Of a stretch of DNA of 64,000 nucleotides, positions 1 to 64,000 are shown piece after piece. The stretch is from Candidatus Giovannonibacteria bacterium (GTDB lineage Bacteria > Patescibacteriota > Minisyncoccia > JACPKW01 > UBA11713): the NCBI GenBank assembly GCA_016186825.1, contig JACPKW010000001.1, positions 13,508 to 77,507 on the forward strand. The letters are read 5' to 3'. The first letter of the stretch is position 1, and the number at the start of each line of letters is the position of its first letter. The translations under genes were made by a program, and so were the position numbers. The notes beneath the pieces were generated by a model that was given only the letters and a program-made list of their open reading frames with translations, did not search any database and was not told the DNA's origin.

Positions 1-13
1 TTTGTTATGATTG

Positions 14-481
14 TTACTCATATTCTTTCGAAACATTAATACTCCACTTAAAAGTTCTGATAACGCCGCCAACGTCCGCAATTCTAAGCTCAATTGATTT
101 AGGCACAGGCTTAATTGCATTGTAAATCAATGCGCCTTCGCGATGATGTCCGCCCGGCGGAGCGCCCTCCCATTGAATCGCCGCATATTCCTTTCCGCGA
201 TCATCCATGAGCATGGAATTTAAAACCATATCCTGACTAAGTTCAACAATGTGAGTACTCATAGATATGTTAAATTTCCATTTTTCACTTTTCTCTGAAA
301 TATCGACCGGCGTGACAGTTACTGTTACATCTTTTTGTTCATCAGTTTTAGTCTCAAGCTCAATTTTCTCCGAACTTTGGTCGTTAGAAATATTTTCTTT
401 AGATAATGGCGCGCTTTTAAGTATGAAAAATCCAGCCACGATCAACGCAAAGATGAAAATATAAATTTCGATTTTGCTCAT
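14..481 (-). CDS. hypothetical secreted or membrane-anchored protein
   Basis: 155-aa ORF with an N-terminal hydrophobic segment (IYIFIFALIVAGFFIL) and no recognised catalytic motif. Lies next to a CsoR-family repressor. Confidence 0.45.
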   Translation of the reverse strand: MSKIEIYIFIFALIVAGFFILKSAPLSKENISNDQSSEKIELETKTDEQKDVTVTVTPVDISEKSEKWKFNISMSTHIVELSQDMVLNSMLMDDRGKEYAAIQWEGAPPGGHHREGALIYNAIKPVPKSIELRIADVGGVIRTFKWSINVSKEYE

Positions 482-930
482 AAATGTCCCCTAAATCTGA
501 TAATTTTATAACTTATTAAAATAATGCCGAACATATTAAACGCAAGTCCAACCCAAAATAATTCTATTTGATACTGGGTAATGACCGTAAACGCGCCTGC
601 AATGCCGATAATTGGAATGAGATTTGCAAGATAGTGCGCGCAGCAAGAGATCATGGCAATTGTAGAAGTTGTTCCCGTAACAGCGATAGTAGTTTTGGAT
701 ATCTTCTCGCTTTGAAGCCTAACAACTTTCTTTAAATATGAATAAAGGCTGATTTGAATGCCGAAACCAATAGCAAGACTTATTAGATATGGCCAAAATA
801 AAAGAAACTGGTTTATTGCAAATTGAATTCCTGAAATGAAGGATACGAGAGAAAAATATACTGCAAGTATTGTGGCAAATGCAATCAAGCCATTCAGAAA
901 AAAATTAATTTTCTGTTTTAAAGCAAGCAT
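478..930 (-). CDS. polytopic membrane protein of unknown function with a Cys-Cys motif
   Basis: 150 aa with about 4 hydrophobic helices and the motif ISCCAHYL, a possible metal-binding CC pair. Its start overlaps the stop of the upstream gene. Confidence 0.45.
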   Translation of the reverse strand: MLALKQKINFFLNGLIAFATILAVYFSLVSFISGIQFAINQFLLFWPYLISLAIGFGIQISLYSYLKKVVRLQSEKISKTTIAVTGTTSTIAMISCCAHYLANLIPIIGIAGAFTVITQYQIELFWVGLAFNMFGIILISYKIIRFRGHL

Positions 931-942
931 AAAGATTACTAA

Positions 943-1209
943 TTAATTATTCCTGATACTGACGTTATGCATCCAAACTATATACATTCCAAAAATAACC
1001 GAAAAAGTAAAAACGTAAACAGCGCCTAGCGCAATACTTGCCGTATCGCCCCATATGAACCCCGGCAAAGTCTCAAAAAAGGCATGGTGCAAGTCAGTTC
1101 CGCGAGCTGTTCTTAGCGGTAAGTAGCCGCCAATTATGCAGAGAATATAAAGAACTTCTCCGCCGAGCACGCAGAGCGGAACATAAATTTTGTAAGCGAG
1201 CTTTCCCAT
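943..1209 (-). CDS. small membrane protein
   Basis: 88 aa with two hydrophobic segments. It ends at 943 and its start at 1209 abuts the csoR-like gene, which fits operon packing. Confidence 0.4.
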   Translation of the reverse strand: MGKLAYKIYVPLCVLGGEVLYILCIIGGYLPLRTARGTDLHHAFFETLPGFIWGDTASIALGAVYVFTFSVIFGMYIVWMHNVSIRNN

Positions 1210-1481
1210 TATTTTTTTCTTTGAGCTAATTTATAAATTTTGAGGATTTCCTCAATCGACCTTTTTTCTTTACCGCTCTTCATCTGATCAATAACATGGG
1301 TTGAAAGGTGGTTTTCAAGCAAAATATGCTCTACGCCCGAAAGAGCTTCTTTGATAGCGTTTGATTGAGTTATGATATCAACGCAGTAAACATCACTAGC
1401 AACCATTTTCTGAATGCCTCGAATCTGCCCTTCAACTATCTTGAGGCGCCTCAATATCCTTTCTTTGTTTTCCTTTCGCAT
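1209..1481 (-). CDS. CsoR/RcnR/FrmR-family metal-sensing transcriptional repressor
   Basis: 90 aa. The motif RLKIVEGQIRGIQKMV followed by YCVDIITQ and downstream His residues matches the DUF156 CsoR-family core, with Cys and His metal ligands in the expected spacing. Confidence 0.7.
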   Translation of the reverse strand: MRKENKERILRRLKIVEGQIRGIQKMVASDVYCVDIITQSNAIKEALSGVEHILLENHLSTHVIDQMKSGKEKRSIEEILKIYKLAQRKK

Positions 1482-1512
1482 TTATCCATCATACCCCCAT
1501 AGGGTATGGAAG

Positions 1513-2151
1513 TCAAATCTCATATTCTATATTAAGATCAAAAACGTCGAACTTAATTCCTTTGGATTCAAGGATCTTTGCCGGAATTGATTGCGTTGGT
1601 CCAGGGATTTTCAGCATGCCGTCGTGGACTGGAAAACAGATTTTGGGTTTTAAATCTAAGGCATAATCAATTCCATCCGAAAGCCTCATCCACGGACCCG
1701 CCACAGGCAATGCCATAATTTCGATCTTTCGTCCGGGATCAGTGGTCAAAATATCTCCCGGATAAAAAAACTTTTTTGAAATAAAATAACCTGTGTTCCG
1801 CACAAGTGGGATAGAAGAATGAATTACGGCATGATCTTTTCCGTATCCTTCGATCAAAAGCCCGCCGACAGAAAGAAATTGCCCTCCTTCTACAAGATCA
1901 AATTTAATATTTTCCTTTTTAAGAATTACGCCCACTCCCCCATTTGTTATTATTCTTGTTTCAGCATTATTATTTAAAATCTGCTTAAGTGAATTTAAAT
2001 CTAGATGGTCCTGATGTTCATGTGTAATTAGTATAGCGTCAACATTTTTGACATCATTTTGACTCTCGGAATAATTACCCGGGTCGATCAAAACCCTTAC
2101 TCCATTTTCTTCAACAAGCATGCAGGCATGCCCAAACTTCGTAATCTTCAT
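1513..2151 (-). CDS. MBL-fold metallo-hydrolase
   Basis: 212 aa with ITHEHQDHLD, the HxHxDH metallo-beta-lactamase zinc motif, and a downstream His/Asp. Confidence 0.7.
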   Translation of the reverse strand: MKITKFGHACMLVEENGVRVLIDPGNYSESQNDVKNVDAILITHEHQDHLDLNSLKQILNNNAETRIITNGGVGVILKKENIKFDLVEGGQFLSVGGLLIEGYGKDHAVIHSSIPLVRNTGYFISKKFFYPGDILTTDPGRKIEIMALPVAGPWMRLSDGIDYALDLKPKICFPVHDGMLKIPGPTQSIPAKILESKGIKFDVFDLNIEYEI

Positions 2152-2218
2152 GCATTCAATAATAGCATAGAGTAAAATTTTTTTTTGTTACGGTTTGATA
2201 ATCGTGACATTTAGAAAA

Positions 2219-2260
2219 CACGGTACCATCTTGGTGCGATCGCACCAAGATGGTACCGTG
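2219..2260. repeat. perfect 42-bp palindrome CACGGTACCATCTTGGTGCGATCGCACCAAGATGGTACCGTG, a member of the GGTACC/CGATCG palindrome family
   Basis: Read directly: the first 21 nt are the exact reverse complement of the last 21 nt. It sits between the end of the VOC gene and the start of the MBL gene, with a T-run upstream. Confidence 0.85.
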
Positions 2261-2289
2261 ATAGCATTCTCAATTTTTTGAATTTCTAA

Positions 2290-2664
2290 TTAAGCGTTTT
2301 GCCAAAGGCTTAGCACATTATCTTCCGTGTCCCGGAAATATGCGACAAAACCCATCTTGCCTACCGGAGTCTTTTCTTTCAGAACTTCCCCGCCGTTTTC
2401 GCGGATTTTTTCAAGAGTCGAATCAATGTCTCGAACATTTATCGAAAATGAGGGGCCAGCTAAATTTCCTCCACGCAGTGCCATCCCCCCATTTATGGCG
2501 CCGGGCTCTTTCGGCCTCATATTCTCATCCACCTCAACTGTTTGGGCAATGACATAATTCATCTCGGGATAATCGTTCATTTTCCAACCAAAAATACCAG
2601 AGTAAAATTTTTTCGCGCGCGTGAGATCATCCGCAGGCAACTCAAAATGCACAACTTTATTCAT
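2290..2664 (-). CDS. VOC (glyoxalase/bleomycin-resistance) family protein
   Basis: 124 aa. The N-terminus VHFELPADDLTRAKKFYSGIFGW is the typical VOC beta-alpha-beta-beta-beta start. Confidence 0.6.
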   Translation of the reverse strand: MNKVVHFELPADDLTRAKKFYSGIFGWKMNDYPEMNYVIAQTVEVDENMRPKEPGAINGGMALRGGNLAGPSFSINVRDIDSTLEKIRENGGEVLKEKTPVGKMGFVAYFRDTEDNVLSLWQNA

Positions 2665-2736
2665 GTTATTACGTTAGATTAATAATATTTAATACTATGT
2701 TTGCCACTCCTTGGTTACAAAGTTTCCACTATATAA

Positions 2737-3231
2737 TCATCCTATTATTTTGGGTGTTTTATACTCGTATGAGATGCGGTTGAATTCATCTGTTGGATAT
2801 ATTCTGATGCCGTCTTCGAAACAAAGCGCAAATTCTCTAATTCCAGCCTCCAATGCCGCACGGCTGCAAATTGTGCACTTCAGGGCAGTTGCTTTAACTT
2901 TATCTCCGTTTTCATCCACGCAAACAAAGTAAATCGTTGCGCTTTCCATATCATTTCTTTTTTTTATCGCATCCTGAATTGCGCGCTGTTCGGCATGAAT
3001 ACAGCAGGTACGGTCATGCCTGAATCCGGCTGGAATTTCGTATTCATTCAGACAAGTCCTAAGTTCTGGATTATTTTGTGGAGGCGAATTGAAACCTTCG
3101 CCGATTATTTTCCCGTATTTAACTATCACGGCTCCGCATTTCGCGCGCAAACACAACGAATTTGCAGCAACTCTTGCCGTCTCATTAAACCATTTCATTT
3201 CTTTATATTGATCGAGTGGAATCAGCTTCAT
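2737..3231 (-). CDS. dCMP/cytidine deaminase-family zinc enzyme (ComEB-like)
   Basis: 164 aa with CIHAEQRAI (the H-A-E zinc motif) and a downstream CTICSRAA that supplies the PCxxC-like ligands. Confidence 0.55.
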   Translation of the reverse strand: MKLIPLDQYKEMKWFNETARVAANSLCLRAKCGAVIVKYGKIIGEGFNSPPQNNPELRTCLNEYEIPAGFRHDRTCCIHAEQRAIQDAIKKRNDMESATIYFVCVDENGDKVKATALKCTICSRAALEAGIREFALCFEDGIRIYPTDEFNRISYEYKTPKIIG

Positions 3232-3803
3232 GATTTATTAGAAAGTTCCAATAAATTTTCAATAATATCTGGCAATTCGGCGCAGGATTTCTCATCATTT
3301 ATTGGACCCGAAAAATGCCCCATATTGTGTTTCAAAATAGTTTTAGCACCAAGCTCTTTTTTAAATATTTCTGCAAATCGCATATCAACAAAAGGATCAT
3401 TATCTGAATAGACCGAAACAAAACCATTTTTAGATGATGATTTTATCTTAGCAAAGTCGAAAGGACTCCCGAAAAAATTATTAATTTCCTCAAATCCAAT
3501 ATCTTCAGTAAATCCTGCCACAAATAAAACGCCGCCTACTTTTTCATTAACTTTGAGATTTTCCAAATATCGAAGTATTGTTGCACACCCAATACTATGT
3601 CCGATTAAATACAAATCCGCATCAGGAACTCCTATAATCTTTGCCAAAAACGGAACCCAAATATCCTGTCGCGGGTTATTTGTATCGGGAAAAGCTGGAA
3701 CAGATACATTAATGCCGCGTGCTTCGAGTTCTTTTTTTACATATGGATACCAGTAATATTCCGGATTCCCTTCCCAGCAATGGACAATAATTGCTCTTTT
3801 CAT
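3228..3803 (-). CDS. alpha/beta hydrolase, YdeN/RBBP9-like serine hydrolase
   Basis: 191 aa with the GHSIGC nucleophile elbow, DPFVD and a C-terminal HF, matching the YdeN-type esterase pattern. Confidence 0.6.
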   Translation of the reverse strand: MKRAIIVHCWEGNPEYYWYPYVKKELEARGINVSVPAFPDTNNPRQDIWVPFLAKIIGVPDADLYLIGHSIGCATILRYLENLKVNEKVGGVLFVAGFTEDIGFEEINNFFGSPFDFAKIKSSSKNGFVSVYSDNDPFVDMRFAEIFKKELGAKTILKHNMGHFSGPINDEKSCAELPDIIENLLELSNKS

Positions 3804-3826
3804 TTTAAATCACTTGTCATATTTTA

Positions 3827-5698
3827 TTATTTGGTTATTGATCTTTCAATTAAATCGCTATCTTCAATATCATCAACAGCAATTTCCTCTGAAATCTCTT
3901 TCTCTTCCACTGCTGGTTCTGTTTCAGTCAAAAATCCTCCGGCCTGAATTGACCACAGTTTTTTATAAAGCCCCTCTTTTTGAAGAAGTTTTGCATGCGT
4001 TCCTTCGTCTATAATCTTCCCGTTATCAATCACTAGAATCCTATCCATTTTCATAATCGTGGAAAGGCGATGCGCAATGACAACGACAGTTTTCCCCTGC
4101 ATCAATGTTTGCAAAGCATCTTGAATTAAGGCCTCGGACTCGGAATCCAGGCTTGAAGTCGCCTCATCAAGAATCAATATTGGCGAATTTTTTAATATTG
4201 CCCGCGCAATCGCAACTCTTTGGCGTTCACCGCCGGATAATTTAACGCCACGCTCGCCAACATAAGTATTGTAACCGTCAGGAAGAGATCTGATAAATTC
4301 ATCGGCGTGCGCTTTCTTGGCGGCATCAACCACTTCTTCATCTATTGCGTCTCGCTTTCCATAACGGATATTGTCCATGAGAGTCCTATGAAATAATATC
4401 GGTTCCTGCGGAACAAAAGCAATCGAATTTCTCAAGCTTTCCTGTGTAACTCGTGAAATATTTTGCCCGTCAATCTCAATTGAACCGCTTCTAACGTCAT
4501 AAAGGCGAAGTAAAAGTTTTGTTACGGTGGTTTTTCCCGCCCCCGATGGACCGACGAGCGCAACTTTTTCTCCGCCGTCGATTTTCAGATTGAAGTTATT
4601 GAGCACAGGCCGATTTTCGTGAAAGTGAAAATTTATATTTTTTATGTTGATCTCGGCACGATAAGTTTTTATTGTAGGAGCATTAAGAATATCTTGGATT
4701 TCATGCGGAGTTGTTAAAATTTCTACCATTTCGCCCCCATCGGCAAAGGCATCATAGATGCGCCTAAATTCGCGATTGATTCCATCCAAACGGTTAAACG
4801 TGCCCAAAAGATATGTCTGGATCAAAACAAAATCTCCTATCGTAAGAAGTCCTTGCCTCCAAAAAATTATCGCCCCATATAGCATTGTGACGTTAATGAC
4901 AACCGTGAGAAATCCCTGCCCCGCCCAAATCATTTCATCCGCGTTCCATGACCGCATCGTTGCATAAAGCCACCTGGAAACCGCTAGTTTAAATCTCGCG
5001 TATTCATGCTCTAGGCCTGAAAAAAGCGTTACGGTAGTCTGATTTGAAATGGAATCAGCGAGTGCGCCAACCATGCGACTGTCCTCTTCGGAGCGCATAT
5101 TTCTGATGGGCTGGCGCAATCTCGCGACAAAAAACTGGAAAATGATGAAAAATATTACCCAAGCTGCAAGGATTAATCCCAAAGTCTCATTTCTGATAAA
5201 AAGGACAATATCCACACCAACAACAAACAAAAATGTTGGAAAAAAACTCATCATAATCGCATCGAAAAGAGTTTCAAATGCGTGGGTAAATTTACTCACA
5301 CGGCGAGTCAGAGTGCCTGCAAACTGGGAAATAAAGAAGTGATATGAATGCCCAATGAGATAGTCAAAAGCAGTCGAATAAAGATCCGCCATGGCCATAG
5401 CTTCAAGCCTCACAATACTGAATGTAAATGTCCTTCTCGCGATCCATTCAAAAAATAAAACAAACGCGATAATAACAAGAAGCGAAAGAAGTTCTCCGGC
5501 TATTTGGGCGCTTGGGGTCTTTGACGCCAGCAAATTAAAGAAAGTTCTCAAATAAAGCGGGGCCGCGAGGCTCGCCGCCTGAATCCCAATCGTTCCCAAA
5601 ACTACAGCGCTAAAAAGCCATGGATATGCAATGGCATGTTTAAAAAAAATATTTATCACCGCGCCCGCGCGGCTTTTTGAATCAAGATTACTTTGCAT
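3827..5698 (-). CDS. ABC transporter permease/ATPase fusion (MsbA-like exporter)
   Basis: 623 aa. N-terminal 6-TM domain, Walker A GPSGAGKTT, signature LSGGERQRVAIARAIL and Walker B ILILDEATSSLD. Confidence 0.85.
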   Translation of the reverse strand: MQSNLDSKSRAGAVINIFFKHAIAYPWLFSAVVLGTIGIQAASLAAPLYLRTFFNLLASKTPSAQIAGELLSLLVIIAFVLFFEWIARRTFTFSIVRLEAMAMADLYSTAFDYLIGHSYHFFISQFAGTLTRRVSKFTHAFETLFDAIMMSFFPTFLFVVGVDIVLFIRNETLGLILAAWVIFFIIFQFFVARLRQPIRNMRSEEDSRMVGALADSISNQTTVTLFSGLEHEYARFKLAVSRWLYATMRSWNADEMIWAGQGFLTVVINVTMLYGAIIFWRQGLLTIGDFVLIQTYLLGTFNRLDGINREFRRIYDAFADGGEMVEILTTPHEIQDILNAPTIKTYRAEINIKNINFHFHENRPVLNNFNLKIDGGEKVALVGPSGAGKTTVTKLLLRLYDVRSGSIEIDGQNISRVTQESLRNSIAFVPQEPILFHRTLMDNIRYGKRDAIDEEVVDAAKKAHADEFIRSLPDGYNTYVGERGVKLSGGERQRVAIARAILKNSPILILDEATSSLDSESEALIQDALQTLMQGKTVVVIAHRLSTIMKMDRILVIDNGKIIDEGTHAKLLQKEGLYKKLWSIQAGGFLTETEPAVEEKEISEEIAVDDIEDSDLIERSITK

Positions 5699-5808
5699 AA
5701 AAATAATTTAGCATGTCAAGCTAAATTTAAAAACTAGCGGAAATTCAATTTGCAAAGACTTCAATGTGAAAATTTTGATATAATTTTTGATATCTGAAAT
5801 TTCAGTTG

Positions 5809-5879
5809 CTGCCGGGCTTGGACTCGAACCAAGATACTGGGCTTCAAAGGCCCATGTCCTACCGTTAGACGACCCGGCA
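5809..5879 (-). tRNA. tRNA-Gln (anticodon UUG)
   Basis: The reverse complement folds as a cloverleaf. Acceptor stem TGCCGGG/CCCGGCA (U1-A72 as in E. coli tRNA-Gln), U8, anticodon stem TGGGC/GCCCA with loop CTTTGAA (anticodon UUG), T-arm CTTGG-TTCGAGT-CCAAG, discriminator G. CCA is not encoded. Confidence 0.75.
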
Positions 5880-5996
5880 ATACATCCAAACTTACCAAAA
5901 AATGGCCGAATTTTCAATCAAATTTTGATTGCTTTTGTTTTATTGGATGCTAGAATCCAAAAAGCTGAAACTTTACAACAAACCAAAGGAGGATAT

Positions 5997-6236
5997 ATGT
6001 TGCTATTCATCATGTCTTCAATATTGGTGGTTCTTGGAATGGCAGTCGCGCTTTTGTCCCTAATCTGCTGGCAAATTAGCGTTGGCTCTTTTTTAGAACT
6101 CAACTCATTTGACGGCGCAAACAAGGATTCAACGACAAAACAATGGATCGATGAAGCGGGACTGCCTTCAGTAAGGTGGTTTAAAATCTCACTTTTAATT
6201 TTCTTTCTGGGGCTTGTCGGAGTTTTTTACTTCTGA
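5997..6236 (+). CDS. small membrane protein
   Basis: 79 aa with two TM segments. ATG at 5997 is preceded by the strong SD AAAGGAGG at 5984-5991. The longer ORF-track version (starting 5787) overlaps the tRNA and is rejected. Confidence 0.5.
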   Translation: MLLFIMSSILVVLGMAVALLSLICWQISVGSFLELNSFDGANKDSTTKQWIDEAGLPSVRWFKISLLIFFLGLVGVFYF

Positions 6237-6256
6237 TACTGACCGTGAGCTTGCAA

Positions 6257-6297
6257 TTGAGGGCGGCGCAATATGCGACCGCCCTCAAAACGTTTTT
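6257..6297 (+). terminator. intrinsic terminator
   Basis: 10-bp stem TTGAGGGCGG/CCGCCCTCAA with a 12-nt loop, followed by AACGTTTTT. It lies immediately downstream of the 5997-6236 gene. Confidence 0.6.
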
Positions 6298-6348
6298 AGT
6301 CAAGAAAACTTGCTTCAAAAAGCATAGTTAGCACTTAATAGGAAGTTT

Positions 6349-6882
6349 ATGAAAATTTCAGACAAATTTCCTCAATTTAATAACAATAAGACCATGATGA
6401 TCGTGGCGGCAAAGCAGGATGCGAGATTTTTAATCGCTCGAGATGGAATCTTGGAAGAAGCAAAGGTATTCCGGATTGAAAAACGAAGATATTCCGATCG
6501 TGAAGGGCATTTCAAGGTCAGAGGGCACGGCATCGAAGTTTCTTCAGGCGCGGTTTATGAAGAACCAAAAGAAGCGATGCTCCGTGACTTCTTGGCACGA
6601 TTTATTGCAGTAACTAAAGACCTCCTATTAAAATATGATTTCGGGAATGTAATTATATTTATCCCAGAAAACCTGAAAAAACTGGTTATAAACGCCTTGC
6701 CTTCATACTTTCAAAAGAAAATTAGCGCCGTATTTTACGGAAATTACTTTAAATATCATCCATTCAAGCTGCTCGAGAAAATGAAAACCGAGAGCTCAAA
6801 TAAAATTCCGCCTTCAAATTTAAAACCTGAAGCTAAGAAAATCCTTGATCGTCCAAAAAAAACTTCAACAGCTAAAATTTAG
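6349..6882 (+). CDS. hypothetical protein, possibly baeRF/host-attachment (eRF1-like) family
   Basis: 177 aa. The N-terminal MMIVAAKQDARFLIARDG and the later IIFIPENLKKLVINALP resemble the VVADGxxARxF and LVLVAPPRxLGxLRKALP blocks of the Host_attach family, recalled from memory only. Confidence 0.4.
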   Translation: MKISDKFPQFNNNKTMMIVAAKQDARFLIARDGILEEAKVFRIEKRRYSDREGHFKVRGHGIEVSSGAVYEEPKEAMLRDFLARFIAVTKDLLLKYDFGNVIIFIPENLKKLVINALPSYFQKKISAVFYGNYFKYHPFKLLEKMKTESSNKIPPSNLKPEAKKILDRPKKTSTAKI

Positions 6883-6953
6883 CATCCAAATTTTAGGTTA
6901 CACCGACATGATCGCCCCAGGATGCAACGATGAAAAAAATAAACATTGACTGC

Positions 6954-7196
6954 TTACTTTTCCGTATAGCTTGCGAGGCGCATCGAAACAAACGTGATTA
7001 TGAGCGTCAAGATCAGCGCGTAGATGAATTTGGCAATGACATTGTTGGGTGCGTCGCCGAAAATTGATTTAAACAGCGACTGAATCGCATCATTCCACGC
7101 CAAAGCAGCGACTAATCCTAAACCAGCCAACATAAGAGTGATCGTTCTTTCGGTTACAGCTTTTTTAATATCTTTTTTATTGGTGTTTTCGTCCAT
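6954..7196 (-). CDS. small membrane protein
   Basis: 80 aa with two hydrophobic helices. Immediately downstream of dnaX on the same strand. Confidence 0.5.
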   Translation of the reverse strand: MDENTNKKDIKKAVTERTITLMLAGLGLVAALAWNDAIQSLFKSIFGDAPNNVIAKFIYALILTLIITFVSMRLASYTEK

Positions 7197-7200
7197 AAAA

Positions 7201-8289
7201 TTAATTAGTTATTTTTAATACCGCAAGCTCGAGCGCCAGCTGCGGGAGATAAGCAGCTTTCAATAAGTCATAAGATTCATTTAACGCAGACAAAGTTTGC
7301 TCTATTTTATTTGTTTCAGTTTTATCTGAATTTTCCTTCAGAAATGCAAGCTCTTTTTTGGAAATAATTTTTTCAAGCTCTTTTTCGTGTTCAGGAACGA
7401 CTTTTAAATAAAGCATGAATCTGAAATTTCGAATAAGCATCTTAAAAAATGCCTTAATGTCGGTGCCCCCCAAAATACTCTTCTGAACCGTTTGAATGCC
7501 GCTTTTGGTATCGTTAGAAATAAGCGCCAAAATTAATTTTTCGAGAAGCTCGCTTCCCGGAACGCCCAAAAGGAGGCGGACATCTTTCGATTTAATTTCA
7601 CCCTCTGAAAAAGCTAGCGCCTGATCAAGCACGCTTTGTGCATCTCTTAATGAGCCTTCAGCAAGGGCCGCAATTATTCCCAATGCTTCCGGTTCAGCTC
7701 TCAACTTTTCTTTTTTGCAAATCTCTGCCAATGCCCCGACTAGATCTTCTTCAGGAATTCTACGAAACTCAAAATGCTGCACCCGTGAAATTATCGTTTC
7801 AGGAACTTTATCAATTTCTGTTGTCGCAAGAATAAAAACGATATGCAAGGGCGGCTCTTCCAGCGTCTTCAAAAGCGCGTTAAAGGCTTCTTTCGTAAGC
7901 ATATGCACTTCGTCAATAATATAAACTTTGTATTTAGATCTAAACGGAAGCATCTCAACCGCTTCCTTTAAAGCGCGGATCTCGTCAATTCCTCTGGAGG
8001 ATGCCGCATCAATTTCAATTAAATCAAGCGTGGCGCCGGAGACAAATTCTCTACAAATATCGCAATCATTACAAGGGCGCGCCTCGAGCTTTTTCGATTG
8101 ACAGTTTATTGCGCGCGCAAAAATCCGCGCGACAGTTGTTTTTCCGGTCCCGCGAGGTCCTGAAAAAAGATAAGCATGTGAAATGCGATTTTTTATAATA
8201 GCGGCAGTTAAAACTGCGAGCACATGTTTTTGCCCGACGACTTCGTCGAATCTTTGGGGACGGTATTTTCGGTATAAAACTTCCGACAT
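7201..8289 (-). CDS. dnaX: DNA polymerase III subunit gamma/tau (short form)
   Basis: 362 aa. Walker A GPRGTGKTT, zinc module CQSKKLEARPCNDCDICREF, DExx box IIDEVHML and sensor motifs. Confidence 0.85.
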   Translation of the reverse strand: MSEVLYRKYRPQRFDEVVGQKHVLAVLTAAIIKNRISHAYLFSGPRGTGKTTVARIFARAINCQSKKLEARPCNDCDICREFVSGATLDLIEIDAASSRGIDEIRALKEAVEMLPFRSKYKVYIIDEVHMLTKEAFNALLKTLEEPPLHIVFILATTEIDKVPETIISRVQHFEFRRIPEEDLVGALAEICKKEKLRAEPEALGIIAALAEGSLRDAQSVLDQALAFSEGEIKSKDVRLLLGVPGSELLEKLILALISNDTKSGIQTVQKSILGGTDIKAFFKMLIRNFRFMLYLKVVPEHEKELEKIISKKELAFLKENSDKTETNKIEQTLSALNESYDLLKAAYLPQLALELAVLKITN

Positions 8290-8871
8290 TTATTTTCTAA
8301 AGACGAAAAATTTATATCCAAAAAAGTTTGCAAGCAAAGCCACAATTGAACCGAATGCCGCGCCGATATTTGCCCAAAGTTTTGGCTCAATTCCAAATTG
8401 CGGCCGAACGACATTTACAATGAAAGAGGCGACGCCCACAGTCAGCGCCAGAGATACCGCGCTAACGATGAGGAATTTCACGTACTCGCCCGCTTCGACG
8501 TTGCTCTGCATCGAAAAAGTCCAGAATTTGTTCCAGAGATAGCTATTTATGTTAGCGATAATGAAACTTAGAGCGGAAAAAAGCGAGAATCCAAAACCTT
8601 CTGTAATTCCAGTTTGAGCCATTAATAAATTTAAAACACCAAAAAAAACTACAAAATTTAAACCACCTGCCACAAAAAACTTTCCAAATTGAAAAAATCT
8701 TTGCCCAAAGGTTCCGACAAACCATATAAAAAGTCCGGAACCGAGAGGAAGCACGATAAGCAACAATAAGTTTTCAAAAGGGACTTTGAGTTCGATATAG
8801 CGAAGTGTCGGGAAAAGAAATACACCTGCGATTAATCCTGCAATCAGAGCCAAAAGGAAATCTTTTTTCAT
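8290..8871 (-). CDS. GtrA-family membrane protein (polysaccharide synthesis/flippase-associated)
   Basis: 193 aa, 4 TM, with the signature YLWNKFWTFSMQ typical of GtrA-like proteins. Confidence 0.6.
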   Translation of the reverse strand: MKKDFLLALIAGLIAGVFLFPTLRYIELKVPFENLLLLIVLPLGSGLFIWFVGTFGQRFFQFGKFFVAGGLNFVVFFGVLNLLMAQTGITEGFGFSLFSALSFIIANINSYLWNKFWTFSMQSNVEAGEYVKFLIVSAVSLALTVGVASFIVNVVRPQFGIEPKLWANIGAAFGSIVALLANFFGYKFFVFRK

Positions 8872-8920
8872 GTTTTAATAATACACTTAAATTTAACTGA
8901 TATGAAGCTATAATTAAGGC

Positions 8921-10582
8921 ATGGCCGGATATACAAAAATAGCGCTTACGGGTATCATGCTTCTCGCTATTTTTTTTCGGTTCTACGACCTAAAAAATAC
9001 GCCCCCCGGTCTATATGCCGACGAGGCCATGAACGGCAATAATATTCTGGAAGCGCGCGCGATGAATTCCCCGGCCGGAGGCTTGAAAGTTTTTTATAAA
9101 GACAATAACGGGCGTGAAGGCTTATTTATAAATCTGCAAGCTTTGTCGGTGGCGGCGTTTGGGAATAAACCCTGGGCGTTGCGCTTGCCATCTGCAATTT
9201 TCGGGACACTTACAGTTTTAGGCCTTTTTTACCTTTCGAGAATTTTATTTTGGGAGTCAAGATACCGCGATCACATCGCGTTAGCGGCTGCTTTTTTTAT
9301 GGCATCAAGTTTTTGGCACATCCTTTTTTCAAGAATCGGCTTTCGCGCGATCACAGCTCCATTCTTTCTAGTCTGGGGCTTATTTTTTCTCATAAAAATT
9401 TATAAAAATATCGGGTCAAGGCTATCGCAGATATTTTCGGCGATTATCGGCGGCCTTTTATTCGGTCTTGGTTTCCATAGCTATCTTTCATATCGCGTTT
9501 CACCCGCTCTCGCCTTACTTCCGATTATTGCGGGGCTCATTAAACATTGGCGTGACGAAGGCGAATTAAGAAAATTCATAATACTCAACTTTATTTTTAT
9601 TATCTTCGCGCTTGCCGCATTTCTTCCGCTCGGCCTTTATTTCATGGAAAATCCCGGAGACTTCCTTGGACGGACTTCGCAAGTTTCAATTTTTGCCACC
9701 GACTCTCCGCTTCAAAGCTTATCAGAAAATATCGTTAAAACTACAGGTATGTTTTGGGTAGCTGGCGACTTCAACTGGCGACATAATTATTCAGGATCCC
9801 CCCAGCTTTTCTGGCCAGTCGGAATCTTTTTCCTAATCGGCCTCATCCATATTTTTTATTTGATTTTCAAAAAAGGCGCAAAAAGTGAAAGCCGTTTTAA
9901 CGCCTGGTTTTTATTATTTTGGCTCTTGCTTATGCTGCTTCCGGTAATAATTTCATCGGAAGGCCTCCCGCATGCACTGCGGAGCATTATTGTTATTCCC
10001 GCGGCTATGATCATTTCAGCATGGGGCTTAAAAACCGCAATGGCCAGACTATTTAAATGGCTCTCAGGCCAAAAAGAAAGATATGACGAGTATGCCCATC
10101 AAATCAGACGGATCGGCAAAGAAATAAAAATTCTTTTAGCGGCTCTTTTGATCTTTATTGCATGGAATTCATATGATCTTTATTTCAATAACTGGGCGCT
10201 AAATCCGCAAGTATATAGCGCTTTTGACGAGCGAAAAAGCGATATCGCTAATTATCTCAATAAATTCGCGAACGATACCGAAAAAATCGTAGCGATAACG
10301 AGCGAAAGAATTGATTCGAGAATCGTGACAATTTCAAGCCAGCCAATTTTATTTGAAACTGATACATTTCTTATCGAAAAGCGGCGCGAAAAAAACTTTT
10401 ATTATCTTGCGCCTGATGAAGTTAAACAAAAATTGCGGAGTGAGTTTCCAGAAAAAGCAGTCATTGTTTTTTTAAACGATGACCCAGAGGACCAAAAGTT
10501 GATGGGCGATTTGCTGAAAGAATTTAATAAGTTTAAGGTTAGTTTTGGAGGAACCTTCATTGCCTTAGTTGCCGCGCCGTAA
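8921..10582 (+). CDS. GT-C glycosyltransferase, family 39/ArnT-PMT-like
   Basis: 553 aa and polytopic. N-terminal loop motif TPPGLYADEA (the DE catalytic pair) as in ArnT/PMT family GT39/GT83. Confidence 0.7.
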   Translation: MAGYTKIALTGIMLLAIFFRFYDLKNTPPGLYADEAMNGNNILEARAMNSPAGGLKVFYKDNNGREGLFINLQALSVAAFGNKPWALRLPSAIFGTLTVLGLFYLSRILFWESRYRDHIALAAAFFMASSFWHILFSRIGFRAITAPFFLVWGLFFLIKIYKNIGSRLSQIFSAIIGGLLFGLGFHSYLSYRVSPALALLPIIAGLIKHWRDEGELRKFIILNFIFIIFALAAFLPLGLYFMENPGDFLGRTSQVSIFATDSPLQSLSENIVKTTGMFWVAGDFNWRHNYSGSPQLFWPVGIFFLIGLIHIFYLIFKKGAKSESRFNAWFLLFWLLLMLLPVIISSEGLPHALRSIIVIPAAMIISAWGLKTAMARLFKWLSGQKERYDEYAHQIRRIGKEIKILLAALLIFIAWNSYDLYFNNWALNPQVYSAFDERKSDIANYLNKFANDTEKIVAITSERIDSRIVTISSQPILFETDTFLIEKRREKNFYYLAPDEVKQKLRSEFPEKAVIVFLNDDPEDQKLMGDLLKEFNKFKVSFGGTFIALVAAP

Positions 10583-10692
10583 TTTAATGAACGCAAAAAT
10601 ACTGATCGCCAAAATTACGACCAAAAATTCCGGCGGAAATAATATTTTTAAAATTGAAATAAGGGATTGCATTATTATTTTTTTATCTTGTT

Positions 10693-12528
10693 ATGAAAAA
10701 AAGTAACATAATAGCGCTCACAATGCTAGTGGTTATGTTTGTTTTGCTCGTTTCATCGACATTAAACGACACAGCGACCTTCGATGAAATTGCGCATATC
10801 GGCGCGGGGTTTACATATCTTCAGCTAAAAGACTCTCGATTAAATCCTGAACATCCTCCATTGATGAAAGACATTGCGGCGATTGGACTCTTGTTCTTGA
10901 ATCTCAATTATGAACATCCTCAGCCGTTCTGGAATGCGCCAGATGTAAATGAGCGCCAATGGGTTAATGGAAATTACCTTCTTTACGGCTCCGGAAACAA
11001 TCCCGATCAGATTCTAATTTGGTCGCGCCTTCCAATAATGATCCTTGCGATCATTTTCGGATGGCTCCTTTACCTCTGGGTGCAGTCGTTATATGGATCG
11101 CGCGTAAGCATTCTTGTCTTAACTTTTTATGCTTTTTCGCCAACATTTCTAGCACATTCCAGATACGTTACGACTGATCTCGCCGCGGCGTTTGGATTTT
11201 TTATAGGCATCGCAACTTTTCTCCGTTTTCTTGAAAAGCCCTCAATAAAAAGAACGGGAATAGCGGGGCTCGCGCTTGGGATTGCGCTTCTTCTTAAATT
11301 TTCGCTATTCTTATTAATCCCAATTTACGGAGCACTGATAATTCTCTGGACTATTCTCAAAGCCCGCGAAACAGATGACAATCTGCGGCAAAAATTAATT
11401 TACTTCCTCAAGCTGCTTTGGTCTTACATTACAAAAATAATTTTAATCGCAGTTATTGCGCTCGCTGTAATTTGGCTTGTTTATCTTTGGCATGTTTGGA
11501 ATTATCCGCAAACCGAGCAAATTCGGGATGCGCGATCAGTTCTCGGATCCTTCGGGATTAGGCCGCTGGCCGAATTAGATTTCAAACTTATTGAAAACGG
11601 CCTCACGCGTCCCTTCGGCCAATATCTTCTCGGCCTTCTTATGAACATTCAGCGCGCAGCTGGCGGCAATACTGCGTACTTTCTTGGTGAAGTTTCCGCC
11701 GGCGGGTGGATACTATATTTTCCAACAGCTTACCTGCTTAAAGAATCACTTGCCCTGCACATCTTAACTCTGCTCGCCTTGTTTATCGCGCTTGCCAATG
11801 TTTTGAAAGCTAAAAATAAAAGCATCGGTTCAGCATTGGACTGGTTTAGCAATAATTTTGTCTTAACCGCAAGTCTGGTCTTTATAGCATTTTATTGGCT
11901 TTATTCCATGAGAAGCCCGCTCAACATCGGTGTGCGCCATGTCCTGCCAACCTTTCCATTCATTTATCTTCTGGTTTCGAGAGAAGTCGCGCGCTGGATA
12001 TATCGCCCTTCCTTCGAAGAACCAGTTGGTTTTTTGAATTGGCTGCATGCGTTATACGAAAAATTCATCGAACCTATTCCAAGGCTGATATTTTTAAGCT
12101 TGGTTATCTTATGGATGTCGCTTTCCGCGTTTATAACATTCCCCTACTATTTATCTTATTATAACGAGCTTGTGGGGATTGATAACGGATACAAATATAT
12201 AAACGATTCAAACTATGATTGGGGCCAGGACTTGAAGCGTTTGCGTGAAGAAATGGACAGAAGAAATATTGAACATATTTACCTAAATTACTTTGGCGGG
12301 GGGTCTCTCAAGTATTACTTAGGCGAACGGGTGACTAATTGGTGGTCCGCGAAAGGCGCACCGCCATCAGGATCTTACTTTGCCGTTTCAGCAACCATGC
12401 TCGCAGGCGCACAGGGGAAAGCTGTGGGAGATATAAAAATCAAGCCCGAAGACTCCTATTCCTGGCTCAAGGGGCAAGATCCAATAGCACGTGGCGGAAA
12501 ATCAATCCTGATTTTCCGGATTCCGTGA
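10693..12528 (+). CDS. GT-C glycosyltransferase, family 39/PMT-like (second copy)
   Basis: 611 aa and polytopic. TFDEIAHIGAGFTY (DE motif in the first loop). A paralogous architecture to the gene at 8921-10582. Confidence 0.7.
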   Translation: MKKSNIIALTMLVVMFVLLVSSTLNDTATFDEIAHIGAGFTYLQLKDSRLNPEHPPLMKDIAAIGLLFLNLNYEHPQPFWNAPDVNERQWVNGNYLLYGSGNNPDQILIWSRLPIMILAIIFGWLLYLWVQSLYGSRVSILVLTFYAFSPTFLAHSRYVTTDLAAAFGFFIGIATFLRFLEKPSIKRTGIAGLALGIALLLKFSLFLLIPIYGALIILWTILKARETDDNLRQKLIYFLKLLWSYITKIILIAVIALAVIWLVYLWHVWNYPQTEQIRDARSVLGSFGIRPLAELDFKLIENGLTRPFGQYLLGLLMNIQRAAGGNTAYFLGEVSAGGWILYFPTAYLLKESLALHILTLLALFIALANVLKAKNKSIGSALDWFSNNFVLTASLVFIAFYWLYSMRSPLNIGVRHVLPTFPFIYLLVSREVARWIYRPSFEEPVGFLNWLHALYEKFIEPIPRLIFLSLVILWMSLSAFITFPYYLSYYNELVGIDNGYKYINDSNYDWGQDLKRLREEMDRRNIEHIYLNYFGGGSLKYYLGERVTNWWSAKGAPPSGSYFAVSATMLAGAQGKAVGDIKIKPEDSYSWLKGQDPIARGGKSILIFRIP

Positions 12529-12534
12529 AGCGGC

Positions 12535-13332
12535 TTAGTCTTTAAGGCGGTAAAAAACTTTATTTGGAAAACGAAGATCAATGTATTCAATTTGGTCTTT
12601 GAGAATAGCAAGCTCGGAGCTAAGGCTCACCGACAGATTTTCAAGCGCTATCCGCGGGTCCAATTCAAAATCAAATATCAATCTGCGGTCAGATTTTAAA
12701 ATAAGCTCCGCTTCTGAATGTTCTTTAAGCGCGACACTTTCAATATCTTCGTCCAATTTTTCCTCAACCTTTTCAACCAACAAAACTAAATTTTTAAAAT
12801 GGCCGGCAGGAAGAACGTAATTGCCAAAATTATTTTCGCCTCTCTTGTCAAAAATTTTTAAAACCGCGGTTCCGGATAAGAAAGGCGCTTTGGCAAAAAC
12901 AAAACCGCTTCTGTCAACAAGTGAACAGTCATTTTCGCTGCCTTCGCGGCAGACCACTGCCCAGCTTTTGCGTAGCGCAGTTTTAATAACTACAGTGCTT
13001 GGATATTTTTTCTCTACTGCAGGCTGATCAAAACGCGGATCTGATTCCAGCATGGATTTAATCTCGCCAGTCGCTGCTATCAAAATATTATCTTTCGGAA
13101 AAATATAAAAATATTTTTTTGATAAAATGCTCTCCGCATCAGTTTTTATTTTATCCGCTAAATCGCCGGCTACGCCCTCAACGGTTATTGAAGAAATTCG
13201 GAATTTAGGATAATAAAACGCGAAAAGTATAACCAAAAAAAGAACGGCAATTCCTCCCAAAGTGCCGTAAATTTTAAACAGCGCCCTACGCCTTTTTCGC
13301 TTGCGCGATAACTCGAGAAGGTCTTTTGACAT
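12535..13332 (-). CDS. FtsQ/DivIB-like cell-division protein with a POTRA domain
   Basis: 265 aa. Basic N-terminus, single TM (GGIAVLFLVILFAFYY), then a POTRA-like ISSITVEGVAG segment. Confidence 0.45.
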   Translation of the reverse strand: MSKDLLELSRKRKRRRALFKIYGTLGGIAVLFLVILFAFYYPKFRISSITVEGVAGDLADKIKTDAESILSKKYFYIFPKDNILIAATGEIKSMLESDPRFDQPAVEKKYPSTVVIKTALRKSWAVVCREGSENDCSLVDRSGFVFAKAPFLSGTAVLKIFDKRGENNFGNYVLPAGHFKNLVLLVEKVEEKLDEDIESVALKEHSEAELILKSDRRLIFDFELDPRIALENLSVSLSSELAILKDQIEYIDLRFPNKVFYRLKD

Positions 13333-13340
13333 ATCAAAAA

Positions 13341-14615
13341 TTAAGGCTTGTCTTTGGGCAAAATCTTATCAGCGCCCATATATTTTCTCAAGGCTTCGGG
13401 AATTGAAACCGAACCGTCTTCTTGCTGGTGATTTTCCAAAATCGCATTAAAAATTCTTGGAGTTGCAAGCGCGGTATTATTGAGCGAATGCGCAAATAAA
13501 ATTTTCCCATCGCGCGTTTTGTAGCGAATTTTCAATCGCCGTGTTTGGAAATCATGAATGATTGAAGAAGAATGAGTTTCCCGATAGCGCTGCTCCGAAG
13601 GAATCCAGCATTCAATGTCGTACATTTTTACAGCGCCAAAAGGCAAGTCGCCCGATGAATTAATCATCAACCGGTACGGAAGTTCAAGCGCCCTTACTAT
13701 CTCTTCTGAATATCCAGTTAACTCCTCATGCCATTTAACTGATTCCTGATGTTCAGCTTTACATAAAACTATCTGCTCAACTTTCATGAATTCATGAACT
13801 CGAAAGAGCCCCTTTTCATCTTTGCCATATGAGCCAGCCTCTCTTCTGTAACAAGCCGAGAACGCAGCATACTTAATAGGGAGATCATCTTCCGATAAAA
13901 TTTCGTCTTCATGATAGCCCATCATTGGAATTTCCGCAGTCGGTGAGAGCAGTAGTTTGTCTTCCGTGCCATATAGATCCTCTCTAAATAAAGGGAGCTT
14001 GCCAGTTTCAGTAAAAATATTTTCTCGAACCAATGCGGGTGAAATAAAAGGCGTAAATCCCTTTTGGGCCATAGAATCAAGCGCAAGTTGCCAAAGCGCA
14101 AAAGATAACTTCACGCCTTCGTTTTTTAAAAAATAGCCGCGAAAGCCCGAAATTTTTACCCCGCGCTCGAAGTCAGCCAAGTCGAGGCTCGCTAAAAGCT
14201 CAGCACTCGATTTTATCTTAAATGAAAATTGAGGAATGGGGCCGGAGTTCCTAAGTTCCAAATTGTCGGCGTCAGAATAGCCCTCGGGAACAGTCGGGTC
14301 AGGAGTATTAGGTATTTTTAACAAAAGATCATTAAATTCCTTTTCGATTTTATTAAGCTCATCTTCTTTTCTCCCAAGAATGTCTTTAAGGGCGCGCATC
14401 GCGATTAACGCAGCTTCTTTTTCTTTTTCTGAACCATGCACGATATCCTGCGAGGCCTTGTTCTGATTTGCGCGCATATTCTCAACTTCCTGCAGTAAGG
14501 CGCGGCGCATTTCATCGATTTCGAAAAAACGGTTTATGTCAAAATCAAAATGCCGCTTCCTGATCGCTTCGCGCAAGAGCTCTTTATTTTCCCGAATGAA
14601 CTTGAGATCGAGCAT
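13341..14615 (-). CDS. serS: seryl-tRNA synthetase
   Basis: 424 aa. N-terminal coiled-coil arm MLDLKFIREN, then class II motifs (FRVHEF, GDLPFGAVKMYDIECW, ETHSSS). Confidence 0.9.
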   Translation of the reverse strand: MLDLKFIRENKELLREAIRKRHFDFDINRFFEIDEMRRALLQEVENMRANQNKASQDIVHGSEKEKEAALIAMRALKDILGRKEDELNKIEKEFNDLLLKIPNTPDPTVPEGYSDADNLELRNSGPIPQFSFKIKSSAELLASLDLADFERGVKISGFRGYFLKNEGVKLSFALWQLALDSMAQKGFTPFISPALVRENIFTETGKLPLFREDLYGTEDKLLLSPTAEIPMMGYHEDEILSEDDLPIKYAAFSACYRREAGSYGKDEKGLFRVHEFMKVEQIVLCKAEHQESVKWHEELTGYSEEIVRALELPYRLMINSSGDLPFGAVKMYDIECWIPSEQRYRETHSSSIIHDFQTRRLKIRYKTRDGKILFAHSLNNTALATPRIFNAILENHQQEDGSVSIPEALRKYMGADKILPKDKP

Positions 14616-14675
14616 TAATAAAAATTATACATATTATTATACATCACTCTCATTTTTTTTCTAGTTAAGAAACCT

Positions 14676-14706
14676 AAAAACTCCCGAGGCTTGCTCGGGA
14701 GTTTTT
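14676..14706. terminator. bidirectional intrinsic terminator
   Basis: AAAAA-CTCCCGAG-gcttg-CTCGGGAG-TTTTT, read directly. Just downstream of the minus-strand gene ending at 14727. Confidence 0.65.
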
Positions 14707-14726
14707 AAGAAACTTTTTTACGGTGT

Positions 14727-15173
14727 TTAAAATCTGCGCTCGCGAAGAGGAAAGCCTTCAAAAAGCGGATCATGCGCCCAGAAGAAATATGCGTTTTTAA
14801 TTACACGCCGTCCAAAAAAAGCAGCAAGAAGCATGGCGGAAATAATGATCAGCAAGGAATCAATTTCTGTATACCGGAGCGTTGAGACAAAATAATGCGA
14901 TAGGCCTGAAATATTGCCATGCGAGAACTTCAAAAATAAAGTTCTGTTTATGTCTCCAAGATTTACAGCGGAAAGTTCCATGTATAATACGAACAGCGCA
15001 ACTGGCAAAACGCAAATTGCAGGCACGATAACTTTCCTAAGAAACCACGAAACATAAACCCGCCTCATTAAGTGCTCCTTAAAATTTCCGAGCTCCTGGT
15101 CATTCCAGCTTAAACTTCCCGTGATCGGGCTCACATAATCTTCTTTTTCAGTTTGAATTCTAGACATACTCAT
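14727..15173 (-). CDS. membrane protein, candidate anti-sigma factor
   Basis: 148 aa with a 40-aa cytoplasmic N-terminus then TM helices. It sits immediately downstream of an ECF sigma factor gene with a 5-bp gap. The function is inferred from context only. Confidence 0.4.
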   Translation of the reverse strand: MSMSRIQTEKEDYVSPITGSLSWNDQELGNFKEHLMRRVYVSWFLRKVIVPAICVLPVALFVLYMELSAVNLGDINRTLFLKFSHGNISGLSHYFVSTLRYTEIDSLLIIISAMLLAAFFGRRVIKNAYFFWAHDPLFEGFPLRERRF

Positions 15174-15178
15174 ATAAA

Positions 15179-15796
15179 TTATAATATGTGACCTTTAAGC
15201 GCAGATTTTTCTTCTCCACTTTCGAGAAGTTTTCGGAAAAGTTCTCGCGCCCTGAATAATCTCATTTTCAGCGCGGGAATAGTAATATTTTTCTCGCGTG
15301 AAATTTCAGCATAAGATAACTCTTTCAAATAATGCATTTCTAAAAGCTCGCGGAGATCTCTTGGCATTTTCTCAAGAATCTCTTTGACCAGAATATTTGA
15401 ATTCATTTCACCCGCAATATCCTTATCTTTTAACACATCATAAAACATCGTGTCAAGATACTCTGTTTCGCCGGCATGCCTTTTTGTTTTTCGATAATGA
15501 GTGAGCGCCGTATTAAATACTATCCGATAAGCCCAGCTTTTGAATTTCGAATCGTTATCCTGCCTAAGCTGGTCTGAAAACCGGTAGATTTTTAAAAAAG
15601 CCTCCTGCACAGAGTCCTCCGCCGCTTCTTTTGAATTCAAAATGCGCCCGGCCATGCGCAAAAATGGCTTTTGATAGCGCTCTACTAATATTTCAAAGAG
15701 ATCAGGAAATTGCTTCGCGGCCACAAGAATAGCTTCATCGGTCGCTTCCTCCATGGCCTGATTCATATTAAGCTGTGCTTCTTCCAGCATCTCCAA
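15179..15796 (-). CDS. RNA polymerase sigma-70 family, ECF-type sigma factor
   Basis: 205 aa. Region 2 motif VQEAFLKIYRF and region 4 HTH (LRELLEMHYLKELSYAEISREKNITIPALKMRLFRARELF). Confidence 0.7.
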   Translation of the reverse strand: MEMLEEAQLNMNQAMEEATDEAILVAAKQFPDLFEILVERYQKPFLRMAGRILNSKEAAEDSVQEAFLKIYRFSDQLRQDNDSKFKSWAYRIVFNTALTHYRKTKRHAGETEYLDTMFYDVLKDKDIAGEMNSNILVKEILEKMPRDLRELLEMHYLKELSYAEISREKNITIPALKMRLFRARELFRKLLESGEEKSALKGHIL

Positions 15797-16033
15797 ATTA
15801 TACCTAATATTCGGATAAAATCGAACCTTTATTATTAAAACTTTTAATTAAATTAATCAGTTTCAAAACTGTCAATACTTGGGGGTTAATTTCGGATCTT
15901 GCCGTGGAATAAGAATCAATGTGGAGTCAGAGCTTTTGAAACCGAAATATAAACTTCAATGTTTTTTATTTATAGAAGCACAAAGGTCGTAGTTTATCAT
16001 ATAAGAACGATCCCGCAACCTGCGGGGACGAAG

Positions 16034-16066
16034 AACCGGTGCCATGAAGAGGCCGGTTTTTTGTTT
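16034..16066 (+). terminator. intrinsic terminator-like hairpin, candidate attenuator
   Basis: AACCGG-13-nt loop-CCGGTT followed by TTTTTTGTTT, preceded by a second hairpin CCCGCA-acc-TGCGGG at 16012-16027. It lies 35 nt upstream of a plus-strand ORF with no plus-strand gene before it. Confidence 0.45.
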
Positions 16067-16098
16067 ATGCACACGGCATTCAAATATACGCGGTTAGA

Positions 16099-16305
16099 AT
16101 GATATCAATGGCAAATGACGCTCCAAAAATGAAGGGGAAGCGGGCGCGGGACAAAGGCACTGGTCGGCTTAGAAAAAAACGCTCAGATACAAAGGTTAAA
16201 TCAGTCGAGAAAAAATACGGCCGCCTGCTTGGAAAAGACGGACTACAGCTTGGCACTCTTCTGAAAAGACTGCATAAAAAGTCACTGAAAAAACTTCTTA
16301 AATAA
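16099..16305 (+). CDS. very basic small protein (hypothetical)
   Basis: 68 aa, lysine/arginine-rich (KGKRARDKGTGRLRKKR). No clear SD, so uncertain. Confidence 0.3.
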   Translation: MISMANDAPKMKGKRARDKGTGRLRKKRSDTKVKSVEKKYGRLLGKDGLQLGTLLKRLHKKSLKKLLK

Positions 16306-16324
16306 GAAAAGCTTACTCACGCTT

Positions 16325-16720
16325 TCACGCTTTCAGCTTTCGCGATGTCCTTTTTAAAGACTGACACCGAGCCAACCGAGCAAGCTCGATAAATTTAGGC
16401 CAATACCAAGCCATGCTTAACTCCGAATCATCAGTGGGATTGATACCCCAACATCCATCGTCTCTTTTCAAAATATGCGCAATATCATTCCCCCTGCAAA
16501 TCCGGAAAATTCGTTTTTTGGGGTCAAATGTTATCTCGTTTGGCCCCAATTTAAAAGAACGCCGGCTCCCAGCACGCCTTGAAACATTCAGCAGAAATTC
16601 ATAAAAAAACATAGCGCGCGTAGAACGCTTAAAACTCCATGGCCTCATTTTAACCCTCCTCTCGATGTTAAAGAAAAAATTAAAGAAAGCTTTTCTCTGA
16701 TGCGCAATACAATTATTCAA
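16325..16720 (-). CDS. hypothetical protein
   Basis: 131-aa ORF. No recognised motif. The start may be an internal Met (MRPWSF). Confidence 0.4.
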   Translation of the reverse strand: MNNCIAHQRKAFFNFFFNIERRVKMRPWSFKRSTRAMFFYEFLLNVSRRAGSRRSFKLGPNEITFDPKKRIFRICRGNDIAHILKRDDGCWGINPTDDSELSMAWYWPKFIELARLARCQSLKRTSRKLKA

Positions 16721-16722
16721 TA

Positions 16723-17109
16723 CTATTTATTTGCTCCGAGTTTTTCCTTTACTCTCTTTTTTAAATCCTCCAAAGTCCAGCGGTTTTTTACAATATACTC
16801 AAAAACTCCGTTTTCCAAGGCTTCCACCGTCTTTTTCGCATTGCCCTCAATGTTAGTCAAAATTAAGACCGGTGCATTTTTGCCCCATTTGTCTTCGCGA
16901 AGCTTTTTTAACATCTTCATGCCATCCATCTTCGGCATGATCAAATCAAGCAATATCAAATCTGGCTTTTCATTAAACGCAAGCTTTAAACCGGCTTGTC
17001 CATCACTCGCAATGTAAACTTTATAACCCGATTTTGTAAATTCTTCTTTAAGAATTCCTAGAAGCGGCTTCTCATCTTCAACAATGAGAAGCTTGTTCTT
17101 CGTTTTCAT
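16723..17109 (-). CDS. response regulator, stand-alone receiver (CheY-like) domain
   Basis: 128 aa. LLIVEDE acidic pocket, phospho-acceptor Asp in LILLDLIMP, then conserved T and K positions. Confidence 0.75.
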   Translation of the reverse strand: MKTKNKLLIVEDEKPLLGILKEEFTKSGYKVYIASDGQAGLKLAFNEKPDLILLDLIMPKMDGMKMLKKLREDKWGKNAPVLILTNIEGNAKKTVEALENGVFEYIVKNRWTLEDLKKRVKEKLGANK

Positions 17110-17154
17110 GATTTCAGACTATGCTTCATAACAGCTAATGTCAAACTAAAAAAA

Positions 17155-17760
17155 TTATTTTATTGTGAAAAGTCCGTCGCTTGAATCAAACGCACAGCCC
17201 ATTTGAGGTTTTTCCAAACGGCAGCTGACGCCTCCGAGAATTAATACTTGATATTTGCCTGCTTTCAGGCTCTCTGAAACTCTGTAAGAATACGAACCCC
17301 TGTTCTGAATTCCTTTAATGAAAATAGATGACGGAAAAATTTCCTGCCCGCCCGCCATTGAACTTTGGGCGAAAGAAATCGCATTTGGAATTATTTTTGC
17401 AGTCGGGATTAATATTGCATAGAAATTCGCATTGGCCGGAAGTTTCGAACTCCAAGATAAATTATATTGCTTCCCCCTTTGCCAAACTTCTCCGCCATTA
17501 GGGCTAAATAAAGTCACATCGCCGCCAGATTTTGGCTGAGTTTTTTTCTCAAGAACACCTGATGAAGTGGCAACTAAAGGAGAATCTGCATTTTGATTTT
17601 CATCCGAAGAACCCGCACTCAATGTGGGCATCGAGTCATTAGGCTTATCTGCAGATTTTCTTAATACAGCCGCATATATAACTGCTGCTGCCGCGAGAAT
17701 CAGTAAAACGCTTGCCGCAGCAGTTTTATGATTTTCAATAAATTTTGTACCTGCTTCCAT
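17155..17760 (-). CDS. hypothetical secreted protein
   Basis: 201 aa with an N-terminal TM/signal (AAASVLLILAAAAVIYAAV) and a Ser/Pro-rich linker. Confidence 0.5.
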   Translation of the reverse strand: MEAGTKFIENHKTAAASVLLILAAAAVIYAAVLRKSADKPNDSMPTLSAGSSDENQNADSPLVATSSGVLEKKTQPKSGGDVTLFSPNGGEVWQRGKQYNLSWSSKLPANANFYAILIPTAKIIPNAISFAQSSMAGGQEIFPSSIFIKGIQNRGSYSYRVSESLKAGKYQVLILGGVSCRLEKPQMGCAFDSSDGLFTIK

Positions 17761-17816
17761 TTAAAAAAGCTTAATTAACAAATGGAGACGATTGCAATAA
17801 TCTATTTCTTACAGCT

Positions 17817-18116
17817 TTAATTTTTTAAATAAATGCCCTGAATCCTAACCGCTTCGTCTGTGACGACTTCACCTTCATAATCTCCGCTATGGCGTGAAGA
17901 TCCGGAGTAACTTGGCTTTTTTTGATCCAGATGCAGATTTAAAAATAATGTGTTTCCTTCCTCTTTGACATAGCAATGAAAGCGCGGATAGTCTCCACCC
18001 ATCAAACTTTTAACACAGTTGAGCTCGCCCTCAGGCGTCCTGTCAATCGGGACGTAACCGCAATTACGCATAAAATCGAGGAGATTCTTATTGAAATTAT
18101 CAAATCTCAATTTCAT
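17817..18116 (-). CDS. hypothetical protein
   Basis: 99-aa ORF. No recognised motif. Confidence 0.4.
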   Translation of the reverse strand: MKLRFDNFNKNLLDFMRNCGYVPIDRTPEGELNCVKSLMGGDYPRFHCYVKEEGNTLFLNLHLDQKKPSYSGSSRHSGDYEGEVVTDEAVRIQGIYLKN

Positions 18117-18155
18117 AAAATAATACTAGATAAATTAGCACACTATAAAAACCAG

Positions 18156-18836
18156 TCAAAGCATGTTTTTGGAAAACCTGCGCATAAACTGTTCGAGCCG
18201 GTCGCGATAAAAATATGCGAATGCGGCAAAAACCAGCATTAGTGCGAAAAGAATGGCTGATTGGATCACTCTCCCCTGTTTTACTCCGCTTCCCACCACG
18301 CTCAAAACAGCATAACCTGGAAGACGGCCTATTATTGAAATGGACATGAGTGTTCTGATTTTTATTTTGGTAAGCCCTGCAATGTAGCAAATAGCATCGT
18401 CAGGAAATGCCGGAAGTAAAAATATCAAAAATAAAACGAACGTTCCGTTTTCTGAAATCAGATAATCAAACTTGTTAAGAATTTTTTTACTTACGAACCG
18501 CTCGACCAGCGGCCTCCCAAATTTTTTTGCAGCGATAAAAATTAAAAAGAAACCAAAAGCGGCGCCGATTATTCCGTAAACCGTCCCCCAGAAGGCACCG
18601 AAAAGATACCCGCCTACGAATCCTGTAACTTGCCCGGGGATGGGGGCAGCAAGCACTTGCAAAAATTGCAGTAGCATGAAAACCAGAGGTCCCCAAGCGC
18701 CATATCCTCTTATATAAGCTTCAATTCGATCGGGATTTCTAAAAAACTCCCACCCCCAAATGCTTATCCAAATAACAAAAATCGCAATAAAAACAGTTCC
18801 GAGAATCGGTATTGTTAGATTCTTAAGCCTATTCAC
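18156..18836 (-). CDS. DedA/TVP38-TMEM64 (VTT-domain) family membrane protein
   Basis: 226 aa. FLQVLAAPIPGQVTGFVGGYLFG is the VTT-domain core. Confidence 0.7.
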   Translation of the reverse strand: MNRLKNLTIPILGTVFIAIFVIWISIWGWEFFRNPDRIEAYIRGYGAWGPLVFMLLQFLQVLAAPIPGQVTGFVGGYLFGAFWGTVYGIIGAAFGFFLIFIAAKKFGRPLVERFVSKKILNKFDYLISENGTFVLFLIFLLPAFPDDAICYIAGLTKIKIRTLMSISIIGRLPGYAVLSVVGSGVKQGRVIQSAILFALMLVFAAFAYFYRDRLEQFMRRFSKNML

Positions 18837-18851
18837 TCTTTTAAGTTACCA

Positions 18852-19292
18852 TCATTGGCCCTTGAACTGCCACTCAATCTTGTCGCCGTTTTTTAGCTCA
18901 TAAGCGGACGCTCCGATTTCCGCGTATTTTCCGTTTATCAAATACTGCCAGTATTTTCCGTCCGTGCCGTTTTCCTTGCCCTCTATTTTCGTAATTAGTT
19001 TTCCTAGATCTCCGTAGTCCTTAGTCTCAAATTCGAGGCCAGAATTTTTCGCAACTCTTTGGGTAACCGCGAGCAGATTTTCGCCTCTGTTAAATTCTAT
19101 ATTCTCGAATTTTTTGCTTTCATTTTCGTCAAAACTGAAAATTATTGTCGCCTTGTCTTTTAGCTCACTAACTTGCTTAGTTGAATCAAGAGACTTCTCT
19201 GCAATATTCTTTGAAAAATATACCCACGCGCCGACTCCGACAACAATCAAAACAAGAACACCAAATAATAAATTCCTTATATTCTTGGACAT
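18852..19292 (-). CDS. DUF4430-domain secreted protein
   Basis: 146 aa. N-terminal TM, then GENLLAVTQRVAKNSGLEFETKDYGDLGKLITKIEGKENGTDGKYWQYLINGKYAEIGASAYELKNGDKIEWQF, which matches the DUF4430 pattern as I recall it. Confidence 0.55.
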   Translation of the reverse strand: MSKNIRNLLFGVLVLIVVGVGAWVYFSKNIAEKSLDSTKQVSELKDKATIIFSFDENESKKFENIEFNRGENLLAVTQRVAKNSGLEFETKDYGDLGKLITKIEGKENGTDGKYWQYLINGKYAEIGASAYELKNGDKIEWQFKGQ

Positions 19293-19326
19293 AAAATAAT
19301 AATTAGTTAATAAAAATGCAAATCCC

Positions 19327-19344
19327 CGCTCGAGCGCGGGGACA
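19327..19344 (-). terminator. hairpin CCCCGC-tcgagc-GCGGGG at the 3' end of a candidate leader or small RNA
   Basis: Perfect 6-bp GC stem. On the minus strand it is followed by ATTTGCATTTTT. It lies 35 nt upstream of the DUF4430 gene start. Confidence 0.35.
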
Positions 19345-19628
19345 GAAAAATAAAATTGAATACCTTGCTCGAGGAAAAACTATGCAGGATTGGCCTTCGG
19401 ACTTACGCAGTAACCGAGCATATAACGCATTATGTGCTTGGTTATTCCAACGAACACCGTAGCGGCACTGTGCGAGAATCTCACTCGCTTCCCCAACCAA
19501 CGGAACTAAAGAGTCTGCATTTATTTTTTTATTGAACTAATTCCAGCATAATTATTCGCAAATATAATGTCAAACAAAAAACGATCCCGAGACGATACTC
19601 TCAACCTCTTAACTTCAAAGGTCAAATT

Positions 19629-20108
19629 TTAATTATTTACTTTTTTTGATAAAAACAGTTGCGCACTGGATAGTATCAAACTAAAAAAGAGACTGAGAAT
19701 ACTTATCGCAAATCCCATTGCCCAATCCGGAAAACGATACAAAAAATCAAAAGTTCCGAAAGGCATCCAGGTCATAAAACCTATTAAATGATTAAATGCG
19801 CTCGTATTTAGCAATAGCAACGCAAAAAAGCTTCCATAAGCGTTTACAATGAATGCGGCCGAAAATATCGCGAATACCCAGATCGGAATTTCGATAAAAC
19901 GCAGAGCGCCCATCGCTTCCGACCATATGCGTGCAATGTAATTTGCTTCCATGCCCCAATCGCCCTGCACATTTACATTAGTAATATAGAAATCGAGAGA
20001 CATAGCAGCCAAAAAGAAAATATATGAAAAAATGAAATTCCAGCTGATTCTTTGACTTGTGATTTTATTATACAAATCCTGAAAGTCTTTAGAGAATTTT
20101 CTTTTCAC
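19629..20108 (-). CDS. polytopic membrane protein of unknown function
   Basis: 159 aa with 4 hydrophobic helices. Confidence 0.5.
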   Translation of the reverse strand: MKRKFSKDFQDLYNKITSQRISWNFIFSYIFFLAAMSLDFYITNVNVQGDWGMEANYIARIWSEAMGALRFIEIPIWVFAIFSAAFIVNAYGSFFALLLLNTSAFNHLIGFMTWMPFGTFDFLYRFPDWAMGFAISILSLFFSLILSSAQLFLSKKVNN

Positions 20109-20137
20109 CTTAAAATCGCTCCTGATATATTACTAAA

Positions 20138-20728
20138 TTATTTCTTGCGAACTTCCAGCCAATCCGGAACAGGAATAAAAGTAATTTCATTCCAAGCATC
20201 AATTTCTTCTTCTGAAACATTGTAATATGCCTGATAAGCAGTCTCTACACTGCCATGAATAGCATCAGTCCACTCAAGATTTAATTTCTTTGCAATTTCC
20301 TTCAGCGACATTTCATTTTTAGCTTCCAACTCCACGAATGTCGGTATCCACGGCCAAGTATCAATCGTAACCTCGACACCCTCAAAATCCCATCTCTCGC
20401 GTTTTGTCTCCTGATACGACTTATTTTCTAAACCAATTGCCTTTAAAAAATTAGAAATTTTATCGAAGTCTTCAATAATTAATGAAATTTCTTTTGTTCC
20501 TTCCAGGGTTCTGTCAAATAATTGCTTATACGCCAGAGTCACTTTATCACCTTCATCCCTTACTCTTATCCAGCCCCCAATCTTCTCAAGTCTTCGATCT
20601 GGAAAATCAAAATTTTTTCTCCTCATTAACCGTTCCGAGTGAATTAAGACTGCTCCGCTTTTTTTGAGAATATTGCGAAGATCACGAGTGTTGATATTTA
20701 AAAATTTAGCTTCAATCTCAACTTCCAT
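20138..20728 (-). CDS. CYTH-domain protein (CyaB/ThTPase-like triphosphate tunnel metalloenzyme)
   Basis: 196 aa. The N-terminal EIEAKFL matches the CYTH ExExK signature, followed by acidic beta-strand motifs. Confidence 0.6.
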   Translation of the reverse strand: MEVEIEAKFLNINTRDLRNILKKSGAVLIHSERLMRRKNFDFPDRRLEKIGGWIRVRDEGDKVTLAYKQLFDRTLEGTKEISLIIEDFDKISNFLKAIGLENKSYQETKRERWDFEGVEVTIDTWPWIPTFVELEAKNEMSLKEIAKKLNLEWTDAIHGSVETAYQAYYNVSEEEIDAWNEITFIPVPDWLEVRKK

Positions 20729-20774
20729 AATTTTGCGCTCATTTTTAACTCAAGAATATTTCACAAAGCGAGCC

Positions 20775-20873
20775 ATGTGGAGTATTCTGAAAATAGTTCG
20801 AACGCATTTTGCTGCCTGTGGCCGCGAGGAAAGCCCCCCGCGAAATTCCGAAATCACGGCTCCGCTGCGCCAA
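20775..20873 (+). repeat. GC-rich repeat A, copy 1
   Basis: About 99 bp that is roughly 93% identical to the reverse complement of 21889-21987, aligned by eye (ATGTGGAGTATTCTGAAAATAGTTCGAACGCATTTTGCTGCCTGTGGCCGCGAGGAAAGCCCCCCGCGAAATTCCGAAATC...). Confidence 0.8.
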
Positions 20874-20951
20874 TGACAATTTTCCGCAGGAGGCGGATCT
20901 GCCTCCGGCATGACAAGTTTTTTTAGCGGCATTGCTCTTTAAAAATCAAGA

Positions 20952-21812
20952 CTATTTAATCTCTATTTTCCCCTCACCTGATAATGGAATAACAATACTT
21001 ATCGATATGAGCTTCTTTTGCCCCGACATGAGCTCGTCGTGATATAAATTATTAGAGTTAGAATAGGTCTTCTTGGTTTTCTCTTCGGTATAAATGACTA
21101 GGACATCTAGATTTGCATTGTGTTTTGCTGAAACCTCTAGAGTATAAGTTCCTAGTAAAGGATTTAAAATCTCTACCGATTGAGATCCTGGGCTAAAACC
21201 TGCATTTGGTATTTCTTCTACCAAAACGCCATCCTTATGACCCGTACGTCGTCCAGACGGATCAATCACTACCACATCTGACACGAGGGAATCGAGAACA
21301 CTTATACTTAATCCGGTTTGACCAACATCAATTTTTGACTGCAACAAACTTAAACTGCGAATCGTTTTTACTTCGAAAATCTTGCCACCTCTTTTTAAAA
21401 GTAAAGTTACCTCTGTTCCAACGTCTCCTTTTATATGTTTAGTATATTCAGCAACCGTCAATTTGATATACTTTTTATCACTATCTATTACTGCTATGAT
21501 TTCATCACCAGCTTTTATACCACTTTTTTCTGCTGGAGAATTAGAAAGAACAGAATCCACAAAAACTCGGTTATTTTCTGAACTCCGTAATGCCACGCCA
21601 ATTCCTACCTCATTTTTTAATTCAGATTTATTTCCAGTTATTCTTTCATTCTGCTCTGATGGAGGCGGCTGTTGCGATGGCGAGGTATTTGTAGGTTTGA
21701 TTTTATCCTCAGACGCCATCTTTTTGTTCGAATAAAAATACCACGCCGTACTTGCGGTAATAATAACAATTAAAATTACAAAAGCTATATTTATAAATCC
21801 TCTTTGAATCAT
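20952..21812 (-). CDS. secreted PDZ-domain protein
   Basis: 286 aa. N-terminal TM, Pro/Gln-rich linker, then a PDZ-like segment GIGVALRSSENNRVFVDSVLSNSPAEKSGIKAGDEIIAV. Confidence 0.6.
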   Translation of the reverse strand: MIQRGFINIAFVILIVIITASTAWYFYSNKKMASEDKIKPTNTSPSQQPPPSEQNERITGNKSELKNEVGIGVALRSSENNRVFVDSVLSNSPAEKSGIKAGDEIIAVIDSDKKYIKLTVAEYTKHIKGDVGTEVTLLLKRGGKIFEVKTIRSLSLLQSKIDVGQTGLSISVLDSLVSDVVVIDPSGRRTGHKDGVLVEEIPNAGFSPGSQSVEILNPLLGTYTLEVSAKHNANLDVLVIYTEEKTKKTYSNSNNLYHDELMSGQKKLISISIVIPLSGEGKIEIK

Positions 21813-21888
21813 ATGATTAAAAATTTTCTTTTCCCAAAATTAAAATGCAGTTCGAGCCGATATTTTTACAGGTTCTTTGGCAGTTTTT

Positions 21889-21987
21889 ATCGGCGCGGCG
21901 AAGCCGCGATTTCGGAATTTCGCGGGGGGCTTCCTCGCGGCCACAGGCAGCAAAATGCGTTCGAACTATTTTCAGAATACTCCACAT
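21889..21987 (-). repeat. GC-rich repeat A, copy 2 (inverted)
   Basis: Reverse complement matches 20775-20873. Together the two copies bracket the PDZ gene. Confidence 0.8.
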
Positions 21988-21992
21988 TTTAG

Positions 21993-22070
21993 AAAAACAA
22001 ATCCACAGGTTTTCCGCCGCCTTCGGCGGCGGCCAAATCGTATGGTTTTGGGGGCGAAAAAATCCGGCGG
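21993..22070 (+). repeat. GC-rich repeat B, copy 1
   Basis: About 78 bp containing the hairpin CGCCGCC-TTCG-GGCGGCG. It matches the reverse complement of 24137-24215 almost exactly. Confidence 0.8.
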
Positions 22071-22826
22071 CTAGGTCTTTCTAAAGAAAACTGGAATAAT
22101 GCGGGGCGAATCTTCTTTTTTGAAATGGCTATCTAGATTGTAATCGCCATAGATCTCTAAATTCCATTCTACACCAAAATATTCTTTTAGCCTCTCAATC
22201 TCGACATACTGCCCATTTTCAGCGTCTTCGATAGTTTCGCTTTTTCCAGTTTTCTTATCAAAAATTTCATAAACAAATTTTGTCTTTTTCAAGTTGTCAT
22301 CAGTCAGCTCCCAATCTCGGATAACTTTCATTTTGTAATCGTCATTTTCTCCCAAATAAGTTTTATGAAATTTTTGATTATATCTATAAAAATTTGCTTC
22401 GTCTAAAATAACAATTTTCTTAATGTGTGTTTTCTGCCAATCGTAGAAGTTTCTTCTGCCTTCCTCCGAAAAAATATAGGATAAAGTTGACCACATACAA
22501 ATGGCGGCGTTGTATTCTTGATTTATATTTATGGTCTCAAACTGTCCATGAATGACTTTTAAATCGGGATAATTTTTCTTGGCGATCGAAAGTGCTTTTT
22601 CTGACTGGTCGAATAAAGTTACGTCATATCCAGCTTTTAGAAGTAATCCAGAATGAAGGCCAACGCCGCCGCCCAAATCAATTACTTTTTCTATTTTTTC
22701 GGAATATTTTTTGAAAATATCAATGACAAAATTTGTTTCCTCTCTTTCGTGTCCAACTTTTCCAAGAGTTGTTTCGCGCCACAAGGGAAATAATTCAGCC
22801 AAATTTTCATAAATTTTCGTTTTCAT
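22071..22826 (-). CDS. class I SAM-dependent methyltransferase
   Basis: 251 aa. Motif I VIDLGGGVGLHSGLLLKAGYDVTLFD and a post-I acidic residue. Confidence 0.75.
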   Translation of the reverse strand: MKTKIYENLAELFPLWRETTLGKVGHEREETNFVIDIFKKYSEKIEKVIDLGGGVGLHSGLLLKAGYDVTLFDQSEKALSIAKKNYPDLKVIHGQFETININQEYNAAICMWSTLSYIFSEEGRRNFYDWQKTHIKKIVILDEANFYRYNQKFHKTYLGENDDYKMKVIRDWELTDDNLKKTKFVYEIFDKKTGKSETIEDAENGQYVEIERLKEYFGVEWNLEIYGDYNLDSHFKKEDSPRIIPVFFRKT

Positions 22827-22831
22827 AAATT

Positions 22832-23845
22832 TCAGCCAATTTTTGTCAAAACCTCCAACAGCTTCTCTGTATATTGTTTTGATCCGATTGAAATACGCAT
22901 AAATTCTTCGGAAACAAATTTTGAAATCAAAAAATTCATTTTGTCTAATTCTTGTTCCAAAATAGGTTTTGCTGTTTTTTCTACTTTCACTAAAACAAAG
23001 TTTGCTTTTGAATCAAAGGCTTTAAAATTCTTAGATTTGTTGACCTCGGCAACAAAATTTTGCCTATCAGAAATAACCTCACTTGAAAGTTTTTCATAGT
23101 ATTCATCTGATTCAAGTGCGGCAATCGCAATTTCTTCTAAAAGTCGGCTACCGCCCAAGTAAAAATTTTGATAGCGTAAAATCTCTTTCACTTTTTTGCC
23201 GCACAATGCAAATCCAATTCGCAAACCAGCGAGCGCATAAAGTTTAGAAAAACTCCTTAAAATCATTAAATTATCATGTTTTTCCAGCAAAGCTATAAAA
23301 TCTTGCTGATTATATTTTTCGTCAAATCCAAAATAAGCTTCGTCCAAAACAACGAGAGTTGCTTTGTCGGCTTTATTCAATATCTTTTGCAAATCAGCAA
23401 GATTTGTTGAATTTCCTGTCGGATTGTTTGGCGAAGTGATTAAAACCAATTTTGGCTTTAATTCACCAACTTTTCTAAGGCAATCATCAATATCAAAAGT
23501 AAAATCGTTCTGATTTTCTATGAGTCTAAAATTTTCCAACTTTATCTTCTTAAAATCAAGATATTTGTCGTAATAAGTGTAATGAAATTCATGAGTGAGA
23601 ACAATATCATTATCTGGTTTCAAACTGTCAAAAATAGTTCTAAAAATATCTTCTAATCCATAACCAATAATGATTTGATCTTCCGGTAATTGGAAAATTT
23701 TAGACAATTTTGGAATTAAGGTCGAACCAAAATAGCCTTCAAAATACAAAGCTATATGTTCAGAGGAGAAATTTCTTGAAGTCTCCAAAACTTTTGGCGA
23801 TGGCCCTTGTATTACCTCATTTCGATTTAGTAGTTTTTTGTCCAT
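22832..23845 (-). CDS. PLP-dependent aminotransferase class I/II (HisC-like)
   Basis: 337 aa. LVLITSPNNPTGN, VVLDEAYFGF and SFSKLYALAGLRIGF, the PLP-lysine motif. Confidence 0.75.
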   Translation of the reverse strand: MDKKLLNRNEVIQGPSPKVLETSRNFSSEHIALYFEGYFGSTLIPKLSKIFQLPEDQIIIGYGLEDIFRTIFDSLKPDNDIVLTHEFHYTYYDKYLDFKKIKLENFRLIENQNDFTFDIDDCLRKVGELKPKLVLITSPNNPTGNSTNLADLQKILNKADKATLVVLDEAYFGFDEKYNQQDFIALLEKHDNLMILRSFSKLYALAGLRIGFALCGKKVKEILRYQNFYLGGSRLLEEIAIAALESDEYYEKLSSEVISDRQNFVAEVNKSKNFKAFDSKANFVLVKVEKTAKPILEQELDKMNFLISKFVSEEFMRISIGSKQYTEKLLEVLTKIG

Positions 23846-23847
23846 AA

Positions 23848-24069
23848 TTACTTCAGTAATTCATTAGCCGATACGCCCAGCGCATTAGCTATTTTAGCAA
23901 CTGTCGCAAGGGTGGGGTTTTTCTTCCCATTCTCAATATTGCTGATATAGCCCCTATCAACATCTAAAGCTCGCGCAATATCGCCTTGCGACATCTTCTT
24001 TTTAGCTCTAATGCGCTTCATGTTGTTTCCAAATTGTGCAGAGATTTTGTCCATATTTGAGATATTCAC
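23848..24069 (-). CDS. XRE-family helix-turn-helix transcriptional regulator
   Basis: 73 aa. MSQGDIARALDVDRGYISNIENGKKNPTLATVAKIANALGV is a canonical Cro/C1 HTH. Confidence 0.75.
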   Translation of the reverse strand: MNISNMDKISAQFGNNMKRIRAKKKMSQGDIARALDVDRGYISNIENGKKNPTLATVAKIANALGVSANELLK

Positions 24070-24136
24070 ATTTTAACACTTTGTTATATTGTTGGACAAT
24101 GTTATACTAAAATACACTATGGTATTTTTTGATTTT

Positions 24137-24215
24137 GCCGCCGGATTTTTTCGCCCCCAAAACCATACGATTTGGCCGCCGCCGAAGGCGGCGGAAGGCC
24201 TGTGGATTTGTCTTT
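24137..24215 (-). repeat. GC-rich repeat B, copy 2 (inverted)
   Basis: Reverse complement matches 21993-22070. It ends about 10 nt from the 3' end of tRNA-Ala. Confidence 0.8.
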
Positions 24216-24225
24216 TTCTAAAATG

Positions 24226-24296
24226 TGGACCCGGGGAGAATCGAACTCCCGCCTACCGGATGCAAACCGGTCGTTTTGCCACTTAACTACGGGCCC
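24226..24296 (-). tRNA. tRNA-Ala (anticodon UGC)
   Basis: The reverse complement starts GGGCCCG with a G3-U70 wobble pair, the Ala identity element. Anticodon loop TTTGCAT (anticodon UGC), T-arm GGGAG-TTCGATT-CTCCC, discriminator A. Confidence 0.8.
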
Positions 24297-24354
24297 TAAC
24301 CTAATAAGATAAAAGTATAACCTATAATCACTTTTTTTTTAAGTCGCAATTTCT

Positions 24355-24412
24355 CCTCTTGGCGCCATCTTTGGGCGATCGTGAACAAATGACGCCAAGA
24401 TGGTAAATGCTA
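24355..24412. repeat. degenerate member of the GGTACC/CGATCG palindrome family
   Basis: CGCCATCTTTGGGCGATCG...GACGCCAAGATGGTA retains the CCATCTTGG/CCAAGATGG arms and the CGATCG core. Confidence 0.5.
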
Positions 24413-24462
24413 GTATGTAAATGAAAAACTCCCGACAACTCAAGCGGGAGCTTTTCTGAATA

Positions 24463-24747
24463 TCAGAATAATTTTATTTCGCCGTTCTCGTCAATTTTAA
24501 CTTCGAATTCTTCGAGACCAGTTTGGGCGGGGCCTTTCAGTAATTTTCCTGCCGCCTCAAAGCGTGAACCGTGGCATGGACAATCCCATGTCTTTTCGGC
24601 ATCATTCCATTCAACGTCACAGCGCGCGTGCGGGCAGATTGTCGAGAAGACTTTTATTTTTTCCCCGTCGTTATATATAGCTAAAAGTTTTCCATCTATT
24701 TTTACAATCTTCCCATCCCCCTCCGGAATTTCCGAAATTCGTGCCAT
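24463..24747 (-). CDS. Rieske [2Fe-2S] domain protein
   Basis: 94 aa. CPH, then 15 residues, then CPCH. This is the canonical Rieske ligand spacing. Confidence 0.75.
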   Translation of the reverse strand: MARISEIPEGDGKIVKIDGKLLAIYNDGEKIKVFSTICPHARCDVEWNDAEKTWDCPCHGSRFEAAGKLLKGPAQTGLEEFEVKIDENGEIKLF

Positions 24748-24748
24748 G

Positions 24749-25216
24749 CTACTCTACCGTAACCGTTCCTCTTATGCTTGTATTCAAGTGATCGTGGAAT
24801 CCACAGCTATTCTTTTCATTGAATGTGAATGAATAAGTTTCGCCAGGATTGACGCCGCGAAGCGCATCAAATCCCGCGTAGCAAGTATGCGCTGGATGCG
24901 GCCCGGACGCCGGCCAGTGCGGCTTTGAATCTCTGTTCACGAAATTAATTTTCGTTCCCGCTGTTATGTTCACTGTTGACGGTGAAAATCCATTCGACAT
25001 CATTTCAACTGTCATTTCCTCGGACATCATCCCCGTTGTATTTCCAGTCATTCCGCTTGAATTCGTATTTCCAGCATTCTCGCTTGCGTTCGACTTATTA
25101 GATAAATCGGGCTGGCTCGAAATTCCCATGTTTTTCTGACTGGAGTTGGAATATAAATACCATCCTCCGGCAATAATAACAAAGACAACCAAAATGATAA
25201 CTAATATTTTATTCAT
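24749..25216 (-). CDS. secreted cupredoxin-like (type-1 copper fold) protein
   Basis: 155 aa. Signal/TM, then FSPSTVNITAGTKINFVNRDSKPHWPASGPHPAHT...GFHDHL, matching the plastocyanin-like strand pattern with His ligands. Confidence 0.5.
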   Translation of the reverse strand: MNKILVIILVVFVIIAGGWYLYSNSSQKNMGISSQPDLSNKSNASENAGNTNSSGMTGNTTGMMSEEMTVEMMSNGFSPSTVNITAGTKINFVNRDSKPHWPASGPHPAHTCYAGFDALRGVNPGETYSFTFNEKNSCGFHDHLNTSIRGTVTVE

Positions 25217-25276
25217 AACTTTTTAAGTTAATATTAATTTCCTCTTCAAACGCCTCGCGGTCCTCGACTCCGAGAC

Positions 25277-26059
25277 TCAAACTAAGGCGCGCCAATTTTC
25301 TTCGATAATTCGCATTATAAGATTACCCACAAGCAGCGACAACAATAAATAATCGACCTGCTTGGGGCCTTTGAACGCAAAAATTACCGCAAAGGCTCCC
25401 ACAATAATTCCATATAACACCCTGTTCCGGGTTGGGCGAAAAGATGACGTCATGGGTTCAATGAGCATTACGGTAACAAAAAATAAAACTGTCCCATCTA
25501 AAATGATGTTTCGGAATAAAAAAACCGTATTTTCGAAGCTAAATTTTTGGAAATAATTAGAAATCGCAAATAAACCCATATAAGTTAGCAAAAATGCAAT
25601 TGCCGTTTCAAATCGCCTCTGCCTCCACAGTATGAATATTCCACCCGCGAGCATAATCCAAGTTGTAAAGTATGCAAAATTGGCGCCCCACCAAGTGAGA
25701 ACAAATGGACTAAATAAGGAAAGAACGACAAGCGAAAAAGCTGCAGGGTTAAAAATATGTCGCCCATTGAATTTGATTATTTGCTTCGAAAAAACCGCCA
25801 AAAGGGGCAGCAATATAATAAAACGATAATCCTGCGCCAAAGGACCAACTAATGACAAGATTAGACCCGAGATAAGCGAGCTTTCTGGCATATACCAGAT
25901 GCGATCCCGAAAATAAGTCCAGATCAAATCGAAAAATGAATATAAAAGAACTATTGCAATAGCGTTCAAAAAAATCGCCGCATTGCCATGGAATATTGCG
26001 CCCAAAACCAAAAGCACTGCGAGATATAAAACCATGAAATGTTTAATATTGATTTTCAT
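25277..26059 (-). CDS. polytopic membrane protein, weakly NqrB/RnfD-like
   Basis: 260 aa with about 8 TM. GRHIFNPAAF resembles the FNPALVGR block of RnfD/NqrB. The family assignment is tentative. Its start overlaps the stop of the upstream Ddl gene. Confidence 0.55.
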   Translation of the reverse strand: MKINIKHFMVLYLAVLLVLGAIFHGNAAIFLNAIAIVLLYSFFDLIWTYFRDRIWYMPESSLISGLILSLVGPLAQDYRFIILLPLLAVFSKQIIKFNGRHIFNPAAFSLVVLSLFSPFVLTWWGANFAYFTTWIMLAGGIFILWRQRRFETAIAFLLTYMGLFAISNYFQKFSFENTVFLFRNIILDGTVLFFVTVMLIEPMTSSFRPTRNRVLYGIIVGAFAVIFAFKGPKQVDYLLLSLLVGNLIMRIIEENWRALV

Positions 26060-27129
26060 TAAAGCGGCCCTATTTTTTTAGCATGCGCTTCGATGCCAAG
26101 CGCAATTATTTTATCAAGAAAATCCGCGGGGTTCATCCCCACTTCCGCGGCCTGATGGAATACCATTGTTGAAGGAGTTATGCCCGGCAAAGTATTCGGT
26201 TCAAGCACAACAATTTCTCCGTCTTCTTTCACAAACATGTCAATTCTCGGATACCCGATTAAATTTAATTCATCGCATACTTTAATTGCGATTTCCTGCG
26301 CGCGCGCCGTTAACTCCAGAGAAAGCCTTGCAGGCGTGATCATTTCAGCTCCTCCGGGCAAAAATTTATCCTGCAGCGTTAGATATCCCAAATTTTTACT
26401 CCATGGCGTTTCTGTTATCGGGAGAGCAATTCGACTCGCGCGATTGCCTAATACAGAAATAGTAATTTCCATCCCCGTAATTTTTTCCTCGACTAAAATT
26501 CTCCGATCCCAGTGAAAAGCCGCCGAAAATGCCTGCGGGAGATCCTCTGCTTTCGCCACAATCCCAATCGCTGTTGAACACCCCTCGCGTGACGGCTTTA
26601 CAACAACCGGAAAGCCTAGATAGTCCTCAATACGCCTTGCCGCAATTTCCGGACGTTCGCGCCATTCATCTTCAAATAGAGCGAGGTGCTTTGGAGTTTT
26701 AATCCCCGCATTATCCAATATTTTTCTTTGAATATATTTTTCCGAACCAAGTGCGCTTCCTAAAATTCCGGGGCCGTTATAAGGAATTTTCTGAAGCTCG
26801 AGCAGTCCTTGCAGGCATCCATCCTCCATAAATTTTCCATGCCCGATAATAAATGCAAAATCAATCTGTGATTTCAACTCTTCATAAAAAATTCTCTCCC
26901 CTTTGGTTGCAAGCAGCCTTTCGATATCGGAAGTTGTATTTTGCAACAGCAAGAACTCCGGAATTTTCCAAATCCGATGTTTTGAGTCCATGAAAATAGC
27001 GAAAATATCATACTTGGATGTATCGATTTTCTGAAAAACATTGCGTCCGCCTTCGAGCGATACTTCTTTTTCAGAAGATGATCCGCCGAAAATTATCCCG
27101 ACTTTAACTTTTTTTGCCGCATCGGTCAT
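26059..27129 (-). CDS. ddl: D-alanine--D-alanine ligase family (ATP-grasp), paralog 1
   Basis: 356 aa. N-terminal GIIFGGSSSEKEVSL, ATP-grasp core, C-terminal EPNTLPGIT. Confidence 0.8.
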   Translation of the reverse strand: MTDAAKKVKVGIIFGGSSSEKEVSLEGGRNVFQKIDTSKYDIFAIFMDSKHRIWKIPEFLLLQNTTSDIERLLATKGERIFYEELKSQIDFAFIIGHGKFMEDGCLQGLLELQKIPYNGPGILGSALGSEKYIQRKILDNAGIKTPKHLALFEDEWRERPEIAARRIEDYLGFPVVVKPSREGCSTAIGIVAKAEDLPQAFSAAFHWDRRILVEEKITGMEITISVLGNRASRIALPITETPWSKNLGYLTLQDKFLPGGAEMITPARLSLELTARAQEIAIKVCDELNLIGYPRIDMFVKEDGEIVVLEPNTLPGITPSTMVFHQAAEVGMNPADFLDKIIALGIEAHAKKIGPL

Positions 27130-28196
27130 AGCGGTCCTTTTTTACCTTGATGCGCTTCCATGCCTAATTCGATGAGCTTCGTTATGAAATCTTTGGGACC
27201 AAGCCCCGCAAGCGATGCCTGATGAAAAGTCCAAGATGAAGGACCGAGACCTGTGGAAGCGCCGGAATTCGGATCCGTTATCAACACCTCGCCTGAATCC
27301 AAAACAAAGCCGTCTATCCGGGCAAAAGTTTTCGCCTCCAAGGCCTTATACGCGGCTATTGCTTGGCGCTGAATTTCCTTAATTACACTTTCATCAATTT
27401 CCATCGGCGTAACTTTCTCCGATCCGCCCGGCAAATACTTATGGTCATATGTAAAAATTTCGTCGTTATGTATAGTTTCTGTCGGCAAAAATGCGGCCGG
27501 TTCCTTGTTTCCCATTACAACGCAAGAAAACTCCCGCCCCATTAAATACTTTTCAATTAGCGCTGAAGGGTCAAAACGAAAAGCTTCAGCCATTGCGGGA
27601 TCAAAGTCTCCCTTAGCTTTAACAAGTTTCACTCCGAGAGTGGAACCCTCGCGCGAAGGTTTGGTGACAAGCGGGAAACCGAATTTTTTTTCTAGGCTCG
27701 AAGCAATTTCACTTTTCGAACGCTCCCAATCCTCTTTGTAAATAACTTCACCTTCTGGAATATTGATATTATCTGGCGAAAATTTTAAAAGTTTTCTCTG
27801 CATCGGCTTATCCATTCCGAGCGCCGCAGACAAAACACCAGATCCGCTGTAAGGAATACCGAGCAATTCGAGCAGACCCTGAATACATCCATCATCACCA
27901 TATTTGCCATGCGTTGTGAGCAAGGCAAATTCAATTTCTTTGGCAAGGCCTTCATATGAAATAGGGATCGCCGCTTTTGCCTCAAGATTTTCTTCGATTT
28001 CCTTGCATGTATTTCTGATTACAAGCGCTTCCGGAATTTTCCAGAATTTTGCTTCACGCGAAAAATATATCGCCACAGGCTCAAAAAATACTCGATCCAT
28101 GAGCTGATATGCCTGTCTGCCAGAAGCTAAAGAAACTTCCCGCTCTTCAGAAAGACCCCCAAAGATAACTCCAACTTTTAACTTGCTTTTCTCCAT
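27126..28196 (-). CDS. D-alanine--D-alanine ligase family (ATP-grasp), paralog 2
   Basis: 356 aa. VGVIFGGLSEEREVSL...DPNSGAS. Overlaps paralog 1 by 4 nt. Confidence 0.8.
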   Translation of the reverse strand: MEKSKLKVGVIFGGLSEEREVSLASGRQAYQLMDRVFFEPVAIYFSREAKFWKIPEALVIRNTCKEIEENLEAKAAIPISYEGLAKEIEFALLTTHGKYGDDGCIQGLLELLGIPYSGSGVLSAALGMDKPMQRKLLKFSPDNINIPEGEVIYKEDWERSKSEIASSLEKKFGFPLVTKPSREGSTLGVKLVKAKGDFDPAMAEAFRFDPSALIEKYLMGREFSCVVMGNKEPAAFLPTETIHNDEIFTYDHKYLPGGSEKVTPMEIDESVIKEIQRQAIAAYKALEAKTFARIDGFVLDSGEVLITDPNSGASTGLGPSSWTFHQASLAGLGPKDFITKLIELGMEAHQGKKGPL

Positions 28197-28199
28197 TGA

Positions 28200-29126
28200 T
28201 TATTTTCGAGCTTCTGAAATTAAATGCTCCAATAGTCCTTTGAAAGAAAGTCCGGCAACATTCGCCGCCTCCGGATAACAGGCCTCCGGAGTCAATTTCG
28301 GAAGAGCATTCGCTTTGTTAATATAAATCCCGCGTTTTGATAATGTGAATTCTGTGCGCGAATAATGCCTGCACCCCAAAGCCTGATGCGCAACTATTGA
28401 CGATTCTTTAATTTTATCCGTCGTGGCCTTGTCAAAACGTCCCGGACAAATCATCCCTCCTCTTTTCGGATCGCAAATTTCAACAACCGGCAGCGCGTAA
28501 TATTTTTGTCCATGAAAATTTTCAAGCACTCCGCCTGAAGCGACCCTTCCATCCAAGTTTTCTTCAATTAATGCTTCTTTGCAGTCAGGAGTCTCAAATA
28601 TTTTATCCAAAGCTCTAACAATTTCAGGCTCGCTCTTTGCTAAAATTTGCAAGGCTGAATTTGCTTGCGCTGGCTTGATTACCCACCAAGGGAAAAGCGT
28701 CTCGCGCGCCGTTGATACCATTTTTTTTCGATCGCTAAGCCGTGAGACAACCACAGCGTGGGGAACTTTCAAGCCATGGCTTTCAAAAATCTTTCTCGAA
28801 ATTATTTTATTGCCCGCGGCGGCGGCAGAAACCGCATCCGAGCCGGTAACAGGCAGCCCCAGCGTTTTAAAGCTTTGCTCGGCTTTTTTATACCCCTTGA
28901 GTCTGCCATGCAAGGCATTAAAAACAACATCAATTTTATGAGCTAGTTTTTCAGGCGGCAAGGGGAATCCATCCAAATGCCAAATTCCGTCCTTAGTCCA
29001 AAGAATGTCTTTCAATTCATACTTATTACGCGGCAAATATTTCAAAGCATTCGCCCCGGATTGGAGCGAAGCTTCGAATTCCGAATATGGTCCTCCGCGA
29101 AGCACTCCGACCCTTATCTTAGCCAT
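28200..29126 (-). CDS. D-alanine--D-alanine ligase family (ATP-grasp), shorter paralog 3
   Basis: 308 aa. VGVLRGGPYSEFEASL N-terminal domain and ATP-grasp C-terminal half. 4-nt gap to paralog 2. Confidence 0.7.
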   Translation of the reverse strand: MAKIRVGVLRGGPYSEFEASLQSGANALKYLPRNKYELKDILWTKDGIWHLDGFPLPPEKLAHKIDVVFNALHGRLKGYKKAEQSFKTLGLPVTGSDAVSAAAAGNKIISRKIFESHGLKVPHAVVVSRLSDRKKMVSTARETLFPWWVIKPAQANSALQILAKSEPEIVRALDKIFETPDCKEALIEENLDGRVASGGVLENFHGQKYYALPVVEICDPKRGGMICPGRFDKATTDKIKESSIVAHQALGCRHYSRTEFTLSKRGIYINKANALPKLTPEACYPEAANVAGLSFKGLLEHLISEARK

Positions 29127-29194
29127 GATTAATTTTAAAACATTACACCAGCGACATAAAGCGTCCGCGCAAAGTAACTCAAAGTTTATTTAAA

Positions 29195-30178
29195 CTATTC
29201 TGGAAAGTATTTCTTCTTAAGAGAGATCGACATGTAGCCGGCGCCGATCATGAGAAAGCCTGCAATTACAAGGGCAAAGGGCCAGCCCAGACCTTCTGTA
29301 AAATATTCAGCTGTGATCTTCAGAATATAAATCATTAGGAATATAGTTCCAAAGACAAGAAAAGATTTGCTTTCTACGTGAACGCTCGCAAAGAGCGTTG
29401 CGAATATCAGCAAGGGATAAATCATTTCCCAAAAAAAATTTTGCTTAGGTTCCCACCCTCCAAGCGTAAAAGCTGCTCCAAGAAAGCCAAGGATACCGAA
29501 ACTGTAGAGAAACTGTGAGATCGGAGCTTTGTCGGTCTTAGAAAACGCATACCCCAAGAGCAAATAGGTAAACCCCGCAATTAATGCGCGATATTGAAAA
29601 AAATCCCATTCTGCAACGATAGGGTTACTTCCAACAAGAAAATTGGTGAATGCAAAGAAAAACCATGTCGAAAAAATAATACTAAAAAACGCAAAAATAT
29701 TTTTCTTGAAGAGAAAATAGGATAAAAGAAAAACAACAATCAGAACACCAGAAATAAAGCTTTGCGATCCGTCACTTCCCGCATCCAATCCTGCATTGTC
29801 AAAAAACACAACAAGCCCAATTGGTAAAAGCATGGCCGAGAGGAGAAAAAAAGCTGACCCTATTACTTCTATATCCTCCCTTTTTTGAAATACGACCCCG
29901 ACAATGTATGCAGTAATGCCTGATCCAAGCGTTACAAGAATGCGCGTTAGAGGAGAAAGAAAATCCCAATTCTGCCAAACGAGAATTGCGATGCCCAAAA
30001 AAACTATTCCCCCGCCAATATAATATAGAATTTCTGACATTCCGAGTTTATTAGTAAAAACGCGGTCTCGCATTTCACCGCGCCCCTCCTCAAAAGCCGA
30101 AACCAGTTCTTCGCGCGAAACGAGGTTTTCTTTCGAAACATCTCTAATAAATTTCAAAATTTCCGCTTTGTTCGCCAT
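29195..30178 (-). CDS. polytopic membrane protein with a soluble N-terminal domain
   Basis: 327 aa. About 50 cytoplasmic residues, then more than 8 TM helices. Confidence 0.55.
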   Translation of the reverse strand: MANKAEILKFIRDVSKENLVSREELVSAFEEGRGEMRDRVFTNKLGMSEILYYIGGGIVFLGIAILVWQNWDFLSPLTRILVTLGSGITAYIVGVVFQKREDIEVIGSAFFLLSAMLLPIGLVVFFDNAGLDAGSDGSQSFISGVLIVVFLLSYFLFKKNIFAFFSIIFSTWFFFAFTNFLVGSNPIVAEWDFFQYRALIAGFTYLLLGYAFSKTDKAPISQFLYSFGILGFLGAAFTLGGWEPKQNFFWEMIYPLLIFATLFASVHVESKSFLVFGTIFLMIYILKITAEYFTEGLGWPFALVIAGFLMIGAGYMSISLKKKYFPE

Positions 30179-30179
30179 A

Positions 30180-30722
30180 TTATTTTTTTACCCAGCCAAT
30201 AAATTGAAAATCATACGCATAAATGTTTCCAGCCTCCATGTTTAATTTTTTCGCCACGCCATTGCCCTTTAGATATCGATCCCTGCTACTCCTTGGAAAA
30301 AAGGGAAATATTCCATCGCCGCTCGAACCGTAAGAAATCTCGAAACCATCTGGAGACTTATAACTCGATACAAGATTTAACCGCGAGGCTTCGTCAAATG
30401 AAATTTCTCTCGATTTATTTTCTTCTATGCCATAATAATAAATCTTTTCATCGAAAATTGTGCGGGACATGCTCCTTTCTTCAGCGGGCCTTTCCGTTCT
30501 TATTAATTTTTCATTCTCAACTGCATATGTGTATCTGCTAGAGTAACTAGCGCTGCTGATATAGATAAAGTCATATTTAGGCGAGACAAAAAGGCTTGGT
30601 AAATAAATGCTCCCGGCAACAACTAAAATCATGACTAGCGGAATAGTTAATCCAATGATCAGAGTGATATTTTTTTTCATGAATCCGAACATTAAATGCG
30701 ATAAACCAATGCGGAAAGTCAA
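30180..30722 (-). CDS. membrane-anchored hypothetical protein
   Basis: 180 aa. N-terminal TM, then a soluble domain. 2-nt gap to the downstream gene. Confidence 0.5.
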   Translation of the reverse strand: MTFRIGLSHLMFGFMKKNITLIIGLTIPLVMILVVAGSIYLPSLFVSPKYDFIYISSASYSSRYTYAVENEKLIRTERPAEERSMSRTIFDEKIYYYGIEENKSREISFDEASRLNLVSSYKSPDGFEISYGSSGDGIFPFFPRSSRDRYLKGNGVAKKLNMEAGNIYAYDFQFIGWVKK

Positions 30723-30773
30723 AATAATCTAGGCAATCGAGTCGCCATCTGCTATATTAAATAAAATCAAAAT

Positions 30774-30845
30774 GCGAGTATAGTTCAGTGGTAGAACGCT
30801 GTCCTGATAAGACAGAGGTCGAAGGTTCGATTCCTTCTACTCGCA
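30774..30845 (+). tRNA. tRNA-Ile (anticodon GAU)
   Basis: GCGAGTA acceptor stem, D-arm GTTC-AGTGGTA-GAAC, anticodon stem CTGTC/GACAG with loop CTGATAA (anticodon GAU), T-arm GAAGG-TTCGATT-CCTTC, acceptor TACTCGC plus A. Confidence 0.85.
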
Positions 30846-30856
30846 CAATCTACAAA

Positions 30857-31018
30857 CTATTTTTTTGCGCCGGGAAGGATAGAATACATTCCCGTCGAGC
30901 ATTTCGGACAGGAACCTTTCATTGCTTTGCGGCCGTTTTTCATTGTTACCTCCTTCGCCATTGCCATTTCTCGCTTTGCCTTGCACTTGACGCAATATGC
31001 CATTACTTTGTCAGCCAT
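30857..31018 (-). CDS. DUF5679-like small zinc-ribbon protein (not in the ORF track, below 60 aa)
   Basis: 53 aa: MADKVMAYCVKCKAKREMAMAKEVTMKNGRKAMKGSCPKCSTGMYSILPGAKK. The MAYCVKCK...CPKC pattern matches the widespread DUF5679 mini-protein. Confidence 0.6.
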   Translation of the reverse strand: MADKVMAYCVKCKAKREMAMAKEVTMKNGRKAMKGSCPKCSTGMYSILPGAKK

Positions 31019-31122
31019 TTTTTTAAAAAATATTTTACTTTTAATCTCGACCTGAAGGCTAATTAAATAAGCTAAGCTCTGATTTAAGTATAATTAAACA
31101 ATGATTTCAGTCAAAGCAAAAC

Positions 31123-31150
31123 CCCTTTGCACTTTGCAAAGGGGTTTTGC
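31123..31150. terminator. bidirectional intrinsic terminator (CCCCTTTGCA-ctt-TGCAAAGGGG plus T-run)
   Basis: Perfect 10-bp stem with an A-run before and a T-run after. On the minus strand it lies about 175 nt downstream of the 16S 3' end. Confidence 0.7.
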
Positions 31151-31450
31151 CCTCTCTTTTGTCCCGTTCTGCTCGGTACCGCCGAGCCGGAGCCGCCATT
31201 TTAGATTAGCGGCCAAAATCTATTCAACTAATCAACTACTAACTAGTCAACTAATTGACCGGCCTATTAAGGAGTGGCGTTTAAATTTTACCGAAGCAAA
31301 ACTAAACGAAATTTATCCTTAAAAGGAGAAAATCCACGACCAGCTTCCGCTAGCCGTGCCTTGTTACGACTTCGTCCTTGTCACCGAGCTTACCTTCGTC
31401 CGTTAAAAAACGACCTTCGGGTACTCCCGGCTTCCCTGACGTGACGGGCG

Positions 31451-32289
31451 ATTATCTTCTAGAAACTTAGAATTGATGTTCCCACGTAGTGTGCGGATTT
31501 CCCGCGCTACGCGAGCTCTAATGCATTGATGCTTTTATTTTATAGAGCTTAGCTAACCCCTGCTTGTTAAGATGTTGGCCGTTTTTTATCCTCAACATCA
31601 GATCACAGAATATCTCAAAGTCTCTTTTCTTTGATTTAAGCTGCAACTGATGAGTTTTAAAAAACGGAATAATGACATCTTCAAGATCCTTTCTATTGGA
31701 TACTTCATAGCGATAACAATTCTGGTGATTCTTACGTGTATCTTTCTGAAAATACACCTCGCCGCAACCGAAAAATTTTTTTAGCCTAAAGAGAATTTCA
31801 GAGTCTCTCTCAATAAGCTTTAAATAAAATTTCGGTTCAGCTCTAACCCATCTTTTTACATTTTTTGTAAATTCAGGGTTTTTAATGTAGGCGGTAAAAC
31901 TACCCTCGCCATCAACTAGTCCAATAATATATTCGGCATTAAGCATATTTAGAGTGGATCCTTTCCGGTTCTAGCCGGTACTATGATCCAGCTGACTTCT
32001 GACGCTGCGTAAGTTTCATTATATCTTATCTTGCGACAAAATAGCAGCGTCAGATCTCCACAGGTCATTTTATTTTCTATTCCAAGCATCCGAATTGGCC
32101 TTATTATGATCTTCCCTGCCCTCACCGCCAATTGCAGGTCGAACTGCCATTTATATATCGGCTGCTTTTTGCTTCCAGATCCTTCGCTTGCCGCTTCACA
32201 GCGGCAAACTATCTTTCGGCTATGCTCTTTGACGAGAAGAGAAATGGATTTTAACCATTCAGAAAATAAAACTGCTGCGCGCTTTTATT
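31451..32289 (-). mobile_element. intron-like insertion 1 in the 16S gene (near E. coli position 1391) carrying a LAGLIDADG ORF
   Basis: The 16S sequence stops after ...CTTGTACTCAC and resumes CGCCCGTCACG 839 bp later. Conserved rRNA flanks are intact on both sides. Confidence 0.65.
31518..31946 (-). CDS. LAGLIDADG homing endonuclease (single-motif)
   Basis: 142 aa. The N-terminal IIGLVDGEGSF is the LAGLIDADG motif. Encoded inside the 16S insertion on the same strand as the rRNA. Confidence 0.75.
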   Translation of the reverse strand: MLNAEYIIGLVDGEGSFTAYIKNPEFTKNVKRWVRAEPKFYLKLIERDSEILFRLKKFFGCGEVYFQKDTRKNHQNCYRYEVSNRKDLEDVIIPFFKTHQLQLKSKKRDFEIFCDLMLRIKNGQHLNKQGLAKLYKIKASMH

Positions 32290-32714
32290 GTGAGTACAAG
32301 ACTCGAGAACGTATTCACCGCGGCATAGCTGATCCGCGATTACTAGCGATTCCAGCTTCATGAGGTCGAGTTTCAGACCTCAATCCGAACTGAGCTCACC
32401 TTTGATGAGATTGGCTCCGCCTTACGGCATCGCGACCCATTGTAGTGAGCATTGTAGCATGTGTGTAGCCCAGGGCATCAGAGGGTCATGCTGACCTGGC
32501 GTCATCCCCGCCTTCCTCCCCCTATACGGAGGCAGTCTCGTCTGACACTTATAACAGACGATAAGGGTTGCGTTCGTTACCCCACTTAAGGGAACAGCTC
32601 AAGCCACGAACTGACGACGGCCATGCAACACCTGTGTAAGCGTCCTTGTGAGACATTTTTTCTTTCGAAAAAATTTCGCTTACATTTCAAGCCCTGGTGA
32701 GGTTCTTCGTTTAC

Positions 32715-32749
<35 letters not shown>

Positions 32750-32896
32750 AGTCCCCGTCTATTCCTTTGAGTTTTAATCTTGCGATCGTACTTCCCAGGC
32801 GGCAGGCTTAACGCGTTAGCTTACGGCTCCCGAAGGGTCGATACTTCGGATGCCTAGCCTGCATCGTTTAGGGCGTGGACTACAAGGGTATCTACA

Positions 32897-33593
32897 AATT
32901 TGTTGCTAACAACAAATTTGAAATTTTCAATTTTACAATTTCCAATTTTCAAAATGTTGTAGGGCAAGACATTTCTGCTTGTCTCTCTGCATCGCTGCAG
33001 AGTTCAGACTATATCATACGAGCACTTTGAGAAGCGGACGTCGTTAGACATCCGGACTTCAAAGTGCTCGCCTCGGCGTATAGTCGTTGAGGGGAATTAG
33101 ACTGGGATAAAACGACTCACCTCATAAAGGTTTCTGCCAATAACTCGATCTCCGCCAGCTTCGATGTTCTTGATAAATTCAGCCAAATCCGCTTTCGCAA
33201 GATCGTCGGACTCCTGTTCGATGCATTCAACTATGCTGCGGTTCTTGTTTTCTATATCAAGTATAGCGAGATAGTTCATTTTCTACTCCTTTCTTAATTC
33301 TTCCCTGCTGGTTATCCGCACCAAAACATTTTTACTCTTGCAAGTAGTTTTGGATACACCGGACTTTCCAGCATATAGCTCCCGCCTCGGCTCACGCCTC
33401 GACGGGATTCTCAATTTTGCAGCCAACATGCGTTGGGCAAAATTGGAACAAGTTTTTTATCCTCGTCCGCCAGTTAGCGGATTCGAGGGGACTAGTTTTC
33501 CGCCGATACCCTCGGCGGCCACTGCACAGCAGTAAAATCTCCAATTTGAAAATTGAAAATTGTAAATTGAAAATTTCGCTGCCATGCAGCGGG
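32897..33593 (-). mobile_element. intron-like insertion 2 in the 16S gene (within the GGATTA|GATACCC block, near E. coli position 788)
   Basis: About 697 bp interrupt a universally conserved block. The insertion termini carry complementary AT-rich repeats (AAATTTGAAATTTTCAATTTTACAATTTCC at 32921-32950 and GAAAATTGAAAATTGTAAATTGAAAATTTC at 33549-33578) that could pair the intron ends. Confidence 0.55.
33097..33279 (-). CDS. small acidic ORF inside 16S insertion 2, preceded by a strong SD
   Basis: 60 aa. The minus-strand upstream sequence reads GAATTAAGAAAGGAGTAGAAA-ATG, so the SD AAAGGAG lies 6 nt from the start. No recognised motif. Confidence 0.35.
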   Translation of the reverse strand: MNYLAILDIENKNRSIVECIEQESDDLAKADLAEFIKNIEAGGDRVIGRNLYEVSRFIPV

Positions 33594-33920
33594 TTAATCC
33601 TTTTTGATCCCCACGCTTTCGTGTTTCAGGGTCAGGAATGCCCCAGCAAATTGCCTTCGCCTTTGGTGTTCCCCTAGATATCAACGGATTTCACCCCTAC
33701 ACCTAGAGTTCCATTTGCCTCTGGCACCCTCCGAGCTCGGCCGTTTCCCCGCCAGCTTCAGGGTTGAGCCCTGAAATTTAAACGGAGACTAACCGTGCCC
33801 CCTACACACCCTTTACGCCCAATAAATCCGGATAACGCTCGGGCTCCTCGTCTTACCGCGGCTGCTGGCACGAGGTTAGCAAGCCCTTATTCCTGCGGTA
33901 CCGTCAGAGTTAGAGCTGTG

Positions 33921-34148
33921 AAGAGACAAGTTTTTTTCCTTTCTACTTGCCTCGTATTTTCCTTATTGGATAAGGACTATTGAAAATATATTTGGGGTTG
34001 TCATTTTTGATTCTTATGAATCTCCCAGGGACTTCATCTGATGTTGCTTCAAATTCTTTTGTAACTCTTTCCCCGGTTTTTTGATTTACCCCGCGCACTA
34101 TATACAAATAGCGCTGATATTCTCTATTTAACATTTTAAATATCTCCT
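33921..34148 (-). other. insertion of about 228 nt in the loop of the 16S V3 hairpin (helix 17), intervening-sequence-like
   Basis: Complementary stems GAGTTAGAGCTGTG (33907-33920) and CACAGCTCCAACTC (34149-34162) flank about 228 nt where E. coli has about 35 nt. Confidence 0.5.
33943..34134 (-). CDS. small basic ORF (63 aa) inside the 16S V3 insertion, preceded by an SD
   Basis: MLNREYQRYLYIVRGVNQKTGERVTKEFEATSDEVPGRFIRIKNDNPKYIFNSPYPIRKIRGK. The upstream minus-strand sequence is GTGAGGAGATATTT-ATG (GGAG 7 nt from the start). The longer ORF-track version (to 34299) runs into conserved rRNA and is rejected. Confidence 0.35.
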   Translation of the reverse strand: MLNREYQRYLYIVRGVNQKTGERVTKEFEATSDEVPGRFIRIKNDNPKYIFNSPYPIRKIRGK

Positions 34149-34626
34149 CACAGCTCCAACTCTTCTTCTCGCAGAAAAGCGGTTTACGCTCCGAAGAGCT
34201 TCTTCCCGCACGCGGCGTCGCTCGATCAGGCTTTCGCCCATTGTCGAATGTTCTTGACTGCAGCCACCCGTAGGTGTATGGACCGTGTCGCAGTTCCATT
34301 GGTGGGGATCAAGCTCTCACTTCCCCTAGCCGTCATAGCCTTGGTAGGCCATTACCCTACCAACAAGCTGATAGCCCGCAGGCCTTTCCCAGAGCCTATC
34401 GCTAGATTTACTCGGCACCTTCCAAACTTCGTGTAATTCGCTCGACACAAAGTCTCGAAGGTGCCGAGACTATCGGGAATTAGCTAACCTTTCGGCTAGT
34501 TATGCCCGTCTCTGGGGTAAGTTCCTACGTGTTACTACCCCGTCTGCCACTGAACATCTAAATCCGTCGCATTGATATAATCTCAACTCCTTCAAAAGAT
34601 GTTCCGTTCGACTTGCATGCCTTATC

Positions 34627-34666
<40 letters not shown>

Positions 34667-35068
34667 TTTGAATTGCTCACGCATTGCGCGAGCAAATTTT
34701 GAACGGGACAAAAGAGAGTAGTTATAACTTTCTTTTGTCACAAACTTTTCACCCGCTTAAGTATTGTCTTAAACAATTCCTTGCGGGTTGTGTGTCCCGA
34801 TTTTGCTTCTGCAAAGCAGAAATGCAAAATCGAGGATCCCCGATTTTCATTTATGAAAATCGGGACATGTTTTTGATATTCTTTTTTCAACGTTCTGTCG
34901 ATCTGAATATTCTCTGTAAACAAACCCGCAACTGCCTTCACATAAAAACAGTTGCGGACTTGTTTATTTTTCAAATAAATTTTTAGGGCTGTTTACATAA
35001 GTTTTCGAATTAATTCTAAGTCCAATGTCCATTATATGGTTCCTGCAAAGCTTGTCAACCGGCCGATT

Positions 35069-35773
35069 CTATCTCCTGTGAGCATCCCGCCAGAGCGCGA
35101 TTTTTTTATGATCCCCCGAAAGAAGGACTGGCGGAACCTTATACTTCCTTCCATGCCATTTTAGAACTTCAGGCCTTGTGTAATGAGGATATTCCAAGTC
35201 AGTTTTCAGTTGATAGTTTTTAGTTTTTAGTTTGGGGCCAAAACTTTCTTCAGCAAGCGATTCTTCTTTAAGCACCCCAGGAATAAGACGCACAAGCGCG
35301 GAAACAAACACCATAGCCCCGATATCACCGTCAGTCATAATATAGGGCCCGATTGAAATTTCCTCTGCGCGCAAAATTTTTTTGACGCGCTCATCAATTC
35401 CTTCATACCGTCCCGAAATTAAAATGAAGCGATTATATTTTTCAGACCAGTCATACGCAATTTTCTGGTTGAATTGTTTCCCCTTCGCCGAAAACAAAAT
35501 AATTTTTGTACGCAGCCCCACGGATTTTTTTTTTAAAGAAGAAACAGTGCGTAAAATTGGCTCGGCTTGAAGAACCATTCCTGCGCCTCCCCCAAACGGG
35601 CGGTCATCAACCTTTTTATGTTTGTCGCGTGTAAAATCTCGCAAATTCCAAATTTTAATCTCCGTTTTTTTCTTTTCTACCGCGCGCTTAATAATCGATT
35701 CTGAAAAATATGAATCAAAAATTTTCGGAAAAATTGTAATGATATCAAAACGAATTTTTGCCATGAATTTCAT
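35069..35773 (-). CDS. trmD: tRNA (guanine37-N1)-methyltransferase
   Basis: 234 aa. RFDIITIFPKIF, SPOUT-class knot motifs, GGGAGMVL and GRYEGIDER. Confidence 0.9.
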   Translation of the reverse strand: MKFMAKIRFDIITIFPKIFDSYFSESIIKRAVEKKKTEIKIWNLRDFTRDKHKKVDDRPFGGGAGMVLQAEPILRTVSSLKKKSVGLRTKIILFSAKGKQFNQKIAYDWSEKYNRFILISGRYEGIDERVKKILRAEEISIGPYIMTDGDIGAMVFVSALVRLIPGVLKEESLAEESFGPKLKTKNYQLKTDLEYPHYTRPEVLKWHGRKYKVPPVLLSGDHKKIALWRDAHRR

Positions 35774-35825
35774 TATACAGATAACTTTTTTTATTTTAAA
35801 ATTAAATTAAAAGGAGGTGGTTATT

Positions 35826-36062
35826 TTGGCTATTTTGCAAAGATTGCCCAACAGAGCGGACATTCGAAAGGCCAGAAAAAAATTCTGGGTAAGAATCACG
35901 GTTTCTGCTCTGTATCTGATAACGGGCGCGGCCCTCTTCTACTGGTCTCAACGTATCTGGGGTATTGTCGTTGGCATGATCGGTTTTTTGATATTTATCA
36001 GGTCGTTTAGATATTTACTTCGTGCTCTTGACTTCAAAAAACGCCTAATCCAGATCAGATGA
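35826..36062 (+). CDS. small membrane protein (TTG start inferred)
   Basis: ORF track starts at GTG 35817, but the SD AAGGAGGTG ends at 35819. The in-frame TTG at 35826 has proper spacing. Two TM helices. Confidence 0.4.
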   Translation: MAILQRLPNRADIRKARKKFWVRITVSALYLITGAALFYWSQRIWGIVVGMIGFLIFIRSFRYLLRALDFKKRLIQIR

Positions 36063-36086
36063 ATTGGTATTGTCCGCAAAAAAAAC

Positions 36087-36117
36087 AAAGCCGCCCGAGA
36101 AACACCCGGACGGCTTT
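36087..36117. terminator. bidirectional terminator hairpin between convergent genes
   Basis: AAAGCCGCCCG...CGGACGGCTTT with an A-run before and TTTGCTGTCTTT after. Confidence 0.5.
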
Positions 36118-36135
36118 GCTGTCTTTAAATCAAAA

Positions 36136-36453
36136 TTAAAGCTTCAAGTCTTCCATCACGCTGTCCATATTTGAGGATACTCTTGGGCCACGAGTAGAAC
36201 CTTCCGGTTCCTCGATTTTCAAGTTCACGCGCGCATGATTTTTCATGCCAACGACGCGCAAAAGCGTGCGGACGGCTTTCGCTGTGTTGCCGTTACGGCC
36301 GATTATTTTCCCCATGTCAGCCGGATTGATCTTGAGAGTCAAAAGGACTCCCATCTCATCAACCGTTCGGGAAATATTCACGTCCGACGGGTTGTCCACG
36401 AGCGACTTTACGACAAATTCCAGAAATTCCTGGTCACCGTAGTTTTCCGCCAT
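36136..36453 (-). CDS. KH-domain RNA-binding protein (KhpA/YlqC-like)
   Basis: 105 aa. The KH motif GKIIGRNGNTAKAVRTLL (GxxG loop). Standard position downstream of rpsP. Confidence 0.75.
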   Translation of the reverse strand: MAENYGDQEFLEFVVKSLVDNPSDVNISRTVDEMGVLLTLKINPADMGKIIGRNGNTAKAVRTLLRVVGMKNHARVNLKIEEPEGSTRGPRVSSNMDSVMEDLKL

Positions 36454-36563
36454 ACCAATATAATTAAACCTGTAATACTAACGTTTCGAGCAGTATTCGA
36501 CCCGATCATAATTAAACTGCTTTATTAATTATAGCAGATTTATGGGAAAATGCAAGCCTAATC

Positions 36564-36899
36564 CTATGCTTCAATTGCATCAGCTTTAGCAGCGCTTTTT
36601 GTCACGGCTTCGGCCAGTTTAACAGCTGAATTTTGATTTATGGATACGTGAATTTTCGTACCAGAAATAATTTTATTTTTAATCAAAAGGTTGTTTACTG
36701 TTGCGGAAGTTTTTGCACCTTTTGAAATCCAATATTTAATTCTTTCTAAATTAAACTGCTGTTTTTTATTTTTTGAATCATACGCTCCGACAACTTCAAT
36801 AAATTTTCCGGAACGCGGAGCATTTCGGGAATCAGTAATAACGATCCGGAATGAAGGATCGTTTCGCCTGCCCACACGCTGTAAGCGAATCATTAACAT
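36564..36899 (-). CDS. rpsP: 30S ribosomal protein S16
   Basis: The start is moved to the internal Met (MLMIRLQRVGRRNDPSFRIVITDSRNAPRSGKFIEVVGAYD), matching the S16 N-terminus MVxIRLxRxG. The ORF-track start at 36953 adds 18 hydrophobic residues that do not fit. Confidence 0.8.
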   Translation of the reverse strand: MLMIRLQRVGRRNDPSFRIVITDSRNAPRSGKFIEVVGAYDSKNKKQQFNLERIKYWISKGAKTSATVNNLLIKNKIISGTKIHVSINQNSAVKLAEAVTKSAAKADAIEA

Positions 36900-37390
36900 G
36901 AAAAGTATACTACAAGATTCAATATTAAAAATCAACACCGGCGTAAATAGCATTGGGGTTAACTGTGCGGATCATTGTGTACATGATTTAGCGCGGAACT
37001 TCCATAAACCAGTCCAAAAGTCCGTTGAAAGGCCGTCGGAGTTCCATCTTCACTTTCTCGCGCCGCAACGTGCAGGAGTAATAATAGAGGTCCAGATCAA
37101 AAATTATTTCATTCTCATAGAGCCTAATCTCTAGTGATGACCCCGGAGTGATTAGCTGCGAGAGCGCCAGAGCGTCAGGGCTTTCTCTAAACTCTCGGCT
37201 TCGAGCATAAAACCCAAACTAAAACACGTTTGAATTCCAAGCACGAAATCCTCGATGGTATCCTCGAGTCCAAGAGTAATATTTTCGTCGGATCCTCTCG
37301 CCCGAATTTCTAGAAAGATGTCCATGGTCTCTGTCTGCCACCTCAATCATACGCGATCGCGGATTATTGAAGAAATATAAAGTTTACTAA

Positions 37391-37936
37391 TCAAATCTTA
37401 AAGTGTTTCTTCAAATTAGTATCAGGAATAATAGGAGCTTCAATGTAATAAACCGACTCCGCAATATCGAAGAAATTAATGACAAAATTTATCTCATCCC
37501 GGCAAGGATACGGATACACAAAAACACTCTTTTGAAATTCCAGAAAGCCAAGATGCTTCAATTTCCGCCGAAGCGCATCGCGCGTTTTCTTTATTGACTC
37601 GGGAATATCAAAAAGTACAAGCCGCCACTTTCTGTCCCACTTCTTTTTGGGGATAAGTTTCATACTTTTGAATTGGTGTGAGAGAGAAAGAAATCTTCCA
37701 GCGTTGGTAAATTGCACTTTTTCTACTCCATCGCCCCGCTTAATCACTTCTATGGCGCCCCGAAGTTTTAGTCGCCCGAGAATCTGGTACAACTGTTTTC
37801 TATCCATTGAATACCAGACACGGTCGCTTTCTTCAAAAAGCTTTCGTCGTTCTTTTTTACTCTTAACAAAGCCTAAAAGTGTCCCAGCTGCCAGCAATTC
37901 TAAAACCTGTGTCATTAATTTCGCTTCTTGTGCCAT
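37391..37936 (-). CDS. winged-helix plus Cas2-like/PaaX-C-like domain protein (paralog A)
   Basis: 181 aa. N-terminal wHTH-like (QLYQILGRLKLRGAIEV). C-terminal KWDRKWRLVLFDIPESIKKTRDALRRKLKHLGFLEFQKSVFVYPYP...FFDIAESVYYIEA parallels Cas2 (LVLxxYDI...RRLRK...G.RVQNSVFEC...DSIRxY) and the PaaX middle domain. Paralogous to 61356-61898. Confidence 0.55.
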   Translation of the reverse strand: MAQEAKLMTQVLELLAAGTLLGFVKSKKERRKLFEESDRVWYSMDRKQLYQILGRLKLRGAIEVIKRGDGVEKVQFTNAGRFLSLSHQFKSMKLIPKKKWDRKWRLVLFDIPESIKKTRDALRRKLKHLGFLEFQKSVFVYPYPCRDEINFVINFFDIAESVYYIEAPIIPDTNLKKHFKI

Positions 37937-38021
37937 TATTTAAATTATACATCAACTACCTCATAACTGCACGATAGCGTATATTTGAGGAAATAAAAGT
38001 GATAAATAGGCTCTATAAAGA

Positions 38022-40223
38022 TTACGAAACTAGAGCGCCTGCTTCTTCAAACTTCAAAGACAAAAGTTTTGAAATTCCGTCAGAGCCCATCGTTACGCCG
38101 TAAAGCACTCCCGCACACTTCATAGTAGCGCGGTTGTGCGTGATCACGATAAGTTGAGTTGTTTTTGATAAATCTTCGAGCATCATTGCATAACGCTGCG
38201 AGTTCGCCTCATCAAGCGCCGCGTCAGTTTCGTCCAAAACCAAAAATGGCGGGGGATGAACACTAGAGAGCGCAAACAAAAGCGCAATTGACGCAAGCGC
38301 CCGCTCGCCTCCCGAGAGCATATCTAGTGAGCGAATTTTTTTCCGCGGGAGATCAACGTTAATATCAATTCCCTCTTCCTCCTTCGCTAAAACTTCGGGG
38401 GACAAGCCACCTTCTTCGAATTCAGCGCTTTCCTCTGTTTTTTTCTTGCGCATATCTCGAGAAATTATCCTAAGTGACGCCTTACCGCCACCGAACATCG
38501 TCTGGAAAAATTTTTCAAACTCCTTATTAATTTTATGAATCCCATCTTTAAAACTAGCTTCTATTTTTTCCTCTAGTTCTTTCATAACTTCCCGAAGGCT
38601 TTTGGCTGCAGCGCCCAAATCCGAAAGTTCTTTGGATAAATATTCTTGCCGGTTTGATACTTCCTGGAATTCCTTCAAAACCGCGGGATCAATTCCGCCT
38701 GCTTCTTCGAGTTTAATTTTTACCCGCTCAACTTTTTTTCTAAGCGTCTCCGACTCGCCTTCCGAACTGAACTCGAAAACCGCTCTCGGCAATTGAACCG
38801 AAATATAAGGCTTAGCTTCTTCCAATTCGCGCTTGTAATCGTCCGTCAAAATCTTTATCCGTTCCATCTCAAAATCCAACGCGCGCAGCTCGTCCTTTAA
38901 TTTTACGGCCGCGCTTTCGAGCTGATAAATTTTTCTTTCATCCTGCCGCAACTCTTCGGCCATGAAACGTGATTTTTCAAGAAAATTTTCATACTCCTTC
39001 GAAACTTTTCCTTCATCTTTTCTCATTTCATCAAGCCGCTCTTTTACGCGAGCGAGCTCCTTTTTATGCTTTTCCAGATCATTGGCAACTTTTGGCGAAG
39101 CGCCGGAAAAGCTCGAAAGAAAATCTGCAATCAGTTTTTTAATATCAGCGACTTTATCAAAAATCTTTTCAAGCGAAATCTCTTTGTTAAATTCAGAAAG
39201 CTGCTTTGAAATTTCGGAAAAAATTTGTTCAATTTCTCTTCTTGAAACAAGCTCCTTTGCCTCCGTCTTTAAATTCCGCTCTTCAAATGAAATTATCCCT
39301 TCAAGCTTTCCTAAAGCTGCACTGGCCTCGATTCTTGCTTCGCGAAGCTGTGAAAGCTTTCTTTCAAACGCAGTCAGCTCTGCCGGACGCTCGTAAACTT
39401 TCTTGTCTGCATGCTCTACTTTTTTTCGGGCTTCGGATATTTCATTCTCTATTATTTTAAGTTCTTTTTCCGGATCAAATTTCTTCCCTCGAAGTTCTGC
39501 GGTCTTTTTTTCCAGCGTTAGGAATTTTTTTGAAAGATATTCTTCAAGCAATGTTTTTAATTCCTCGCGTAATTTGGATGCGATTTCATATTTCTTTGCC
39601 TGATCGCTCAAAAATTTCAGATGCGGCTGTATCTCGCGCTGAAGAGACTGCACTTGTTTGATATTTTCTTCAGTTGAGTTGAGTTTGCGCTCGGCTTCTG
39701 CGCGCTTTATCTGATAAATTTTTAGTCCAAGCGCATCTTCAATCATCTCCTTTCGCTCTTTAGGCGATGCATACAAAATACGGTCAGCTTCGCCCTGCCC
39801 GATTATATGGTGCTGGCTCGAACCAAGACCTACGTTAGCCAAAAGCTCAATAATATCCCGAAGACGCGCTTGCGAGCCATTTAACAAATATTCATTGGCG
39901 CCGTCCCGATAAACGCGCCTGCCGATCGCAACTTCTGAAAATTCAATGGGGAATTCTTTTTTTGAATTATCAAAAACCAAAGAAACCGATGCTCTAGAAA
40001 GCCTCGGGGCATTTGCAGAACCATTGAAAATTAAATCTTCGCCGCGCTTGCCGCGGAGCGTCTTTATTGATTGCTCGCCTAAAACCCACCGGACAGAATC
40101 CGCTACATTGGATTTGCCGGACCCGTTGGGGCCAACTACTGCAGAAATTGAGTTCGGAAACTCTAATGAAACAGATTTTGCAAAAGATTTAAAACCGCTT
40201 AATTCTAGTCTTTTCAGGCGCAT
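38022..40223 (-). CDS. SMC-family ATPase, short hinge-less form
   Basis: 733 aa. SMC N-terminal head (FKSFA...VVGPNGSGKSNVADSVRWVLGEQS...IIGQG), long coiled coil, C-terminal head LSGGERALASIALLFAL...LVLDETDAALDEAN...LIVITHNRATM...LYGVTM. No glycine-rich hinge segment was seen. Confidence 0.75.
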   Translation of the reverse strand: MRLKRLELSGFKSFAKSVSLEFPNSISAVVGPNGSGKSNVADSVRWVLGEQSIKTLRGKRGEDLIFNGSANAPRLSRASVSLVFDNSKKEFPIEFSEVAIGRRVYRDGANEYLLNGSQARLRDIIELLANVGLGSSQHHIIGQGEADRILYASPKERKEMIEDALGLKIYQIKRAEAERKLNSTEENIKQVQSLQREIQPHLKFLSDQAKKYEIASKLREELKTLLEEYLSKKFLTLEKKTAELRGKKFDPEKELKIIENEISEARKKVEHADKKVYERPAELTAFERKLSQLREARIEASAALGKLEGIISFEERNLKTEAKELVSRREIEQIFSEISKQLSEFNKEISLEKIFDKVADIKKLIADFLSSFSGASPKVANDLEKHKKELARVKERLDEMRKDEGKVSKEYENFLEKSRFMAEELRQDERKIYQLESAAVKLKDELRALDFEMERIKILTDDYKRELEEAKPYISVQLPRAVFEFSSEGESETLRKKVERVKIKLEEAGGIDPAVLKEFQEVSNRQEYLSKELSDLGAAAKSLREVMKELEEKIEASFKDGIHKINKEFEKFFQTMFGGGKASLRIISRDMRKKKTEESAEFEEGGLSPEVLAKEEEGIDINVDLPRKKIRSLDMLSGGERALASIALLFALSSVHPPPFLVLDETDAALDEANSQRYAMMLEDLSKTTQLIVITHNRATMKCAGVLYGVTMGSDGISKLLSLKFEEAGALVS

Positions 40224-40323
40224 AGATAAGCAATTTTAACATTCCGATGAATAGTTAAAAAGATGGGACGAACGAGCGCAAATTTCTCACTGGGAAATTT
40301 GATATCGTGTTTTTCGTATAATT

Positions 40324-42597
40324 TCAGAGTTGTCGAGATCTAATGGCAATCTTTCTGAAAAAGTAATAGAGGAGATAGGCAGGAATTGCTAAGATTGCGC
40401 AAAGAATCCAAATTATGTTTGAGCCGCCGCCGAGTTGATGCCGAATTTTTTTCTTTTCAGAAATTTCATAAGCGAGCAAAGCAGAGCCTAAAATTGCAGT
40501 GAAAATAATCAGAAAAGGCTTGAAATAATCGCCGATTCCAGTATAGGGCACTTGGCTTAAAAAGATATGCGATGCGGGAATCAATTGGCCTTGAAGCGTC
40601 ACATTGCTTGAAGGTAGGATCGGGCCGCCTACGCCACCACCGCCACCTCCTCCGCCACCGCCGCCACCGCCACCTCCTCCGCCGCCATTTCCTCCACCGC
40701 CATTTCCTCCACCGCCATTTCCTCCACCGCCACCGCCACCTTTTTTAGCGTTGGTAAATGTGCAAGTAACGGTTTCACCGAAACTCAAATTTATCTCACT
40801 TGTGGAATTTACGTTGCTGCAATTTGAGCTCTGGTTGTAGTCCGAATTTGAATTTTCTGTCACGGAGTAGACGCCCGGATTAAGCCCCGAAAAAGTTTTG
40901 GAATTTGAGAACGCGTCAGTAGTACTGCCGTTATCATCCAACTGGAAAGTTGTGGTAGCTAGACCAAGCGCTTTTGAGAAGAAATTAAATGTAAAAGCAG
41001 TCGCGTCATCAGGATCCGTATTTTTTATAATCACAAGATTCGCTTTTTTCTTTGTATTCGTGAAAGTGCATGTTACCGTTTCGCGCTCTGAAATTTTGAT
41101 CTCTGAAACCTGGCTTCCATCACTGCAAGATGAAATCGTTTCAAATAATGAATTGGGATCTTCACTGACGGCATAAGTTCCTGGAACCAGATTCACGAAA
41201 GTTTTTGAATTGGAAAATTGATTTGAATTGTTTCCATCATCATCGAGCTGGAAAACACCCGGATTTAAATTATCGGAACGGAAAGTAAATACGGTGCTGT
41301 GATCGGGAACGGTGTCTTTAACAATTACCAGGGAACCGAAAGCAGGCGGGGCTGGAGGTTGAGGCGGTTCTTCTTCATCTGCGGGGTTTTCACCTTCCTC
41401 GCCTTCATCTTCTGCGTCATCTTCACCGACTCCATCATCATCTTCTTCTGCAACCCCGTCGTCATCCTCCTCCGCAACTCCATCATCGTCTTCGCCTGCC
41501 GCGCCATCATCATCTTCCCCCGCGGTGCCGTCATCATCTTCACCTGCTGACCCATCGTCATCGCCCCCTCCGTCATTGTCATTATCACCATCGTCATCAC
41601 CATCGTCATCACTATCGTCATCGCTATCTCCGTCATCATCGCTATCACTGTCTCCATCATCATCACCACCATCTCCATCGCCGTCTCCGTCACCACCATC
41701 TGTGCCATAGTAGCGAAGCTTAAATTCAATTTGATCACTGTTATTGGCACCAATTGTTTTCAAAGGAATCTGGAAAGTATATGTTTTGTGTTCCCATTTT
41801 ACCTTGCTTGTATATTCATAATCGCTTTTGCCCCATTCCGCATGATTGTTGTCGATTTTGAAAAATCGGACACCGCTGTCAGTTTTTATTGCAAGCTCCG
41901 CCCAGTCGCCCTCCGGATCAAGCGTGTTGTCTGAAGTCCAGTCCAGAAACAATCTTAACTTCTCGCCGCTTGTTCTAAAGTATGCATATCTCGTCGCGGC
42001 AGGATGGCTCGATGCAGGTATTGCATCGAATTTATAAACCTTGTTTTGGCCAACCTCGTAATTTAAGTATCCTTTTTCAGGCCATTCATAAGGGACGCCC
42101 TTGTAATCTTCCTCGACTCCCGTAATAAAAAGCGTTCTTCCTTTTTCAATCCACGAAAGCTCAATAGTCTTTGACAACGCATCAACAACATCATAATCGG
42201 CATGCGAAAGTTTCTTCGTTGAAATCAATTTTCCGTCAGATGCGTACTTCGCCTCGGAAGGAATTTTTCCGCCTAGCGAAACTTCATCCAGATGCGCGCT
42301 TTGAGAATTTCCATCATGCCTAATGCGGACCCGATTAGTTTCTCCCGGAAGCAGGATAGTTTTTGATGTATAGCGATCGGGGTAAGGTTGCCCCGGAAAA
42401 TTTTCATCTGCAACAAAAATCCATTCGCCGTTATTGTAAGCTTCAATAATAAATGTTCCCGCTTCTGCGCGCGCATCAAAAACTCCCGATGTGAAAACAG
42501 AATGCAGTATGCGGACCACAAAATATAAAATTACGAAAAACAAAACCGCGTTTATCTTCTTAATTGTTATAATTTTTTTATTTATTTCTTTTTCCAT
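40324..42597 (-). CDS. large cell-surface protein: beta-sandwich repeats, acidic Asp/Gly/Glu tract, poly-Gly tract, VPYTG sorting-like signal
   Basis: The start is moved to MEKEINKK (signal/TM at AVLFFVILYFVV). Two repeated modules end ...GETVTCTFTN. Low-complexity GDGDGD...DDDG...EEDDDG and (GGGGN)n tracts. The C-terminus has QVPYTG, a hydrophobic stretch and a basic patch. A sortase gene lies 1.4 kb upstream. Confidence 0.7.
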   Translation of the reverse strand: MEKEINKKIITIKKINAVLFFVILYFVVRILHSVFTSGVFDARAEAGTFIIEAYNNGEWIFVADENFPGQPYPDRYTSKTILLPGETNRVRIRHDGNSQSAHLDEVSLGGKIPSEAKYASDGKLISTKKLSHADYDVVDALSKTIELSWIEKGRTLFITGVEEDYKGVPYEWPEKGYLNYEVGQNKVYKFDAIPASSHPAATRYAYFRTSGEKLRLFLDWTSDNTLDPEGDWAELAIKTDSGVRFFKIDNNHAEWGKSDYEYTSKVKWEHKTYTFQIPLKTIGANNSDQIEFKLRYYGTDGGDGDGDGDGGDDDGDSDSDDDGDSDDDSDDDGDDDGDNDNDGGGDDDGSAGEDDDGTAGEDDDGAAGEDDDGVAEEDDDGVAEEDDDGVGEDDAEDEGEEGENPADEEEPPQPPAPPAFGSLVIVKDTVPDHSTVFTFRSDNLNPGVFQLDDDGNNSNQFSNSKTFVNLVPGTYAVSEDPNSLFETISSCSDGSQVSEIKISERETVTCTFTNTKKKANLVIIKNTDPDDATAFTFNFFSKALGLATTTFQLDDNGSTTDAFSNSKTFSGLNPGVYSVTENSNSDYNQSSNCSNVNSTSEINLSFGETVTCTFTNAKKGGGGGGGNGGGGNGGGGNGGGGGGGGGGGGGGGGGGVGGPILPSSNVTLQGQLIPASHIFLSQVPYTGIGDYFKPFLIIFTAILGSALLAYEISEKKKIRHQLGGGSNIIWILCAILAIPAYLLYYFFRKIAIRSRQL

Positions 42598-42723
42598 ATG
42601 ATTTTGGATCTGTTGATGCAGACCCTTCTTTGCCCCGAAATTTATTTCGGGATAAAGAAGGATCCGGAAGGAGAGCGCATGCACCCGCATGACTCTTCCT
42701 TCCGGAATTACGCGTCACTCGTT

Positions 42724-43938
42724 TCACTCGTTCGTAGAAAAGTGGAATCGTGAAAATTCTGTCACGACTCCACGTTCGCCCTTCGGCTCCCGAGTTTTGC
42801 CGAAAGGTCTGGACTTTAGTTTCCCTCCGCTCGGGTATCGGAGGATCCCTTTTGGCCCGTAAATTTCAAAAAACATATCATCACGAGCCCAAGACAGCGG
42901 GAACTTTAGTTCGCCCACGCCGTCGCAAACTTCGAGCGAAATAGTATTTGCTTCCGGTCCGAAACCTGAAAGCCTTTCGCGCCTGCCGTTCCGCTCAAAA
43001 ATGGAACCATGAGCGGCGTCAAAATTCGCATTTGTAAACCTCACCAGAAATTTCTGGCAAGGAAGCGAACTTAACTGCGCAATACCCTGCTTCTTTTCTT
43101 CCATGATTTTCTTGCCCAGGTTGTGGCTTTGAAAACCTGGTTTTTCATTAAGCAAGGCAGCAGTCCCGATCGGCTTCCACAAGCGTGGGAGAATACTAAA
43201 CATATCTTCCACACGTGTTGGTTCGACGGTAGACACGCCCGGAGGCGGCGGCGGGACATAGGCCTGCGAAACAGGCGGTTTCGCTGGGAAACACAGCCGC
43301 GACCAGTTGTTACAATCAAATGGATGTACCAGCCGGCAGGTTGTTCCTGCGATTGTTACATCCCACGATTCCTTGGATGCCTCAACGGCCAATTCAACAG
43401 GGACACCTAACTCCATACCGCTCCCCACCATCATCGCATCCAATTTATCGCCTCGAATCAGAGCTCCCGGGGCTCCCTCTTCGGTTTGAACTTTTTTTAG
43501 AAATTCTTTTTGGTAACCGAAGAACGGTGTGCCTTGGGCGAACAGGCATTTGATTGCCTCCTCGCGCGTCCCCTTGTAAGGGTCTCCTCGAAGAGACCTC
43601 CAAGGCTTGCCGCGAGCCACGATTTTACATGGATCCGCAACCCGCGCCTGCGCAGTTTTAACTTTTGGGGGCGGCTTCTTGGTTGCCTTGGCGGGCGGCT
43701 TCTTTACTTTCGCCGCCGCAACTTTTGCCGGCACATCACCTCCCGCACCCATCTCAACTTTTTTTTCAAATTCTTTTTTTGCCTTTTCGGCGGCTTTTAC
43801 CGCCGAGTCAGGCGCAGACTGGATCAACGGCACCTGCATGATTTCCTCCGCTCCCCAAGCGCTTTCCAGCAGCCCGAGAACTACTACCACGACTCCTGCC
43901 GCGAGGGAGGGCCAAAAAACCGAACCTGTCTCTTTCAT
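42724..43938 (-). CDS. secreted protein of unknown function (GC-rich gene)
   Basis: 404 aa. N-terminal signal-like hydrophobic segment, a Lys/Ala/Pro-rich tract (AAKVKKPPAKATKKPPPKVK), then a Cys-containing globular part. The composition is clearly GC-richer than the neighbours. Confidence 0.55.
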   Translation of the reverse strand: MKETGSVFWPSLAAGVVVVVLGLLESAWGAEEIMQVPLIQSAPDSAVKAAEKAKKEFEKKVEMGAGGDVPAKVAAAKVKKPPAKATKKPPPKVKTAQARVADPCKIVARGKPWRSLRGDPYKGTREEAIKCLFAQGTPFFGYQKEFLKKVQTEEGAPGALIRGDKLDAMMVGSGMELGVPVELAVEASKESWDVTIAGTTCRLVHPFDCNNWSRLCFPAKPPVSQAYVPPPPPGVSTVEPTRVEDMFSILPRLWKPIGTAALLNEKPGFQSHNLGKKIMEEKKQGIAQLSSLPCQKFLVRFTNANFDAAHGSIFERNGRRERLSGFGPEANTISLEVCDGVGELKFPLSWARDDMFFEIYGPKGILRYPSGGKLKSRPFGKTREPKGERGVVTEFSRFHFSTNE

Positions 43939-44038
43939 AACACCTCCAAATTTCTTAATTGAACGTTGTTTATTGACGCGTTTTTAGTTTAAAAAGAACT
44001 TCCTCCTTCCTTCCTCATCTCATTTCCAAACTGTTCAA

Positions 44039-44091
44039 TTTGTCAAACATTGTCAAACATCTGATGTCTGACAAATTTAGATGTTGGACAA
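44039..44091. promoter_or_regulatory. array of TTGTC(A/C)(A/G)ACATC half-sites (two direct, two inverted), candidate operator
   Basis: TTGTCAAACAT|TGTCAAACATC t GATGTCTGACAA ...GATGTTGGACAA. A 25-bp near-perfect palindrome with one mismatch, plus flanking half-site copies. It lies about 100 bp upstream of the 42724-43938 gene and just downstream of the sortase gene. Confidence 0.55.
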
Positions 44092-44093
44092 GC

Positions 44094-44870
44094 TTATGAA
44101 GAAGCACCCGCCGAGAGTAGAGTCGCTCCAAACGGATATCTCTTCACAAATTCCGCTTCAACAATGTAGCGTTCCTCATTTGCGCCGAAAATTTTGCAGG
44201 TTGAAAGGGTCAAAATTTTTCTGCCGTCAGTATGAAAATCAATTTCTGCGTCTTCAGCCCGCCTTATCTGCACATTTAAAACCTTGTAGGCATACTCGTA
44301 GCCGTTCGAACGCATGTAAATTGCATCGCCGTATTTCAATTCTTTTAAATTATTAAATACTATTGAATTTTTATTTCTCGGATTAAGCACGCCCGCAGAA
44401 TGCCCAAAGACAAACATGTTTCCAACTTCGCCCGGCATTACAGAGCCCGGGTAATGAACTGGGCCTTTGAGCAAACTCGCCGTTAAGTAATCCCAATCGT
44501 TTTTGATCGGAAAAACTATTTGGCTCTGCACGCCAGCCTTAGGAATTACAAGTTGAACTCCGCCCTCAAAACTTATTCGAGCATTTTCATCTTCTGGAAC
44601 TGTTTCAGATTCAGAAACTGCAGGCGATGCCTCCTCGTTATCACCTTGCGTAAATGACCCGAAAACCCACGCAACCGAATTTAAGAAAACTTCCGAAATT
44701 CCGTCTTTAAGATTGCCGCCAAAAATAGGCGTGAAAAAAATTAATGCAAAAATGCCGAGCAAAATTACAAGCCACAAACCCAAAAAACCCAAACTAAATA
44801 TCCCTTCGCTTTTTGCGCGTAAATCAGCTCGGCATCCATGTTTTTCTAAAATTTCACCTCTTTGATACAT
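44094..44870 (-). CDS. sortase-family transpeptidase
   Basis: 258 aa. N-terminal TM anchor, catalytic His in FVFGHSAG, Cys in ILTLSTCKIFG (TLxTC), downstream Arg. Confidence 0.75.
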   Translation of the reverse strand: MYQRGEILEKHGCRADLRAKSEGIFSLGFLGLWLVILLGIFALIFFTPIFGGNLKDGISEVFLNSVAWVFGSFTQGDNEEASPAVSESETVPEDENARISFEGGVQLVIPKAGVQSQIVFPIKNDWDYLTASLLKGPVHYPGSVMPGEVGNMFVFGHSAGVLNPRNKNSIVFNNLKELKYGDAIYMRSNGYEYAYKVLNVQIRRAEDAEIDFHTDGRKILTLSTCKIFGANEERYIVEAEFVKRYPFGATLLSAGASS

Positions 44871-44995
44871 AAATTCTAGGACCTAATTTATTCAATATTC
44901 ACTACATGATTTTAGGAATGTCGTCAAGGTTGACAGGTATTGACATTTATTTAGATAAATCCTAAAATACGCGAGTTAAAAATTCAATTACAACT

Positions 44996-45991
44996 ATGGA
45001 CCAAAACATAAATGCCAGGACAAATCAGTTTTATACGCGGCTTTTAATAATTCTCGCGATAGTTCTGATTTTAGTTATCACCGCAACCGCGCTCCTTTTT
45101 AAAGGCAGCGACAGATTGCGCCAACTCGGATCGTCTTTCGTTTCCCTGTTCTCGAGAAAAGTTACTGAAAAACAAGAACTGATTCTGAAAGCTGAACCAA
45201 TGCAGGTTAAGTCGGGAGAAAATTTCAGGCTTTCTTACGAACATCGCGGTAAAAAAGAAGACGGCTCTTACACTCTAAGCTTTCAATGCGCCGAAGATCT
45301 TAAATTAATGCTCGACACTGGTGAGCCAGTTTTTTGTTCGCGGCCGCTCGATCTAACTGTTGCGGAGTTGACGCTGAAAGCGTCAAGCACAAAAACAGGA
45401 TTTTCCGAATTGCCGATCAGACTTGAATTTCAAAGCGCTGCAACCTCGACCTCCGACCAGGTGATCGTCAGAATTGAAAGAGAGAGCAACAAGACAACCG
45501 GAGGAACAAATGCTCAAACTGGAACTTCAACTCCTCCGAAACAGACAACCACAAATCCACCGAAAGTGGTAGTCGGTCAGCCGAAGACAATTTATAACAA
45601 CGAACCTATCCGCGATCCGAGTCACGTTGATCTTGATTTAAAAATTATTGATCGCGGAGTTGTAAACCCCACGACTGGCGTATTTACATCAAAATCCACA
45701 GTAGCTTCGGGCGAACGAGCCGCAGTCGTTTTTGATGTTCAAAATAATGGCGGCGTGCCTTCTGGACCTTGGTTTCTTTATGCCCGCCTTCCGATATCCG
45801 ATAAGAATTTCACATCCTCCGTTCAGCCCTCGCTCAAGCCTGGCGACAAAATCAGATTCACGATGGGCTTCGGCGATCTTTTGAATTCCGGCCCGAACGA
45901 CGTTTCATTTAGCGCGAATATTCAGATCAGGCTCCTTGAATCTAATTTCATAAATAATACCGCGACAACTTCTGTAAATCGCGGCTTCTAA
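44996..45991 (+). CDS. secreted protein with a C-terminal CARDB-like beta-sandwich
   Basis: 331 aa. N-terminal TM (LLIILAIVLILVI). The C-terminal segment DLDLKIIDRGVVNP...AAVVFDVQNNGGVPSGPWFLYARL resembles CARDB. Confidence 0.45.
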   Translation: MDQNINARTNQFYTRLLIILAIVLILVITATALLFKGSDRLRQLGSSFVSLFSRKVTEKQELILKAEPMQVKSGENFRLSYEHRGKKEDGSYTLSFQCAEDLKLMLDTGEPVFCSRPLDLTVAELTLKASSTKTGFSELPIRLEFQSAATSTSDQVIVRIERESNKTTGGTNAQTGTSTPPKQTTTNPPKVVVGQPKTIYNNEPIRDPSHVDLDLKIIDRGVVNPTTGVFTSKSTVASGERAAVVFDVQNNGGVPSGPWFLYARLPISDKNFTSSVQPSLKPGDKIRFTMGFGDLLNSGPNDVSFSANIQIRLLESNFINNTATTSVNRGF

Positions 45992-46042
45992 ATTCTCTTC
46001 TTTCAGCTGCGAAAACTATAAACTCCAGACTATAAACTGGCC

Positions 46043-46735
46043 TCACTCCCAGCCCTGCGCTTTTAGGCCGATTTCCGCCGCCTGCTGTTGCGCTTCCTGT
46101 TTGGACGGCCCCTCGCCTTCCCCGATTAACTTTTCTCCAATATAGACGCCCACCACGAAATGTTTGTTGTGATCGGGCCCCCATTCTTTCAGCACCTCAT
46201 ATGTCGGGGTAACGCCCGATATTTCCTGCGCGCGTTCCTGAAACAAGCTTTTTGCGTCACGGAATAATTTTTTTTCTAAGACTTCCTGCATCTTCGTAAG
46301 CAAGCTTTTTTCTATAAAATCCTTGGATACTTCGTAGCCCTGATCAAGATAAATTGCCCCGATTAAAGCCTCGAAAGCATTCGCAAGAATATACTGCCGC
46401 GCGCGCCCGACGTCTTTCGCCTCGCCGCGCGAAAGCAAAATAAAATCATTCATTCCAAGCTCGCGCGCAACTTCAGAAAGCATATTAGCGTTTACCAAGG
46501 CCGCGCGAAAGCTTGTGAGCTCGCCCTCGGGCTTATCGGGGAAAATTTTATAAAGATGCTCGGTCACAATTAATTCTAAAACAGCGTCCCCCAAAAATTC
46601 GAGTCGCTCATTTTGCCCCACATCCCATGACGGATTCTCGTTCAAATACGAACGATGCGTGAATGCCTCTTTCAAAAGCCTCGCATCTTTAAATTTAAAA
46701 TTAATTTTTTCTTCAAACTCCGACAAATCTTTCAT
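46043..46735 (-). CDS. rnc: ribonuclease III
   Basis: 230 aa. The RNase III signature ERLEFLGDAVLELIV, plus a C-terminal dsRBD. Confidence 0.85.
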   Translation of the reverse strand: MKDLSEFEEKINFKFKDARLLKEAFTHRSYLNENPSWDVGQNERLEFLGDAVLELIVTEHLYKIFPDKPEGELTSFRAALVNANMLSEVARELGMNDFILLSRGEAKDVGRARQYILANAFEALIGAIYLDQGYEVSKDFIEKSLLTKMQEVLEKKLFRDAKSLFQERAQEISGVTPTYEVLKEWGPDHNKHFVVGVYIGEKLIGEGEGPSKQEAQQQAAEIGLKAQGWE

Positions 46736-46744
46736 GAATTGATT

Positions 46745-47638
46745 TTAATCATTTATCAGCTTGTGAGCCTTTTTTAAAAGCGGTTTAATATCATCATAAG
46801 TTTTCAAATCATCGAATTCTTCGGGCAAAAACCATCTCGCATCATCAAGGCCGCTATGATCTTCGCCTAAATTTAAATCGCTTTCTTTTGTTTCTGCCAA
46901 AAAATATGTGACTTGCCTGCGAATTTTCCCTTTGGCTGGATCAGATGCAATATATTCGTTTTTTCCGAGTTCTTCTGTCAACACTAAATCTTTCAAGCCA
47001 AGTTCTTCTGCAAGCTCTCTTTTTGCGCCTGCCGATGAATCTTCCTCACCTTCCAAGTGGCCCTTTGAGAGCGTCCAATATCCAAAAACATCGTGGACAA
47101 GCGCAAAAAATATTTTTTTTCCATCGCGCCTGAAAACGACTCCGCCTCCCAATTTTTCAATAGGAAGATCAGCAAGGTCTTTGATAATTTTCTTTTTTGA
47201 AGTTTCATCTTTGCCGGGCTCCCCGATCTCCCGATAAACAGTGCCTAAAACTCCGTTTATGAATTTGCCCGACGAATCAGACCCGAAAGTTTTCGCGATT
47301 TCGATTGCTTCGTTGATCGCAACTTTAGGCGGAACCTCTTCGCGATTGCCAAAAAGAAGCTCGTAAAGGCCGAGACGCAAAACATTACGGTCCACCATCG
47401 CAACCTGTTCTAAGGGCCATTCCGGAGCGGCTTTCTCAATAATCGAGTCTATTTTGTCTCGATTTGCAAGAACGCCGTTCACTAATTCTCGGGCGAATTT
47501 GGGATCATCCATTCCGGGCGCGAATTCTTCTAACATCCCATTTAAAATTTTTTCCACCTGTTCATTTTTCTGCCCGTGAAAATCCCACTCAAAAAGAGTT
47601 TGCATCGCGATACTGCGGGAAAGATGTCTATTTGCCAT
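46745..47638 (-). CDS. NusB-like N-terminal domain fused to a NUDIX hydrolase domain
   Basis: 297 aa. Residues 1-150 are NusB-like (RSIAMQTLFEWDF...LRLGLYELLF...AINEAIEIAKTFGSDSSGKFINGVLG). The C-terminus has a perfect Nudix box GHLEGEEDSSAGAKRELAEELGL (Gx5Ex7REUxEExGU). Confidence 0.75.
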   Translation of the reverse strand: MANRHLSRSIAMQTLFEWDFHGQKNEQVEKILNGMLEEFAPGMDDPKFARELVNGVLANRDKIDSIIEKAAPEWPLEQVAMVDRNVLRLGLYELLFGNREEVPPKVAINEAIEIAKTFGSDSSGKFINGVLGTVYREIGEPGKDETSKKKIIKDLADLPIEKLGGGVVFRRDGKKIFFALVHDVFGYWTLSKGHLEGEEDSSAGAKRELAEELGLKDLVLTEELGKNEYIASDPAKGKIRRQVTYFLAETKESDLNLGEDHSGLDDARWFLPEEFDDLKTYDDIKPLLKKAHKLIND

Positions 47639-47722
47639 ATTTTATTTTGGAGAACCTAAGGAGCCGGTAAAAGAACAATTTTAATTATTTCAAATTATGG
47701 ACTTATTTTTACCTTTATAAAT

Positions 47723-47995
47723 TTATTTCCTTGAAAGTTCTTCGAGGCTGCCCGAACCCTGCTCCTCCTTTGCCCCCTCTAGTTCTTTCTCTTTTTTCTT
47801 TCGCTCTTTTTTATCTAATTTTTTAAGGACATCAATTACCTGTCTGTCGTTATACCAGCCGCAATTCGCACATATTACATGCGGAAGTTTTTCAAAACCG
47901 CAATGGTTGCACTTCGAAAGCCGCCCCACTTTTAAAGCGTGGTGCGATCTCCGGTTATTTCTATGCGATTTTGTATGCCTCATTCGAACTGTCAT
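47723..47995 (-). CDS. rpmF: 50S ribosomal protein L32 with a C-terminal acidic/basic extension
   Basis: 90 aa. MTVRMRHTKSHRNNRRSHHAL plus a CxxC...CxxC zinc ribbon (CNHCG...CANCG). Confidence 0.75.
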   Translation of the reverse strand: MTVRMRHTKSHRNNRRSHHALKVGRLSKCNHCGFEKLPHVICANCGWYNDRQVIDVLKKLDKKERKKKEKELEGAKEEQGSGSLEELSRK

Positions 47996-48094
47996 AAGAA
48001 ATAGCTTAGCAATTCATCGTTTACTTTTCAAGACGTAAAAGAGGGCGAACATATTTCCCGGCCTCTTTTTGGCGTTATTGATTGCTACTGCCAC

Positions 48095-48502
48095 TCATGA
48101 GACCTTGATTTTGGCCTCGGTTGAATCAGCAGAAGCTTCCGCCGCTTTGATACTCCATTTTTTTACCGCATCCTTGATGGAGCTTCGCAAAATATAGAAC
48201 TTCTCTTCAAGCGGGGCTTCTCCAAAACGCGTTAGCAGCTTTTCGGCGAATTCTTTGCCCCACTCCCCAAAAAGAATATCAACCACCCGTCCGCAACATT
48301 CCACCACCCCCTGGTGTCCTAAAAAACCAAAGGTGTGATAACTCAAGTCCGAATCATCACGTTTTGGGTGTTTCGTGCCACAGAGTCCGCACTGGATAGC
48401 GGTATGTGTGCCGTGCATACAATTACCCAGAGTAAATATTTCCGATGGACCTACTGGTTTTTTAAATACGTATCCTCTCCCCTTTCTTTGCTTTTTCTTC
48501 AT
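48095..48502 (-). CDS. Cys-rich hypothetical protein, possibly a divergent YceD/DUF177 positional analogue
   Basis: 135 aa. Cys motifs CMHGTH, CGLCG and ECCGR. It sits upstream of rpmF, where DUF177 usually sits. No confident motif match. Confidence 0.4.
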   Translation of the reverse strand: MKKKQRKGRGYVFKKPVGPSEIFTLGNCMHGTHTAIQCGLCGTKHPKRDDSDLSYHTFGFLGHQGVVECCGRVVDILFGEWGKEFAEKLLTRFGEAPLEEKFYILRSSIKDAVKKWSIKAAEASADSTEAKIKVS

Positions 48503-48607
48503 AAATACCTCCCCGTTTTTGACCGACTTTGAACAACCGTAGAATAAAAAACTTCCAGGCCAATTATCGTACAGCCTATACTTTTTTACAAGCTCCGCTC
48601 AAAACTT

Positions 48608-49288
48608 TCATATGTTGAACATTCGATGTTCAACATTGAGCCTTTCTTCCAGTTTTCGTATGCTTGTCTTTTCAAGCAAATCTCTATACTCGGAGCGGGT
48701 TTCAAATTGATCTAAGATTAAGCTCGGATTTAAAAAATTTGCCCATCGACTTTCATAAACATAATCTTGATAGCTAGACCAAGGATATTGTAATTCTTTT
48801 TTCTTCCACCGTTTTAATTCTCCAGGGTTTAAGTGGATATACGCAGTTAGGTAATGCAAATATTTATCAGTATCTATATGCGCGGATTGAAATTTGCTTC
48901 CAAAAAGATGGCCGGAGCGATTATATCTGGTGTTGAAATATTTCGTATATGCATTTAGCAGACGCTGCATATATTTAGAAATCCCTCCTTCTTTTTCGCT
49001 ACCTACAATCAAGTGGAAGTGATTCGCCATCAAACAAAAACCTACTAGTTCAATATATCTTGACTTTTCAATCTGTCCAAAAATCAAATTGTTGAACATT
49101 CGATGTTCAACCAATGGCACGATGCGCCCAAAAGGATTCAAAACTGCATCACCTTGGAGCGCAAAGAGAAGCGAAAGAAAACGCCAGCGATCTTTATCAT
49201 CAAGAAAGATATTGCGTTTCTCAACCCCTCGGTTGAAAACATGGTAATACTCTCCACCCGCTAATTTTGCCCGAGACATAATCCTCAT
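48608..49288 (-). CDS. IS200-like Y1 (HUH) transposase, REP-associated tyrosine transposase (RAYT)-like
   Basis: The start is taken at the first ATG (MRIMSRAK). The ORF-track start at 49315 is a TTG inside a hairpin. YYHVFNRG (like YHVxxRG) and LMANHFHLIV (the HUH motif) are diagnostic. A C-terminal Tyr-containing helix is present. Confidence 0.7.
   Translation of the reverse strand: MRIMSRAKLAGGEYYHVFNRGVEKRNIFLDDKDRWRFLSLLFALQGDAVLNPFGRIVPLVEHRMFNNLIFGQIEKSRYIELVGFCLMANHFHLIVGSEKEGGISKYMQRLLNAYTKYFNTRYNRSGHLFGSKFQSAHIDTDKYLHYLTAYIHLNPGELKRWKKKELQYPWSSYQDYVYESRWANFLNPSLILDQFETRSEYRDLLEKTSIRKLEERLNVEHRMFNI
48612..48636. repeat. REP-like palindrome ATGTTGAACAT-TCG-ATGTTCAACAT (3' copy, overlaps the last 9 codons of the transposase)
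   Basis: Perfect 11-bp arms, read directly. Confidence 0.85.
49090..49111. repeat. REP-like palindrome TGTTGAACAT-TCG-ATGTTCAACC (internal copy, in-frame inside the transposase gene)
   Basis: 9/10 arm match. It encodes the same VEHRMFN peptide as the 3' copy. Confidence 0.8.
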
Positions 49289-49294
49289 TATAAA

Positions 49295-49317
49295 TGTTGA
49301 ACATCCAATGTTCAACA
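49295..49317. repeat. REP-like palindrome TGTTGAACAT-CCA-ATGTTCAACA (5' copy at the transposase start)
   Basis: Perfect 10-bp arms, immediately upstream of or overlapping the start region. Confidence 0.85.
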
Positions 49318-49331
49318 GTTAGTTCAGGAGG

Positions 49332-49928
49332 TTAGATTAGTTTCGTGCAAAAACTGACGCGGTGAATTTCGGAGAGACCGTTTTTTAAAACCAATTCGCG
49401 GTGGAGTTTCGTCCCATAACCTTTATGCTGGTCAAAATTATAAAGAGGGAATTTTTTTGCGAGGCGCATCATTTTACGATCACGCGTTACTTTTGCAACT
49501 ATGGAAGCCGCAGAAATGACTGAAATCTTTTCATCGCCTTTTATAATCGTTTCCTGCTGATATTCGGAAGGCGCATGAAGAGAACCGTCGAGCAGCAGTT
49601 TAATAGTTGAGTAGTTAAATAGTTTATTTGTTACAAATAACTTTTTGAGACAGCGCTTTATCGCGAGCCTTGTAGCGTATGTAATTCCCTTTTTATCAAT
49701 CACTGCGTTGCTTACGCATGAGACGGAATATCTAAAATTATGATTTTTTTTGATTTTCGAAAACCAGACGTCGCGTTTTTTTGCAGACAGTTTTTTTGAG
49801 TCTCTAATGCCATCAAAAAAATTCGATTTATTAAATTTTGAACCCACTGGCTGAACTAACGCCGCGACCGTAACCGGCCCCGCCAATGGCCCTCTCCCCG
49901 CTTCGTCAATTCCAACAATAAATCTCAT
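49332..49928 (-). CDS. rnhB: ribonuclease HII
   Basis: 198 aa. IVGIDEAGRGPLAGPV is the RNase HII active-site motif. Confidence 0.85.
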   Translation of the reverse strand: MRFIVGIDEAGRGPLAGPVTVAALVQPVGSKFNKSNFFDGIRDSKKLSAKKRDVWFSKIKKNHNFRYSVSCVSNAVIDKKGITYATRLAIKRCLKKLFVTNKLFNYSTIKLLLDGSLHAPSEYQQETIIKGDEKISVISAASIVAKVTRDRKMMRLAKKFPLYNFDQHKGYGTKLHRELVLKNGLSEIHRVSFCTKLI

Positions 49929-50032
49929 GATCTAAGGATAACTTCTTCTTTTACAAAATAAAGGGTAAACTCACTCACAATTAATGTATTGTCAACATAA
50001 CTTATTTTCATAAATTCATTTACAATGTTTGC

Positions 50033-53000
50033 ATGAGCTTCGTGCATCTCCATACCCACAGTCACTATTCCCTGCTCGACGGCTTGGTTAAAATCCCGGA
50101 ACTTGTCAAAGAAGCCGCGAAAATGGGTATGCCCGCGCTTGCGCTGACCGATCACGGAAATCTATACGGGGCCATCGAATTTTATAAAAAAGCCCGCAGC
50201 GCAGGAGTCAAGCCGATTATTGGGCTCGAAGCTTATGTTGCCCTCCGCACAATCCTTGACAAAGAACCTGGAATTGATGATAAGCGTTTTCATCTGATCC
50301 TGCTCGCGGAAAATGACGAGGGATACCACAATTTGATCAAACTCGTAACAATTTCAAACCTTGAAGGTTTTTATTACAAGCCCAGGATTGACAAGGAGCT
50401 TTTACGAAAATATTCCAAGGGTCTGATCTCGCTCTCCGCCTGCCTTGGCGGAGAAATTTCTCGCGCCCTTTTCAGAAGCGACTGGGAAAGCGCGGAAAAA
50501 ATTGTCTCTGAATACAAGGATATTTTTGGCGCGAATAATTTCTATATCGAAATTTCACATCATCCGAATATTCCGAATCATGCAGAAATTCAATCCAAGC
50601 TCCGTGAGCTTGCAAAAAAAACTGGCACACCTCTGGTCGCAACGCAGGACGTTCATTATTTGAAGTCGGAAGATGCTGGAGCACAGGATGTTCTTTTGGC
50701 TGTTCAGACAAACTCAAAACTTGACGATGAAGACCGGCTCACAATGAAAACTGACGATTTTTCTCTAAGGAGTCCCGAAGAAATGAGCAAACTTTTCGCG
50801 GATATTCCTGAAGCAGTCCAAAACACCCTGAAAATCGCCGAACGCTGCAATATTACAATCGAGCTCGGCATTCTCAAATTGCCGGTCTTCGCAGTTCCAG
50901 AAAACGAAACTCCGGAAAGTTTTTTGGAAAAACTCTGCTGGGAAAGAATAAGCAAACGTTATAAAAACTCAACCGATGAGATAAACAAACGCCTCGCCTA
51001 TGAACTCGATGTGATTAAAAAAACAGGCTTCGCATCTTACTTTTTGATCGTGCAGGATTTCGTAAACTGGGCAAAGGACAATGGGATTATCGTTGGCCCC
51101 GGTCGGGGCTCCGCAGCAGGCTCCATCATTTCCTACATTCTTGGAATTACAAATATAGACCCGATTCACTACAATTTAATTTTCGAGCGCTTCATGAACC
51201 CTGACCGAATTTCCCCGCCGGACATCGATCTCGATTTTCCGGACACCGGAAGAGACCGTGTGCTCCAATATGTTGAAAATAAATACGGGCGCGACAAAGT
51301 TGCGCAAATTATCACTTTCGGAACAATGGCCGCGCGTGCCGCGATTCGAGACGCGGGACGCGCGCTCGGAGTCTCTTACGGATTTTGCGACCAGCTTGCA
51401 AAGCTAATTCCTTTCAATCCCACACAAGGAATGAAGGAGGGATGGCTCGATCATTGTCTGAAAGAAATCGAGGAGTTGAAAATTTTTTATGAAAAAGACC
51501 CCGAGGCAAAAAGGGTAATTGACGCGGCATTAAAGTTGGAAGGCGTTGCGCGACATGCATCGGTGCACGCCTGCGGCGTTGTAATCACAAATGACCCGCT
51601 CGAAAATATAGTCCCGCTACAATATGCAACACCGCAAGGAGAGTCAAATGCTCCAAACAACGTAGTAGTGACTCAATATGAAATGCACGCAATTGAGGAT
51701 TTAGGGCTTTTAAAAATGGACTTTCTTGGGCTAAAAAACTTGAGCATCATTGAGGCCGCTACGAACCTAATTAAAGAGAGGCATAATCTCAAACTGGATT
51801 TGGATTCGTTGACCCTCGATGATCCAGCTGTATTTAAAACTCTGGCAGAAGGAAAAACAGTGGGAGTGTTCCAGCTTGAAGGACATGGCATGACGCGTTA
51901 TTTAAAAGAACTCGGCCCAACCAACATTGAGGATATTATCGCGATGATCTCGCTTTATCGCCCGGGACCAATGGAACTTATTCCGTCTTATATCAAGAGA
52001 AAACGCGGAATAGAGCAGGTAATTTATCTTCACCCAAAACTCGAACCAATTTTAAAAAATACCTTTGGAATTGCAGTTTACCAGGAGCAAATGATGCAGA
52101 TCGCACGCGACCTCGCAGGCTTTACTTTGGCTGAAGCGGACACGCTTCGAAAGGCTATCGGCAAGAAAATTAAAAGCTTACTCGCCGAACAGAAGAAAAA
52201 ATTTGTTGAGCGCATGATCCAAAACAAAATTGAAAAATCAGTCGCAAGAAAACTTGGCGACCTTCTTGAACCATTTGCCCGTTATGGCTTTAACCGCTCA
52301 CATGCCGCTTCGTACGCAGTCGTAGCTTACCAAACGGCATATTTGAAAACATACTATCCAATAGAATTTATGACCGCGCTCATGAATGCTGACGAAAAAG
52401 ATATAGAGCGGATCGGTTTTCTAATCAAAGAAACGAAAGAGATCGGGATTGAAGTATTGCCGCCAAATCTAAACTCGTCTTACGACGGCTTTGCTCCCGA
52501 AATATTTTTTGATAACAGCAAAGAAGCGCAGGCGATCCGCTTCGGGCTTCAGGCGATAAAAAACGTCGGATCGAATGCAGTCAAGGCGATCATCGCAGAG
52601 CGCTCTGAAAATGGAATCTTTTCGACCCTTCCGGATTTTCTTGAAAGAATCCCCGCCGAAGATATGAACAAAAAAACGCTTGAGGCGCTTGCGAAATCCG
52701 GCGCACTTGACGCTCTCGGCGAAAGAAATCAGATTCTCGAAAATATGGACACTCTTCTTTCATTTCACCGCGAAGCAAGCGATGCAAAAAATAAAAATCA
52801 AGACTCACTTTTTGGTTCGAGCGATAAAATTTATGCCCCTACGCTCCGCTTGAAAGAGGCCATGCCGGCAAGGCAGGAAGAAAAGCTGCGCTGGGAAAAG
52901 GAACTCCTCGGGCTTTTTGTTTCGGGCCACCCCTTGGAAAAATACCGCGAGGCGCTCGACCGTCATAAGATGAACATCAAAGTCGCAAAATCTTTTAAAG

Positions 53001-53269
53001 AAGGAACGCCCGTCATGCTCGCCGGAATCATCGAGGAATTCAAAAAAGTTTTAACCAAGCAAAATCAGCCAATGCTTTTCTTGAAAATCGCCGATTTTAC
53101 CGATAACATAGAGACAGTCGTTTTTCCTCGCCTGCTCGCCGCAAAAAGCGCGGTTTTCAAGCCCGACGGGTGCATTGCAATCAAAGGCAAAATTTCAATC
53201 AGAAACGGCACTCCGTCTATAATTTGCGAGGAAGCAAAACTATTGGGAGAAACAAACCTGCCCCGTTAG
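50033..53269 (+). CDS. dnaE: DNA polymerase III alpha subunit (compact form)
   Basis: 1078 aa. PHP domain FVHLHTHSHYSLLDG, polymerase core (GPGRGSAAGS, FLGLKNL) and OB-fold region. Confidence 0.9.
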   Translation: MSFVHLHTHSHYSLLDGLVKIPELVKEAAKMGMPALALTDHGNLYGAIEFYKKARSAGVKPIIGLEAYVALRTILDKEPGIDDKRFHLILLAENDEGYHNLIKLVTISNLEGFYYKPRIDKELLRKYSKGLISLSACLGGEISRALFRSDWESAEKIVSEYKDIFGANNFYIEISHHPNIPNHAEIQSKLRELAKKTGTPLVATQDVHYLKSEDAGAQDVLLAVQTNSKLDDEDRLTMKTDDFSLRSPEEMSKLFADIPEAVQNTLKIAERCNITIELGILKLPVFAVPENETPESFLEKLCWERISKRYKNSTDEINKRLAYELDVIKKTGFASYFLIVQDFVNWAKDNGIIVGPGRGSAAGSIISYILGITNIDPIHYNLIFERFMNPDRISPPDIDLDFPDTGRDRVLQYVENKYGRDKVAQIITFGTMAARAAIRDAGRALGVSYGFCDQLAKLIPFNPTQGMKEGWLDHCLKEIEELKIFYEKDPEAKRVIDAALKLEGVARHASVHACGVVITNDPLENIVPLQYATPQGESNAPNNVVVTQYEMHAIEDLGLLKMDFLGLKNLSIIEAATNLIKERHNLKLDLDSLTLDDPAVFKTLAEGKTVGVFQLEGHGMTRYLKELGPTNIEDIIAMISLYRPGPMELIPSYIKRKRGIEQVIYLHPKLEPILKNTFGIAVYQEQMMQIARDLAGFTLAEADTLRKAIGKKIKSLLAEQKKKFVERMIQNKIEKSVARKLGDLLEPFARYGFNRSHAASYAVVAYQTAYLKTYYPIEFMTALMNADEKDIERIGFLIKETKEIGIEVLPPNLNSSYDGFAPEIFFDNSKEAQAIRFGLQAIKNVGSNAVKAIIAERSENGIFSTLPDFLERIPAEDMNKKTLEALAKSGALDALGERNQILENMDTLLSFHREASDAKNKNQDSLFGSSDKIYAPTLRLKEAMPARQEEKLRWEKELLGLFVSGHPLEKYREALDRHKMNIKVAKSFKEGTPVMLAGIIEEFKKVLTKQNQPMLFLKIADFTDNIETVVFPRLLAAKSAVFKPDGCIAIKGKISIRNGTPSIICEEAKLLGETNLPR

Positions 53270-53335
53270 AATTTTATATCTCTGATTGGGGCGAATATTT
53301 TTATTCCCAAGTCTAAAAATAAATAATGAATAGTC

Positions 53336-55111
53336 ATGAAAAATTCTAATGGGGTGCTAAAGCAGAAGAAATCGCACGAATTACTTAATCCTCAAAAAAA
53401 ATTAGGCAATACCCGCCATTCGCTCGCCCATTTGCTTGCGGCTGCGGTCTTAAAAAAATTCCCAAACGCGAAACTTGGAATTGGACCCGCGATCGAGACG
53501 GGTTTTTATTATGATTTCTTACTTCCGCGGCAACTAACTTCGGGAGATCTGAAGGATTTCGAAGAAACAATGCGGACGATGATTTTAGAATGTCTCCGCT
53601 TCACTGGGAAAAAAGTTACGCCGGTTTTGGCAAAAAAACTCTTTAAGGATCAGAAATTCAAGCTTGAGCTTATTTCGGACTTCACGAAAGAAAAAAAACC
53701 GCTCACGGTTTACAGCACTGGGAATATATTTATGGATCTCTGCCGCGGAGGGCATGTTAAAAATACTTCTGAAATAAATCCTGACGCTTTCAGGCTTACG
53801 CACATTGCTGGCGCCTATTGGAAAGGTAATGAAAAAAATCCGCAGTTGACTAGAATTTATGGTGTTGCCTTCGATTCCAAAAAAGAGCTCGAAGACTATT
53901 TAATGAAGCAGGAGGAAGCCAAAAAACGAGATCACAGAAGGCTGGGAAAAGATCTTTCGCTTTTTGCAATCGCAGATGAAATCGGCCCCGGACTTCCGCT
54001 CTTTTATCCCAAAGGAGCGATCTTAAGGCGCACTGTTGAAAATTTCATTCAAGATCTACAGGAAAAAAATGGCTACGAACCTATTTGGATTCCGCATATA
54101 ACTAAAGGCGAGCTATATAAAATTTCTGGGCACCTTGATAAATACGATGCGATGTATCCCCCGATGAAATTGAAGGGCGAGGCGGAATATTATCTAAAAC
54201 CGATGAACTGCCCGCATTTCATGATGCTCTATAGAACACGCGCTCATTCCTACCGCGAGCTTCCGATTCGCTGGACCGCCACAACAACTGTTTACCGGCT
54301 TGAGAAATCCGGCGAGCTTTCGGGCCTGACGCGCGTTCGCTCGCTTACGCAAGACGACTGCCATGTTTTTGCAAAAGCGGACCAAATCGAGAATGAAATA
54401 AATCTAATGCTCGACATGCTTGAGAAAGTTTACGGCGCTTTTGGTTTTAATGACTTTCGAGTTCACATCTCCACTCACGACCCTAAAGATATCAAAAAAT
54501 ATATCGGCGAGCGCAAGATCTGGAAACAATCAGAAAAAATTCTCGAAAATTTGATCCAAAAAAGAAGCTGGAGTTTTGAAATTGTTCCCGGCGAAGCGGC
54601 GTTTTACGGGCCAAAGCTCGACTTTATTTTTAAGGATGTTTTAGGTCGGGAATGGCAGCTTTCGACGATCCAACTCGACATGAATCTTCCGAAACGATTT
54701 GAGCTTGAGTATACTGACGAAAACGGAAAAAGAAAAGAACCGATCGTCATTCATCGCGCAATTTTGGGATCAACAGAGAGATTTCTCGGAATTATTGTCG
54801 AGCATTTTGCAGGTGCATTTCCTTTTTGGTTGGCGCCAGTTCAGGTTTCAATTTTAACTATAAATGAAAAAACTTTTCCGTTTGCAAAAGGGATAGAGCG
54901 AGAGCTTCGAAAAAGTGAAATTAGAGTTGAAATAGACTCAAGAAACGAAACCATCGGCAAAAAAATTCGCGAAGCAGAAATGCAAAAAGTCCCGTTCATC
55001 TTGATAATAGGCGATAAGGAAGTTGCCGCAAATAAAGTTGCCGTGCGCGAAAGAGGCAAAGGCGACCTCGGTCAAAAAACACTCGAAGAATTTCTAAAAA
55101 TTGCGAAATAA
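53336..55111 (+). CDS. thrS: threonyl-tRNA synthetase (lacks the N-terminal TGS domain)
   Basis: 591 aa. Starts in the editing domain (RHSLAHLLAAAV...GPAIETGFYYDF). Class II catalytic motifs (KPMNCPHFMM, FRLE, GAFYGPKLD) and an anticodon-binding domain. Confidence 0.85.
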   Translation: MKNSNGVLKQKKSHELLNPQKKLGNTRHSLAHLLAAAVLKKFPNAKLGIGPAIETGFYYDFLLPRQLTSGDLKDFEETMRTMILECLRFTGKKVTPVLAKKLFKDQKFKLELISDFTKEKKPLTVYSTGNIFMDLCRGGHVKNTSEINPDAFRLTHIAGAYWKGNEKNPQLTRIYGVAFDSKKELEDYLMKQEEAKKRDHRRLGKDLSLFAIADEIGPGLPLFYPKGAILRRTVENFIQDLQEKNGYEPIWIPHITKGELYKISGHLDKYDAMYPPMKLKGEAEYYLKPMNCPHFMMLYRTRAHSYRELPIRWTATTTVYRLEKSGELSGLTRVRSLTQDDCHVFAKADQIENEINLMLDMLEKVYGAFGFNDFRVHISTHDPKDIKKYIGERKIWKQSEKILENLIQKRSWSFEIVPGEAAFYGPKLDFIFKDVLGREWQLSTIQLDMNLPKRFELEYTDENGKRKEPIVIHRAILGSTERFLGIIVEHFAGAFPFWLAPVQVSILTINEKTFPFAKGIERELRKSEIRVEIDSRNETIGKKIREAEMQKVPFILIIGDKEVAANKVAVRERGKGDLGQKTLEEFLKIAK

Positions 55112-56021
55112 TAAGGCCGCCCACGGGAAAAAAGGCAAACTGATCGTCATTCTCGGCCCAACCGCCTCGGGAAAATCTGAATTTGCAGTCAAACTTGCCA
55201 AAAAATTGAAAGGCGAGATTATTTCGGCCGATTCAAGACAAGTTTATAAAGGGCTAGATATCGGAACTGCCAAAGTTAAGGGTGAGTGGGTAGGCGGAAG
55301 ATTTATTTTCAAAGGTATCCCTCATTATTGCATTGACTTTGTATCGCCAAAGAAAGTTTTCAGTGTTCGCGACTTCATAAAATTCGCAGAGGAAGCAATC
55401 ACTTCGATATATCGAAGTGGAAAAATTCCATTTGTTGTCGGCGGAACTGCTTTTTATATCAGTGCTTTTGTGGATGGCATAATCTTGCCAGAAGTTCCAC
55501 CTAACGTAAAACTGCGAAAGAAATTATCAAACTATTCAACTAATCAACTATTTAACTATTTGACAAAATTAGATCCTGAACGCGCCAAAACAATTGACCA
55601 AAAAAATAAACGCCGCTTAATCCGCGCGCTTGAAATTGTGGCAGCCATCGAGAAAGTCCCCCCTCTATCGACATCGGATGTCGATAGGAGGAAAAAATAT
55701 ACCAGTAATTTTATCGGATTAAAAACGGCGCCAGAAAAATTAAAAAAAAGAATCAAAAAACGCACTCGAGATATGATTAGACGCGGACTGACCCGAGAAG
55801 TTTCGAGCTTACATCGTTCCGGTTTGAGTTGGAAGCGCATTTATGAGTTCGGATTTGAATATAAATACCCCGCGCTCTACTTGCAAAAGAAAATTTCAAA
55901 AACAGAAATGATTTCATCAATAAATAAAGAATCAATTGACTACACGCGCCGCCAAATGCTCTGGTGGAAGAATGATAAACGAATTCACTGGATAAGCACG
56001 GCGCCAGTTTCTCGAAACTAG
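55101..56021 (+). CDS. miaA: tRNA dimethylallyltransferase
   Basis: 306 aa. P-loop ILGPTASGKSEFAVKLAKKL, ISADSRQVYKGLDIGTAK. Confidence 0.85.
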   Translation: MRNNKAAHGKKGKLIVILGPTASGKSEFAVKLAKKLKGEIISADSRQVYKGLDIGTAKVKGEWVGGRFIFKGIPHYCIDFVSPKKVFSVRDFIKFAEEAITSIYRSGKIPFVVGGTAFYISAFVDGIILPEVPPNVKLRKKLSNYSTNQLFNYLTKLDPERAKTIDQKNKRRLIRALEIVAAIEKVPPLSTSDVDRRKKYTSNFIGLKTAPEKLKKRIKKRTRDMIRRGLTREVSSLHRSGLSWKRIYEFGFEYKYPALYLQKKISKTEMISSINKESIDYTRRQMLWWKNDKRIHWISTAPVSRN

Positions 56022-56164
56022 CTAATTGAGTATAATAATGGCTGCAGTTAACGCGAGCAGCTCCAAACTGGGGAGGATAATTTTACATACGTGATTCGAA
56101 TCCTCGCATTTTTATATTTAAAAAAAGAGAGCTCTCCGGAGAGAGCCCCCTTAGTTTCCGGCTT

Positions 56165-56524
56165 TCAAGTCTCGCCAAACCTCTTGACCGCAACATTGCT
56201 CGGAAGTTGCGTGATGGAAATGTCATCTCGTTCTTTTACGATCTCAAAAAAACCTGAAAGCGGGGAATCGGACTCGACTGCGTATATTGCGCCTTGGCCA
56301 CCATTTGCGAAAGCAAGACGCCGCCCCCGCCACACGCAAGAAACAATCACCTCGTAAATTCCGAGCGGCAAATGGCTGACGCCAGTTAAACTTGAAACTG
56401 CAAACTTTTTCCTCCAAAATTTGTCTTTCAGGAACCAAGCTGTTCCAGTGCATGCCACACCCACAGTAAATCCGATCAATAAATCCAGCCAATTCCAAAT
56501 AGACATAAAAAAAGCAGCATCCAT
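56165..56524 (-). CDS. hypothetical membrane-anchored protein (the coding strand is uncertain; a plus-strand ORF at 56091-56357 overlaps)
   Basis: 119 aa with an N-terminal TM. Neither overlapping ORF has a recognisable motif. Confidence 0.3.
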   Translation of the reverse strand: MDAAFFMSIWNWLDLLIGFTVGVACTGTAWFLKDKFWRKKFAVSSLTGVSHLPLGIYEVIVSCVWRGRRLAFANGGQGAIYAVESDSPLSGFFEIVKERDDISITQLPSNVAVKRFGET

Positions 56525-56575
56525 TTTTACGCCCTCCTTTTTAAGATATAACGAACAATAATAAGTTTGGTATTC

Positions 56576-58066
56576 TTACTTCGAAATTTTCTGGAATATT
56601 TCTTTCAAAATTTGCGGGTTTGCGCCGATTTTTTGATTTTTTGCTTCTCGCATCGCTTGCCCGATCAAAAATTGAAGTGAAGCTTCCTTCCCCTTTTTAT
56701 AATCCTCTAGCGCCTTGGGATTTGCATCTATTACCCTTTTTACAATTCCTTCGAGGCTTCCCGTCTCGCTAGTCTGCAATTGCCCTTCTTGTATTGCGAT
56801 TTCAGTTGGATCACCCCCCCTTTCTGTCATAATTCTCAAAATATCCTTCGCACCGCGCGAGGAAATTTCACCGAGCGCTGACATTTTAATAAGCTCTCCA
56901 AAATTTTCAGGACTCATTTCCAAATTTTCAATCGAAAGCGCCAATTCTTTAAGAAGCCCTACCAAATCAGAAGTGATATAGTTTACGGCAAGTGAGATAA
57001 TTTTTTCTTTGGGAACTTTGTCGATCCAGCGCTCCGCTTCTGAAACGACAGACTCAAAAAATTCAGAAAGTTTTTTATCATGAATAAAGATTTCAAGCTT
57101 CTCGCCTTCCACGCCGTACTCTTCGCGAAAACGCTCGCGCTTTGCCAAAGGCAATTCCGGAAGCTCCGCCTTCAAAATCTCCGGCGCAAACTCCGGCACT
57201 TCGCTCAATTTCAAAGGCGGCAAATCCGGCTCTGGGAAATAGCGGTAATCATGCGCTTCTTCTTTCGAGCGCTGGGAAACAGTTTTTTGATGCGCATCAT
57301 CCCATCCGCGGGTCTCCTGTTTTATTTTCTCCCCCCTCCCGATAGCTTCGGCTTGACGGTTTATTTCAAAATCAATAGCGCGCCCTACGGCCCGAAATGA
57401 ATTTATATTTTTTACTTCTACCTTCGTCCCTAACTTCGAAAACCCGTTTCCAAGTTCATCCGCAGGAGCGATAGAAACATTCGCTTCAACGCGCATCTGC
57501 CCTTTTTCCATATCGGCATCCGAAATTCCAAGATATCTCAAAATCAACTGGAGCTCCTCCGCGAACTCAACAGCTTCAGCGGCTGATTTCATATCCGGCT
57601 CCGTAACCAGTTCCATCAACGGAACACCCGCGCGATTAAAATCCACGAGCGTCGCTTTGGAATCATTATCATGCACATTCCGCGCAGCATCTTCTTCTAA
57701 ATGCACGCGCGTGATTCTAACCTCCTTTCCTGACGGCAATTTTAAAACTCCCGCGCTTACAAGCGGGTGCAAATACTGGGAAATCTGATATCCCTTCGGC
57801 AAGTCAGGATAAAAATAATTTTTTCGGTCGAAACGCGAATCGTCCGCAAGTTTCGCGCCTAAAGCCGCGCCCAACGTCAAAACAAGCCTCACAGCTTCTT
57901 TATTCATCAGGGGAAGCGTTCCGGGATGCCCCAAACAGATTGGGCACAAATTCAAATTCGGACGCTTTTCCAATGGATCATTCAAGCACTCACAAAACAT
58001 TTTCGTTTTGGTTTTCAGCTCGGCGTGAATTTCTAATCCTATGGTTGGCTCAAATTTCATGACCAA
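56576..58066 (-). CDS. gatB: Asp-tRNA(Asn)/Glu-tRNA(Gln) amidotransferase subunit B
   Basis: 496 aa. The N-terminal FEPTIGLEIHAEL and the C-terminal GatB/YqeY domain. Confidence 0.9.
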   Translation of the reverse strand: MVMKFEPTIGLEIHAELKTKTKMFCECLNDPLEKRPNLNLCPICLGHPGTLPLMNKEAVRLVLTLGAALGAKLADDSRFDRKNYFYPDLPKGYQISQYLHPLVSAGVLKLPSGKEVRITRVHLEEDAARNVHDNDSKATLVDFNRAGVPLMELVTEPDMKSAAEAVEFAEELQLILRYLGISDADMEKGQMRVEANVSIAPADELGNGFSKLGTKVEVKNINSFRAVGRAIDFEINRQAEAIGRGEKIKQETRGWDDAHQKTVSQRSKEEAHDYRYFPEPDLPPLKLSEVPEFAPEILKAELPELPLAKRERFREEYGVEGEKLEIFIHDKKLSEFFESVVSEAERWIDKVPKEKIISLAVNYITSDLVGLLKELALSIENLEMSPENFGELIKMSALGEISSRGAKDILRIMTERGGDPTEIAIQEGQLQTSETGSLEGIVKRVIDANPKALEDYKKGKEASLQFLIGQAMREAKNQKIGANPQILKEIFQKISK

Positions 58067-58232
58067 ATTTTAGCAGTTTTTAACAAAAAATTCGAATAAT
58101 TGCTGTCCGTGCGATTGCCTATTTGCATTATGAAACCAAATTATCCTAGAATAGAAAATCCTCGCGCAAGAATTTATTTAAAAAACTTTTGCTAGATTAA
58201 AATTACAAACTAATAACTATCGACATTAAGCT

Positions 58233-58802
58233 ATGTTAAGCTATACCGATCTAACCCCCGGGACTCAATTTATCCTCGACGGCGAGCCGTACGAAGTTTT
58301 GGATTATCAATTCATCCGGATGCAGCAAAGAAAACCCTCCGTTCAAACCAAAATAAAAAATTTGATTTCGGGGAAAATTGTTGCAAAAACTTTCCAGCCG
58401 TCCGATGTTGTGAAAGAGGCAGACATTGAGCGCGAAACCATCAAATTCATTTACGCTCATCGTGGCGAGTATATTTTTCAAAAACCGGACAATCCAAAGG
58501 AAAGATTCTCGCTTCTGGAAAGTCTTCTCGGCAACTCGGCAAAATATTTAAAGCCCGACCTTGAAGTTACGGCATACAAATTCAATGAAAAAATAATTAA
58601 TATCGAACTTCCCGTAAAAATCGACTACAAAGTTAAAGACGCGCCGCCAGGATTCAAAGGCGACACTGCAACGGGAGGAAATAAATTAGTCACGCTGGAA
58701 AACGATCTTCAAATCAACGTTCCGCTCTTCATCGAAACTGGCGACGTTGTTAGAATCAACACGGAATCCGGCGAATACACCGAGAGGATCAACAAAGCCT
58801 AG
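58233..58802 (+). CDS. efp: elongation factor P
   Basis: 189 aa. Three OB/KOW-like domains and a conserved loop K in PSVQTKIKNLISGK. Confidence 0.85.
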   Translation: MLSYTDLTPGTQFILDGEPYEVLDYQFIRMQQRKPSVQTKIKNLISGKIVAKTFQPSDVVKEADIERETIKFIYAHRGEYIFQKPDNPKERFSLLESLLGNSAKYLKPDLEVTAYKFNEKIINIELPVKIDYKVKDAPPGFKGDTATGGNKLVTLENDLQINVPLFIETGDVVRINTESGEYTERINKA

Positions 58803-58803
58803 C

Positions 58804-59019
58804 TTAGAAAAGGATCACTAAAAGCGCGGCGAGCGCCGAAACAGAGCCCGAGAGCACTAAACTTGTCGTAAACGGAAAATAAAATTTGAAATTGTTTTTT
58901 GTAACGAGCATGTCTCCAGGCAGCCTCCCTAAATTTGAATTTTGAAAAATGATCGTAAAAATTCCCGCGACGACCAAGAGAACAGAAAGAAAAATTGCAA
59001 CTTTTCCTAAGCTTGGCAT
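58804..59019 (-). CDS. DUF2905-like small membrane protein
   Basis: 71 aa. The LPGDMLV...FYFPFTTSLVLS pattern with two TM. Confidence 0.5.
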   Translation of the reverse strand: MPSLGKVAIFLSVLLVVAGIFTIIFQNSNLGRLPGDMLVTKNNFKFYFPFTTSLVLSGSVSALAALLVILF

Positions 59020-59022
59020 TTA

Positions 59023-59313
59023 CTAATATTTAATGCTGAAATCATTAAAATTTTCTGGCAGACTGATTTTCTCAATTAAATGCCGCTCAACTCTCGCAAA
59101 AATAGGCCCGTGCTTCGCCCATTCGAATAGTTCGAGTACTTTTTCATGCCCCCCTTTTGCGATTATTTCCACAGAACCGTCAGGCAAATTTTTTACATAA
59201 CCCGCAAGTCCCATCTTTCGAGCCCTTCGGCAGGCTGAATCTCGAAAAAGAACCATCTGCACCCGTCCGTAAACGAGCATGCGATCGTATAGAGTTAAAT
59301 TTTCTTCCGGCAT
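59023..59313 (-). CDS. acyP: acylphosphatase
   Basis: 96 aa. YGRVQMVLFR (VxGxVQGVxFR-like) and GYVKNLPDGSVE. Confidence 0.7.
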   Translation of the reverse strand: MPEENLTLYDRMLVYGRVQMVLFRDSACRRARKMGLAGYVKNLPDGSVEIIAKGGHEKVLELFEWAKHGPIFARVERHLIEKISLPENFNDFSIKY

Positions 59314-59365
59314 TATTTAAATTTTCTTAATTTTAGTATATACTAGATAGACGTTCACTTAAATC

Positions 59366-60052
59366 ATGAAGTTACAACACGTTGCGATTATTCCGGACGG
59401 AAACCGCAGATGGGCAAAAGCGCGCGGCCTTACGACTTTTAAAGGGCACGAGCAAGGGATGAAAACGATTGAAGATATAGCCCGCGAAGCCAAAAAACAA
59501 GGAATTAAATATTTAACAGCTTGGGGGTGCTCCCGCGATAATGTAACCAAAAGGAGCCCTGGCGAAGTAAGGTATTTATACAAGCTGTTCAAAGAACATC
59601 TCGAGCGCATGCTCAATGATAAAGATCTTCACAAGGATAAAGTGAGGGTTCGAGTTATTGGCGAATGGATGAAATTTTTTCCGAGCCCGCTCAAAACTGT
59701 CGCTAAAAAAATCGAGGAAGAAACAAAAAATTACGGCAACTATAATTTTACGCTCTTAATGGCATATGATGGAAAACGCGAAATGGCCGAGGCTTTTGAA
59801 AATGCGCAAAAAAAAGGGGCGAAGATCAAAGAATCGAATTTAAAAAATTATCTCTGGACAAAAGATCTGCCGCCCGTGGATCTCGTCATCCGCACCGGCG
59901 GAAGCCCGCACTGGTCTTCCGGATTTCTAATGTGGCATACGGCCGACTCTGAATTTTATTTTACAAAGACCTTTTGGCCCGCTTTTAACGTAAAGGAGTT
60001 CCGAAAAGCCATTGCTGAATACTACAAGGCGCTTCGAAACCACGGAAAATAA
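59366..60052 (+). CDS. uppS: isoprenyl transferase (undecaprenyl diphosphate synthase)
   Basis: 228 aa. HVAIIPDGNRRWAKARG and a C-terminal RTGGSPHWSSGFLMW. Confidence 0.85.
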   Translation: MKLQHVAIIPDGNRRWAKARGLTTFKGHEQGMKTIEDIAREAKKQGIKYLTAWGCSRDNVTKRSPGEVRYLYKLFKEHLERMLNDKDLHKDKVRVRVIGEWMKFFPSPLKTVAKKIEEETKNYGNYNFTLLMAYDGKREMAEAFENAQKKGAKIKESNLKNYLWTKDLPPVDLVIRTGGSPHWSSGFLMWHTADSEFYFTKTFWPAFNVKEFRKAIAEYYKALRNHGK

Positions 60053-60107
60053 CGTTGTCAAAAAAACCTCGAATTTAAGGGGTTTTTTTGTTAATTATGC
60101 AATAAGC

Positions 60108-60136
60108 TTGACTTTCCAGCCAGTCTAATATATAAT
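60108..60136 (+). promoter_or_regulatory. sigma-70 consensus promoter (TTGACT, 17 bp, TATAAT)
   Basis: TTGACT at 60108-60113, a 17-nt spacer, TATAAT at 60131-60136. About 60 nt upstream of the SD and ATG of the 60199 gene. Confidence 0.6.
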
Positions 60137-60198
60137 TAATTCTTAATGGCTGGCTTATTCGCATGGCCGGCTAAAAAACAAAAAAGGAGGAAAGGAAA

Positions 60199-60810
60199 AT
60201 GCGAAAATTTCTGTTCTTAAACATTGTGGCAATATTGGTGGTTTTCGCGGCTTCTGCCGTGAGAGCTGAAAAAGAGGTTTTTGTCTCAAAAAACTTGTCA
60301 GTTAACGACAGCCGCCTCGGGCAGATTGGCTGTCTTTCAGCTTCTAGCTATCTGTTTGCGGCAGACAGCTGGGGGCGCCACAACAAGGATAAACAAACTT
60401 ATTCTGGAGGGTATCTGAGCACGTTTGTTCATGACAGGTGCTCAGGATATGTCATCCTCGACTCAGGAGTAAGTCTGTGGTTCGATGATCAAGCCTTGAT
60501 AGTGGACAAAAGGCTCAAAAAGGCAACCTTGGTTTATGAGGGCTGGATTTATGATTACTACCAGGGTTGGGTTTACATCGACGTCGACATGGCCTGGTAT
60601 CAAACTGCCGACGAGGTAACAAAGGGCAATTCATTTTGGGTGACCAGAAAGCCCTCGGAAATAGTCAAATCCCGTTTCAAGGGGGAAGCCCGGAGCGCCA
60701 ACTCGATTGGTGTCATCATTGTGAACGGAATTGACTTTGCGGCTGGGGACCCTGACGAGGACGCTTATATCTCGAAAGGAAATAACGTTCTCACGATCAT
60801 CCGACGCTGA
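60199..60810 (+). CDS. secreted hypothetical protein
   Basis: 203 aa. Strong SD AAAAGGAGGAAAGG. Signal peptide MRKFLFLNIVAILVVFAASAVRA. Confidence 0.55.
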   Translation: MRKFLFLNIVAILVVFAASAVRAEKEVFVSKNLSVNDSRLGQIGCLSASSYLFAADSWGRHNKDKQTYSGGYLSTFVHDRCSGYVILDSGVSLWFDDQALIVDKRLKKATLVYEGWIYDYYQGWVYIDVDMAWYQTADEVTKGNSFWVTRKPSEIVKSRFKGEARSANSIGVIIVNGIDFAAGDPDEDAYISKGNNVLTIIRR

Positions 60811-60870
60811 CGCCACAGAACCGGACAGGAGGCGGAGTGCGAAAGCATTCCCCTCCTTCCACAATTTAAA

Positions 60871-60892
60871 CTCCGCAAAGCGGAGATTTTTT
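60871..60892 (+). terminator. intrinsic terminator CTCCGC-aaa-GCGGAG plus T-run
   Basis: Read directly. 60 nt after the stop of the 60199-60810 gene. Confidence 0.65.
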
Positions 60893-60915
60893 ATATTTGA
60901 GACAAAATCGGATAT

Positions 60916-60944
60916 TTGACAAACGCGCCTTGTCGTAGTATAAT
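60916..60944 (+). promoter_or_regulatory. perfect sigma-70 consensus promoter (TTGACA, 17 bp, TATAAT)
   Basis: TTGACA at 60916-60921, a 17-nt spacer, TATAAT at 60939-60944. Followed by GGAGG and ATG. Confidence 0.65.
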
Positions 60945-60968
60945 GAACAAAACTGCACTGGAGGCTAA

Positions 60969-61130
60969 ATGAAAATTTCAACAGCCCTAATGCTCCTGAT
61001 CGGAGTCCTGGGCTTTCTGTACCTATTCCTCTGGCGGCCACTGCTCCCCGTGCTGGAGCGTAAGGCCGCCGATTACCGGACACCGTCCCGCTCGGAGCTC
61101 GCAGAGCTCGAGCGGCTTGAAAAACGTTGA
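60969..61130 (+). CDS. small hydrophobic peptide (53 aa; below the ORF-track cutoff), GC-rich
   Basis: MKISTALMLLIGVLGFLYLFLWRPLLPVLERKAADYRTPSRSELAELERLEKR. SD GGAGG 4 nt upstream. One TM, then an amphipathic charged tail. Confidence 0.45.
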   Translation: MKISTALMLLIGVLGFLYLFLWRPLLPVLERKAADYRTPSRSELAELERLEKR

Positions 61131-61307
61131 ACTTTCGATCCGCAGGGGGTGCTCATTTCCTCCTACCCCTGCGGAGTAACCTCCGGGAGCTGACTGAAAA
61201 GTTGCCCGATCAGCCAGCTCTCGGAGCACACAATTTTCCCTGACACGTTCGGGGAATTTTCTTTTGTCGTTAATTACTGTTTGAATCCAAAACACCTCAA
61301 TACCTAA

Positions 61308-61350
61308 AATGGTACCATCTCCCCACGATCGCCCCAAGATGGTACCATTA
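61308..61350. repeat. palindrome AATGGTACCATCT-CCCCACGATCGCCCCA-AGATGGTACCATT immediately upstream of the 61356 gene
   Basis: 13-bp perfect inverted arms around a CGATCG core. It ends 5 nt before the start codon. Confidence 0.85.
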
Positions 61351-61355
61351 TAACA

Positions 61356-61898
61356 ATGAAAGGATACGGGAAAATTTCAGGAAAAATCCTAATGCTCCTT
61401 GCAAACGGAGTCGTTTTGGGATCAACAAAAGACAAAAAGGAGCGCGAAAAAATTTTGAGAGACTCTGATCGAATCTGGATGAGTTTTGACGCAAAAGTCC
61501 TAAATAGAATACTTAGACGTTTTCAAAAAAGTGGGCTGGCGGTTCAGAGAAATGAGAATGGCCGGCATTTATTTGCAGTCACAGAAACCGGCCGCAGAAA
61601 AGCTTTAGCATATTCACTCAATGATTTAAAAATTAAAATCCCTCGGAAATGGGATAAAAGGTGGAGAATGGTACTTTTCGACATCCCTGAACCTAAGAGA
61701 AAAAAGCGCGATGCTTTAAGGGACAAAATAAAACAACTGGGTTTTCTCGAGTTTCAGAAAAGCGTTTTTGTTTTCCCATACCCCTGCGATGATGAAATTA
61801 ATTCCATTATTAATTTTTTTGATATTGCGGAGAATGTCTATTGTATTGAGGCGTCAATCAACCCAGATGCTGAGCTTAGAAAACATTTCAAAATTTGA
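61356..61898 (+). CDS. winged-helix plus Cas2-like/PaaX-C-like domain protein (paralog B)
   Basis: 180 aa. KWDKRWRMVLFDIPEPKRKKRDALRDKIKQLGFLEFQKSVFVFPYPCDDEINSIINFFDIAENVYCIEA. Co-linear with 37391-37936, and both end KHFKI. Confidence 0.55.
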   Translation: MKGYGKISGKILMLLANGVVLGSTKDKKEREKILRDSDRIWMSFDAKVLNRILRRFQKSGLAVQRNENGRHLFAVTETGRRKALAYSLNDLKIKIPRKWDKRWRMVLFDIPEPKRKKRDALRDKIKQLGFLEFQKSVFVFPYPCDDEINSIINFFDIAENVYCIEASINPDAELRKHFKI

Positions 61899-61916
61899 TG
61901 CACAGACATTGCTCCG

Positions 61917-61954
61917 AGGTACCATCTTGGGGCGATCGCACCAAGATGGTACCT
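61917..61954. repeat. palindrome AGGTACCATCTTGG-GGCGATCGCA-CCAAGATGGTACCT, 19 nt downstream of the 61356-61898 gene
   Basis: 14-bp inverted arms around CGATCG, with one mismatch in the spacer. Confidence 0.85.
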
Positions 61955-61989
61955 ATGACTTAAATAGCAGTCTAAATGAAGCAGAATGG

Positions 61990-63501
61990 TTAATATTCCT
62001 CAAGTAGGCGGGTAAGGAGGCGCACCGGAGCGCCGGAGGCGCCCTTGGCAAGAAAATCTCCCTCCGTAGTCGTCATACGCGATGCGATATCTAGATGAAC
62101 CCACGGATAGGCTTCTTCCCCCTCTTTTGAATCTTTCACGAATTGCCACAAAAAGACTGCCGCCGTAATCGCACCGCCCCAGCGGAATTTTCCGATATTC
62201 GCCCAATCACCAAATGTTCCTTTGATATCATCCTCATAATCTTTTGAAAGCGGGAGCGGCCACACCAAATCTCCGGTTTCATCGCCAAGCCGCCGAAACT
62301 CCGCTTCTAATTTTTTATCTGACGTAAAAAGTCCGGTAAAGCGCGGGCCGACTGCAACTGCGGCGGCTCCGGTCAAAGTCGCAACGTCGACAACAAGGCG
62401 CGGATCATATTTTTTTGCATAGTGCAATGCGTCCGCCAAAATTATTCTTCCCTCGGCATCAGTATTCAACACCTCGATTGAAAGCCCCGACATGCTTCGT
62501 AACACATCACCTGGATGATAGCTCGATCCGGAAGGCATATTTTCAACGGCGGGAATCAGACCCACTATATTTTTCTTTAATTTTAAACGCGCAGCCGCGC
62601 AAATTGCATGAATTACGGCAGCGCCGCCCGACATATCCATATGCATTTCATAAATTGCGGTCTCTGGTTTTAAATTTAGTCCGCCCGTATCAAAAGTAAC
62701 ACCCTTCCCGACCAAGACAATCGGCTTTTGGCTTTTTGGGCCGTTAAAATATTCGAGCACGATAAATCTGGGCCGTTCCGCAGATCCCTTCGATACTCCG
62801 AGAACTCCTCCCATTTTTAATTCACGAATTTGTTTTTCTTCAAAGACTGTTATTTTTATTCCGACGCTTTTGGCATCCTTTCGGGCGTGTTCGGCAAGTA
62901 TTTGCGGCGTCATATCGCCGCCCGGAGTATTTGCAAGATAACGCGTATTATTGACCTCTTCTCCAATAATCGATCCCCGCTCAAAGCCCTTTTGAACATC
63001 CCTATCCACACTAGTATAAATTCCCTGAATTTCTTCCAAAAAGCTGAAGCCGTTTGCGGGCTCACTTTTGTATTTCGAAAATTCAAAATTAGCCATGAAG
63101 GCATTGGCGCTAATAACTTCATAAAAATCGCGAGTTTTCTCTTTGCTCCTCACGGGAGAAGCCCAAAATGCAAATTGTTTGATTCGCTCTTTTTTTGCCG
63201 TAATCACGGCAATACGCGTTGCGAGAGCCGCCTTTGGCGATGAAAACTTTTCACGTCTCGAAAGCCCCACTAAAATAATTTTTCGACCCAAGTCGCTTCC
63301 CTCCGAAGGAAGAATCAAGACCTTAGATTCTTTTTCCTTCAAAACAATATTTTTTGAAATGCCCCTTAGGTATTCCTTTTCGGGCAGATCGAGATATTTA
63401 AAAAGCGGCTGGGATGCAATTTCATCCCCCTCAAACATGAAAAAAACAAGAGGAATATGCCTAGGCTTAGGCTCCTTAAAGGCCCTAAAAACGATATTCA
63501 T
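61990..63501 (-). CDS. pepA: leucyl aminopeptidase (M17 family)
   Basis: 503 aa. The M17 signature NTDAEGRIILADAL, with Lys/Asp metal ligands upstream. Confidence 0.85.
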   Translation of the reverse strand: MNIVFRAFKEPKPRHIPLVFFMFEGDEIASQPLFKYLDLPEKEYLRGISKNIVLKEKESKVLILPSEGSDLGRKIILVGLSRREKFSSPKAALATRIAVITAKKERIKQFAFWASPVRSKEKTRDFYEVISANAFMANFEFSKYKSEPANGFSFLEEIQGIYTSVDRDVQKGFERGSIIGEEVNNTRYLANTPGGDMTPQILAEHARKDAKSVGIKITVFEEKQIRELKMGGVLGVSKGSAERPRFIVLEYFNGPKSQKPIVLVGKGVTFDTGGLNLKPETAIYEMHMDMSGGAAVIHAICAAARLKLKKNIVGLIPAVENMPSGSSYHPGDVLRSMSGLSIEVLNTDAEGRIILADALHYAKKYDPRLVVDVATLTGAAAVAVGPRFTGLFTSDKKLEAEFRRLGDETGDLVWPLPLSKDYEDDIKGTFGDWANIGKFRWGGAITAAVFLWQFVKDSKEGEEAYPWVHLDIASRMTTTEGDFLAKGASGAPVRLLTRLLEEY

Positions 63502-63570
63502 ATGGAAAAAATAATAACAGGCTTTTCAAATAATTAAAAGCCGCTCGGAAATTCCAATCAAAAAGAATGG

Positions 63571-63969
63571 CTATGAGATTACGCCGATCACGGGAATACG
63601 CGAGAACCAATTTTGAAGCCCCAAAATTTTTCCTGCTTGCACAGAGGCCAGAAAAAGAAGAGCGGCAGCATATATTATATGCTCATCGACAATATAAGAG
63701 TGCTCGCCAACAATTGGAAACTCCAAAATAGGCAGATAATAAAGGAACATTAAAATTACACCTAGACTTGCGGACAATCTGACTCCGATTCCGAGAATCA
63801 ACGAGACGCCAAGAAGCGCCAAACCCCATTCATTAACTAAATTTACCCAGCCGATGTTTTGGGCCTGCGAAAACCAATTAAAAAGTTCGGGCAATGTTTT
63901 TGCGCCTTTCATATAACTCTCGGCAGTCCAACTCGGATTTAATATCTTTGTGACGCCGGCGTAAAGCAT
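63571..63969 (-). CDS. DoxX-like membrane protein (N-terminus may extend beyond the window)
   Basis: 132 aa, about 4 TM, with a DoxX-like hydrophobic pattern. The ORF opens near the window edge. Confidence 0.45.
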   Translation of the reverse strand: MLYAGVTKILNPSWTAESYMKGAKTLPELFNWFSQAQNIGWVNLVNEWGLALLGVSLILGIGVRLSASLGVILMFLYYLPILEFPIVGEHSYIVDEHIIYAAALLFLASVQAGKILGLQNWFSRIPVIGVIS

Positions 63970-64000
63970 TAACCATCCGAGCGAAACTCTCAGGAAAAAA

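What the first reader, a model, noticed from the sequence alone, without database searches (positions are those of the whole stretch)
24463..30722. Operon of three tandem D-Ala-D-Ala-ligase-family ATP-grasp enzymes coupled to membrane and redox proteins (Rieske, cupredoxin-like, NqrB/RnfD-like)
Three Ddl-family paralogs sit head-to-tail on the minus strand with 4-nt overlaps or gaps (356, 356 and 308 aa; 28200-29126, 27126-28196, 26059-27129). Two membrane proteins (29195-30722) precede them. A polytopic membrane protein overlaps by 1 nt downstream (25277-26059), followed by a secreted cupredoxin-like protein and a Rieske [2Fe-2S] protein, ending at tRNA-Ala. One Ddl is expected for peptidoglycan. 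Three divergent copies in translational coupling with electron-transfer-type proteins is not a known arrangement. It suggests synthesis of alternative D-aminoacyl dipeptides or depsipeptides (VanA/VanC-like specificity changes), or an unrelated ATP-grasp ligation chemistry, possibly redox-coupled.
Basis: partly seen in the sequence, partly recalled or inferred. Interest (0 to 1): 0.7.

Follow-up and report, generated by a model that had tools for sequence, protein, structure and literature searches.

The report
Split double Ddl plus dead copy
A tiny-genome (CPR) bacterium carries three D-Ala-D-Ala-ligase genes in a row: two are an unfused version of a widely conserved but barely studied "double Ddl" pair, the third is a catalytically dead remnant of the lineage's original ligase, and the adjoining redox genes are neighbours inherited from the ancestral locus, with no evidence here that they work with the ligases.

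Summary
Eight same-strand ORFs at the stated coordinates include three Ddl-family proteins, an RnfD-like membrane protein, a cupredoxin-like protein and a Rieske protein. The organism is a Candidatus Giovannonibacteria MAG.

The three ligases are not equivalent.
- **Ddl-3 (28200-29126)** descends from the ordinary ~320-aa Patescibacteria Ddl. It differs at 12 of 19 catalytic or substrate positions, including a deleted omega loop and E270K. Its ORF is still kept open by selection.
- **Ddl-2 (type A)** has S150/Y216/D270. **Ddl-1 (type B)** has C150/F216/E270. Together they form a conserved A-then-B unit.
- This unit lies between alr and ftsQ in other Patescibacteria. It is adjacent or near-adjacent in Anaerolineae and Syntrophales. 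It is fused into 600-1260-aa double Ddl proteins in about 95 of the top 148 representatives. Plant DDL is also reported as a fusion of two DDLs.

The pair most likely supplies D-Ala-D-Ala (or D-Ala-D-X) for peptidoglycan.

The RnfD-like, cupredoxin and Rieske module is colinear with the short Ddl in three sister lineages, but never accompanies the pair elsewhere. The RnfD-like protein lacks the flavin-attachment loop. Redox-coupled ligation is unsupported.

This is a new variant of a known kind. The role of the F/C-type half is the open question.

The parts
30860..31006 (-). Small DUF5679-type ORF (49 aa). It is the synteny anchor upstream of the cluster.
   Evidence: tblastn with the L018 DUF5679 protein gives 84% identity over 49 aa. 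The same gene precedes the Ddl/RnfD-like region in L018, L019 and L020.
30774..30846 (+). tRNA-Ile(GAT), on the opposite strand to the cluster.
   Evidence: ARAGORN and Rfam, 77.7 bits.
30180..30722 (-). 180-aa protein with an N-terminal membrane anchor and no family. It is not conserved at this position in relatives.
   Evidence: ORF. No significant Pfam or NCBIfam hit. No tblastn hit in related loci.
29195..30178 (-). DUF2157 polytopic membrane protein. It is not conserved at this position in relatives.
   Evidence: Pfam DUF2157, 34.5 bits vs 32.4. No hit in related loci.
28200..29126 (-). Ddl-3: a degenerate copy of the lineage's ordinary short (~320 aa) Ddl. It is predicted inactive as a ligase, yet its ORF is maintained.
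   Evidence: Nearest relatives are 45-51% identical canonical Patescibacteria Ddl. Ddl-3 differs at 12 of 19 catalytic or substrate positions that are at least 97% conserved in 119 homologs, apart from the naturally variable position 148. It sits on a long branch inside the short-Ddl clade. In a neutral simulation 0 of 400 ORFs stayed open. NCBI names it 'hypothetical protein'.
27126..28196 (-). Ddl-2: the 'type A' half of the double Ddl (E15/S150/Y216 triad intact; E68D, E270D, L282W).
   Evidence: Pfam and NCBIfam. About 40 Patescibacteria orthologs at 53-70% identity share the signature. It lies upstream of a type B gene in every context examined, immediately so in all but L009 and L017, where a small ORF intervenes. 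It corresponds to the N-terminal half of the fused proteins.
26059..27129 (-). Ddl-1: the 'type B' half of the double Ddl (S150C, Y216F, S281T, L282M; all ATP/Mg catalytic residues kept).
   Evidence: The signature is conserved in 17 of 17 B genes or C-terminal domains for F216 and in 16 of 17 for C150.
25277..26059 (-). Stand-alone RnfD/NqrB-like polytopic membrane protein without the flavinylation loop.
   Evidence: Pfam PF03116, 46.4 bits. A profile of 33 homologs hits the RnfD structure 7zc6_D at E = 3.4e-11 over nearly its full length, with the TATPL-containing loop absent from the family. Orthologs are in L018, L019 and L020, and it is fused to an FNR-like domain in L011.
24749..25216 (-). 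Membrane-anchored or secreted cupredoxin-like protein.
   Evidence: Pfam Cupredoxin_1 and Copper-bind. Orthologs at 55-57% identity in L018 and L019, and as a CHRD-cupredoxin fusion in L011. Conserved HWPAS...HPxH...CxxHDH residues.
24463..24747 (-). 94-aa soluble Rieske [2Fe-2S] protein with bc1/b6f-type motifs (CPHxxC...CPCHGS).
   Evidence: Pfam Rieske, 60.2 bits. Best NCBIfam similarity is to PetC, far below cut-off. Orthologs at 57-59% identity in L018 and L019.
24225..24296 (-). tRNA-Ala(TGC), the downstream boundary of the cluster.

Best explanation
The locus is a composite of three things on one chromosomal backbone.

**(1) An unfused 'double Ddl'.** Ddl-2 (type A) and Ddl-1 (type B) form a conserved two-part D-Ala-D-Ala-ligase unit. 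In other lineages its halves are adjacent genes between alr and ftsQ, or one fused polypeptide. Both halves keep the full ATP-grasp catalytic set. I infer that they act together, probably as a heterodimer that mimics the usual Ddl homodimer, and supply the D-Ala-D-Ala (or D-Ala-D-X) dipeptide for peptidoglycan. Type A has the canonical dipeptide triad. Type B has a broken triad (E-C-F) whose specific role is unknown.

**(2) A dead original ligase.** Ddl-3 is the lineage's original short Ddl. Once the pair was present it lost the constraint on catalysis. It is retained as an open, translated but non-catalytic protein (a pseudoenzyme or a repurposed protein).

**(3) A neighbouring redox module.** The RnfD-like, cupredoxin-like and Rieske genes already lay downstream of the short Ddl in the common ancestor of this clade. 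They are probably co-transcribed with the ligases. Nothing shows that they take part in ligation.

Shown: gene content, residue patterns, synteny, the existence of fusions. Inferred: heterodimer formation, the product, the inactivity of Ddl-3, and the independence of the redox module.
For: **The pair is conserved.**
- Type A is followed by type B in the window, L005, L007, L009, L011-13 and L014 (Patescibacteria), in L016 (Anaerolineae) and in L017 (Syntrophales). The two are directly adjacent except in L009 and L017, where a small ORF (80 aa and 262 aa) lies between them.
- alr lies immediately upstream and an FtsQ-like gene downstream in L005, L007 and L009.

**Rosetta-stone fusions.**
- About 95 of the top 148 50%-identity representatives found with Ddl-1 are 600-1262-aa proteins. 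Nearly all of them carry an N-terminal S/Y/D signature and a C-terminal C/F/E signature.
- Named members are Bacteroidetes proteins annotated only as 'D-alanine--D-alanine ligase'.
- Moss Ddl is closest to homologs in the Fibrobacteres-Chlorobi-Bacteroidetes group. The moss Ddl knockout gives the peptidoglycan-loss phenotype (PMC9434261).

**Both halves look competent.** Both keep K144, K215, R255, D257, D/E270 and N272.

**Ddl-3 has lost catalytic constraint but not its ORF.**
- It deviates at 12 of 19 positions, against almost no deviation in 119 homologs.
- The only other short Ddl found in a triad (L011-13) has G276Y/T278S/S281A/L282S. Short Ddls with no pair beside them (L001, L018, L019) are canonical.
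- SerRS shows the three lineages are equidistant (67-69% identity). Yet the window's short Ddl is 45% identical to the others, which are 58-62% identical to each other.
- In a neutral simulation no ORF stayed open (0 of 400).

**The redox module belongs to the backbone.**
- DUF5679, short Ddl, RnfD-like, cupredoxin, (DAO flavoprotein) and Rieske are colinear in L018, L019 and the window.
- The RnfD-like gene occurs without any Ddl in L020.
- The pair occurs without any redox gene in L005, L007, L009, L014, L016 and L017.
Against: - No biochemistry exists for any A/B pair. The heterodimer and the product are inferred.
- The NJ tree did not cleanly separate unfused A from unfused B clades. A-to-A orthology across phyla therefore rests on signature residues and modest identity differences (46-48% vs 40-46%).
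- I could not check that plant DDL halves carry the A/B signatures.
- Adjacency of Ddl and the RnfD-like gene persists across lineages that are only 45-50% identical in these proteins. The window has a 1-nt stop/start overlap, and L011 and L019 have 2-nt and 9-nt gaps. Some functional link, for example through D-alanine metabolism, cannot be excluded.
- I could not survey the whole source genome for alr, another Ddl, or VanH/VanX-like genes. No alr lies in the 64-kb window.
Confidence: 0.6

Rival explanations
1. Division of labour by substrate. Type A makes D-Ala-D-Ala. Type B (F at the Y216 position, C at S150) is a depsipeptide or alternative ligase, making D-Ala-D-Lac or another D-Ala-D-X. 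The cell would then build mixed or glycopeptide-insensitive peptidoglycan precursors.
For: - Y216F converts E. coli DdlB into a depsipeptide ligase. Natural F-type Ddls of Leuconostoc and Lactobacillus make D-Ala-D-Lac, and F258Y makes L. reuteri vancomycin-sensitive (PMC3378904).
- F216 is conserved in 17 of 17 type B sequences and C150 in 16 of 17, so the E15-S150-Y216 hydrogen-bond triad is broken on two of three positions.
- D-Ala2-pocket residues also differ systematically between A (S281, W/F282) and B (T281, M/C/V/I282).
Against: - Type B is far below the NCBIfam cut-offs for D-Ala-D-Lac ligases (182 vs 550) and D-Ala-D-Ser ligases (175 vs 520; VanG 200 vs 495).
- No VanH- or VanX-like genes lie next to any pair examined.
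- In moss, whose DDL is a double Ddl of FCB-bacterial affinity, the precursor pentapeptide is reported to be the ordinary Gram-negative type (PMC9434261).
- The effect of Cys at position 150 is unknown.
Confidence: 0.2
2. Three active ATP-grasp ligases with distinct products work in one pathway that is mechanistically coupled to electron transfer through the Rieske, cupredoxin and RnfD-like proteins.
For: - The genes are tightly packed and probably co-transcribed.
- Redox-gene synteny with Ddl holds in L011-13, L018 and L019.
- Relatives add an FNR-like domain (L011) or a DAO-family flavoprotein related to glycine/D-amino-acid oxidases (L018, L019). That could link D-amino-acid oxidation to the locus.
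- Type B carries a conserved active-site Cys.
Against: - Ddl-3 lacks the residues needed for ATP-grasp catalysis.
- The A/B pair occurs in at least three other phylum-level groups, and as fusions, with no redox partners.
- The RnfD-like gene occurs without Ddl in L020.
- The RnfD-like family lacks the FMN-attachment loop, and no RnfA/B/C/E/G genes are present.
- The DAO gene is absent from the window.
- The wider region (DUF5679 ... sigma-70, SerRS, FtsQ-like) is also colinear. Adjacency is therefore explained by shared ancestry.
Confidence: 0.1
3. Ddl-3 is neither dead nor a mere remnant. It is a neofunctionalised ATP-grasp-fold protein, for example a regulatory or scaffolding partner of the A/B pair or a ligand-binding protein, and that is why its ORF is preserved.
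For: - The ORF is intact despite divergence at which neutral evolution would give about 5-10 stop codons (0 of 400 simulated ORFs stayed open).
- Fold-defining and some nucleotide-site residues are retained: G10, G11, E15, H63-equivalent, K97-equivalent and K144-equivalent.
- A 3-nt gap to Ddl-2 suggests co-translation.
- The short Ddl in the L011 triad has changes confined to the D-Ala2 loop. That looks like an early stage of the same trajectory.
Against: - There is only one sequence of this degenerate type. The closest relative is 51% identical, so no conservation pattern for a new function can be read.
- Loss of both Mg ligands, K215 and the Gly/Ser loop rules out ordinary ATP-grasp chemistry.
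Confidence: 0.35

Closest known systems
Plant plastid DDL (Arabidopsis, Physcomitrium) and bacterial fused 'double Ddl' proteins of the FCB group
   Same: Two complete Ddl modules work as one unit. The plant fusion is described in PMC9954125. Moss Ddl is needed for plastid peptidoglycan and is closest to FCB-group homologs (PMC9434261).
   Different: In the window the two halves are separate genes that overlap by 4 nt. They share ~35-40% identity with the fused proteins. I could not test whether plant DDL halves carry the A/B signatures. The asymmetry (Y-type vs F/C-type half) is not described in the literature I could search.
E. coli DdlA / DdlB isozymes
   Same: The ATP-grasp family and catalytic residues are the same. 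Type A keeps the E15-S150-Y216 triad of both E. coli enzymes. Both cases show more than one ddl per genome.
   Different: The E. coli genes are unlinked, and both are canonical D-Ala-D-Ala ligases with identical key residues. Here the two genes are translationally coupled, have complementary conserved substitutions, and are fused in other lineages. Identity to DdlB is 29-32%.
F-type depsipeptide Ddls of Leuconostoc and Lactobacillus (LmDdl2 F261; L. reuteri F258) and the DdlB Y216F mutant
   Same: Type B has Phe at the Y216-equivalent position, the single change shown to give depsipeptide (D-Ala-D-Lac) activity (PMC3378904).
   Different: Those enzymes are the sole Ddl of the cell and keep Ser at position 150. 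Type B also has Cys150 and always comes with a Y-type partner. Its activity is untested. Its NCBIfam D_ala_D_lac score is 182 against a cut-off of 550.
VanA/VanB and VanC/VanG resistance ligases
   Same: All are Ddl-family paralogs with altered second-site specificity that coexist with a host Ddl.
   Different: Scores are far below every Van model cut-off, for example VanA 150 vs 775 and VanG 200 vs 495. No vanH, vanX, vanR or vanS genes are present. The pair is chromosomal, ancient and sits in a cell-division gene context.
RnfD / NqrB subunits of ion-pumping ferredoxin/NADH oxidoreductases
   Same: The profile gives homology over nearly the whole length to RnfD structures (7zc6_D, E = 3.4e-11; 8ahx_D). 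The HxFNPA and ...EPxT... motifs are shared.
   Different: The protein is only ~260 aa. The loop that carries the FMN-binding Thr (TATPL in 7zc6_D) is missing. No other Rnf or Nqr subunits are nearby. NCBIfam RsxD scores 29 against a cut-off of 415. NCBI's name 'RnfABCDGE ... subunit D' is an over-annotation.
Small high-potential-type Rieske proteins (b6f PetC / bc1 type)
   Same: It has the CPHxxC...CPCHGS cluster-binding and disulfide motifs. Its best family similarity is to PetC.
   Different: It is 94 aa with no membrane anchor or Tat signal, and lies far below family cut-offs (57 vs 250). In relatives it follows a DAO-family flavoprotein. From memory, this resembles a split form of FAD-oxidoreductase/Rieske fusion proteins; that was not tested.

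Membership tests
D-Ala-D-Ala ligase family (Pfam PF01820 + PF07478) | Significant match to both the N- and C-terminal Ddl domains, above the gathering score. | tested here: met
   All three proteins match. C-domain scores are 151.5, 135.6 and 59.0 bits against 24. N-domain scores are 85.3, 81.1 and 36.1 bits against 34.6.
NCBIfam D-alanine--D-alanine ligase subfamily models (NF002528, TIGR01205, NF002378) | Whole-protein score at or above the curated cut-off. | tested here: not met
   Ddl-1 scores 252.1 vs 262. Ddl-2 scores 234.3 vs 262. Ddl-3 scores 129.4 vs 243. NCBI names them 'hypothetical protein' or 'ATP-grasp domain-containing protein'.
Catalytically competent Ddl (ATP-grasp chemistry) | K144, K215, R255, D257, E270 and N272 (E. 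coli DdlB numbering), plus the Gly/Ser-rich loop at 148-153. | tested here: met
   This holds for Ddl-1 and Ddl-2. All residues are present, with a conservative E270D in Ddl-2 that is shared by 16 of the 17 type A genes or N-terminal domains tabulated.
Catalytically competent Ddl (ATP-grasp chemistry), tested on Ddl-3 | The same residue set. | tested here: not met
   K215 and Y216 are deleted along with the omega loop. Other changes are D257E, E270K, S151A, G153Q, E68G, G276K and S281A. The same positions are at least 97% conserved in 119 nearest homologs.
Dipeptide-specific (D-Ala-D-Ala) Ddl | Hydrogen-bond triad E15-S150-Y216. | tested here: met
   Ddl-2 (type A) has E, S and Y. For Ddl-1 the feature is not met: it has E, C and F.
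F-type depsipeptide Ddl (Leuconostoc / Lactobacillus type) | Phe at the Y216-equivalent position, and demonstrated D-Ala-D-Lac synthesis. | tested here: inconclusive
   Ddl-1 has the Phe, as do all 17 type B sequences. Activity cannot be tested here. NCBIfam D_ala_D_lac scores 182 vs 550.
VanA/B/D/M-type D-Ala-D-Lac ligases and VanC/E/G/L/N D-Ala-D-Ser ligases | Score above the curated 'exception' model cut-offs, and a van operon context (vanH/vanX or vanT/vanXY). | tested here: not met
   The best scores are VanG at 200 vs 495 and VanA at 150 vs 775. No such neighbours appear.
Double Ddl (A/B unit; fused in FCB bacteria and plants) | A type A module (S150/Y216/D270) directly followed by a type B module (C150/F216/E270), as adjacent genes or one polypeptide. 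| tested here: met
   The window has Ddl-2 then Ddl-1 with a 4-nt overlap. The same order and signatures occur in 7 unfused and 10 fused examples tabulated, and in nearly all of the ~95 fused representatives.
Double Ddl (A/B unit) | Physical association of the halves, and D-Ala-D-Ala as the product. | not testable with these tools
   This is inferred from the fusions and from plant genetics in the literature.
RnfD / NqrB | Homology to the RnfD/NqrB fold. | tested here: met
   Pfam PF03116 scores 46.4 vs 27.7. The profile hits 7zc6_D at E = 3.4e-11, covering positions 18-264 of 267.
RnfD / NqrB | A covalent-FMN attachment Thr in its loop, and co-occurrence with the other Rnf or Nqr subunits. 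| tested here: not met
   The loop aligned to '...TATPLAILKG...' of 7zc6_D is absent from the family. No other Rnf or Nqr genes lie in the locus. NCBIfam RsxD scores 29 vs 415.
Rieske [2Fe-2S] proteins | CxH...CxxH cluster ligands and a Pfam match. | tested here: met
   PF00355 scores 60.2 vs 20.3. The sequence has CPHARC...CPCHGS, conserved in L018 and L019.
Cupredoxins (type 1 copper proteins) | A Pfam match, and His/Cys/His(/Met) copper ligands. | tested here: inconclusive
   Cupredoxin_1 scores 27.2 vs 27.0 and Copper-bind 24.6 vs 21.2. Conserved H...C-x2-H-x-H residues are present in four orthologs. The ligand geometry is not established.

The most novel reading that the evidence does not exclude
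The A/B 'double Ddl' is an obligate asymmetric enzyme conserved from CPR bacteria through Chloroflexi, Desulfobacterota and FCB bacteria to plant plastids. Its F/C-type half would carry out a chemistry distinct from D-Ala-D-Ala synthesis, such as a depsipeptide, another D-Ala-D-X, or a regulatory half-site. If so, a large and overlooked share of bacteria would build or tune their peptidoglycan termini differently from the textbook single-Ddl scheme. In the Giovannonibacteria-like clade this unit would additionally be wired to a small membrane electron-transfer chain linked to D-amino-acid oxidation.
Probability: 0.2. Interest if true: 0.8.

Novelty: new variant of a known kind. Interest (0 to 1): 0.58.

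Why it matters
Ddl is a textbook essential enzyme and an antibiotic target: D-cycloserine inhibits it, and its product is what vancomycin binds.

They use a conserved two-part enzyme whose halves carry complementary active-site substitutions. One of these is the Tyr-to-Phe change known to switch E. coli Ddl to depsipeptide synthesis. That gives a directly testable question about cell-wall precursor chemistry and intrinsic glycopeptide or cycloserine susceptibility across several phyla. It may also explain why plant DDL is a double enzyme.

The window adds a natural experiment. The lineage's original Ddl has lost catalysis beside an intact pair, which argues that the pair is sufficient for Ddl function.

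The result also corrects an over-annotation. The stand-alone 'RnfD' is not part of an Rnf complex.

Tried and rejected
- **Genome scan.** A genome-contig scan with Ddl-3 found only one close locus, L001, which has a single canonical Ddl. The other two hits were distant Bacteroidetes hits.
- **Metagenome scan.** A metagenome-contig scan with Ddl-1 returned only generic Ddl loci at 38% identity or less.
- **Other degenerate short Ddls.** I looked up the contexts of two other short Ddls with deviant motifs, P0033 and P0117, to test 'decay when the pair is present'. No pair lay on those contigs, so the test was uninformative.
- **RnfD-like vs PDB.** A single-sequence search found nothing. Only the 33-sequence profile reached RnfD.
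- **Literature.** Searches for tandem or double bacterial Ddl, CPR Ddl paralogs, and RnfD/cupredoxin/Rieske in Patescibacteria found nothing on bacteria. Only the plant DDL fusion turned up.
- **Plant DDL sequence.** I tried to read it from a paper supplement to check the A/B signatures. It is not held.
- **NJ tree.** A tree of 45 Ddl modules placed Ddl-3 in the short-Ddl clade. It did not cleanly resolve unfused A from unfused B, so I do not claim a dated duplication.
- **Other readings considered and rejected.**
  - Recent redundant duplication: rejected at 25-41% identity.
  - Van-type resistance cassette: no family membership and no accessory genes.
  - Bona fide Rnf complex: no partner subunits and no FMN site.
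  - Free-drifting pseudogene for Ddl-3: the ORF is kept open.
  - The two upstream membrane proteins as part of a conserved system: absent from all related loci.

Full report
**1. What is there**

The window is from a Candidatus Giovannonibacteria (CPR/Patescibacteria) MAG. The exact proteins are deposited as HYW53_00265 and HYW53_00260, and they recur on 6-9 contigs of up to 107.9 kb.

Pfam confirms:
- three Ddl-family proteins: 28200-29126 (called Ddl-3 here), 27126-28196 (Ddl-2) and 26059-27129 (Ddl-1);
- an NQR2_RnfD_RnfE-family membrane protein (25277-26059);
- a cupredoxin-like protein (24749-25216, borderline scores);
- a Rieske protein (24463-24747);
- a DUF2157 membrane protein and a 180-aa anchored protein upstream.

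Junctions are tight. There is a 3-nt gap, then a 4-nt overlap, then a 1-nt overlap (TAATG), then 60 nt, then 1 nt. The consensus promoter and terminator scan gives nothing decisive.

**2. The three ligases are three different things**

I aligned them against E. coli DdlB, taken from the MG1655 record, and read the classical positions.

*Ddl-3.*
- It belongs to the ordinary short (~320 aa) Patescibacteria Ddl clade. Its nearest relatives are at most 51% identical, and it sits on a long branch in that clade.
- In 119 nearest homologs the catalytic and substrate positions are at least 97% conserved, apart from the naturally variable position 148.
- Ddl-3 differs at 12 of 19 positions. The omega loop is deleted, removing K215 and Y216. 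The other changes are D257E, E270K, E68G, D69Y, R148A, S151A, G153Q, G276K, S281A and L282C.
- SerRS shows that the window, L018 and L011 lineages are equidistant (67-69% identity). Yet the window's short Ddl is 45% identical to the other two, which are 58-62% identical to each other. The excess change lies on the window's branch.
- The ORF is nevertheless intact. In a simple neutral simulation, 0 of 400 sequences stayed open even at much smaller divergence. Ddl-3 is therefore a maintained protein that has lost ATP-grasp catalysis, not a drifting pseudogene.

*Ddl-2 (type A) and Ddl-1 (type B).*
- They are 41% identical, and both keep K144, K215, R255, D257, D/E270 and N272.
- Type A has the canonical E15-S150-Y216 triad, plus E68D, E270D and W282.
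- Type B has C150, F216, T281 and M282.

**3. Ddl-2 and Ddl-1 are an unfused 'double Ddl'**

*Unfused pairs.*
- Type A has about 40 Patescibacteria orthologs at 53-70% identity with the same signature.
- In every context I could fetch, a type B gene follows. This holds in L005, L007 and L009 (alr-A-B-FtsQ-like), L011-13, L014, the Anaerolineae locus L016 and the Syntrophales locus L017. L009 has an 80-aa ORF between A and B. L017 reads alr-fusion, A, a 262-aa protein, then B.
- The signatures are conserved across these phyla.

*Fused forms.*
- An exhaustive representative search with Ddl-1 returned mostly 600-1262-aa proteins containing two Ddl modules.
- Motif typing and alignment of ten of them show almost uniformly an N-terminal S150/Y216/D270 module and a C-terminal C150/F216/E270 module. 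This is the same order as the genes in the window.
- Named members are Bacteroidetes proteins annotated simply as D-alanine--D-alanine ligase.
- No curated NCBIfam model is specific for them.

*What the fusions imply.* This is Rosetta-stone evidence that A and B act together.

*Literature.*
- The only description of a double Ddl that I found is from plants. [quoted passage not shown]
- Moss Ddl is closest to homologs in the Fibrobacteres-Chlorobi-Bacteroidetes group. Its knockout gives the peptidoglycan-loss phenotype. The moss pentapeptide is reported to be of the ordinary Gram-negative type (PMC9434261).
- I could not obtain a plant sequence to check the A/B signatures.

**4. Most likely mechanism**

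- *Shown:* the pair occupies the normal ddl slot (after alr, before ftsQ) in other small CPR genomes. Both halves are catalytically complete. The halves are fused in many lineages. In the window, the only other Ddl is catalytically destroyed.
- *Inferred:* the pair is the working Ddl of this organism. It probably forms an A:B heterodimer equivalent to the usual Ddl homodimer and supplies the D-Ala-D-Ala (or D-Ala-D-X) unit for MurF.

The degeneration of Ddl-3 beside an intact pair acts as a natural complementation experiment. So does the milder damage confined to the D-Ala2 loop (G276Y/T278S/S281A/L282S) in the only other triad found, L011-13. Short Ddls with no adjacent pair (L001, L018, L019) are canonical.

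The function of the type B site is the open point.
- Y216F turns E. coli DdlB into a depsipeptide ligase, and natural F-type Ddls make D-Ala-D-Lac (PMC3378904). A second product is therefore plausible.
- Against this, no VanH- or VanX-like genes accompany the pair. All Van and D-Lac family cut-offs are missed by a wide margin. The moss data point to ordinary D-Ala-D-Ala termini.
- I put altered specificity at about 0.2.

**5. The redox genes**

*The RnfD-like protein.*
- It belongs to a Patescibacteria family of ~230-300-aa stand-alone proteins.
- A 33-sequence profile hits RnfD structures over almost the full length (7zc6_D, E = 3.4e-11). The loop that carries the FMN-binding threonine (TATPL in 7zc6_D) is absent.
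- No other Rnf or Nqr subunits are nearby. 'RnfD' is a fold assignment here, not membership of an Rnf complex.

*Synteny in relatives.*
- L018 and L019 read DUF5679, a small ORF, short Ddl, (DUF1622), RnfD-like, cupredoxin-like, DAO-family flavoprotein, Rieske, NUDIX.
- Identity to the window proteins there is 49-51% (RnfD-like), 55-57% (cupredoxin-like) and 57-59% (Rieske).
- In L011-13 the Ddl triad is followed by an RnfD-like domain fused to an FNR-like FAD/NAD(P) domain, then a CHRD-cupredoxin protein.
The genes are syntenic.

*Why I still read this as ancestry rather than coupling.*
- The association is with the short Ddl and its chromosomal backbone, not with the A/B pair.
- A DUF5679 gene 84% identical to L018's sits at window 30860-31006.
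- The sigma-70, small ORF, SerRS and FtsQ-like block is also shared.
- The complete genome locus L020 has DUF5679 followed by RnfD-like with no Ddl.
- None of the six other pair-containing lineages has redox neighbours.
- The DAO gene is absent from the window.

*What the module may do.* It looks like a small trans-membrane electron path: a cytoplasmic flavoprotein, FNR domain or Rieske protein, then the RnfD-like membrane protein, then an external cupredoxin. Its function is unknown. A link to D-amino-acid oxidation is a hint only, because the DAO protein resembles glycine/D-amino-acid oxidases without reaching any cut-off.

I rate functional coupling to ligation at about 0.1. The two upstream membrane proteins are not conserved in any related locus.

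**6. Comparison, novelty and verdict**

The closest known systems are:
- the plant/FCB double DDL (same architecture; here split into two genes);
- E. coli DdlA and DdlB (same family; unlinked and equivalent);
- F-type depsipeptide Ddls (same Phe; different context);
- Van ligases (membership tests failed);
- RnfD/NqrB (same fold; defining flavin site and partner subunits absent).

What is new:
- recognition that the bacterial double Ddl is a conserved asymmetric Y-type/F-type unit, spanning several phyla as adjacent genes or fusions;
- a CPR genome that catches displacement of the ancestral Ddl in the act.

I file this as a new variant of a known kind, with interest about 0.58.

Limits:
- there is no biochemistry;
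- I could not survey the rest of the source genome (no alr lies in the window);
- the A/B phylogeny is only partly resolved.

Noticed in passing
window 32243-34672 (-), 31518-31946 (-), 30774-30846 (+), 24225-24296 (-): The 16S rRNA match spans 2430 nt against a 1533-position model, so it carries about 900 nt of insertion(s). A LAGLIDADG homing-endonuclease ORF (Pfam E = 1.6e-14) lies about 300 nt beyond the 16S 3' end rather than inside it. tRNA-Ile is on the opposite strand. The whole Ddl/redox cluster sits between tRNA-Ile and tRNA-Ala, where a normal rrn operon would be contiguous. No 23S rRNA is in the window.
   Followed up: no
window 31116-31150: A perfect 16-bp-stem palindrome (GCAAAACCCCTTTGCA / TGCAAAGGGGTTTTGC) lies between the DUF5679 ORF and the LAGLIDADG ORF. 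It is the strongest terminator-like site in the scanned region.
   Followed up: no
proteins P0361-P0508; examples P0361, P0368, P0375, P0425: Fused double Ddl proteins come in several size classes. These are ~700-750 aa (plain A-B), ~790-830 aa, ~870-930 aa (with insertions in both halves; Bacteroidetes MED-G17) and ~1220-1290 aa (with a long C-terminal extension that looks like a membrane or PASTA-type region). JGI often mislabels them 'UDP-N-acetylmuramate--alanine ligase'.
   Followed up: partly
L017 6027-7988 and 9102-9890: In the Syntrophales locus the alanine racemase upstream of type A carries a ~280-aa C-terminal extension with no Pfam match. A 262-aa signal-peptide protein with no Pfam match sits between the type A and type B genes. 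MlaE, MlaF and MlaD follow.
   Followed up: no
L011 6791-8245 and 8265-9026: An RnfD-like membrane domain is fused to an FNR-type FAD/NAD(P)-binding domain, whose best NCBIfam similarity is to the flavohemoprotein reductase part and to NqrF. It is followed by a CHRD domain fused to the cupredoxin-like domain. This architecture argues that the stand-alone RnfD-like family does take part in electron transfer despite lacking the FMN loop.
   Followed up: partly
L018 4066-5493; L019 3740-5167: A DAO-family flavoprotein (Pfam 167 bits) is immediately followed by the 92-aa Rieske protein. Its nearest characterised relatives are glycine oxidase ThiO, sarcosine and pipecolate oxidases, and DadA, all below cut-off. 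The window has lost, or never had, the flavoprotein.
   Followed up: partly
window 22071-24069 (-): Directly downstream of tRNA-Ala lie an XRE-type HTH protein (73 aa), a class I/II aminotransferase (337 aa) and a SAM-dependent methyltransferase (251 aa). GC content dips to 0.34 in 22-24 kb, against ~0.41 elsewhere. This may be a foreign insert.
   Followed up: no
L020 6903-9815: In the complete Giovannonibacteria genome CP066687 a ~2.9-kb stretch without any called gene lies just upstream of DUF5679 and the RnfD-like gene. This is the position where relatives have their neighbouring genes. It may hold RNA genes or gene remnants.
   Followed up: no
proteins P0033, P0095, P0115, P0117: A few other short Patescibacteria Ddls also lack the omega-loop K215/Y216 or have altered Mg and substrate-loop residues. 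P0033 is flanked by toxin-antitoxin genes. Loss of function in short Ddls may be recurrent in this phylum.
   Followed up: partly

What the first reader, a model, noticed from the sequence alone, without database searches (positions are those of the whole stretch)
33921..34148. Insertion of about 228 nt in the 16S V3 hairpin loop encoding an SD-preceded 63-aa basic protein; a second SD-preceded small ORF (60 aa, acidic) in insertion 2
Helix-17 stems GAGTTAGAGCTGTG and CACAGCTCCAACTC flank about 228 nt where about 35 nt are expected. Inside, on the rRNA-sense strand, is an ORF (33943-34134) for a Lys/Arg-rich 63-aa protein, preceded by GGAG at the ideal distance. Insertion 2 likewise has a 60-aa ORF (33097-33279) with AAAGGAG 6 nt upstream. 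rRNA intervening sequences that are excised by RNase III and sometimes encode proteins (for example the S23p family in 23S intervening sequences) are known. A basic peptide encoded in a 16S intervening sequence would be a new variant. It could be a ribosome-associated or RNA-binding protein, or a homing or maturation factor.
Basis: partly seen in the sequence, partly recalled or inferred. Interest (0 to 1): 0.55.

Follow-up and report, generated by a model that had tools for sequence, protein, structure and literature searches.

The report
Real small gene inside 16S hairpin
A candidate-phyla-radiation bacterium carries, in a stem-closed insertion at the tip of 16S rRNA helix 17, an intact 63-residue gene from a rare conserved protein family whose other members lie outside rRNA; this adds a new passenger gene to the already known class of rRNA insertions, whereas the second small ORF is an unverified orphan inside a group I intron.

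Summary
A 16S rRNA gene of a Candidatus Giovannonibacteria genome lies on the minus strand. At the apex of helix 17 (V3) it has a 256-nt insertion closed by a 21-bp stem.

The 63-aa ORF inside it is not fortuitous:
- Exhaustive HMMER found four small homologues (47-54% identity).
- Three of them, with DNA available, lie outside rRNA: upstream of a sigma-70 gene, downstream of rpsG, and downstream of a response regulator.
- The family shows third-position divergence and dN/dS 0.24.
- It folds confidently (pLDDT 90) as a basic beta-beta-alpha-beta-beta domain.
- It has no Pfam, NCBIfam or PDB relative.

A related 16S has the site empty. Another has a GIY-YIG nuclease gene in a stem-closed insertion at exactly the same position.

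"Insertion 2" is not an RNase III intervening sequence. It is a 702-nt group I intron after E. coli position 788, homologous to an ORF-less 374-nt intron in relatives. Its 60-aa acidic ORF sits in loop L6, has no homologue, and its length is unremarkable by chance (22% of shuffles).

A third insertion, at position ~1400, carries a LAGLIDADG gene.

The phenomenon is known in CPR bacteria; the cargo family is new. Excision, translation and function are untested.

The parts
31322..34672 (-). 16S rRNA gene, 3351 nt, interrupted by three large insertions and by small V1 and V2 expansions (37 nt each)
   Evidence: Rfam RF00177, 1177 bits. The real 3' part (AAGTCGTAACAAGGCA ... GGATTTTCTCCTTT) lies at 31322-31450.
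33907..34162 (-). Intervening sequence at the apex of helix 17 (V3), including its closing stem GAGUUGGAGCUGUGAGGAGA / UCUCUUCACAGCUCUAACUC
   Evidence: 243 nt against 6 in the Rfam model. Arms of 21 nt, 90% complementary. The fold has z = -8.3 with the stem and z = -3.8 for the interior alone. The relative L009 has only CGCAAG at this point.
33943..34134 (-). ORF-A: 63 aa, pI 10.1, member of a rare conserved small-protein family, predicted beta-beta-alpha-beta-beta fold
   Evidence: Homologues P0003, P0009, P0005 and P0008. Coding signature and dN/dS 0.24. AF2 pLDDT 90.1. Codon-usage log-likelihood 0.126 per codon. Shuffle p = 0.002.
34143..34147 (-). Shine-Dalgarno-like GGAGA, 9 nt upstream of the ORF-A ATG and base-paired inside the closing stem
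   Evidence: Sequence and MFE structure. It is complementary to the UCUCC at the 3' end of this 16S.
32895..33596 (-). Group I intron (702 nt) between E. coli 16S positions 788 and 789. The 5' exon ends ...GGAU and the intron ends ...AAAUUUG (omega-G).
   Evidence: RF00028 below threshold, 32.2 bits, E 2.6e-6, with R- and S-like core elements. Homology to the 63-bit ORF-less intron at the same site in L010/L011. The site is empty in L009.
33097..33279 (-). ORF-B: 60 aa, pI 4.45, an orphan ORF that fills loop L6 of the group I intron
   Evidence: Only a self hit. No Pfam, PHROG or PADLOC hit. No similarity to LAGLIDADG proteins. Length reached in 22% of shuffles. Codon-usage log-likelihood 0.233 and GC1/GC2/GC3 of 0.54/0.28/0.46, both gene-like.
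33286..33292 (-). AAAGGAG Shine-Dalgarno-like motif, 6 nt upstream of ORF-B
   Evidence: Sequence. Seven nucleotides are complementary to the 16S 3' end UCUCCUUU.
31451..32289 (-). Third insertion, at E. coli position ~1400, with a LAGLIDADG_1 homing-endonuclease ORF (31518-31946, 142 aa) and a weak group II D1-D4 match
   Evidence: The 16S sequence breaks at CTTGTACTCAC|AATAAA and resumes at CGCCCGTCA. PF00961, E 1.6e-14. RF01998, 27.6 bits.
46043..46735 (-). rnc gene (RNase III catalytic domain plus dsRBD), the enzyme expected to cut the closing stem of the intervening sequence
   Evidence: PF14622 E 1.9e-39, PF00636 E 1.8e-29, PF00035 E 3.6e-17.

Best explanation
The V3 feature is an rRNA intervening sequence: a 256-nt stem-loop grafted onto the tip of helix 17 of the 16S rRNA gene of a Giovannonibacteria (CPR) bacterium. 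Its loop is almost entirely filled by an intact protein-coding gene, ORF-A. ORF-A belongs to a rare, unnamed family of basic proteins of 63-69 aa with a beta-beta-alpha-beta-beta fold. The other known members are ordinary free-standing genes.

Shown: the anatomy; the empty site and the alternative cargo in relatives; homology; purifying selection in the family; the predicted fold; and the presence of rnc.

Inferred:
1. The insertion is transcribed as part of the pre-16S rRNA.
2. RNase III cuts the 21-bp stem, removing the insertion from the rRNA, as reported for CPR insertions and for classical intervening sequences.
3. The GGAGA ribosome-binding site is occluded in the stem of the precursor and becomes available only in the released RNA of about 220 nt, which can then be translated.

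Most speculative: the protein binds nucleic acid or a component of the expression machinery. This rests only on its basic charge and C-terminal tail, and on homologues lying next to rpsG and a sigma-70 gene.

The helix-17 tip seems to be a recurrent landing site for stem-closed gene cassettes in this lineage. Insertion 2 is a separate element, a group I intron after position 788 whose L6 loop holds ORF-B, a possible but unverified orphan gene.
For: Anatomy.

Identity of the host: NCBI names for the two ORFs are Candidatus Giovannonibacteria.

ORF-A homologues. HMMER against 1.84 billion representatives found P0003 (E 7e-12) and P0005 (E 9e-7). A profile search added P0008, and a cluster look-up added P0009. 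L007, L008 and L012 carry the homologues outside rRNA. L007 and L008 have no Rfam rRNA match. Neighbours are a sigma-70 gene, a response regulator and ribosomal protein S7.

Coding signature. Identity by codon position is 0.57-0.59, 0.63-0.73 and 0.36-0.43, and more than half of the identical residues use different codons. Between P0009 and P0008, dN is 0.16, dS 0.67 and dN/dS 0.24. ORF-A keeps 20 of the 23 residues on which the other three homologues agree.

Fold: AF2 pLDDT 90.1, pTM 0.71. Charge: pI 9.6-10.1 in all members. Chance: ORF length p = 0.002; codon usage is host-like.

Relatives. The site is empty in L009, and holds a GIY-YIG gene in a 20-bp-stem insertion at the same position in L010/L011.

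Other support. rnc is present. Only the rRNA copy has complementary flanks (z -6.4 against about 0 for the free-standing copies). Literature: CPR rRNA insertions carry coding regions and are removed from transcripts; non-intron insertions at variable sites carry GIY-YIG or IVP genes (PMC11270868).
Against: - There is no transcript, cleavage or protein evidence. The insertion could stay in the mature rRNA as an expansion segment.
- The SD is paired in the stem, and RNase III cleavage could remove or truncate it.
- In the best-studied analogue, the Coxiella 23S intervening sequence, the RNA is rapidly degraded and the S23p ORF is apparently not translated in vivo (PMC4990558).
- Only one rRNA-embedded copy of the family is known, so selection on this particular copy cannot be measured. 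It might be a recent, silent passenger.
- The GC content of ORF-A (35%) is below that of the host genes (42%), and its codon score is at the 16th percentile of true-gene segments.
- The neighbourhood argument rests on three loci.
Confidence: 0.6

Rival explanations
1. Silent passenger. ORF-A is a real gene by descent that was captured into, or moved into, the helix-17 intervening sequence. It is not translated there. The element persists because excision makes it harmless, and the ORF is intact only because the capture is recent.
For: The SD is sequestered in the closing stem. The interior RNA is itself more structured than shuffles (z -3.8). The Coxiella precedent is an untranslated, decaying S23p ORF whose RNA is degraded rapidly. 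No second rRNA-embedded copy was found among 15 billion proteins or in the genome, metagenome and viral scans. The GC content of ORF-A is lower than that of the host genes.
Against: ORF-A keeps 20 of 23 family-conserved residues and is no more divergent than the free-standing member P0005. Its start, stop and SD are intact. In the predicted fold the AUG lies in a hairpin loop. Codon usage is above 98% of spurious ORFs.
Confidence: 0.25
2. Retained expansion segment. The insertion is not excised but stays as an extra arm on the solvent side of the 30S body, and the ORF is irrelevant to its maintenance.
For: Helix 17 is peripheral and varies in length among bacteria (established knowledge of 16S structure). 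The whole insertion is strongly structured (z -8.3). Nothing here shows cleavage.
Against: CPR rRNA insertions were reported as removed from transcripts (Brown et al., as cited in PMC11270868). A closing duplex of 20-21 bp is an RNase III-type substrate, and rnc is present. The loop sequence is a conserved coding sequence rather than a conserved RNA. A relative carries a completely different cargo at the same site.
Confidence: 0.1
3. Chance ORF or assembly artefact. The ORF is fortuitous in an AT-rich insertion, or the insertion is a mis-assembly of a MAG.
For: The window comes from a metagenome-assembled genome. Small ORFs are common in AT-rich sequence. ORF-B-sized ORFs arise in 22% of shuffles of insertion 2.
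Against: For ORF-A the shuffle p is 0.002, and there are four independent homologues with a coding substitution pattern and a confident fold. The insertion is bracketed by a perfect-register 21-bp inverted repeat exactly at a helix apex and at the same nucleotide position as the insertion in L010/L011, which a chimeric join would not produce.
Confidence: 0.03
4. For ORF-B only: it is a real orphan intron-encoded protein, for example a novel maturase-like or mobility factor, or the last remnant of a homing-endonuclease gene, in loop L6 of the group I intron.
For: It fills L6 exactly, from 12 nt after the P6 5' strand to the stop codon that abuts the P6 3' strand. Its 7-nt SD is complementary to the 16S 3' end. 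Its codon score of 0.233 is the median of true genes, and its GC1 > GC3 > GC2 pattern is gene-like. The homologous intron in L010/L011 has only a short L6 hairpin, so the extra ~215 nt needs an explanation.
Against: No homologue other than itself in the word-indexed search of 5.8 billion clusters. No family hit. No similarity to I-ShaI or to this genome's own LAGLIDADG protein. The ORF length is at chance level. Sixty acidic residues cannot form a known endonuclease fold.
Confidence: 0.4

Closest known systems
Insertion sequences in CPR (Patescibacteria) rRNA genes (Brown et al. 2015; Tsurumaki et al. 2024, PMC11270868)
   Same: The host is a CPR bacterium. There are several insertions of at least 100 nt in one 16S gene. 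They include a group I intron in a conserved site, a group-II-like insertion with a LAGLIDADG_1 gene at position ~1400 (their 16IS9), and a non-intron insertion in a variable helix carrying a sense-strand ORF. A relative has a GIY-YIG gene at the same helix-17 site, matching their finding that GIY-YIG genes sit in non-intron insertions at poorly conserved sites.
   Different: The annotated cargo families in that survey are LAGLIDADG_1-3, GIY-YIG and 23S_rRNA_IVP. ORF-A matches none of them. It belongs to an unnamed family whose other members are free-standing genes. By their criteria such an insertion would fall into the class 'no intron hit, no annotated ORF' (139 of 378 16S insertions).
RNase III-excised 23S rRNA intervening sequences carrying the S23p / 23S_rRNA_IVP gene (Leptospira, Coxiella; PMC4990558)
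   Same: A stem-closed insertion at a helix apex, containing a single small ORF on the rRNA-sense strand. The cargo family also has free-standing relatives (own knowledge for S23p). The host has a reduced genome and an rnc gene.
   Different: It lies in 16S helix 17 rather than 23S helix 25 or 45. The protein is a basic beta-beta-alpha-beta-beta domain of 63 aa, not a four-helix bundle of about 120 aa, and shows no Pfam PF05635 match. Excision is not demonstrated here.
GIY-YIG (UPF0213-type) gene in the helix-17 insertion of the related 16S genes L010/L011
   Different: No sequence relationship (hhalign probability 0.2%). ORF-A lacks the YIG motif and ends before the catalytic Glu and Asn would occur. 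The stems are not homologous.
Group I introns in SSU rRNA, for insertion 2 (ORF-less homologue in L010/L011; 16S introns of giant sulfur bacteria, Salman et al. 2012, cited in PMC13011429)
   Same: Insertion in the universally conserved 790 loop. U precedes the 5' splice site and G ends the intron. It has R/S (P7) core elements, P4-P6, P8 and P9. The ORF sits in a peripheral loop (L6).
   Different: It scores below the Rfam gathering threshold (32 against 50 bits). The P3 pairing was not found. It has about 150 nt of extra sequence between the 5' splice site and the guide sequence, and a helix of about 33 bp of AT-rich repeats joining its two ends. The ORF is not a known homing endonuclease.

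Membership tests
RNase III-type rRNA intervening sequence (V3 insertion) | Extra sequence at the apex of a variable rRNA helix that is absent from close relatives | tested here: met
   243 nt against 6 in the Rfam model. L009 (88-93% identical 16S) has CGCAAG at the same point.
RNase III-type rRNA intervening sequence (V3 insertion) | Long closing duplex (about two helical turns) formed by the ends of the insertion | tested here: met
   21-nt arms, 90% complementary. A stem of 20 bp or more in the MFE and centroid structures, z -8.3.
RNase III-type rRNA intervening sequence (V3 insertion) | Excision from the pre-rRNA by RNase III without religation (fragmented rRNA) | not testable with these tools
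   No transcript data. The rnc gene is present at 46043-46735. The literature reports removal of CPR insertions from transcripts.
CPR rRNA insertion with an annotated cargo (LAGLIDADG, GIY-YIG or 23S_rRNA_IVP), tested for ORF-A | ORF matches one of the Pfam families PF00961, PF03161, PF14528, PF01541 or PF05635 | tested here: not met
   No Pfam family at E up to 10 for ORF-A or any of its homologues. hhalign against a GIY-YIG alignment gave probability 0.2%.
23S_rRNA_IVP / S23p family (ORF-A) | Four-helix-bundle protein of about 110-130 aa | tested here: not met
   The AF2 model is beta-beta-alpha-beta-beta, 63 aa, pLDDT 90.
GIY-YIG nuclease (ORF-A) | GIY and YIG motifs, conserved Arg, and catalytic Glu and Asn in a domain of about 90 aa | tested here: not met
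   No PF01541 hit and no profile similarity. The protein ends after 63 residues. Only weak structural resemblances were found.
Group I intron (insertion 2) | Match to the RF00028 covariance model at the gathering score | tested here: not met
   32.2 bits against a threshold of 50, E 2.6e-6, full-length model alignment with R- and S-like elements.
Group I intron (insertion 2) | Homology to a bona fide group I intron at the same rRNA site | tested here: met
   L010/L011 have a 63-bit RF00028 match. Identity to the window's intron is 72% over P4-P6 and 91% over P7'-P9. The exon junctions are the same.
Group I intron (insertion 2) | U at the end of the 5' exon and G as the last intron nucleotide | tested here: met
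   ...AAAAAGGAU|UAACCC ... AAAUUUG|UAGAUACCC. The UA ambiguity in the boundaries allows this register, and L010 uses the same one.
Group I intron (insertion 2) | Complete P3-P9 core and self-splicing | tested here: inconclusive
   Candidates for P4-P6, P7, P8 and P9 were identified by eye. No convincing P3 was found. Splicing cannot be tested here.
LAGLIDADG homing endonuclease (ORF-B) | LAGLIDADG domain (Pfam), or similarity to known LAGLIDADG homing endonucleases from CPR bacteria | tested here: not met
   No Pfam hit. No BLASTP alignment with I-ShaI or with the window's own LAGLIDADG_1 protein.
ORF-A small-protein family (unnamed) | Signature LNR[ED]YQR ... G.N.K ... EF..T.DE..GR ... P..F in a basic protein of 63-69 aa | tested here: met
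   Alignments A1 and A2 have 20 invariant columns. E-values are 7e-12 and 9e-7 in the single-sequence search and 1e-28 to 1e-34 in the profile search.

The most novel reading that the evidence does not exclude
ORF-A is a functional gene that the bacterium expresses from inside its only 16S rRNA. Processing of the pre-rRNA by RNase III would liberate a small mRNA whose ribosome-binding site is masked until cleavage, so synthesis of a basic protein that binds the ribosome or RNA polymerase would be tied to rRNA transcription. The family's other members sit next to rpsG and a sigma-70 gene. That would make it the first non-endonuclease, host-serving protein gene nested in a bacterial 16S rRNA, and a new small component of the expression machinery.
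Probability: 0.15. Interest if true: 0.75.

Novelty: new variant of a known kind. Interest (0 to 1): 0.45.

Why it matters
rRNA insertions are a hallmark of CPR/Patescibacteria. So far their protein cargo has been described only as homing endonucleases or the enigmatic IVP family, and about a third of the 16S insertions are filed as having no intron match and no annotated ORF.

This case shows that one such insertion holds an intact member of a conserved, foldable, previously unnamed small-protein family that also lives outside rRNA. It suggests two things:
1. The tip of helix 17 is a reusable docking site for different gene cassettes. In this lineage it is found empty, with a GIY-YIG gene, or with ORF-A.
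2. Un-annotated rRNA insertions may hide further small genes.

If the gene is expressed, it offers a tractable example of a protein-coding message released by rRNA processing. If it is not, it is a snapshot of gene capture by a selfish RNA element.

There is also a practical point. Genome annotation and 16S pipelines mis-handle this locus. The Rfam end of the gene is forced, NCBI calls a 118-aa read-through protein, and the 16S is 3.35 kb long.

Tried and rejected
1. ORF-A as a degenerate GIY-YIG nuclease. The idea came from the N-terminal 'YLYIV...G' hairpin and from the GIY-YIG gene at the same site in L010/L011. There was no Pfam hit, hhalign probability was 0.2%, and only weak structural echoes appeared. 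Rejected as a membership claim and kept as a faint lead.

3. ORF-B as a truncated LAGLIDADG gene ('NYLAILDIEN'). There was no BLASTP alignment to I-ShaI or to the window's own LAGLIDADG protein, and no Pfam hit. Rejected.

4. Insertion 2 as an RNase III intervening sequence. Rejected in favour of a group I intron.

5. The idea that free-standing homologues are also enclosed by stems, as in a mobile stem-loop cassette. Flank duplex z was about 0 for L007, L008 and L012, against -6.4 for the window. Rejected.

6. Searches that found nothing useful:
- the word-indexed protein search with ORF-A;
- protein-pattern scans of metagenome and viral contigs;
- a PDB sequence-profile search;
- NCBIfam, PHROGs and PADLOC;
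- a promoter scan upstream of the ORFs, which was at chance level.

7. The gap-pattern scan of species-representative genomes for V3 intervals of similar size. It returned six loci, none homologous to this insertion.

8. afdb50 was unavailable. The DNA of the Logan contig that carries P0003 was unavailable.
Full report
**What is there**

Rfam places a bacterial 16S rRNA on the minus strand (RF00177, 1177 bits). Relative to the model it has:
- small expansions in V1 and V2 (37 nt each);
- 243 nt where 6 are expected in the V3 hairpin (helix 17);
- 707 nt where 5 are expected in the helix-24 '790' loop.

The gene does not end at 32243 as Rfam reports. After CTTGTACTCAC (E. coli ~1400) the sequence departs and resumes with CGCCCGTCA at 31450, and it ends ...GGATTTTCTCCTTT at 31322. 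The gene is therefore 3351 nt long (31322-34672) and has three large insertions. NCBI names for the two ORFs identify the genome as Candidatus Giovannonibacteria, a CPR/Parcubacteria lineage.

**Check of the observation**

The quoted stems, the 228-nt interval 33921-34148, ORF-A (33943-34134, 63 aa), its GGAG 9 nt upstream, ORF-B (33097-33279, 60 aa) and its AAAGGAG 6 nt upstream are all as described.

The two arms pair over 21 nt (33906-33926 with 34143-34163, 90% complementary). The insertion folds with z = -8.3, or -3.8 for the interior alone. The GGAGA motif is itself part of the closing stem.

A sense ATG-ORF of at least 63 codons arises in 0.2% of dinucleotide shuffles of the V3 insertion. 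An ORF of at least 60 codons arises in 22% of shuffles of insertion 2.

**ORF-A is a real gene by descent**

The word-indexed search found nothing. The exhaustive HMMER search of 1.84 billion representatives found two small proteins: P0003 (67 aa, 54% identity, E 7e-12) and P0005 (63 aa, 51% identity, E 9e-7). It also found the NCBI 118-aa read-through call of ORF-A itself. Three further hits were repeat proteins with summed weak matches, which I regard as spurious. A profile search added P0008, and a cluster look-up added P0009.

The alignment has 20 invariant columns (LNR.YQR..Y...G.N.K...EF..T.DE..GR...P...F).

The homologues for which DNA is available are not in rRNA. L007 and L008 have no Rfam rRNA match.
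- L007: the gene has an AAGGAGG ribosome-binding site and ends 4 nt before a sigma-70 gene, between ruvA and uvrB.
- L008: it follows a histidine kinase and a response regulator.
- L012: it lies 126 nt downstream of rpsG.

The substitution pattern is that of a coding sequence:
- Identity by codon position is 0.57-0.59, 0.63-0.73 and 0.36-0.43. More than half of the identical residues use different codons, including AGA/CGG arginine switches.
- For the closer pair P0009/P0008, dN is 0.16, dS 0.67 and dN/dS 0.24.
- ORF-A keeps 20 of the 23 residues on which the other three agree, so it is no more degenerate than the free-standing P0005.
- Its codon usage scores 0.126 per codon. True-gene segments average 0.216 (sd 0.098) and spurious ORFs average -0.07; only 2% of spurious ORFs score higher.

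With only four sequences AlphaFold2 gives pLDDT 90.1 and pTM 0.71, against 58 without the alignment. The fold is beta-beta-alpha-beta-beta. All members are basic, with pI 9.6-10.1 and a Lys/Arg-rich C-terminal tail.

**What ORF-A is not**

There is no Pfam, NCBIfam, PHROG, PADLOC or PDB-sequence match. Fold searches give only generic small alpha/beta hits:
- Foldseek against the PDB: E 0.45 or worse.
- Foldseek against BFVD: E 0.07 or worse.

A GIY-YIG origin, which I suspected from the N-terminal hairpin, is not supported at profile level (hhalign probability 0.2%). The protein is also too short to contain the catalytic Glu and Asn.

**The site in relatives**

A lineage-specific 16S pattern retrieved three metagenome loci.
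- L009 (16S 88-93% identical) has neither insertion. At the helix-17 point it has six nucleotides, CGCAAG.
- L010 and L011 are identical to each other in the V3 region and across the intron, and their 16S is about 92% identical to the window's. At exactly the same point they carry a ~300-nt insertion closed by a 20-bp stem. Its sense ORF is a GIY-YIG protein of the UPF0213 type (PF01541, E 9e-14; PDB 1zg2 and 1ywl).

Within one lineage, then, the helix-17 apex is found empty, with a nuclease gene, or with ORF-A. This matches the survey of Tsurumaki et al. In that survey GIY-YIG genes lie in non-intron insertions at poorly conserved sites, and 139 of 378 16S insertions have no intron match and no annotated ORF (PMC11270868).

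Only the rRNA-embedded copy of the ORF-A family has complementary flanks (z -6.4, against about 0 for L007, L008 and L012). The stem therefore belongs to the rRNA context, not to the gene.

**Likely mechanism for the V3 element**

Shown: the anatomy, the coding status of the family, the fold, the alternative occupants of the site, and an rnc gene in the window (46043-46735).

Inferred:
1. The insertion is co-transcribed with the pre-16S rRNA.
2. RNase III cleaves the 21-bp duplex, as in classical intervening sequences. The cited literature reports that CPR insertions are removed from transcripts.
3. A ~220-nt RNA is released in which GGAGA can reach the ribosome. GGAGA is complementary to the UCUCC of this 16S 3' end. 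In the predicted fold the AUG lies in the loop of a small AU hairpin.

Speculative: the protein binds nucleic acid or part of the expression machinery. The only grounds are its charge and the rpsG and sigma-70 neighbours of homologues, from three loci.

The main rival is that the gene is a silent passenger, as argued for S23p in the Coxiella 23S intervening sequence.

**Insertion 2 is a group I intron**

A permissive Rfam scan gives RF00028 at 32.2 bits. This is below the threshold of 50, but E is 2.6e-6, and the match includes R-like UCAACGACUAUACG and S-like AUGAUAUAGUCU elements. A weaker match covers P4-P6.

L010/L011 have a 374-nt ORF-less intron at the same place that scores 63 bits. It aligns with the window's insertion over P4-P6 (72% identity) and P7'-P9 (91% identity).

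The junctions are ...AAAAAGGAU|intron...AAAAUG|UAGAUACCC in L010 and ...AAAAAGGAU|UAACCC...AAAUUUG|UAGAUACCC in the window. A UA shared by both ends makes the boundary ambiguous. In this register the 5' exon ends in U and the intron ends in G. The intron is therefore 32895-33596 (702 nt), between E. coli positions 788 and 789. That numbering is mine, taking GGAUUAGAUACCC as positions 785-797.

ORF-B fills L6, between GGGAA and UUCCC.
- For it: a 7-nt SD, a median gene-like codon score (0.233) and GC1 > GC3 > GC2.
- Against it: no homologue, no family hit, no similarity to LAGLIDADG proteins and a chance-level length.

I put the probability that ORF-B is a functional gene at about 0.4.

The intron also has unexplained features:
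- about 150 nt between the 5' splice site and the conserved guide-like GUUCC;
- an internal GAGGAU|AAAAAACUUGUUCC that mimics the exon-intron junction of L010;
- a helix of about 33 bp of AT-rich heptamer-like repeats joining its ends;
- no identifiable P3.

**Third insertion**

The segment 31451-32289 at position ~1400 carries a 142-aa LAGLIDADG_1 gene (PF00961, E 1.6e-14) and a weak group II D1-D4 match. This is the 16IS9 type described by Tsurumaki et al..

**Verdict**

ORF-A is a genuine, intact member of a new small-protein family housed in a helix-17 intervening sequence. ORF-B is an unverified orphan in a group I intron.

The kind of element is well known in CPR bacteria, so the novelty lies in the cargo and in the reuse of the site. 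I rate it a new variant of a known kind, interest 0.45. Expression, excision and function all remain to be shown.

Noticed in passing
window 31322-32289 (minus): The 16S gene continues about 920 nt beyond the Rfam end. An 839-nt insertion at E. coli position ~1400 (31451-32289) carries a 142-aa LAGLIDADG_1 gene (31518-31946) and a weak group II D1-D4 match (31958-32044). The Rfam alignment of model positions ~1400-1533 to 32243-32290 is forced.
   Followed up: yes
window 32895-33596 (minus): The group I intron has three odd features. About 150 nt downstream of the real 5' splice site, an internal GAGGAU|AAAAAACUUGUUCC mimics the exon-intron junction of the homologous intron in L010. A helix of about 33 bp built from AT-rich (UGAAAAU)-like repeats joins its 5' and 3' regions. 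GCCGAGGCG occurs as a direct repeat where a P3 pairing would be expected. Whether the intron still self-splices is unclear.
   Followed up: partly
L012:1-695 (ENA ERZ27276474): The ORF-A homologue P0009 lies 126 nt downstream of an rpsG gene whose last ~20 residues are replaced by unrelated sequence (the Pfam S7 match stops at profile position 128 of 148). L012 and L008 share 85% nucleotide identity only within the small CDS, and their flanks are unrelated. The identical protein P0003 appears on a Logan contig with a different upstream gene call. This may mean that the small gene moves between contexts.
   Followed up: partly
L007:182-1235: The homologue P0005 is separated by only 4 nt from a 285-aa sigma-70-family gene (regions 2, 3 and 4). 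The pair lies between ruvA and uvrB, which suggests co-translation with a sigma factor.
   Followed up: no
L005:4559-4943 (Candidatus Nealsonbacteria): Another CPR 16S has a V3 insertion of similar size. It is not homologous, and no relative of ORF-A or ORF-B was found in it. Its ends are AT-rich repeats (GAAAAT-type), similar in style to the AT-rich helix of the window's group I intron.
   Followed up: partly
L001-L004, L006 (Arenibacter, Mesorhizobium, two Vibrio, an alphaproteobacterial MAG): Non-CPR genomes in which the interval between GCCGCGTG and GTGCCAGCAGCCGCGGTAA is 306-366 nt instead of about 110 nt. These are possible 16S V3 intervening sequences outside the CPR.
   Followed up: no
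window 33943-34299 and 33097-33279: The GenBank annotation calls a 118-aa protein (HYW53_00295, MBI2609600.1) that reads from 16S sequence into ORF-A. It also calls ORF-B as HYW53_00290. In that record the interrupted 16S gene is evidently not masked as rRNA.
   Followed up: partly
window 46043-46735 (minus): A complete RNase III gene (catalytic domain plus dsRBD) lies 12 kb from the 16S gene.
   Followed up: yes
window 1-64000: No 23S or 5S rRNA gene was detected anywhere in the 64-kb window, so the 16S gene is unlinked from the other rRNA genes. TrmD is encoded just upstream of it (35069-35773, minus).
   Followed up: no

What the first reader, a model, noticed from the sequence alone, without database searches (positions are those of the whole stretch)
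37391..40223. Hinge-less short SMC-family ATPase (733 aa) followed by the wHTH-Cas2-like gene
The ATPase has canonical SMC N- and C-terminal head motifs, including the SMC-specific C-terminal LYGVTM block. At 733 aa it has no recognisable hinge and shortened arms. It is followed 85 bp downstream, on the same strand, by the Cas2-like/PaaX-like paralog A. It could be the cell's only, minimised SMC. Alternatively it could be the ATPase of a defence-type SMC module (Lamassu or Wadjet-like systems pair SMC-like ATPases with nuclease or effector partners), with the Cas2-like protein as a partner.
Basis: inference. Interest (0 to 1): 0.5.

Follow-up and report, generated by a model that had tools for sequence, protein, structure and literature searches.

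The report
Hinge-less half-length housekeeping SMC
This gene is the normal chromosome-organising SMC ATPase of a tiny Patescibacteria (CPR) bacterium, but across this lineage it has lost the hinge and about half of each arm, and the Cas2-like gene beside it is an unrelated, occasional neighbour rather than a partner.

Summary
A 733-aa SMC ORF lies at 38022-40223(-). A 181-aa wHTH/PaaX_M (Cas2-like) ORF lies 85 bp downstream. The SMC passes NCBI's bacterial SMC equivalog model and its head matches B. subtilis Smc (E=8e-102). It has no hinge by Pfam (positive controls pass), by profile-profile comparison or in AlphaFold models, and no zinc hook. It is not an oddity of this genome. More than 280 relatives of 620-870 aa (39-63% identity, at least 150 clusters at 50% identity) lack the hinge, and head-to-head spacing is tightly kept (495±20 aa, against 941±48 in canonical SMCs). 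In 27 Patescibacteria loci the gene sits at the ancestral rnc-smc-rpsP-KH-trmD position, the same position that canonical hinge-bearing smc holds in Firmicutes, Actinobacteria and Chloroflexi. This makes it the positional ortholog of housekeeping smc. The defence-module reading fails. The PaaX-like gene follows the SMC in only 1 of 26 related loci, its relatives sit alone among other housekeeping genes, and a canonical Bacillus-type SMC scores higher on the same PADLOC models. I could not test whether ScpA/ScpB or a second SMC exist elsewhere in these genomes. It is a new variant of a known kind and moderately interesting.

The parts
38022..40223 (-). smc gene encoding a 733-aa hinge-less SMC, stop codon included
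   Evidence: ORF. TIGR02168 scores 601.9 bits against a cutoff of 567. SMC_N scores 235.6 bits. The B. subtilis Smc head 5xg3 matches at E=8e-102.
39723..40223 (-). N-terminal half of the ATPase head (res 1-167), with Walker A at 31-38, R57 and Q-loop Q143
   Evidence: Aligns without gaps to B. subtilis Smc residues 1-209. K37, R57 and Q143 are invariant in 80 relatives.
39255..39722 (-). N-terminal arm helix (res 168-323): a conserved neck (168-215), then a variable coiled coil that ends with the LGxLEG motif (304-309)
   Evidence: AlphaFold helices 168-277/280-317 and 251-277/279-323. Conservation profile. G305, E308 and G309 are at least 90% conserved.
39096..39254 (-). Apex (res 324-376): two short amphipathic helices (328-343, 351-372) in place of the hinge. 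It is the candidate dimerisation element.
   Evidence: AlphaFold of residues 250-460 has mean pLDDT 87.7, about 80 at the apex. No hinge by Pfam or hhalign. No Cys in the arm, and CxxC occurs in only 7 of 298 relatives. A conserved (V/I)PxxE(V/I)E helix start is visible in the alignment.
38493..39095 (-). C-terminal arm (res 377-577), including the SMC joint (breaks at 471-487 and 509-512; conserved LEEAGGxD at 504-511) and the neck
   Evidence: AlphaFold helices 383-470, 488-508 and 513-577. The profile alignment anchors query 489-590 to residues 965-1066 of a 1186-aa Priestia SMC. The joint is described in PMC5526789. The top Foldseek hit is the Pyrococcus Smc head plus joint, 5xei.
38025..38492 (-). 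C-terminal half of the ATPase head (res 578-733): signature LSGGE 636-640, Walker B D664/E665, D-loop, H696 and LYGVTM 707-712
   Evidence: Aligns to the B. subtilis Smc C-terminal head. These residues are invariant or nearly invariant in the family.
37391..37936 (-). 181-aa wHTH plus PaaX_M (Cas2-like) gene, paralog A. It is a neighbour, not part of an SMC module.
   Evidence: PaaX_M scores 80.3 bits. It is adjacent to smc in only 1 of 26 related loci. Family members are solitary elsewhere.
61356..61898 (+). Paralog B of the PaaX_M gene (53% identity), not next to any SMC
   Evidence: tblastn. PaaX_M scores 83 bits. It is identical to P0351, 'HYW53_00435 Candidatus Giovannonibacteria bacterium'.
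46043..46735 (-). rnc (RNase III), the upstream synteny anchor
   Evidence: Translation. rnc lies immediately upstream of the short smc in 18 of 22 related loci and upstream of canonical smc in 49 of 68 loci.
40324..45991 (.). Block specific to this window, inserted between rnc and smc: a 788-aa D/G-rich surface protein, a 404-aa protein, a sortase and a 331-aa protein
   Evidence: Pfam Sortase scores 84 bits. In relatives the rnc-smc gap is 0-1437 nt and mostly under 100 nt.
35069..36953 (-). rpsP, KH-domain (KhpA-like) and trmD genes, the downstream synteny anchors
   Evidence: Translations. The same order follows smc in relatives. It also follows canonical smc, about 3 kb downstream.

Best explanation
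The 733-aa protein is the housekeeping SMC of a Candidatus Giovannonibacteria (Patescibacteria/CPR) genome. It descends in place from canonical bacterial smc. It keeps a complete, selectively maintained ABC-ATPase head, the kleisin-binding neck and the joint. It has lost the hinge domain and about 150-170 residues of each arm. What remains is a coiled coil of roughly 155-200 residues per strand (about 23-27 nm) capped by two short amphipathic helices. Shown here: SMC identity, absence of the hinge and of a zinc hook, shortened arms with a tightly conserved length, family-wide conservation, and positional orthology. Inferred: it acts as a homodimeric, ATP-driven chromosome-organising motor like Smc-ScpAB. 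In this picture the two-helix apex, or rod-like arm-arm contacts together with a kleisin, replaces the hinge as the constitutive dimer contact. The 181-aa PaaX_M/Cas2-like gene downstream is a member of a large Patescibacteria family of small, solitary, probably DNA-binding proteins. It lies in a variable intergenic slot here and has no specific link to the SMC.
For: Identity:
- TIGR02168 equivalog scores above its cutoff.
- The heads match B. subtilis Smc at E=8e-102, with ungapped alignment of residues 1-209.
- The best structural match is the Pyrococcus Smc head plus joint.
- All ATPase motif residues are invariant in 80 relatives.

Hinge loss:
- Pfam finds no hinge in the window protein or in 13 further 670-870-aa relatives, but finds one in all 7 controls of 977-1186 aa.
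- hhalign probability is below 1%.
- AlphaFold shows an all-helical centre.
- There is no CxxC.

Family:
- 119 of the 120 best hits are 702-771 aa.
- The best 150 cluster representatives at 50% identity are 623-778 aa.
- Q-loop-to-signature spacing is 495±20 aa (n=283), against 941±48 aa (n=87) in canonical SMCs.

Position:
- The order rnhB-L32-nusB/NUDIX-rnc-smc-(variable)-rpsP-KH-trmD recurs in Giovannonibacteria, Niyogibacteria (complete genome CP066691), Azambacteria, Uhrbacteria and other loci.
- The same rnc-smc...rpsP-KH-trmD order holds canonical smc in other phyla.
- On a head-domain NJ tree the short forms group together, next to Chloroflexi SMCs.

Neck and joint:
- These regions are conserved almost as strongly as the head (column entropy 0.75-1.5, against 2.3-2.8 in the distal arm). 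This is consistent with retained partner binding.

Plausibility:
- In B. subtilis the hinge can be replaced by an unrelated Rad50 zinc hook, and some shortened arms remain functional (PMC5344682).

The neighbour is unrelated.
Confidence: 0.8

Rival explanations
1. Defence-type SMC module (Lamassu LmuB-like, Wadjet JetC-like or MADS mad3-like) in which the Cas2-like/PaaX-like protein is the partner or effector.
For: PADLOC hits to mad3 (211.7 bits), LmuB (72.9 bits) and JetC (50 bits). The two genes are on the same strand, 85 nt apart. One close relative (L005) has the same pair.
Against: A canonical housekeeping Priestia SMC scores higher on the same models (mad3 257 bits, LmuB 107 bits), so these hits are generic head cross-hits. 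The PaaX-like gene follows the SMC in 1 of 26 related loci. Its relatives sit alone next to trpS/RNase J or inside ribosomal-protein clusters. In Giovannonibacteria genomes the locus tags of the two genes are far apart. The flanks are housekeeping genes with no nuclease or effector. No short-family member is on viral contigs.
Confidence: 0.02
2. An accessory SMC paralog. These genomes also keep a canonical hinge-bearing Smc-ScpAB elsewhere, and the short protein has a specialised role such as repair or tethering.
For: No complete genome was scanned. A hinge-bearing 1035-aa SMC (L109) clusters with the short clade on the head tree, and it comes from the same metagenome as a short-SMC contig (L096).
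Against: The short gene, not a long one, holds the ancestral rnc-smc-rpsP slot in every Patescibacteria locus examined. It meets the SMC equivalog cutoff. L109 sits inside the short clade rather than forming a separate paralog clade. Its gatB and miaA are only 45% and 40% identical to the window's, against 59-71% for Giovannonibacteria, which points to a different lineage. No second SMC is in the window or its flanks.
Confidence: 0.08
3. A kleisin-independent, Rad50/RecN-like DNA tether. With the hinge lost, the protein no longer forms a tripartite ring. It dimerises only through ATP-engaged heads, or through coiled-coil tips, to bridge DNA.
For: The hinge is absent and the arms are short, as in RecN, Rad50 and the archaeal ASRP/ClsN proteins. 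ScpAB was not found in any held sequence. The authors of PMC12153180 raise a similar idea for ocean hinge-less SMCs.
Against: The neck, the joint and the C-terminal cap strands are conserved at head-like levels. In Smc these are the kleisin- and ParB-binding surfaces. Scores on the Rad50, RecN and ASRP models are far below their cutoffs (66 vs 1000, 39 vs 408, 50 vs 300). There is no zinc hook and no Mre11/SbcD neighbour.
Confidence: 0.1

Closest known systems
Bacterial Smc of the Smc-ScpAB condensin (B. subtilis Smc; TIGR02168)
   Same: The ATPase head has all motifs, including the R57 arginine finger and LYGVTM. The neck and joint are retained. The gene holds the same chromosomal position, rnc-smc-...-rpsP-trmD.
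   Different: There is no hinge domain. Each arm is about 155-200 residues instead of about 340. About 450 residues are missing between the Q-loop and the signature motif. Partners ScpA and ScpB were not verified.
Engineered B. subtilis Mini-Smc and Smc(Zh) chimeras (Burmann et al. 2017, PMC5344682)
   Same: They have shortened arms or a hinge replaced by an unrelated dimerisation element, and they still support function. This protein is a natural counterpart.
   Different: This is a natural, lineage-wide form. Its apex is two short helices rather than a zinc hook, and its arms are shorter than most functional constructs. That paper's survey of natural SMCs was seeded with hinge alignments, so it could not have found this family.
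'Hinge-less' SMC clade from ocean metagenomes assigned to Actinobacteria (Environ Microbiome 2025, PMC12153180)
   Same: A bacterial SMC-type head with an antiparallel coiled coil, no hinge and no CxxC.
   Different: The lineage differs (Patescibacteria, from groundwater and sediment). I did not test whether the two clades are related. Here genomic context shows positional orthology to housekeeping smc, which that study could not establish.
Rad50/SbcC and archaeal ASRP/ClsN (PMC9389158)
   Same: SMC-superfamily ATPases with a coiled coil and no SMC hinge.
   Different: Those proteins dimerise through a CxxC zinc hook, which is absent here. HMM scores are far below their cutoffs. There is no Mre11/SbcD partner.
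Lamassu LmuB, Wadjet JetC and MADS mad3 defence ATPases
   Same: SMC-like heads, with weak to moderate HMM cross-hits.
   Different: A canonical SMC scores higher on the same models. There are no effector or partner genes, and the neighbourhood is housekeeping.
PaaX-family regulators and Cas2 (for the downstream gene)
   Same: A PaaX_M central Cas2-like domain (80 bits) with the FDIPE...QKSVF signature, preceded by a wHTH-sized N-terminal region.
   Different: It is 181 aa with no PaaX C-terminal domain. TIGR02277 scores 29 against a cutoff of 265, and Cas2 TIGR01573 scores 23.1 against 24.5. The window has no CRISPR array and no cas1.

Membership tests
Bacterial SMC (Smc-ScpAB; TIGR02168 SMC_prok_B) | N-terminal Walker A plus C-terminal signature/Walker B head with SMC-specific motifs, and a score above the equivalog cutoff | tested here: met
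   601.9 bits against a cutoff of 567.35. SMC_N scores 235.6 bits. The B. subtilis Smc head matches at E=8e-102.
Bacterial SMC (Smc-ScpAB; TIGR02168 SMC_prok_B) | Central hinge dimerisation domain (PF06470) | tested here: not met
   No hit at E<=0.01. The controls score 38-111 bits. hhalign probability is below 1%. The centre is all-helical in AlphaFold.
Bacterial SMC (Smc-ScpAB; TIGR02168 SMC_prok_B) | Long antiparallel coiled-coil arms of about 340 residues (about 47-49 nm) | tested here: not met
   Arm helices span 168-323 and 377-577. Q-loop-to-signature spacing is 495±20 aa, against 941±48 aa.
Bacterial SMC (Smc-ScpAB; TIGR02168 SMC_prok_B) | Head-proximal joint interrupting the C-terminal arm helix | tested here: met
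   Helix breaks at 471-487 and 509-512. Query 489-590 aligns to canonical 965-1066. The top Foldseek hit is 5xei, head plus joint.
Bacterial SMC (Smc-ScpAB; TIGR02168 SMC_prok_B) | Conserved chromosomal context (rnc upstream; rpsP-KH-trmD downstream) | tested here: met
   rnc is upstream in 18 of 22 short-SMC loci, and rpsP is downstream in 13 of 17. The same context holds for canonical smc.
Bacterial SMC (Smc-ScpAB; TIGR02168 SMC_prok_B) | Kleisin ScpA and kite ScpB encoded in the genome | not testable with these tools
   No ScpA motif or homolog is in the window, its flanks or any held Patescibacteria locus. A database search with a ScpA N-domain returned only Chloroflexi-like fragments. No whole genome was accessible.
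Bacterial SMC (Smc-ScpAB; TIGR02168 SMC_prok_B) | Single SMC per genome | not testable with these tools
   No second SMC is in the 64-kb window or in about 14 kb of extra flank. The rest of the genome was not seen.
Lamassu (LmuB) / Wadjet (JetC) / MADS (mad3) | A specific match to the defence ATPase model that is better than a housekeeping SMC obtains | tested here: not met
   Window protein: mad3 211.7, LmuB 72.9, JetC 50 bits. Canonical Priestia SMC: mad3 257.3, LmuB 106.7 bits.
Lamassu (LmuB) / Wadjet (JetC) / MADS (mad3) | Operon with effector or partner genes (LmuA/LmuC; JetA/B/D; mad genes) that is conserved across relatives | tested here: not met
   The neighbours are rnc, nusB, rpsP, KH and trmD. 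The only candidate partner is adjacent in 1 of 26 loci.
Rad50/SbcC and archaeal ASRP/ClsN | CxxC zinc hook at the coiled-coil apex, and a family HMM score above cutoff | tested here: not met
   No Cys between residues 170 and 560. CxxC occurs in 7 of 298 relatives. Rad50 models score at most 66 bits against cutoffs of 700-1087, and ASRP scores 50 against 300.
RecN | TIGR00634 equivalog score | tested here: not met
   39.4 bits against a cutoff of 407.85, covering only the signature/Walker B stretch.
PaaX transcriptional regulator (downstream gene) | PaaX central Cas2-like domain | tested here: met
   PF20803 scores 80.3 bits against a cutoff of 24.
PaaX transcriptional regulator (downstream gene) | Full-length PaaX architecture, including the C-terminal domain (TIGR02277) | tested here: not met
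   29.4 bits against a cutoff of 264.55. The protein is only 181 aa.
CRISPR Cas2 (downstream gene) | Cas2 model above cutoff, and association with cas1 or a CRISPR array | tested here: not met
   TIGR01573 scores 23.1 against a cutoff of 24.5. The window has no array-like repeats. The neighbours in relatives are housekeeping genes.

The most novel reading that the evidence does not exclude
Most Patescibacteria (CPR) organise their chromosomes with a single, naturally hinge-less, half-length SMC. It dimerises through a previously undescribed two-helix apex, or through arm and kleisin contacts alone. This would be natural evidence that the SMC hinge and about 50-nm arms are dispensable for the core SMC function, and it would offer a minimal SMC motor for structural and single-molecule work.
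Probability: 0.5. Interest if true: 0.75.

Novelty: new variant of a known kind. Interest (0 to 1): 0.55.

Why it matters
The hinge is treated as a defining part of SMC proteins: the constitutive dimer contact, a DNA-binding site and a proposed gate. Arm length is thought to be tuned in discrete steps. Here a very large bacterial radiation keeps the smc gene at its ancestral locus with an intact head, neck and joint, but with no hinge and with half-length arms of tightly conserved length. If this is the only SMC in these cells, the minimal requirements for SMC function are smaller than assumed. These 730-aa proteins would then be attractive minimal systems for cryo-EM and loop-extrusion assays. 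The result also corrects annotation. NCBI mostly labels these proteins 'AAA family ATPase' or 'hypothetical protein', and sometimes labels the unrelated PaaX_M neighbours 'Cas2'. The only natural hinge-less bacterial SMC report I found in the held literature concerns a different, ocean clade (PMC12153180).

Full report
**Observation.** The 733-aa SMC-like gene is at 38022..40223(-). A 181-aa gene lies at 37391..37936(-), 85 nt downstream on the same strand. The larger protein carries every SMC head motif: Walker A at residues 31-38, R57, Q-loop Q143, LSGGE at 636-640, Walker B D664/E665, H696 and LYGVTM at 707-712. It scores 235.6 bits on Pfam SMC_N across residues 3-718. On NCBI's bacterial SMC equivalog TIGR02168 it scores 601.9 bits against a cutoff of 567.35. 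By sequence its closest solved structure is the B. subtilis Smc head (5xg3, E=8e-102), with residues 1-209 aligning without a gap. The smaller protein has a PaaX_M (Cas2-like) domain at 80.3 bits and falls just short of the Cas2 thresholds. A paralog with 53% identity lies at 61356..61898(+).

**The hinge is really absent.** Pfam's SMC_hinge model (PF06470) does not hit this protein at E<=0.01. It also misses 13 further relatives of 670-870 aa. It does hit all seven hinge-bearing controls of 977-1186 aa, at 38-111 bits, in the same runs. A profile of the central region, compared with a hinge profile built from 52 canonical SMCs, gives a probability below 1%. AlphaFold2 models were made of the full protein (pLDDT 79.5) and of residues 250-460 alone (pLDDT 87.7). 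Both show only helices between the two head halves:
- an N-terminal arm helix (168-323);
- two short helices (328-343 and 351-372);
- a C-terminal arm (377-577), interrupted at 471-487 and 509-512.

Those interruptions, together with the conserved LEEAGGxD stretch, align to the canonical Smc joint (query 489-590 to positions 965-1066 of a 1186-aa Priestia SMC; joint described in PMC5526789). The best Foldseek match to the full model is the Pyrococcus Smc head plus joint. The arm has no cysteine, and CxxC occurs in only 7 of 298 relatives, so there is no Rad50-type zinc hook.

**This is a lineage-wide form.** All but one of the 120 best database hits (47-63% identity, full coverage; the exception is a 600-aa sequence covering 83% of the query) are 702-771 aa. 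They come from Giovannonibacteria, Niyogibacteria and other Patescibacteria, and none carries a precomputed hinge domain. In the library clustered at 50% identity, the best 150 representatives (39-52% identity, one truncated sequence at 54%) are all 623-778 aa. The arms vary greatly in sequence (column entropy 2.3-2.8), while the head, neck and joint are conserved (0.3-1.5). Despite that, the distance from the Q-loop to the signature motif is 495±20 aa in 283 short proteins, against 941±48 aa in 87 canonical ones. Arm length is therefore itself under constraint, as Burmann et al. showed for canonical SMCs (PMC5344682). Their survey was seeded with hinge alignments and so could not have seen this family.

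**Genomic context settles the interpretation.** In relatives the order is rnhB - L32 - nusB/NUDIX - rnc - short smc - (variable) - rpsP - KH - trmD. It was seen in a Giovannonibacteria MAG, in the complete 837-kb Niyogibacteria genome CP066691, and in Azambacteria, Uhrbacteria and other loci from the genome and metagenome scans. Among 27 distinct short-SMC loci, rnc is directly upstream in 18 of 22 that have enough flank, and rpsP is downstream in 13 of 17. The same rnc-smc ... rpsP-KH-trmD arrangement holds the canonical, hinge-bearing smc in Firmicutes, Actinobacteria and Chloroflexi loci. There rnc is upstream in 49 of 68 loci, and rpsP-KH-trmD lies about 3 kb downstream. The short gene is therefore the positional ortholog of housekeeping smc. 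On a head-domain neighbour-joining tree (no support values) all short forms group together next to the Chloroflexi SMCs. One hinge-bearing 1035-aa protein (L109) falls among them. L109's gatB and miaA are only 45% and 40% identical to the window's, against 59-71% for Giovannonibacteria, so it probably represents another lineage that kept the hinge.

**The defence-module idea fails.**
- The PaaX_M gene follows the SMC in only one of 26 related loci, a close relative with a 79% identical copy.
- In two other loci, distant copies sit elsewhere in the same housekeeping region.
- The family of about 180-aa proteins is widespread in Patescibacteria. Its members are solitary, next to trpS/RNase J or between ribosomal-protein operons.
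- Locus tags in two Giovannonibacteria genomes place it far from the SMC.
- The PADLOC hits of the SMC (mad3 212 bits, LmuB 73, JetC 50) are exceeded by a canonical Priestia SMC (mad3 257, LmuB 107), so they are generic head cross-hits.
- Neither family is phage-borne: there is one distant PaaX_M relative and no short-SMC member in 2.9 million viral contigs.
- The window has no CRISPR array.

**How it most likely works.**
- Shown: an intact, selectively maintained SMC ATPase with neck and joint, no hinge, half-length arms of fixed length, at the housekeeping locus.
- Inferred: it is the chromosomal SMC of these very small cells and works as an ATP-driven homodimer.
- Inferred: the strong conservation of the neck (168-215 and 545-578), the joint and the C-terminal strands means the kleisin and ParB interfaces of Smc-ScpAB are kept.
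- Inferred: the constitutive dimer contact is supplied either by the two-helix apex or by rod-like arm-arm contacts together with a kleisin. The apex helices have broad hydrophobic faces, a conserved (V/I)PxxE(V/I)E start, and a nearly invariant G305-x-x-E308-G309 at the end of the N-arm.

**What remains open.** No whole genome was accessible, so I could not show that this is the only SMC or that ScpA/ScpB exist. Searches of all held sequence, of about 14 kb of extra flank from the same genome, and one database search were uninformative. I give the accessory-paralog rival about 8% and the kleisin-independent-tether rival about 10%.

**Comparison with what is known.** The protein fails two defining features of textbook SMC, the hinge and the arm length. 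It meets the head, joint, equivalog-score and synteny criteria. It is best described as a hinge-less variant of bacterial Smc, not as a member of Rad50/SbcC, RecN, ASRP/ClsN, LmuB or JetC, all of which fail their tests. The held literature has one report of natural hinge-less bacterial SMCs, an ocean clade assigned to Actinobacteria, without genomic context (PMC12153180). Nothing was found for Patescibacteria. I therefore rate it a new variant of a known kind, of moderate to good interest for the SMC field.

Noticed in passing
window 32243-34672 (-) and 31518-31946 (-): The 16S rRNA match spans 2430 nt for a 1533-nt Rfam model, so it carries about 900 nt of insertions. A LAGLIDADG homing-endonuclease ORF (PF00961, 55 bits) lies about 300 nt beyond the 16S 3' end. 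No 23S rRNA was detected in the window.
   Followed up: partly
window 40324-45991: A sortase gene sits between rnc and smc, together with a 788-aa protein with long D/G-rich acidic repeats and a poly-Gly tract, a 404-aa Pro/Lys-rich protein and a 331-aa protein. In relatives these two genes are usually 0-100 nt apart. This looks like an inserted cell-surface cassette.
   Followed up: partly
window 37391-37936 and 61356-61898; loci L005, L086, L087, L090, L096: The roughly 180-aa wHTH+PaaX_M family is widespread in Patescibacteria. It has invariant W100, D101, R105, D110, E113, R119 and Q135-K136-S137. Its members occur as solitary genes at different intergenic slots of conserved housekeeping clusters. 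NCBI sometimes names them Cas2. Their function is unknown.
   Followed up: partly
window 48608-49315 (-); L001 7404-8093, L004 4876-5541: An IS200-like Y1 transposase-family gene (PF01797, 39 bits) keeps the same place between rnhB and L32 in several Giovannonibacteria relatives, with a second copy near trmD in L001. This may be a domesticated or REP-associated tyrosine transposase.
   Followed up: no
window 46745-47638 (-): NusB is fused to a NUDIX hydrolase domain (297 aa). The fusion is conserved in all the Patescibacteria loci examined.
   Followed up: no
window 26059-29126 (-): Three consecutive D-Ala-D-Ala ligase-like paralogs (356, 356 and 308 aa) lie in tandem.
   Followed up: no
locus L109 9992-13099: A 1035-aa SMC with a hinge (98 bits) groups inside the otherwise hinge-less Patescibacteria clade on a head-domain NJ tree. 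It lies in a different context (clpP, nrnA-like, rplA, miaB, miaA, gatB). It is useful for dating the hinge loss.
   Followed up: partly
window paralog B (61356-61898) versus P0351 / L088: Paralog B is 100% identical to NCBI protein HYW53_00435 of a Candidatus Giovannonibacteria MAG. Window proteins also recur on Logan assemblies of the SRR121134xx runs. Yet no SMC closer than 63% identity was returned for the window's SMC.
   Followed up: no
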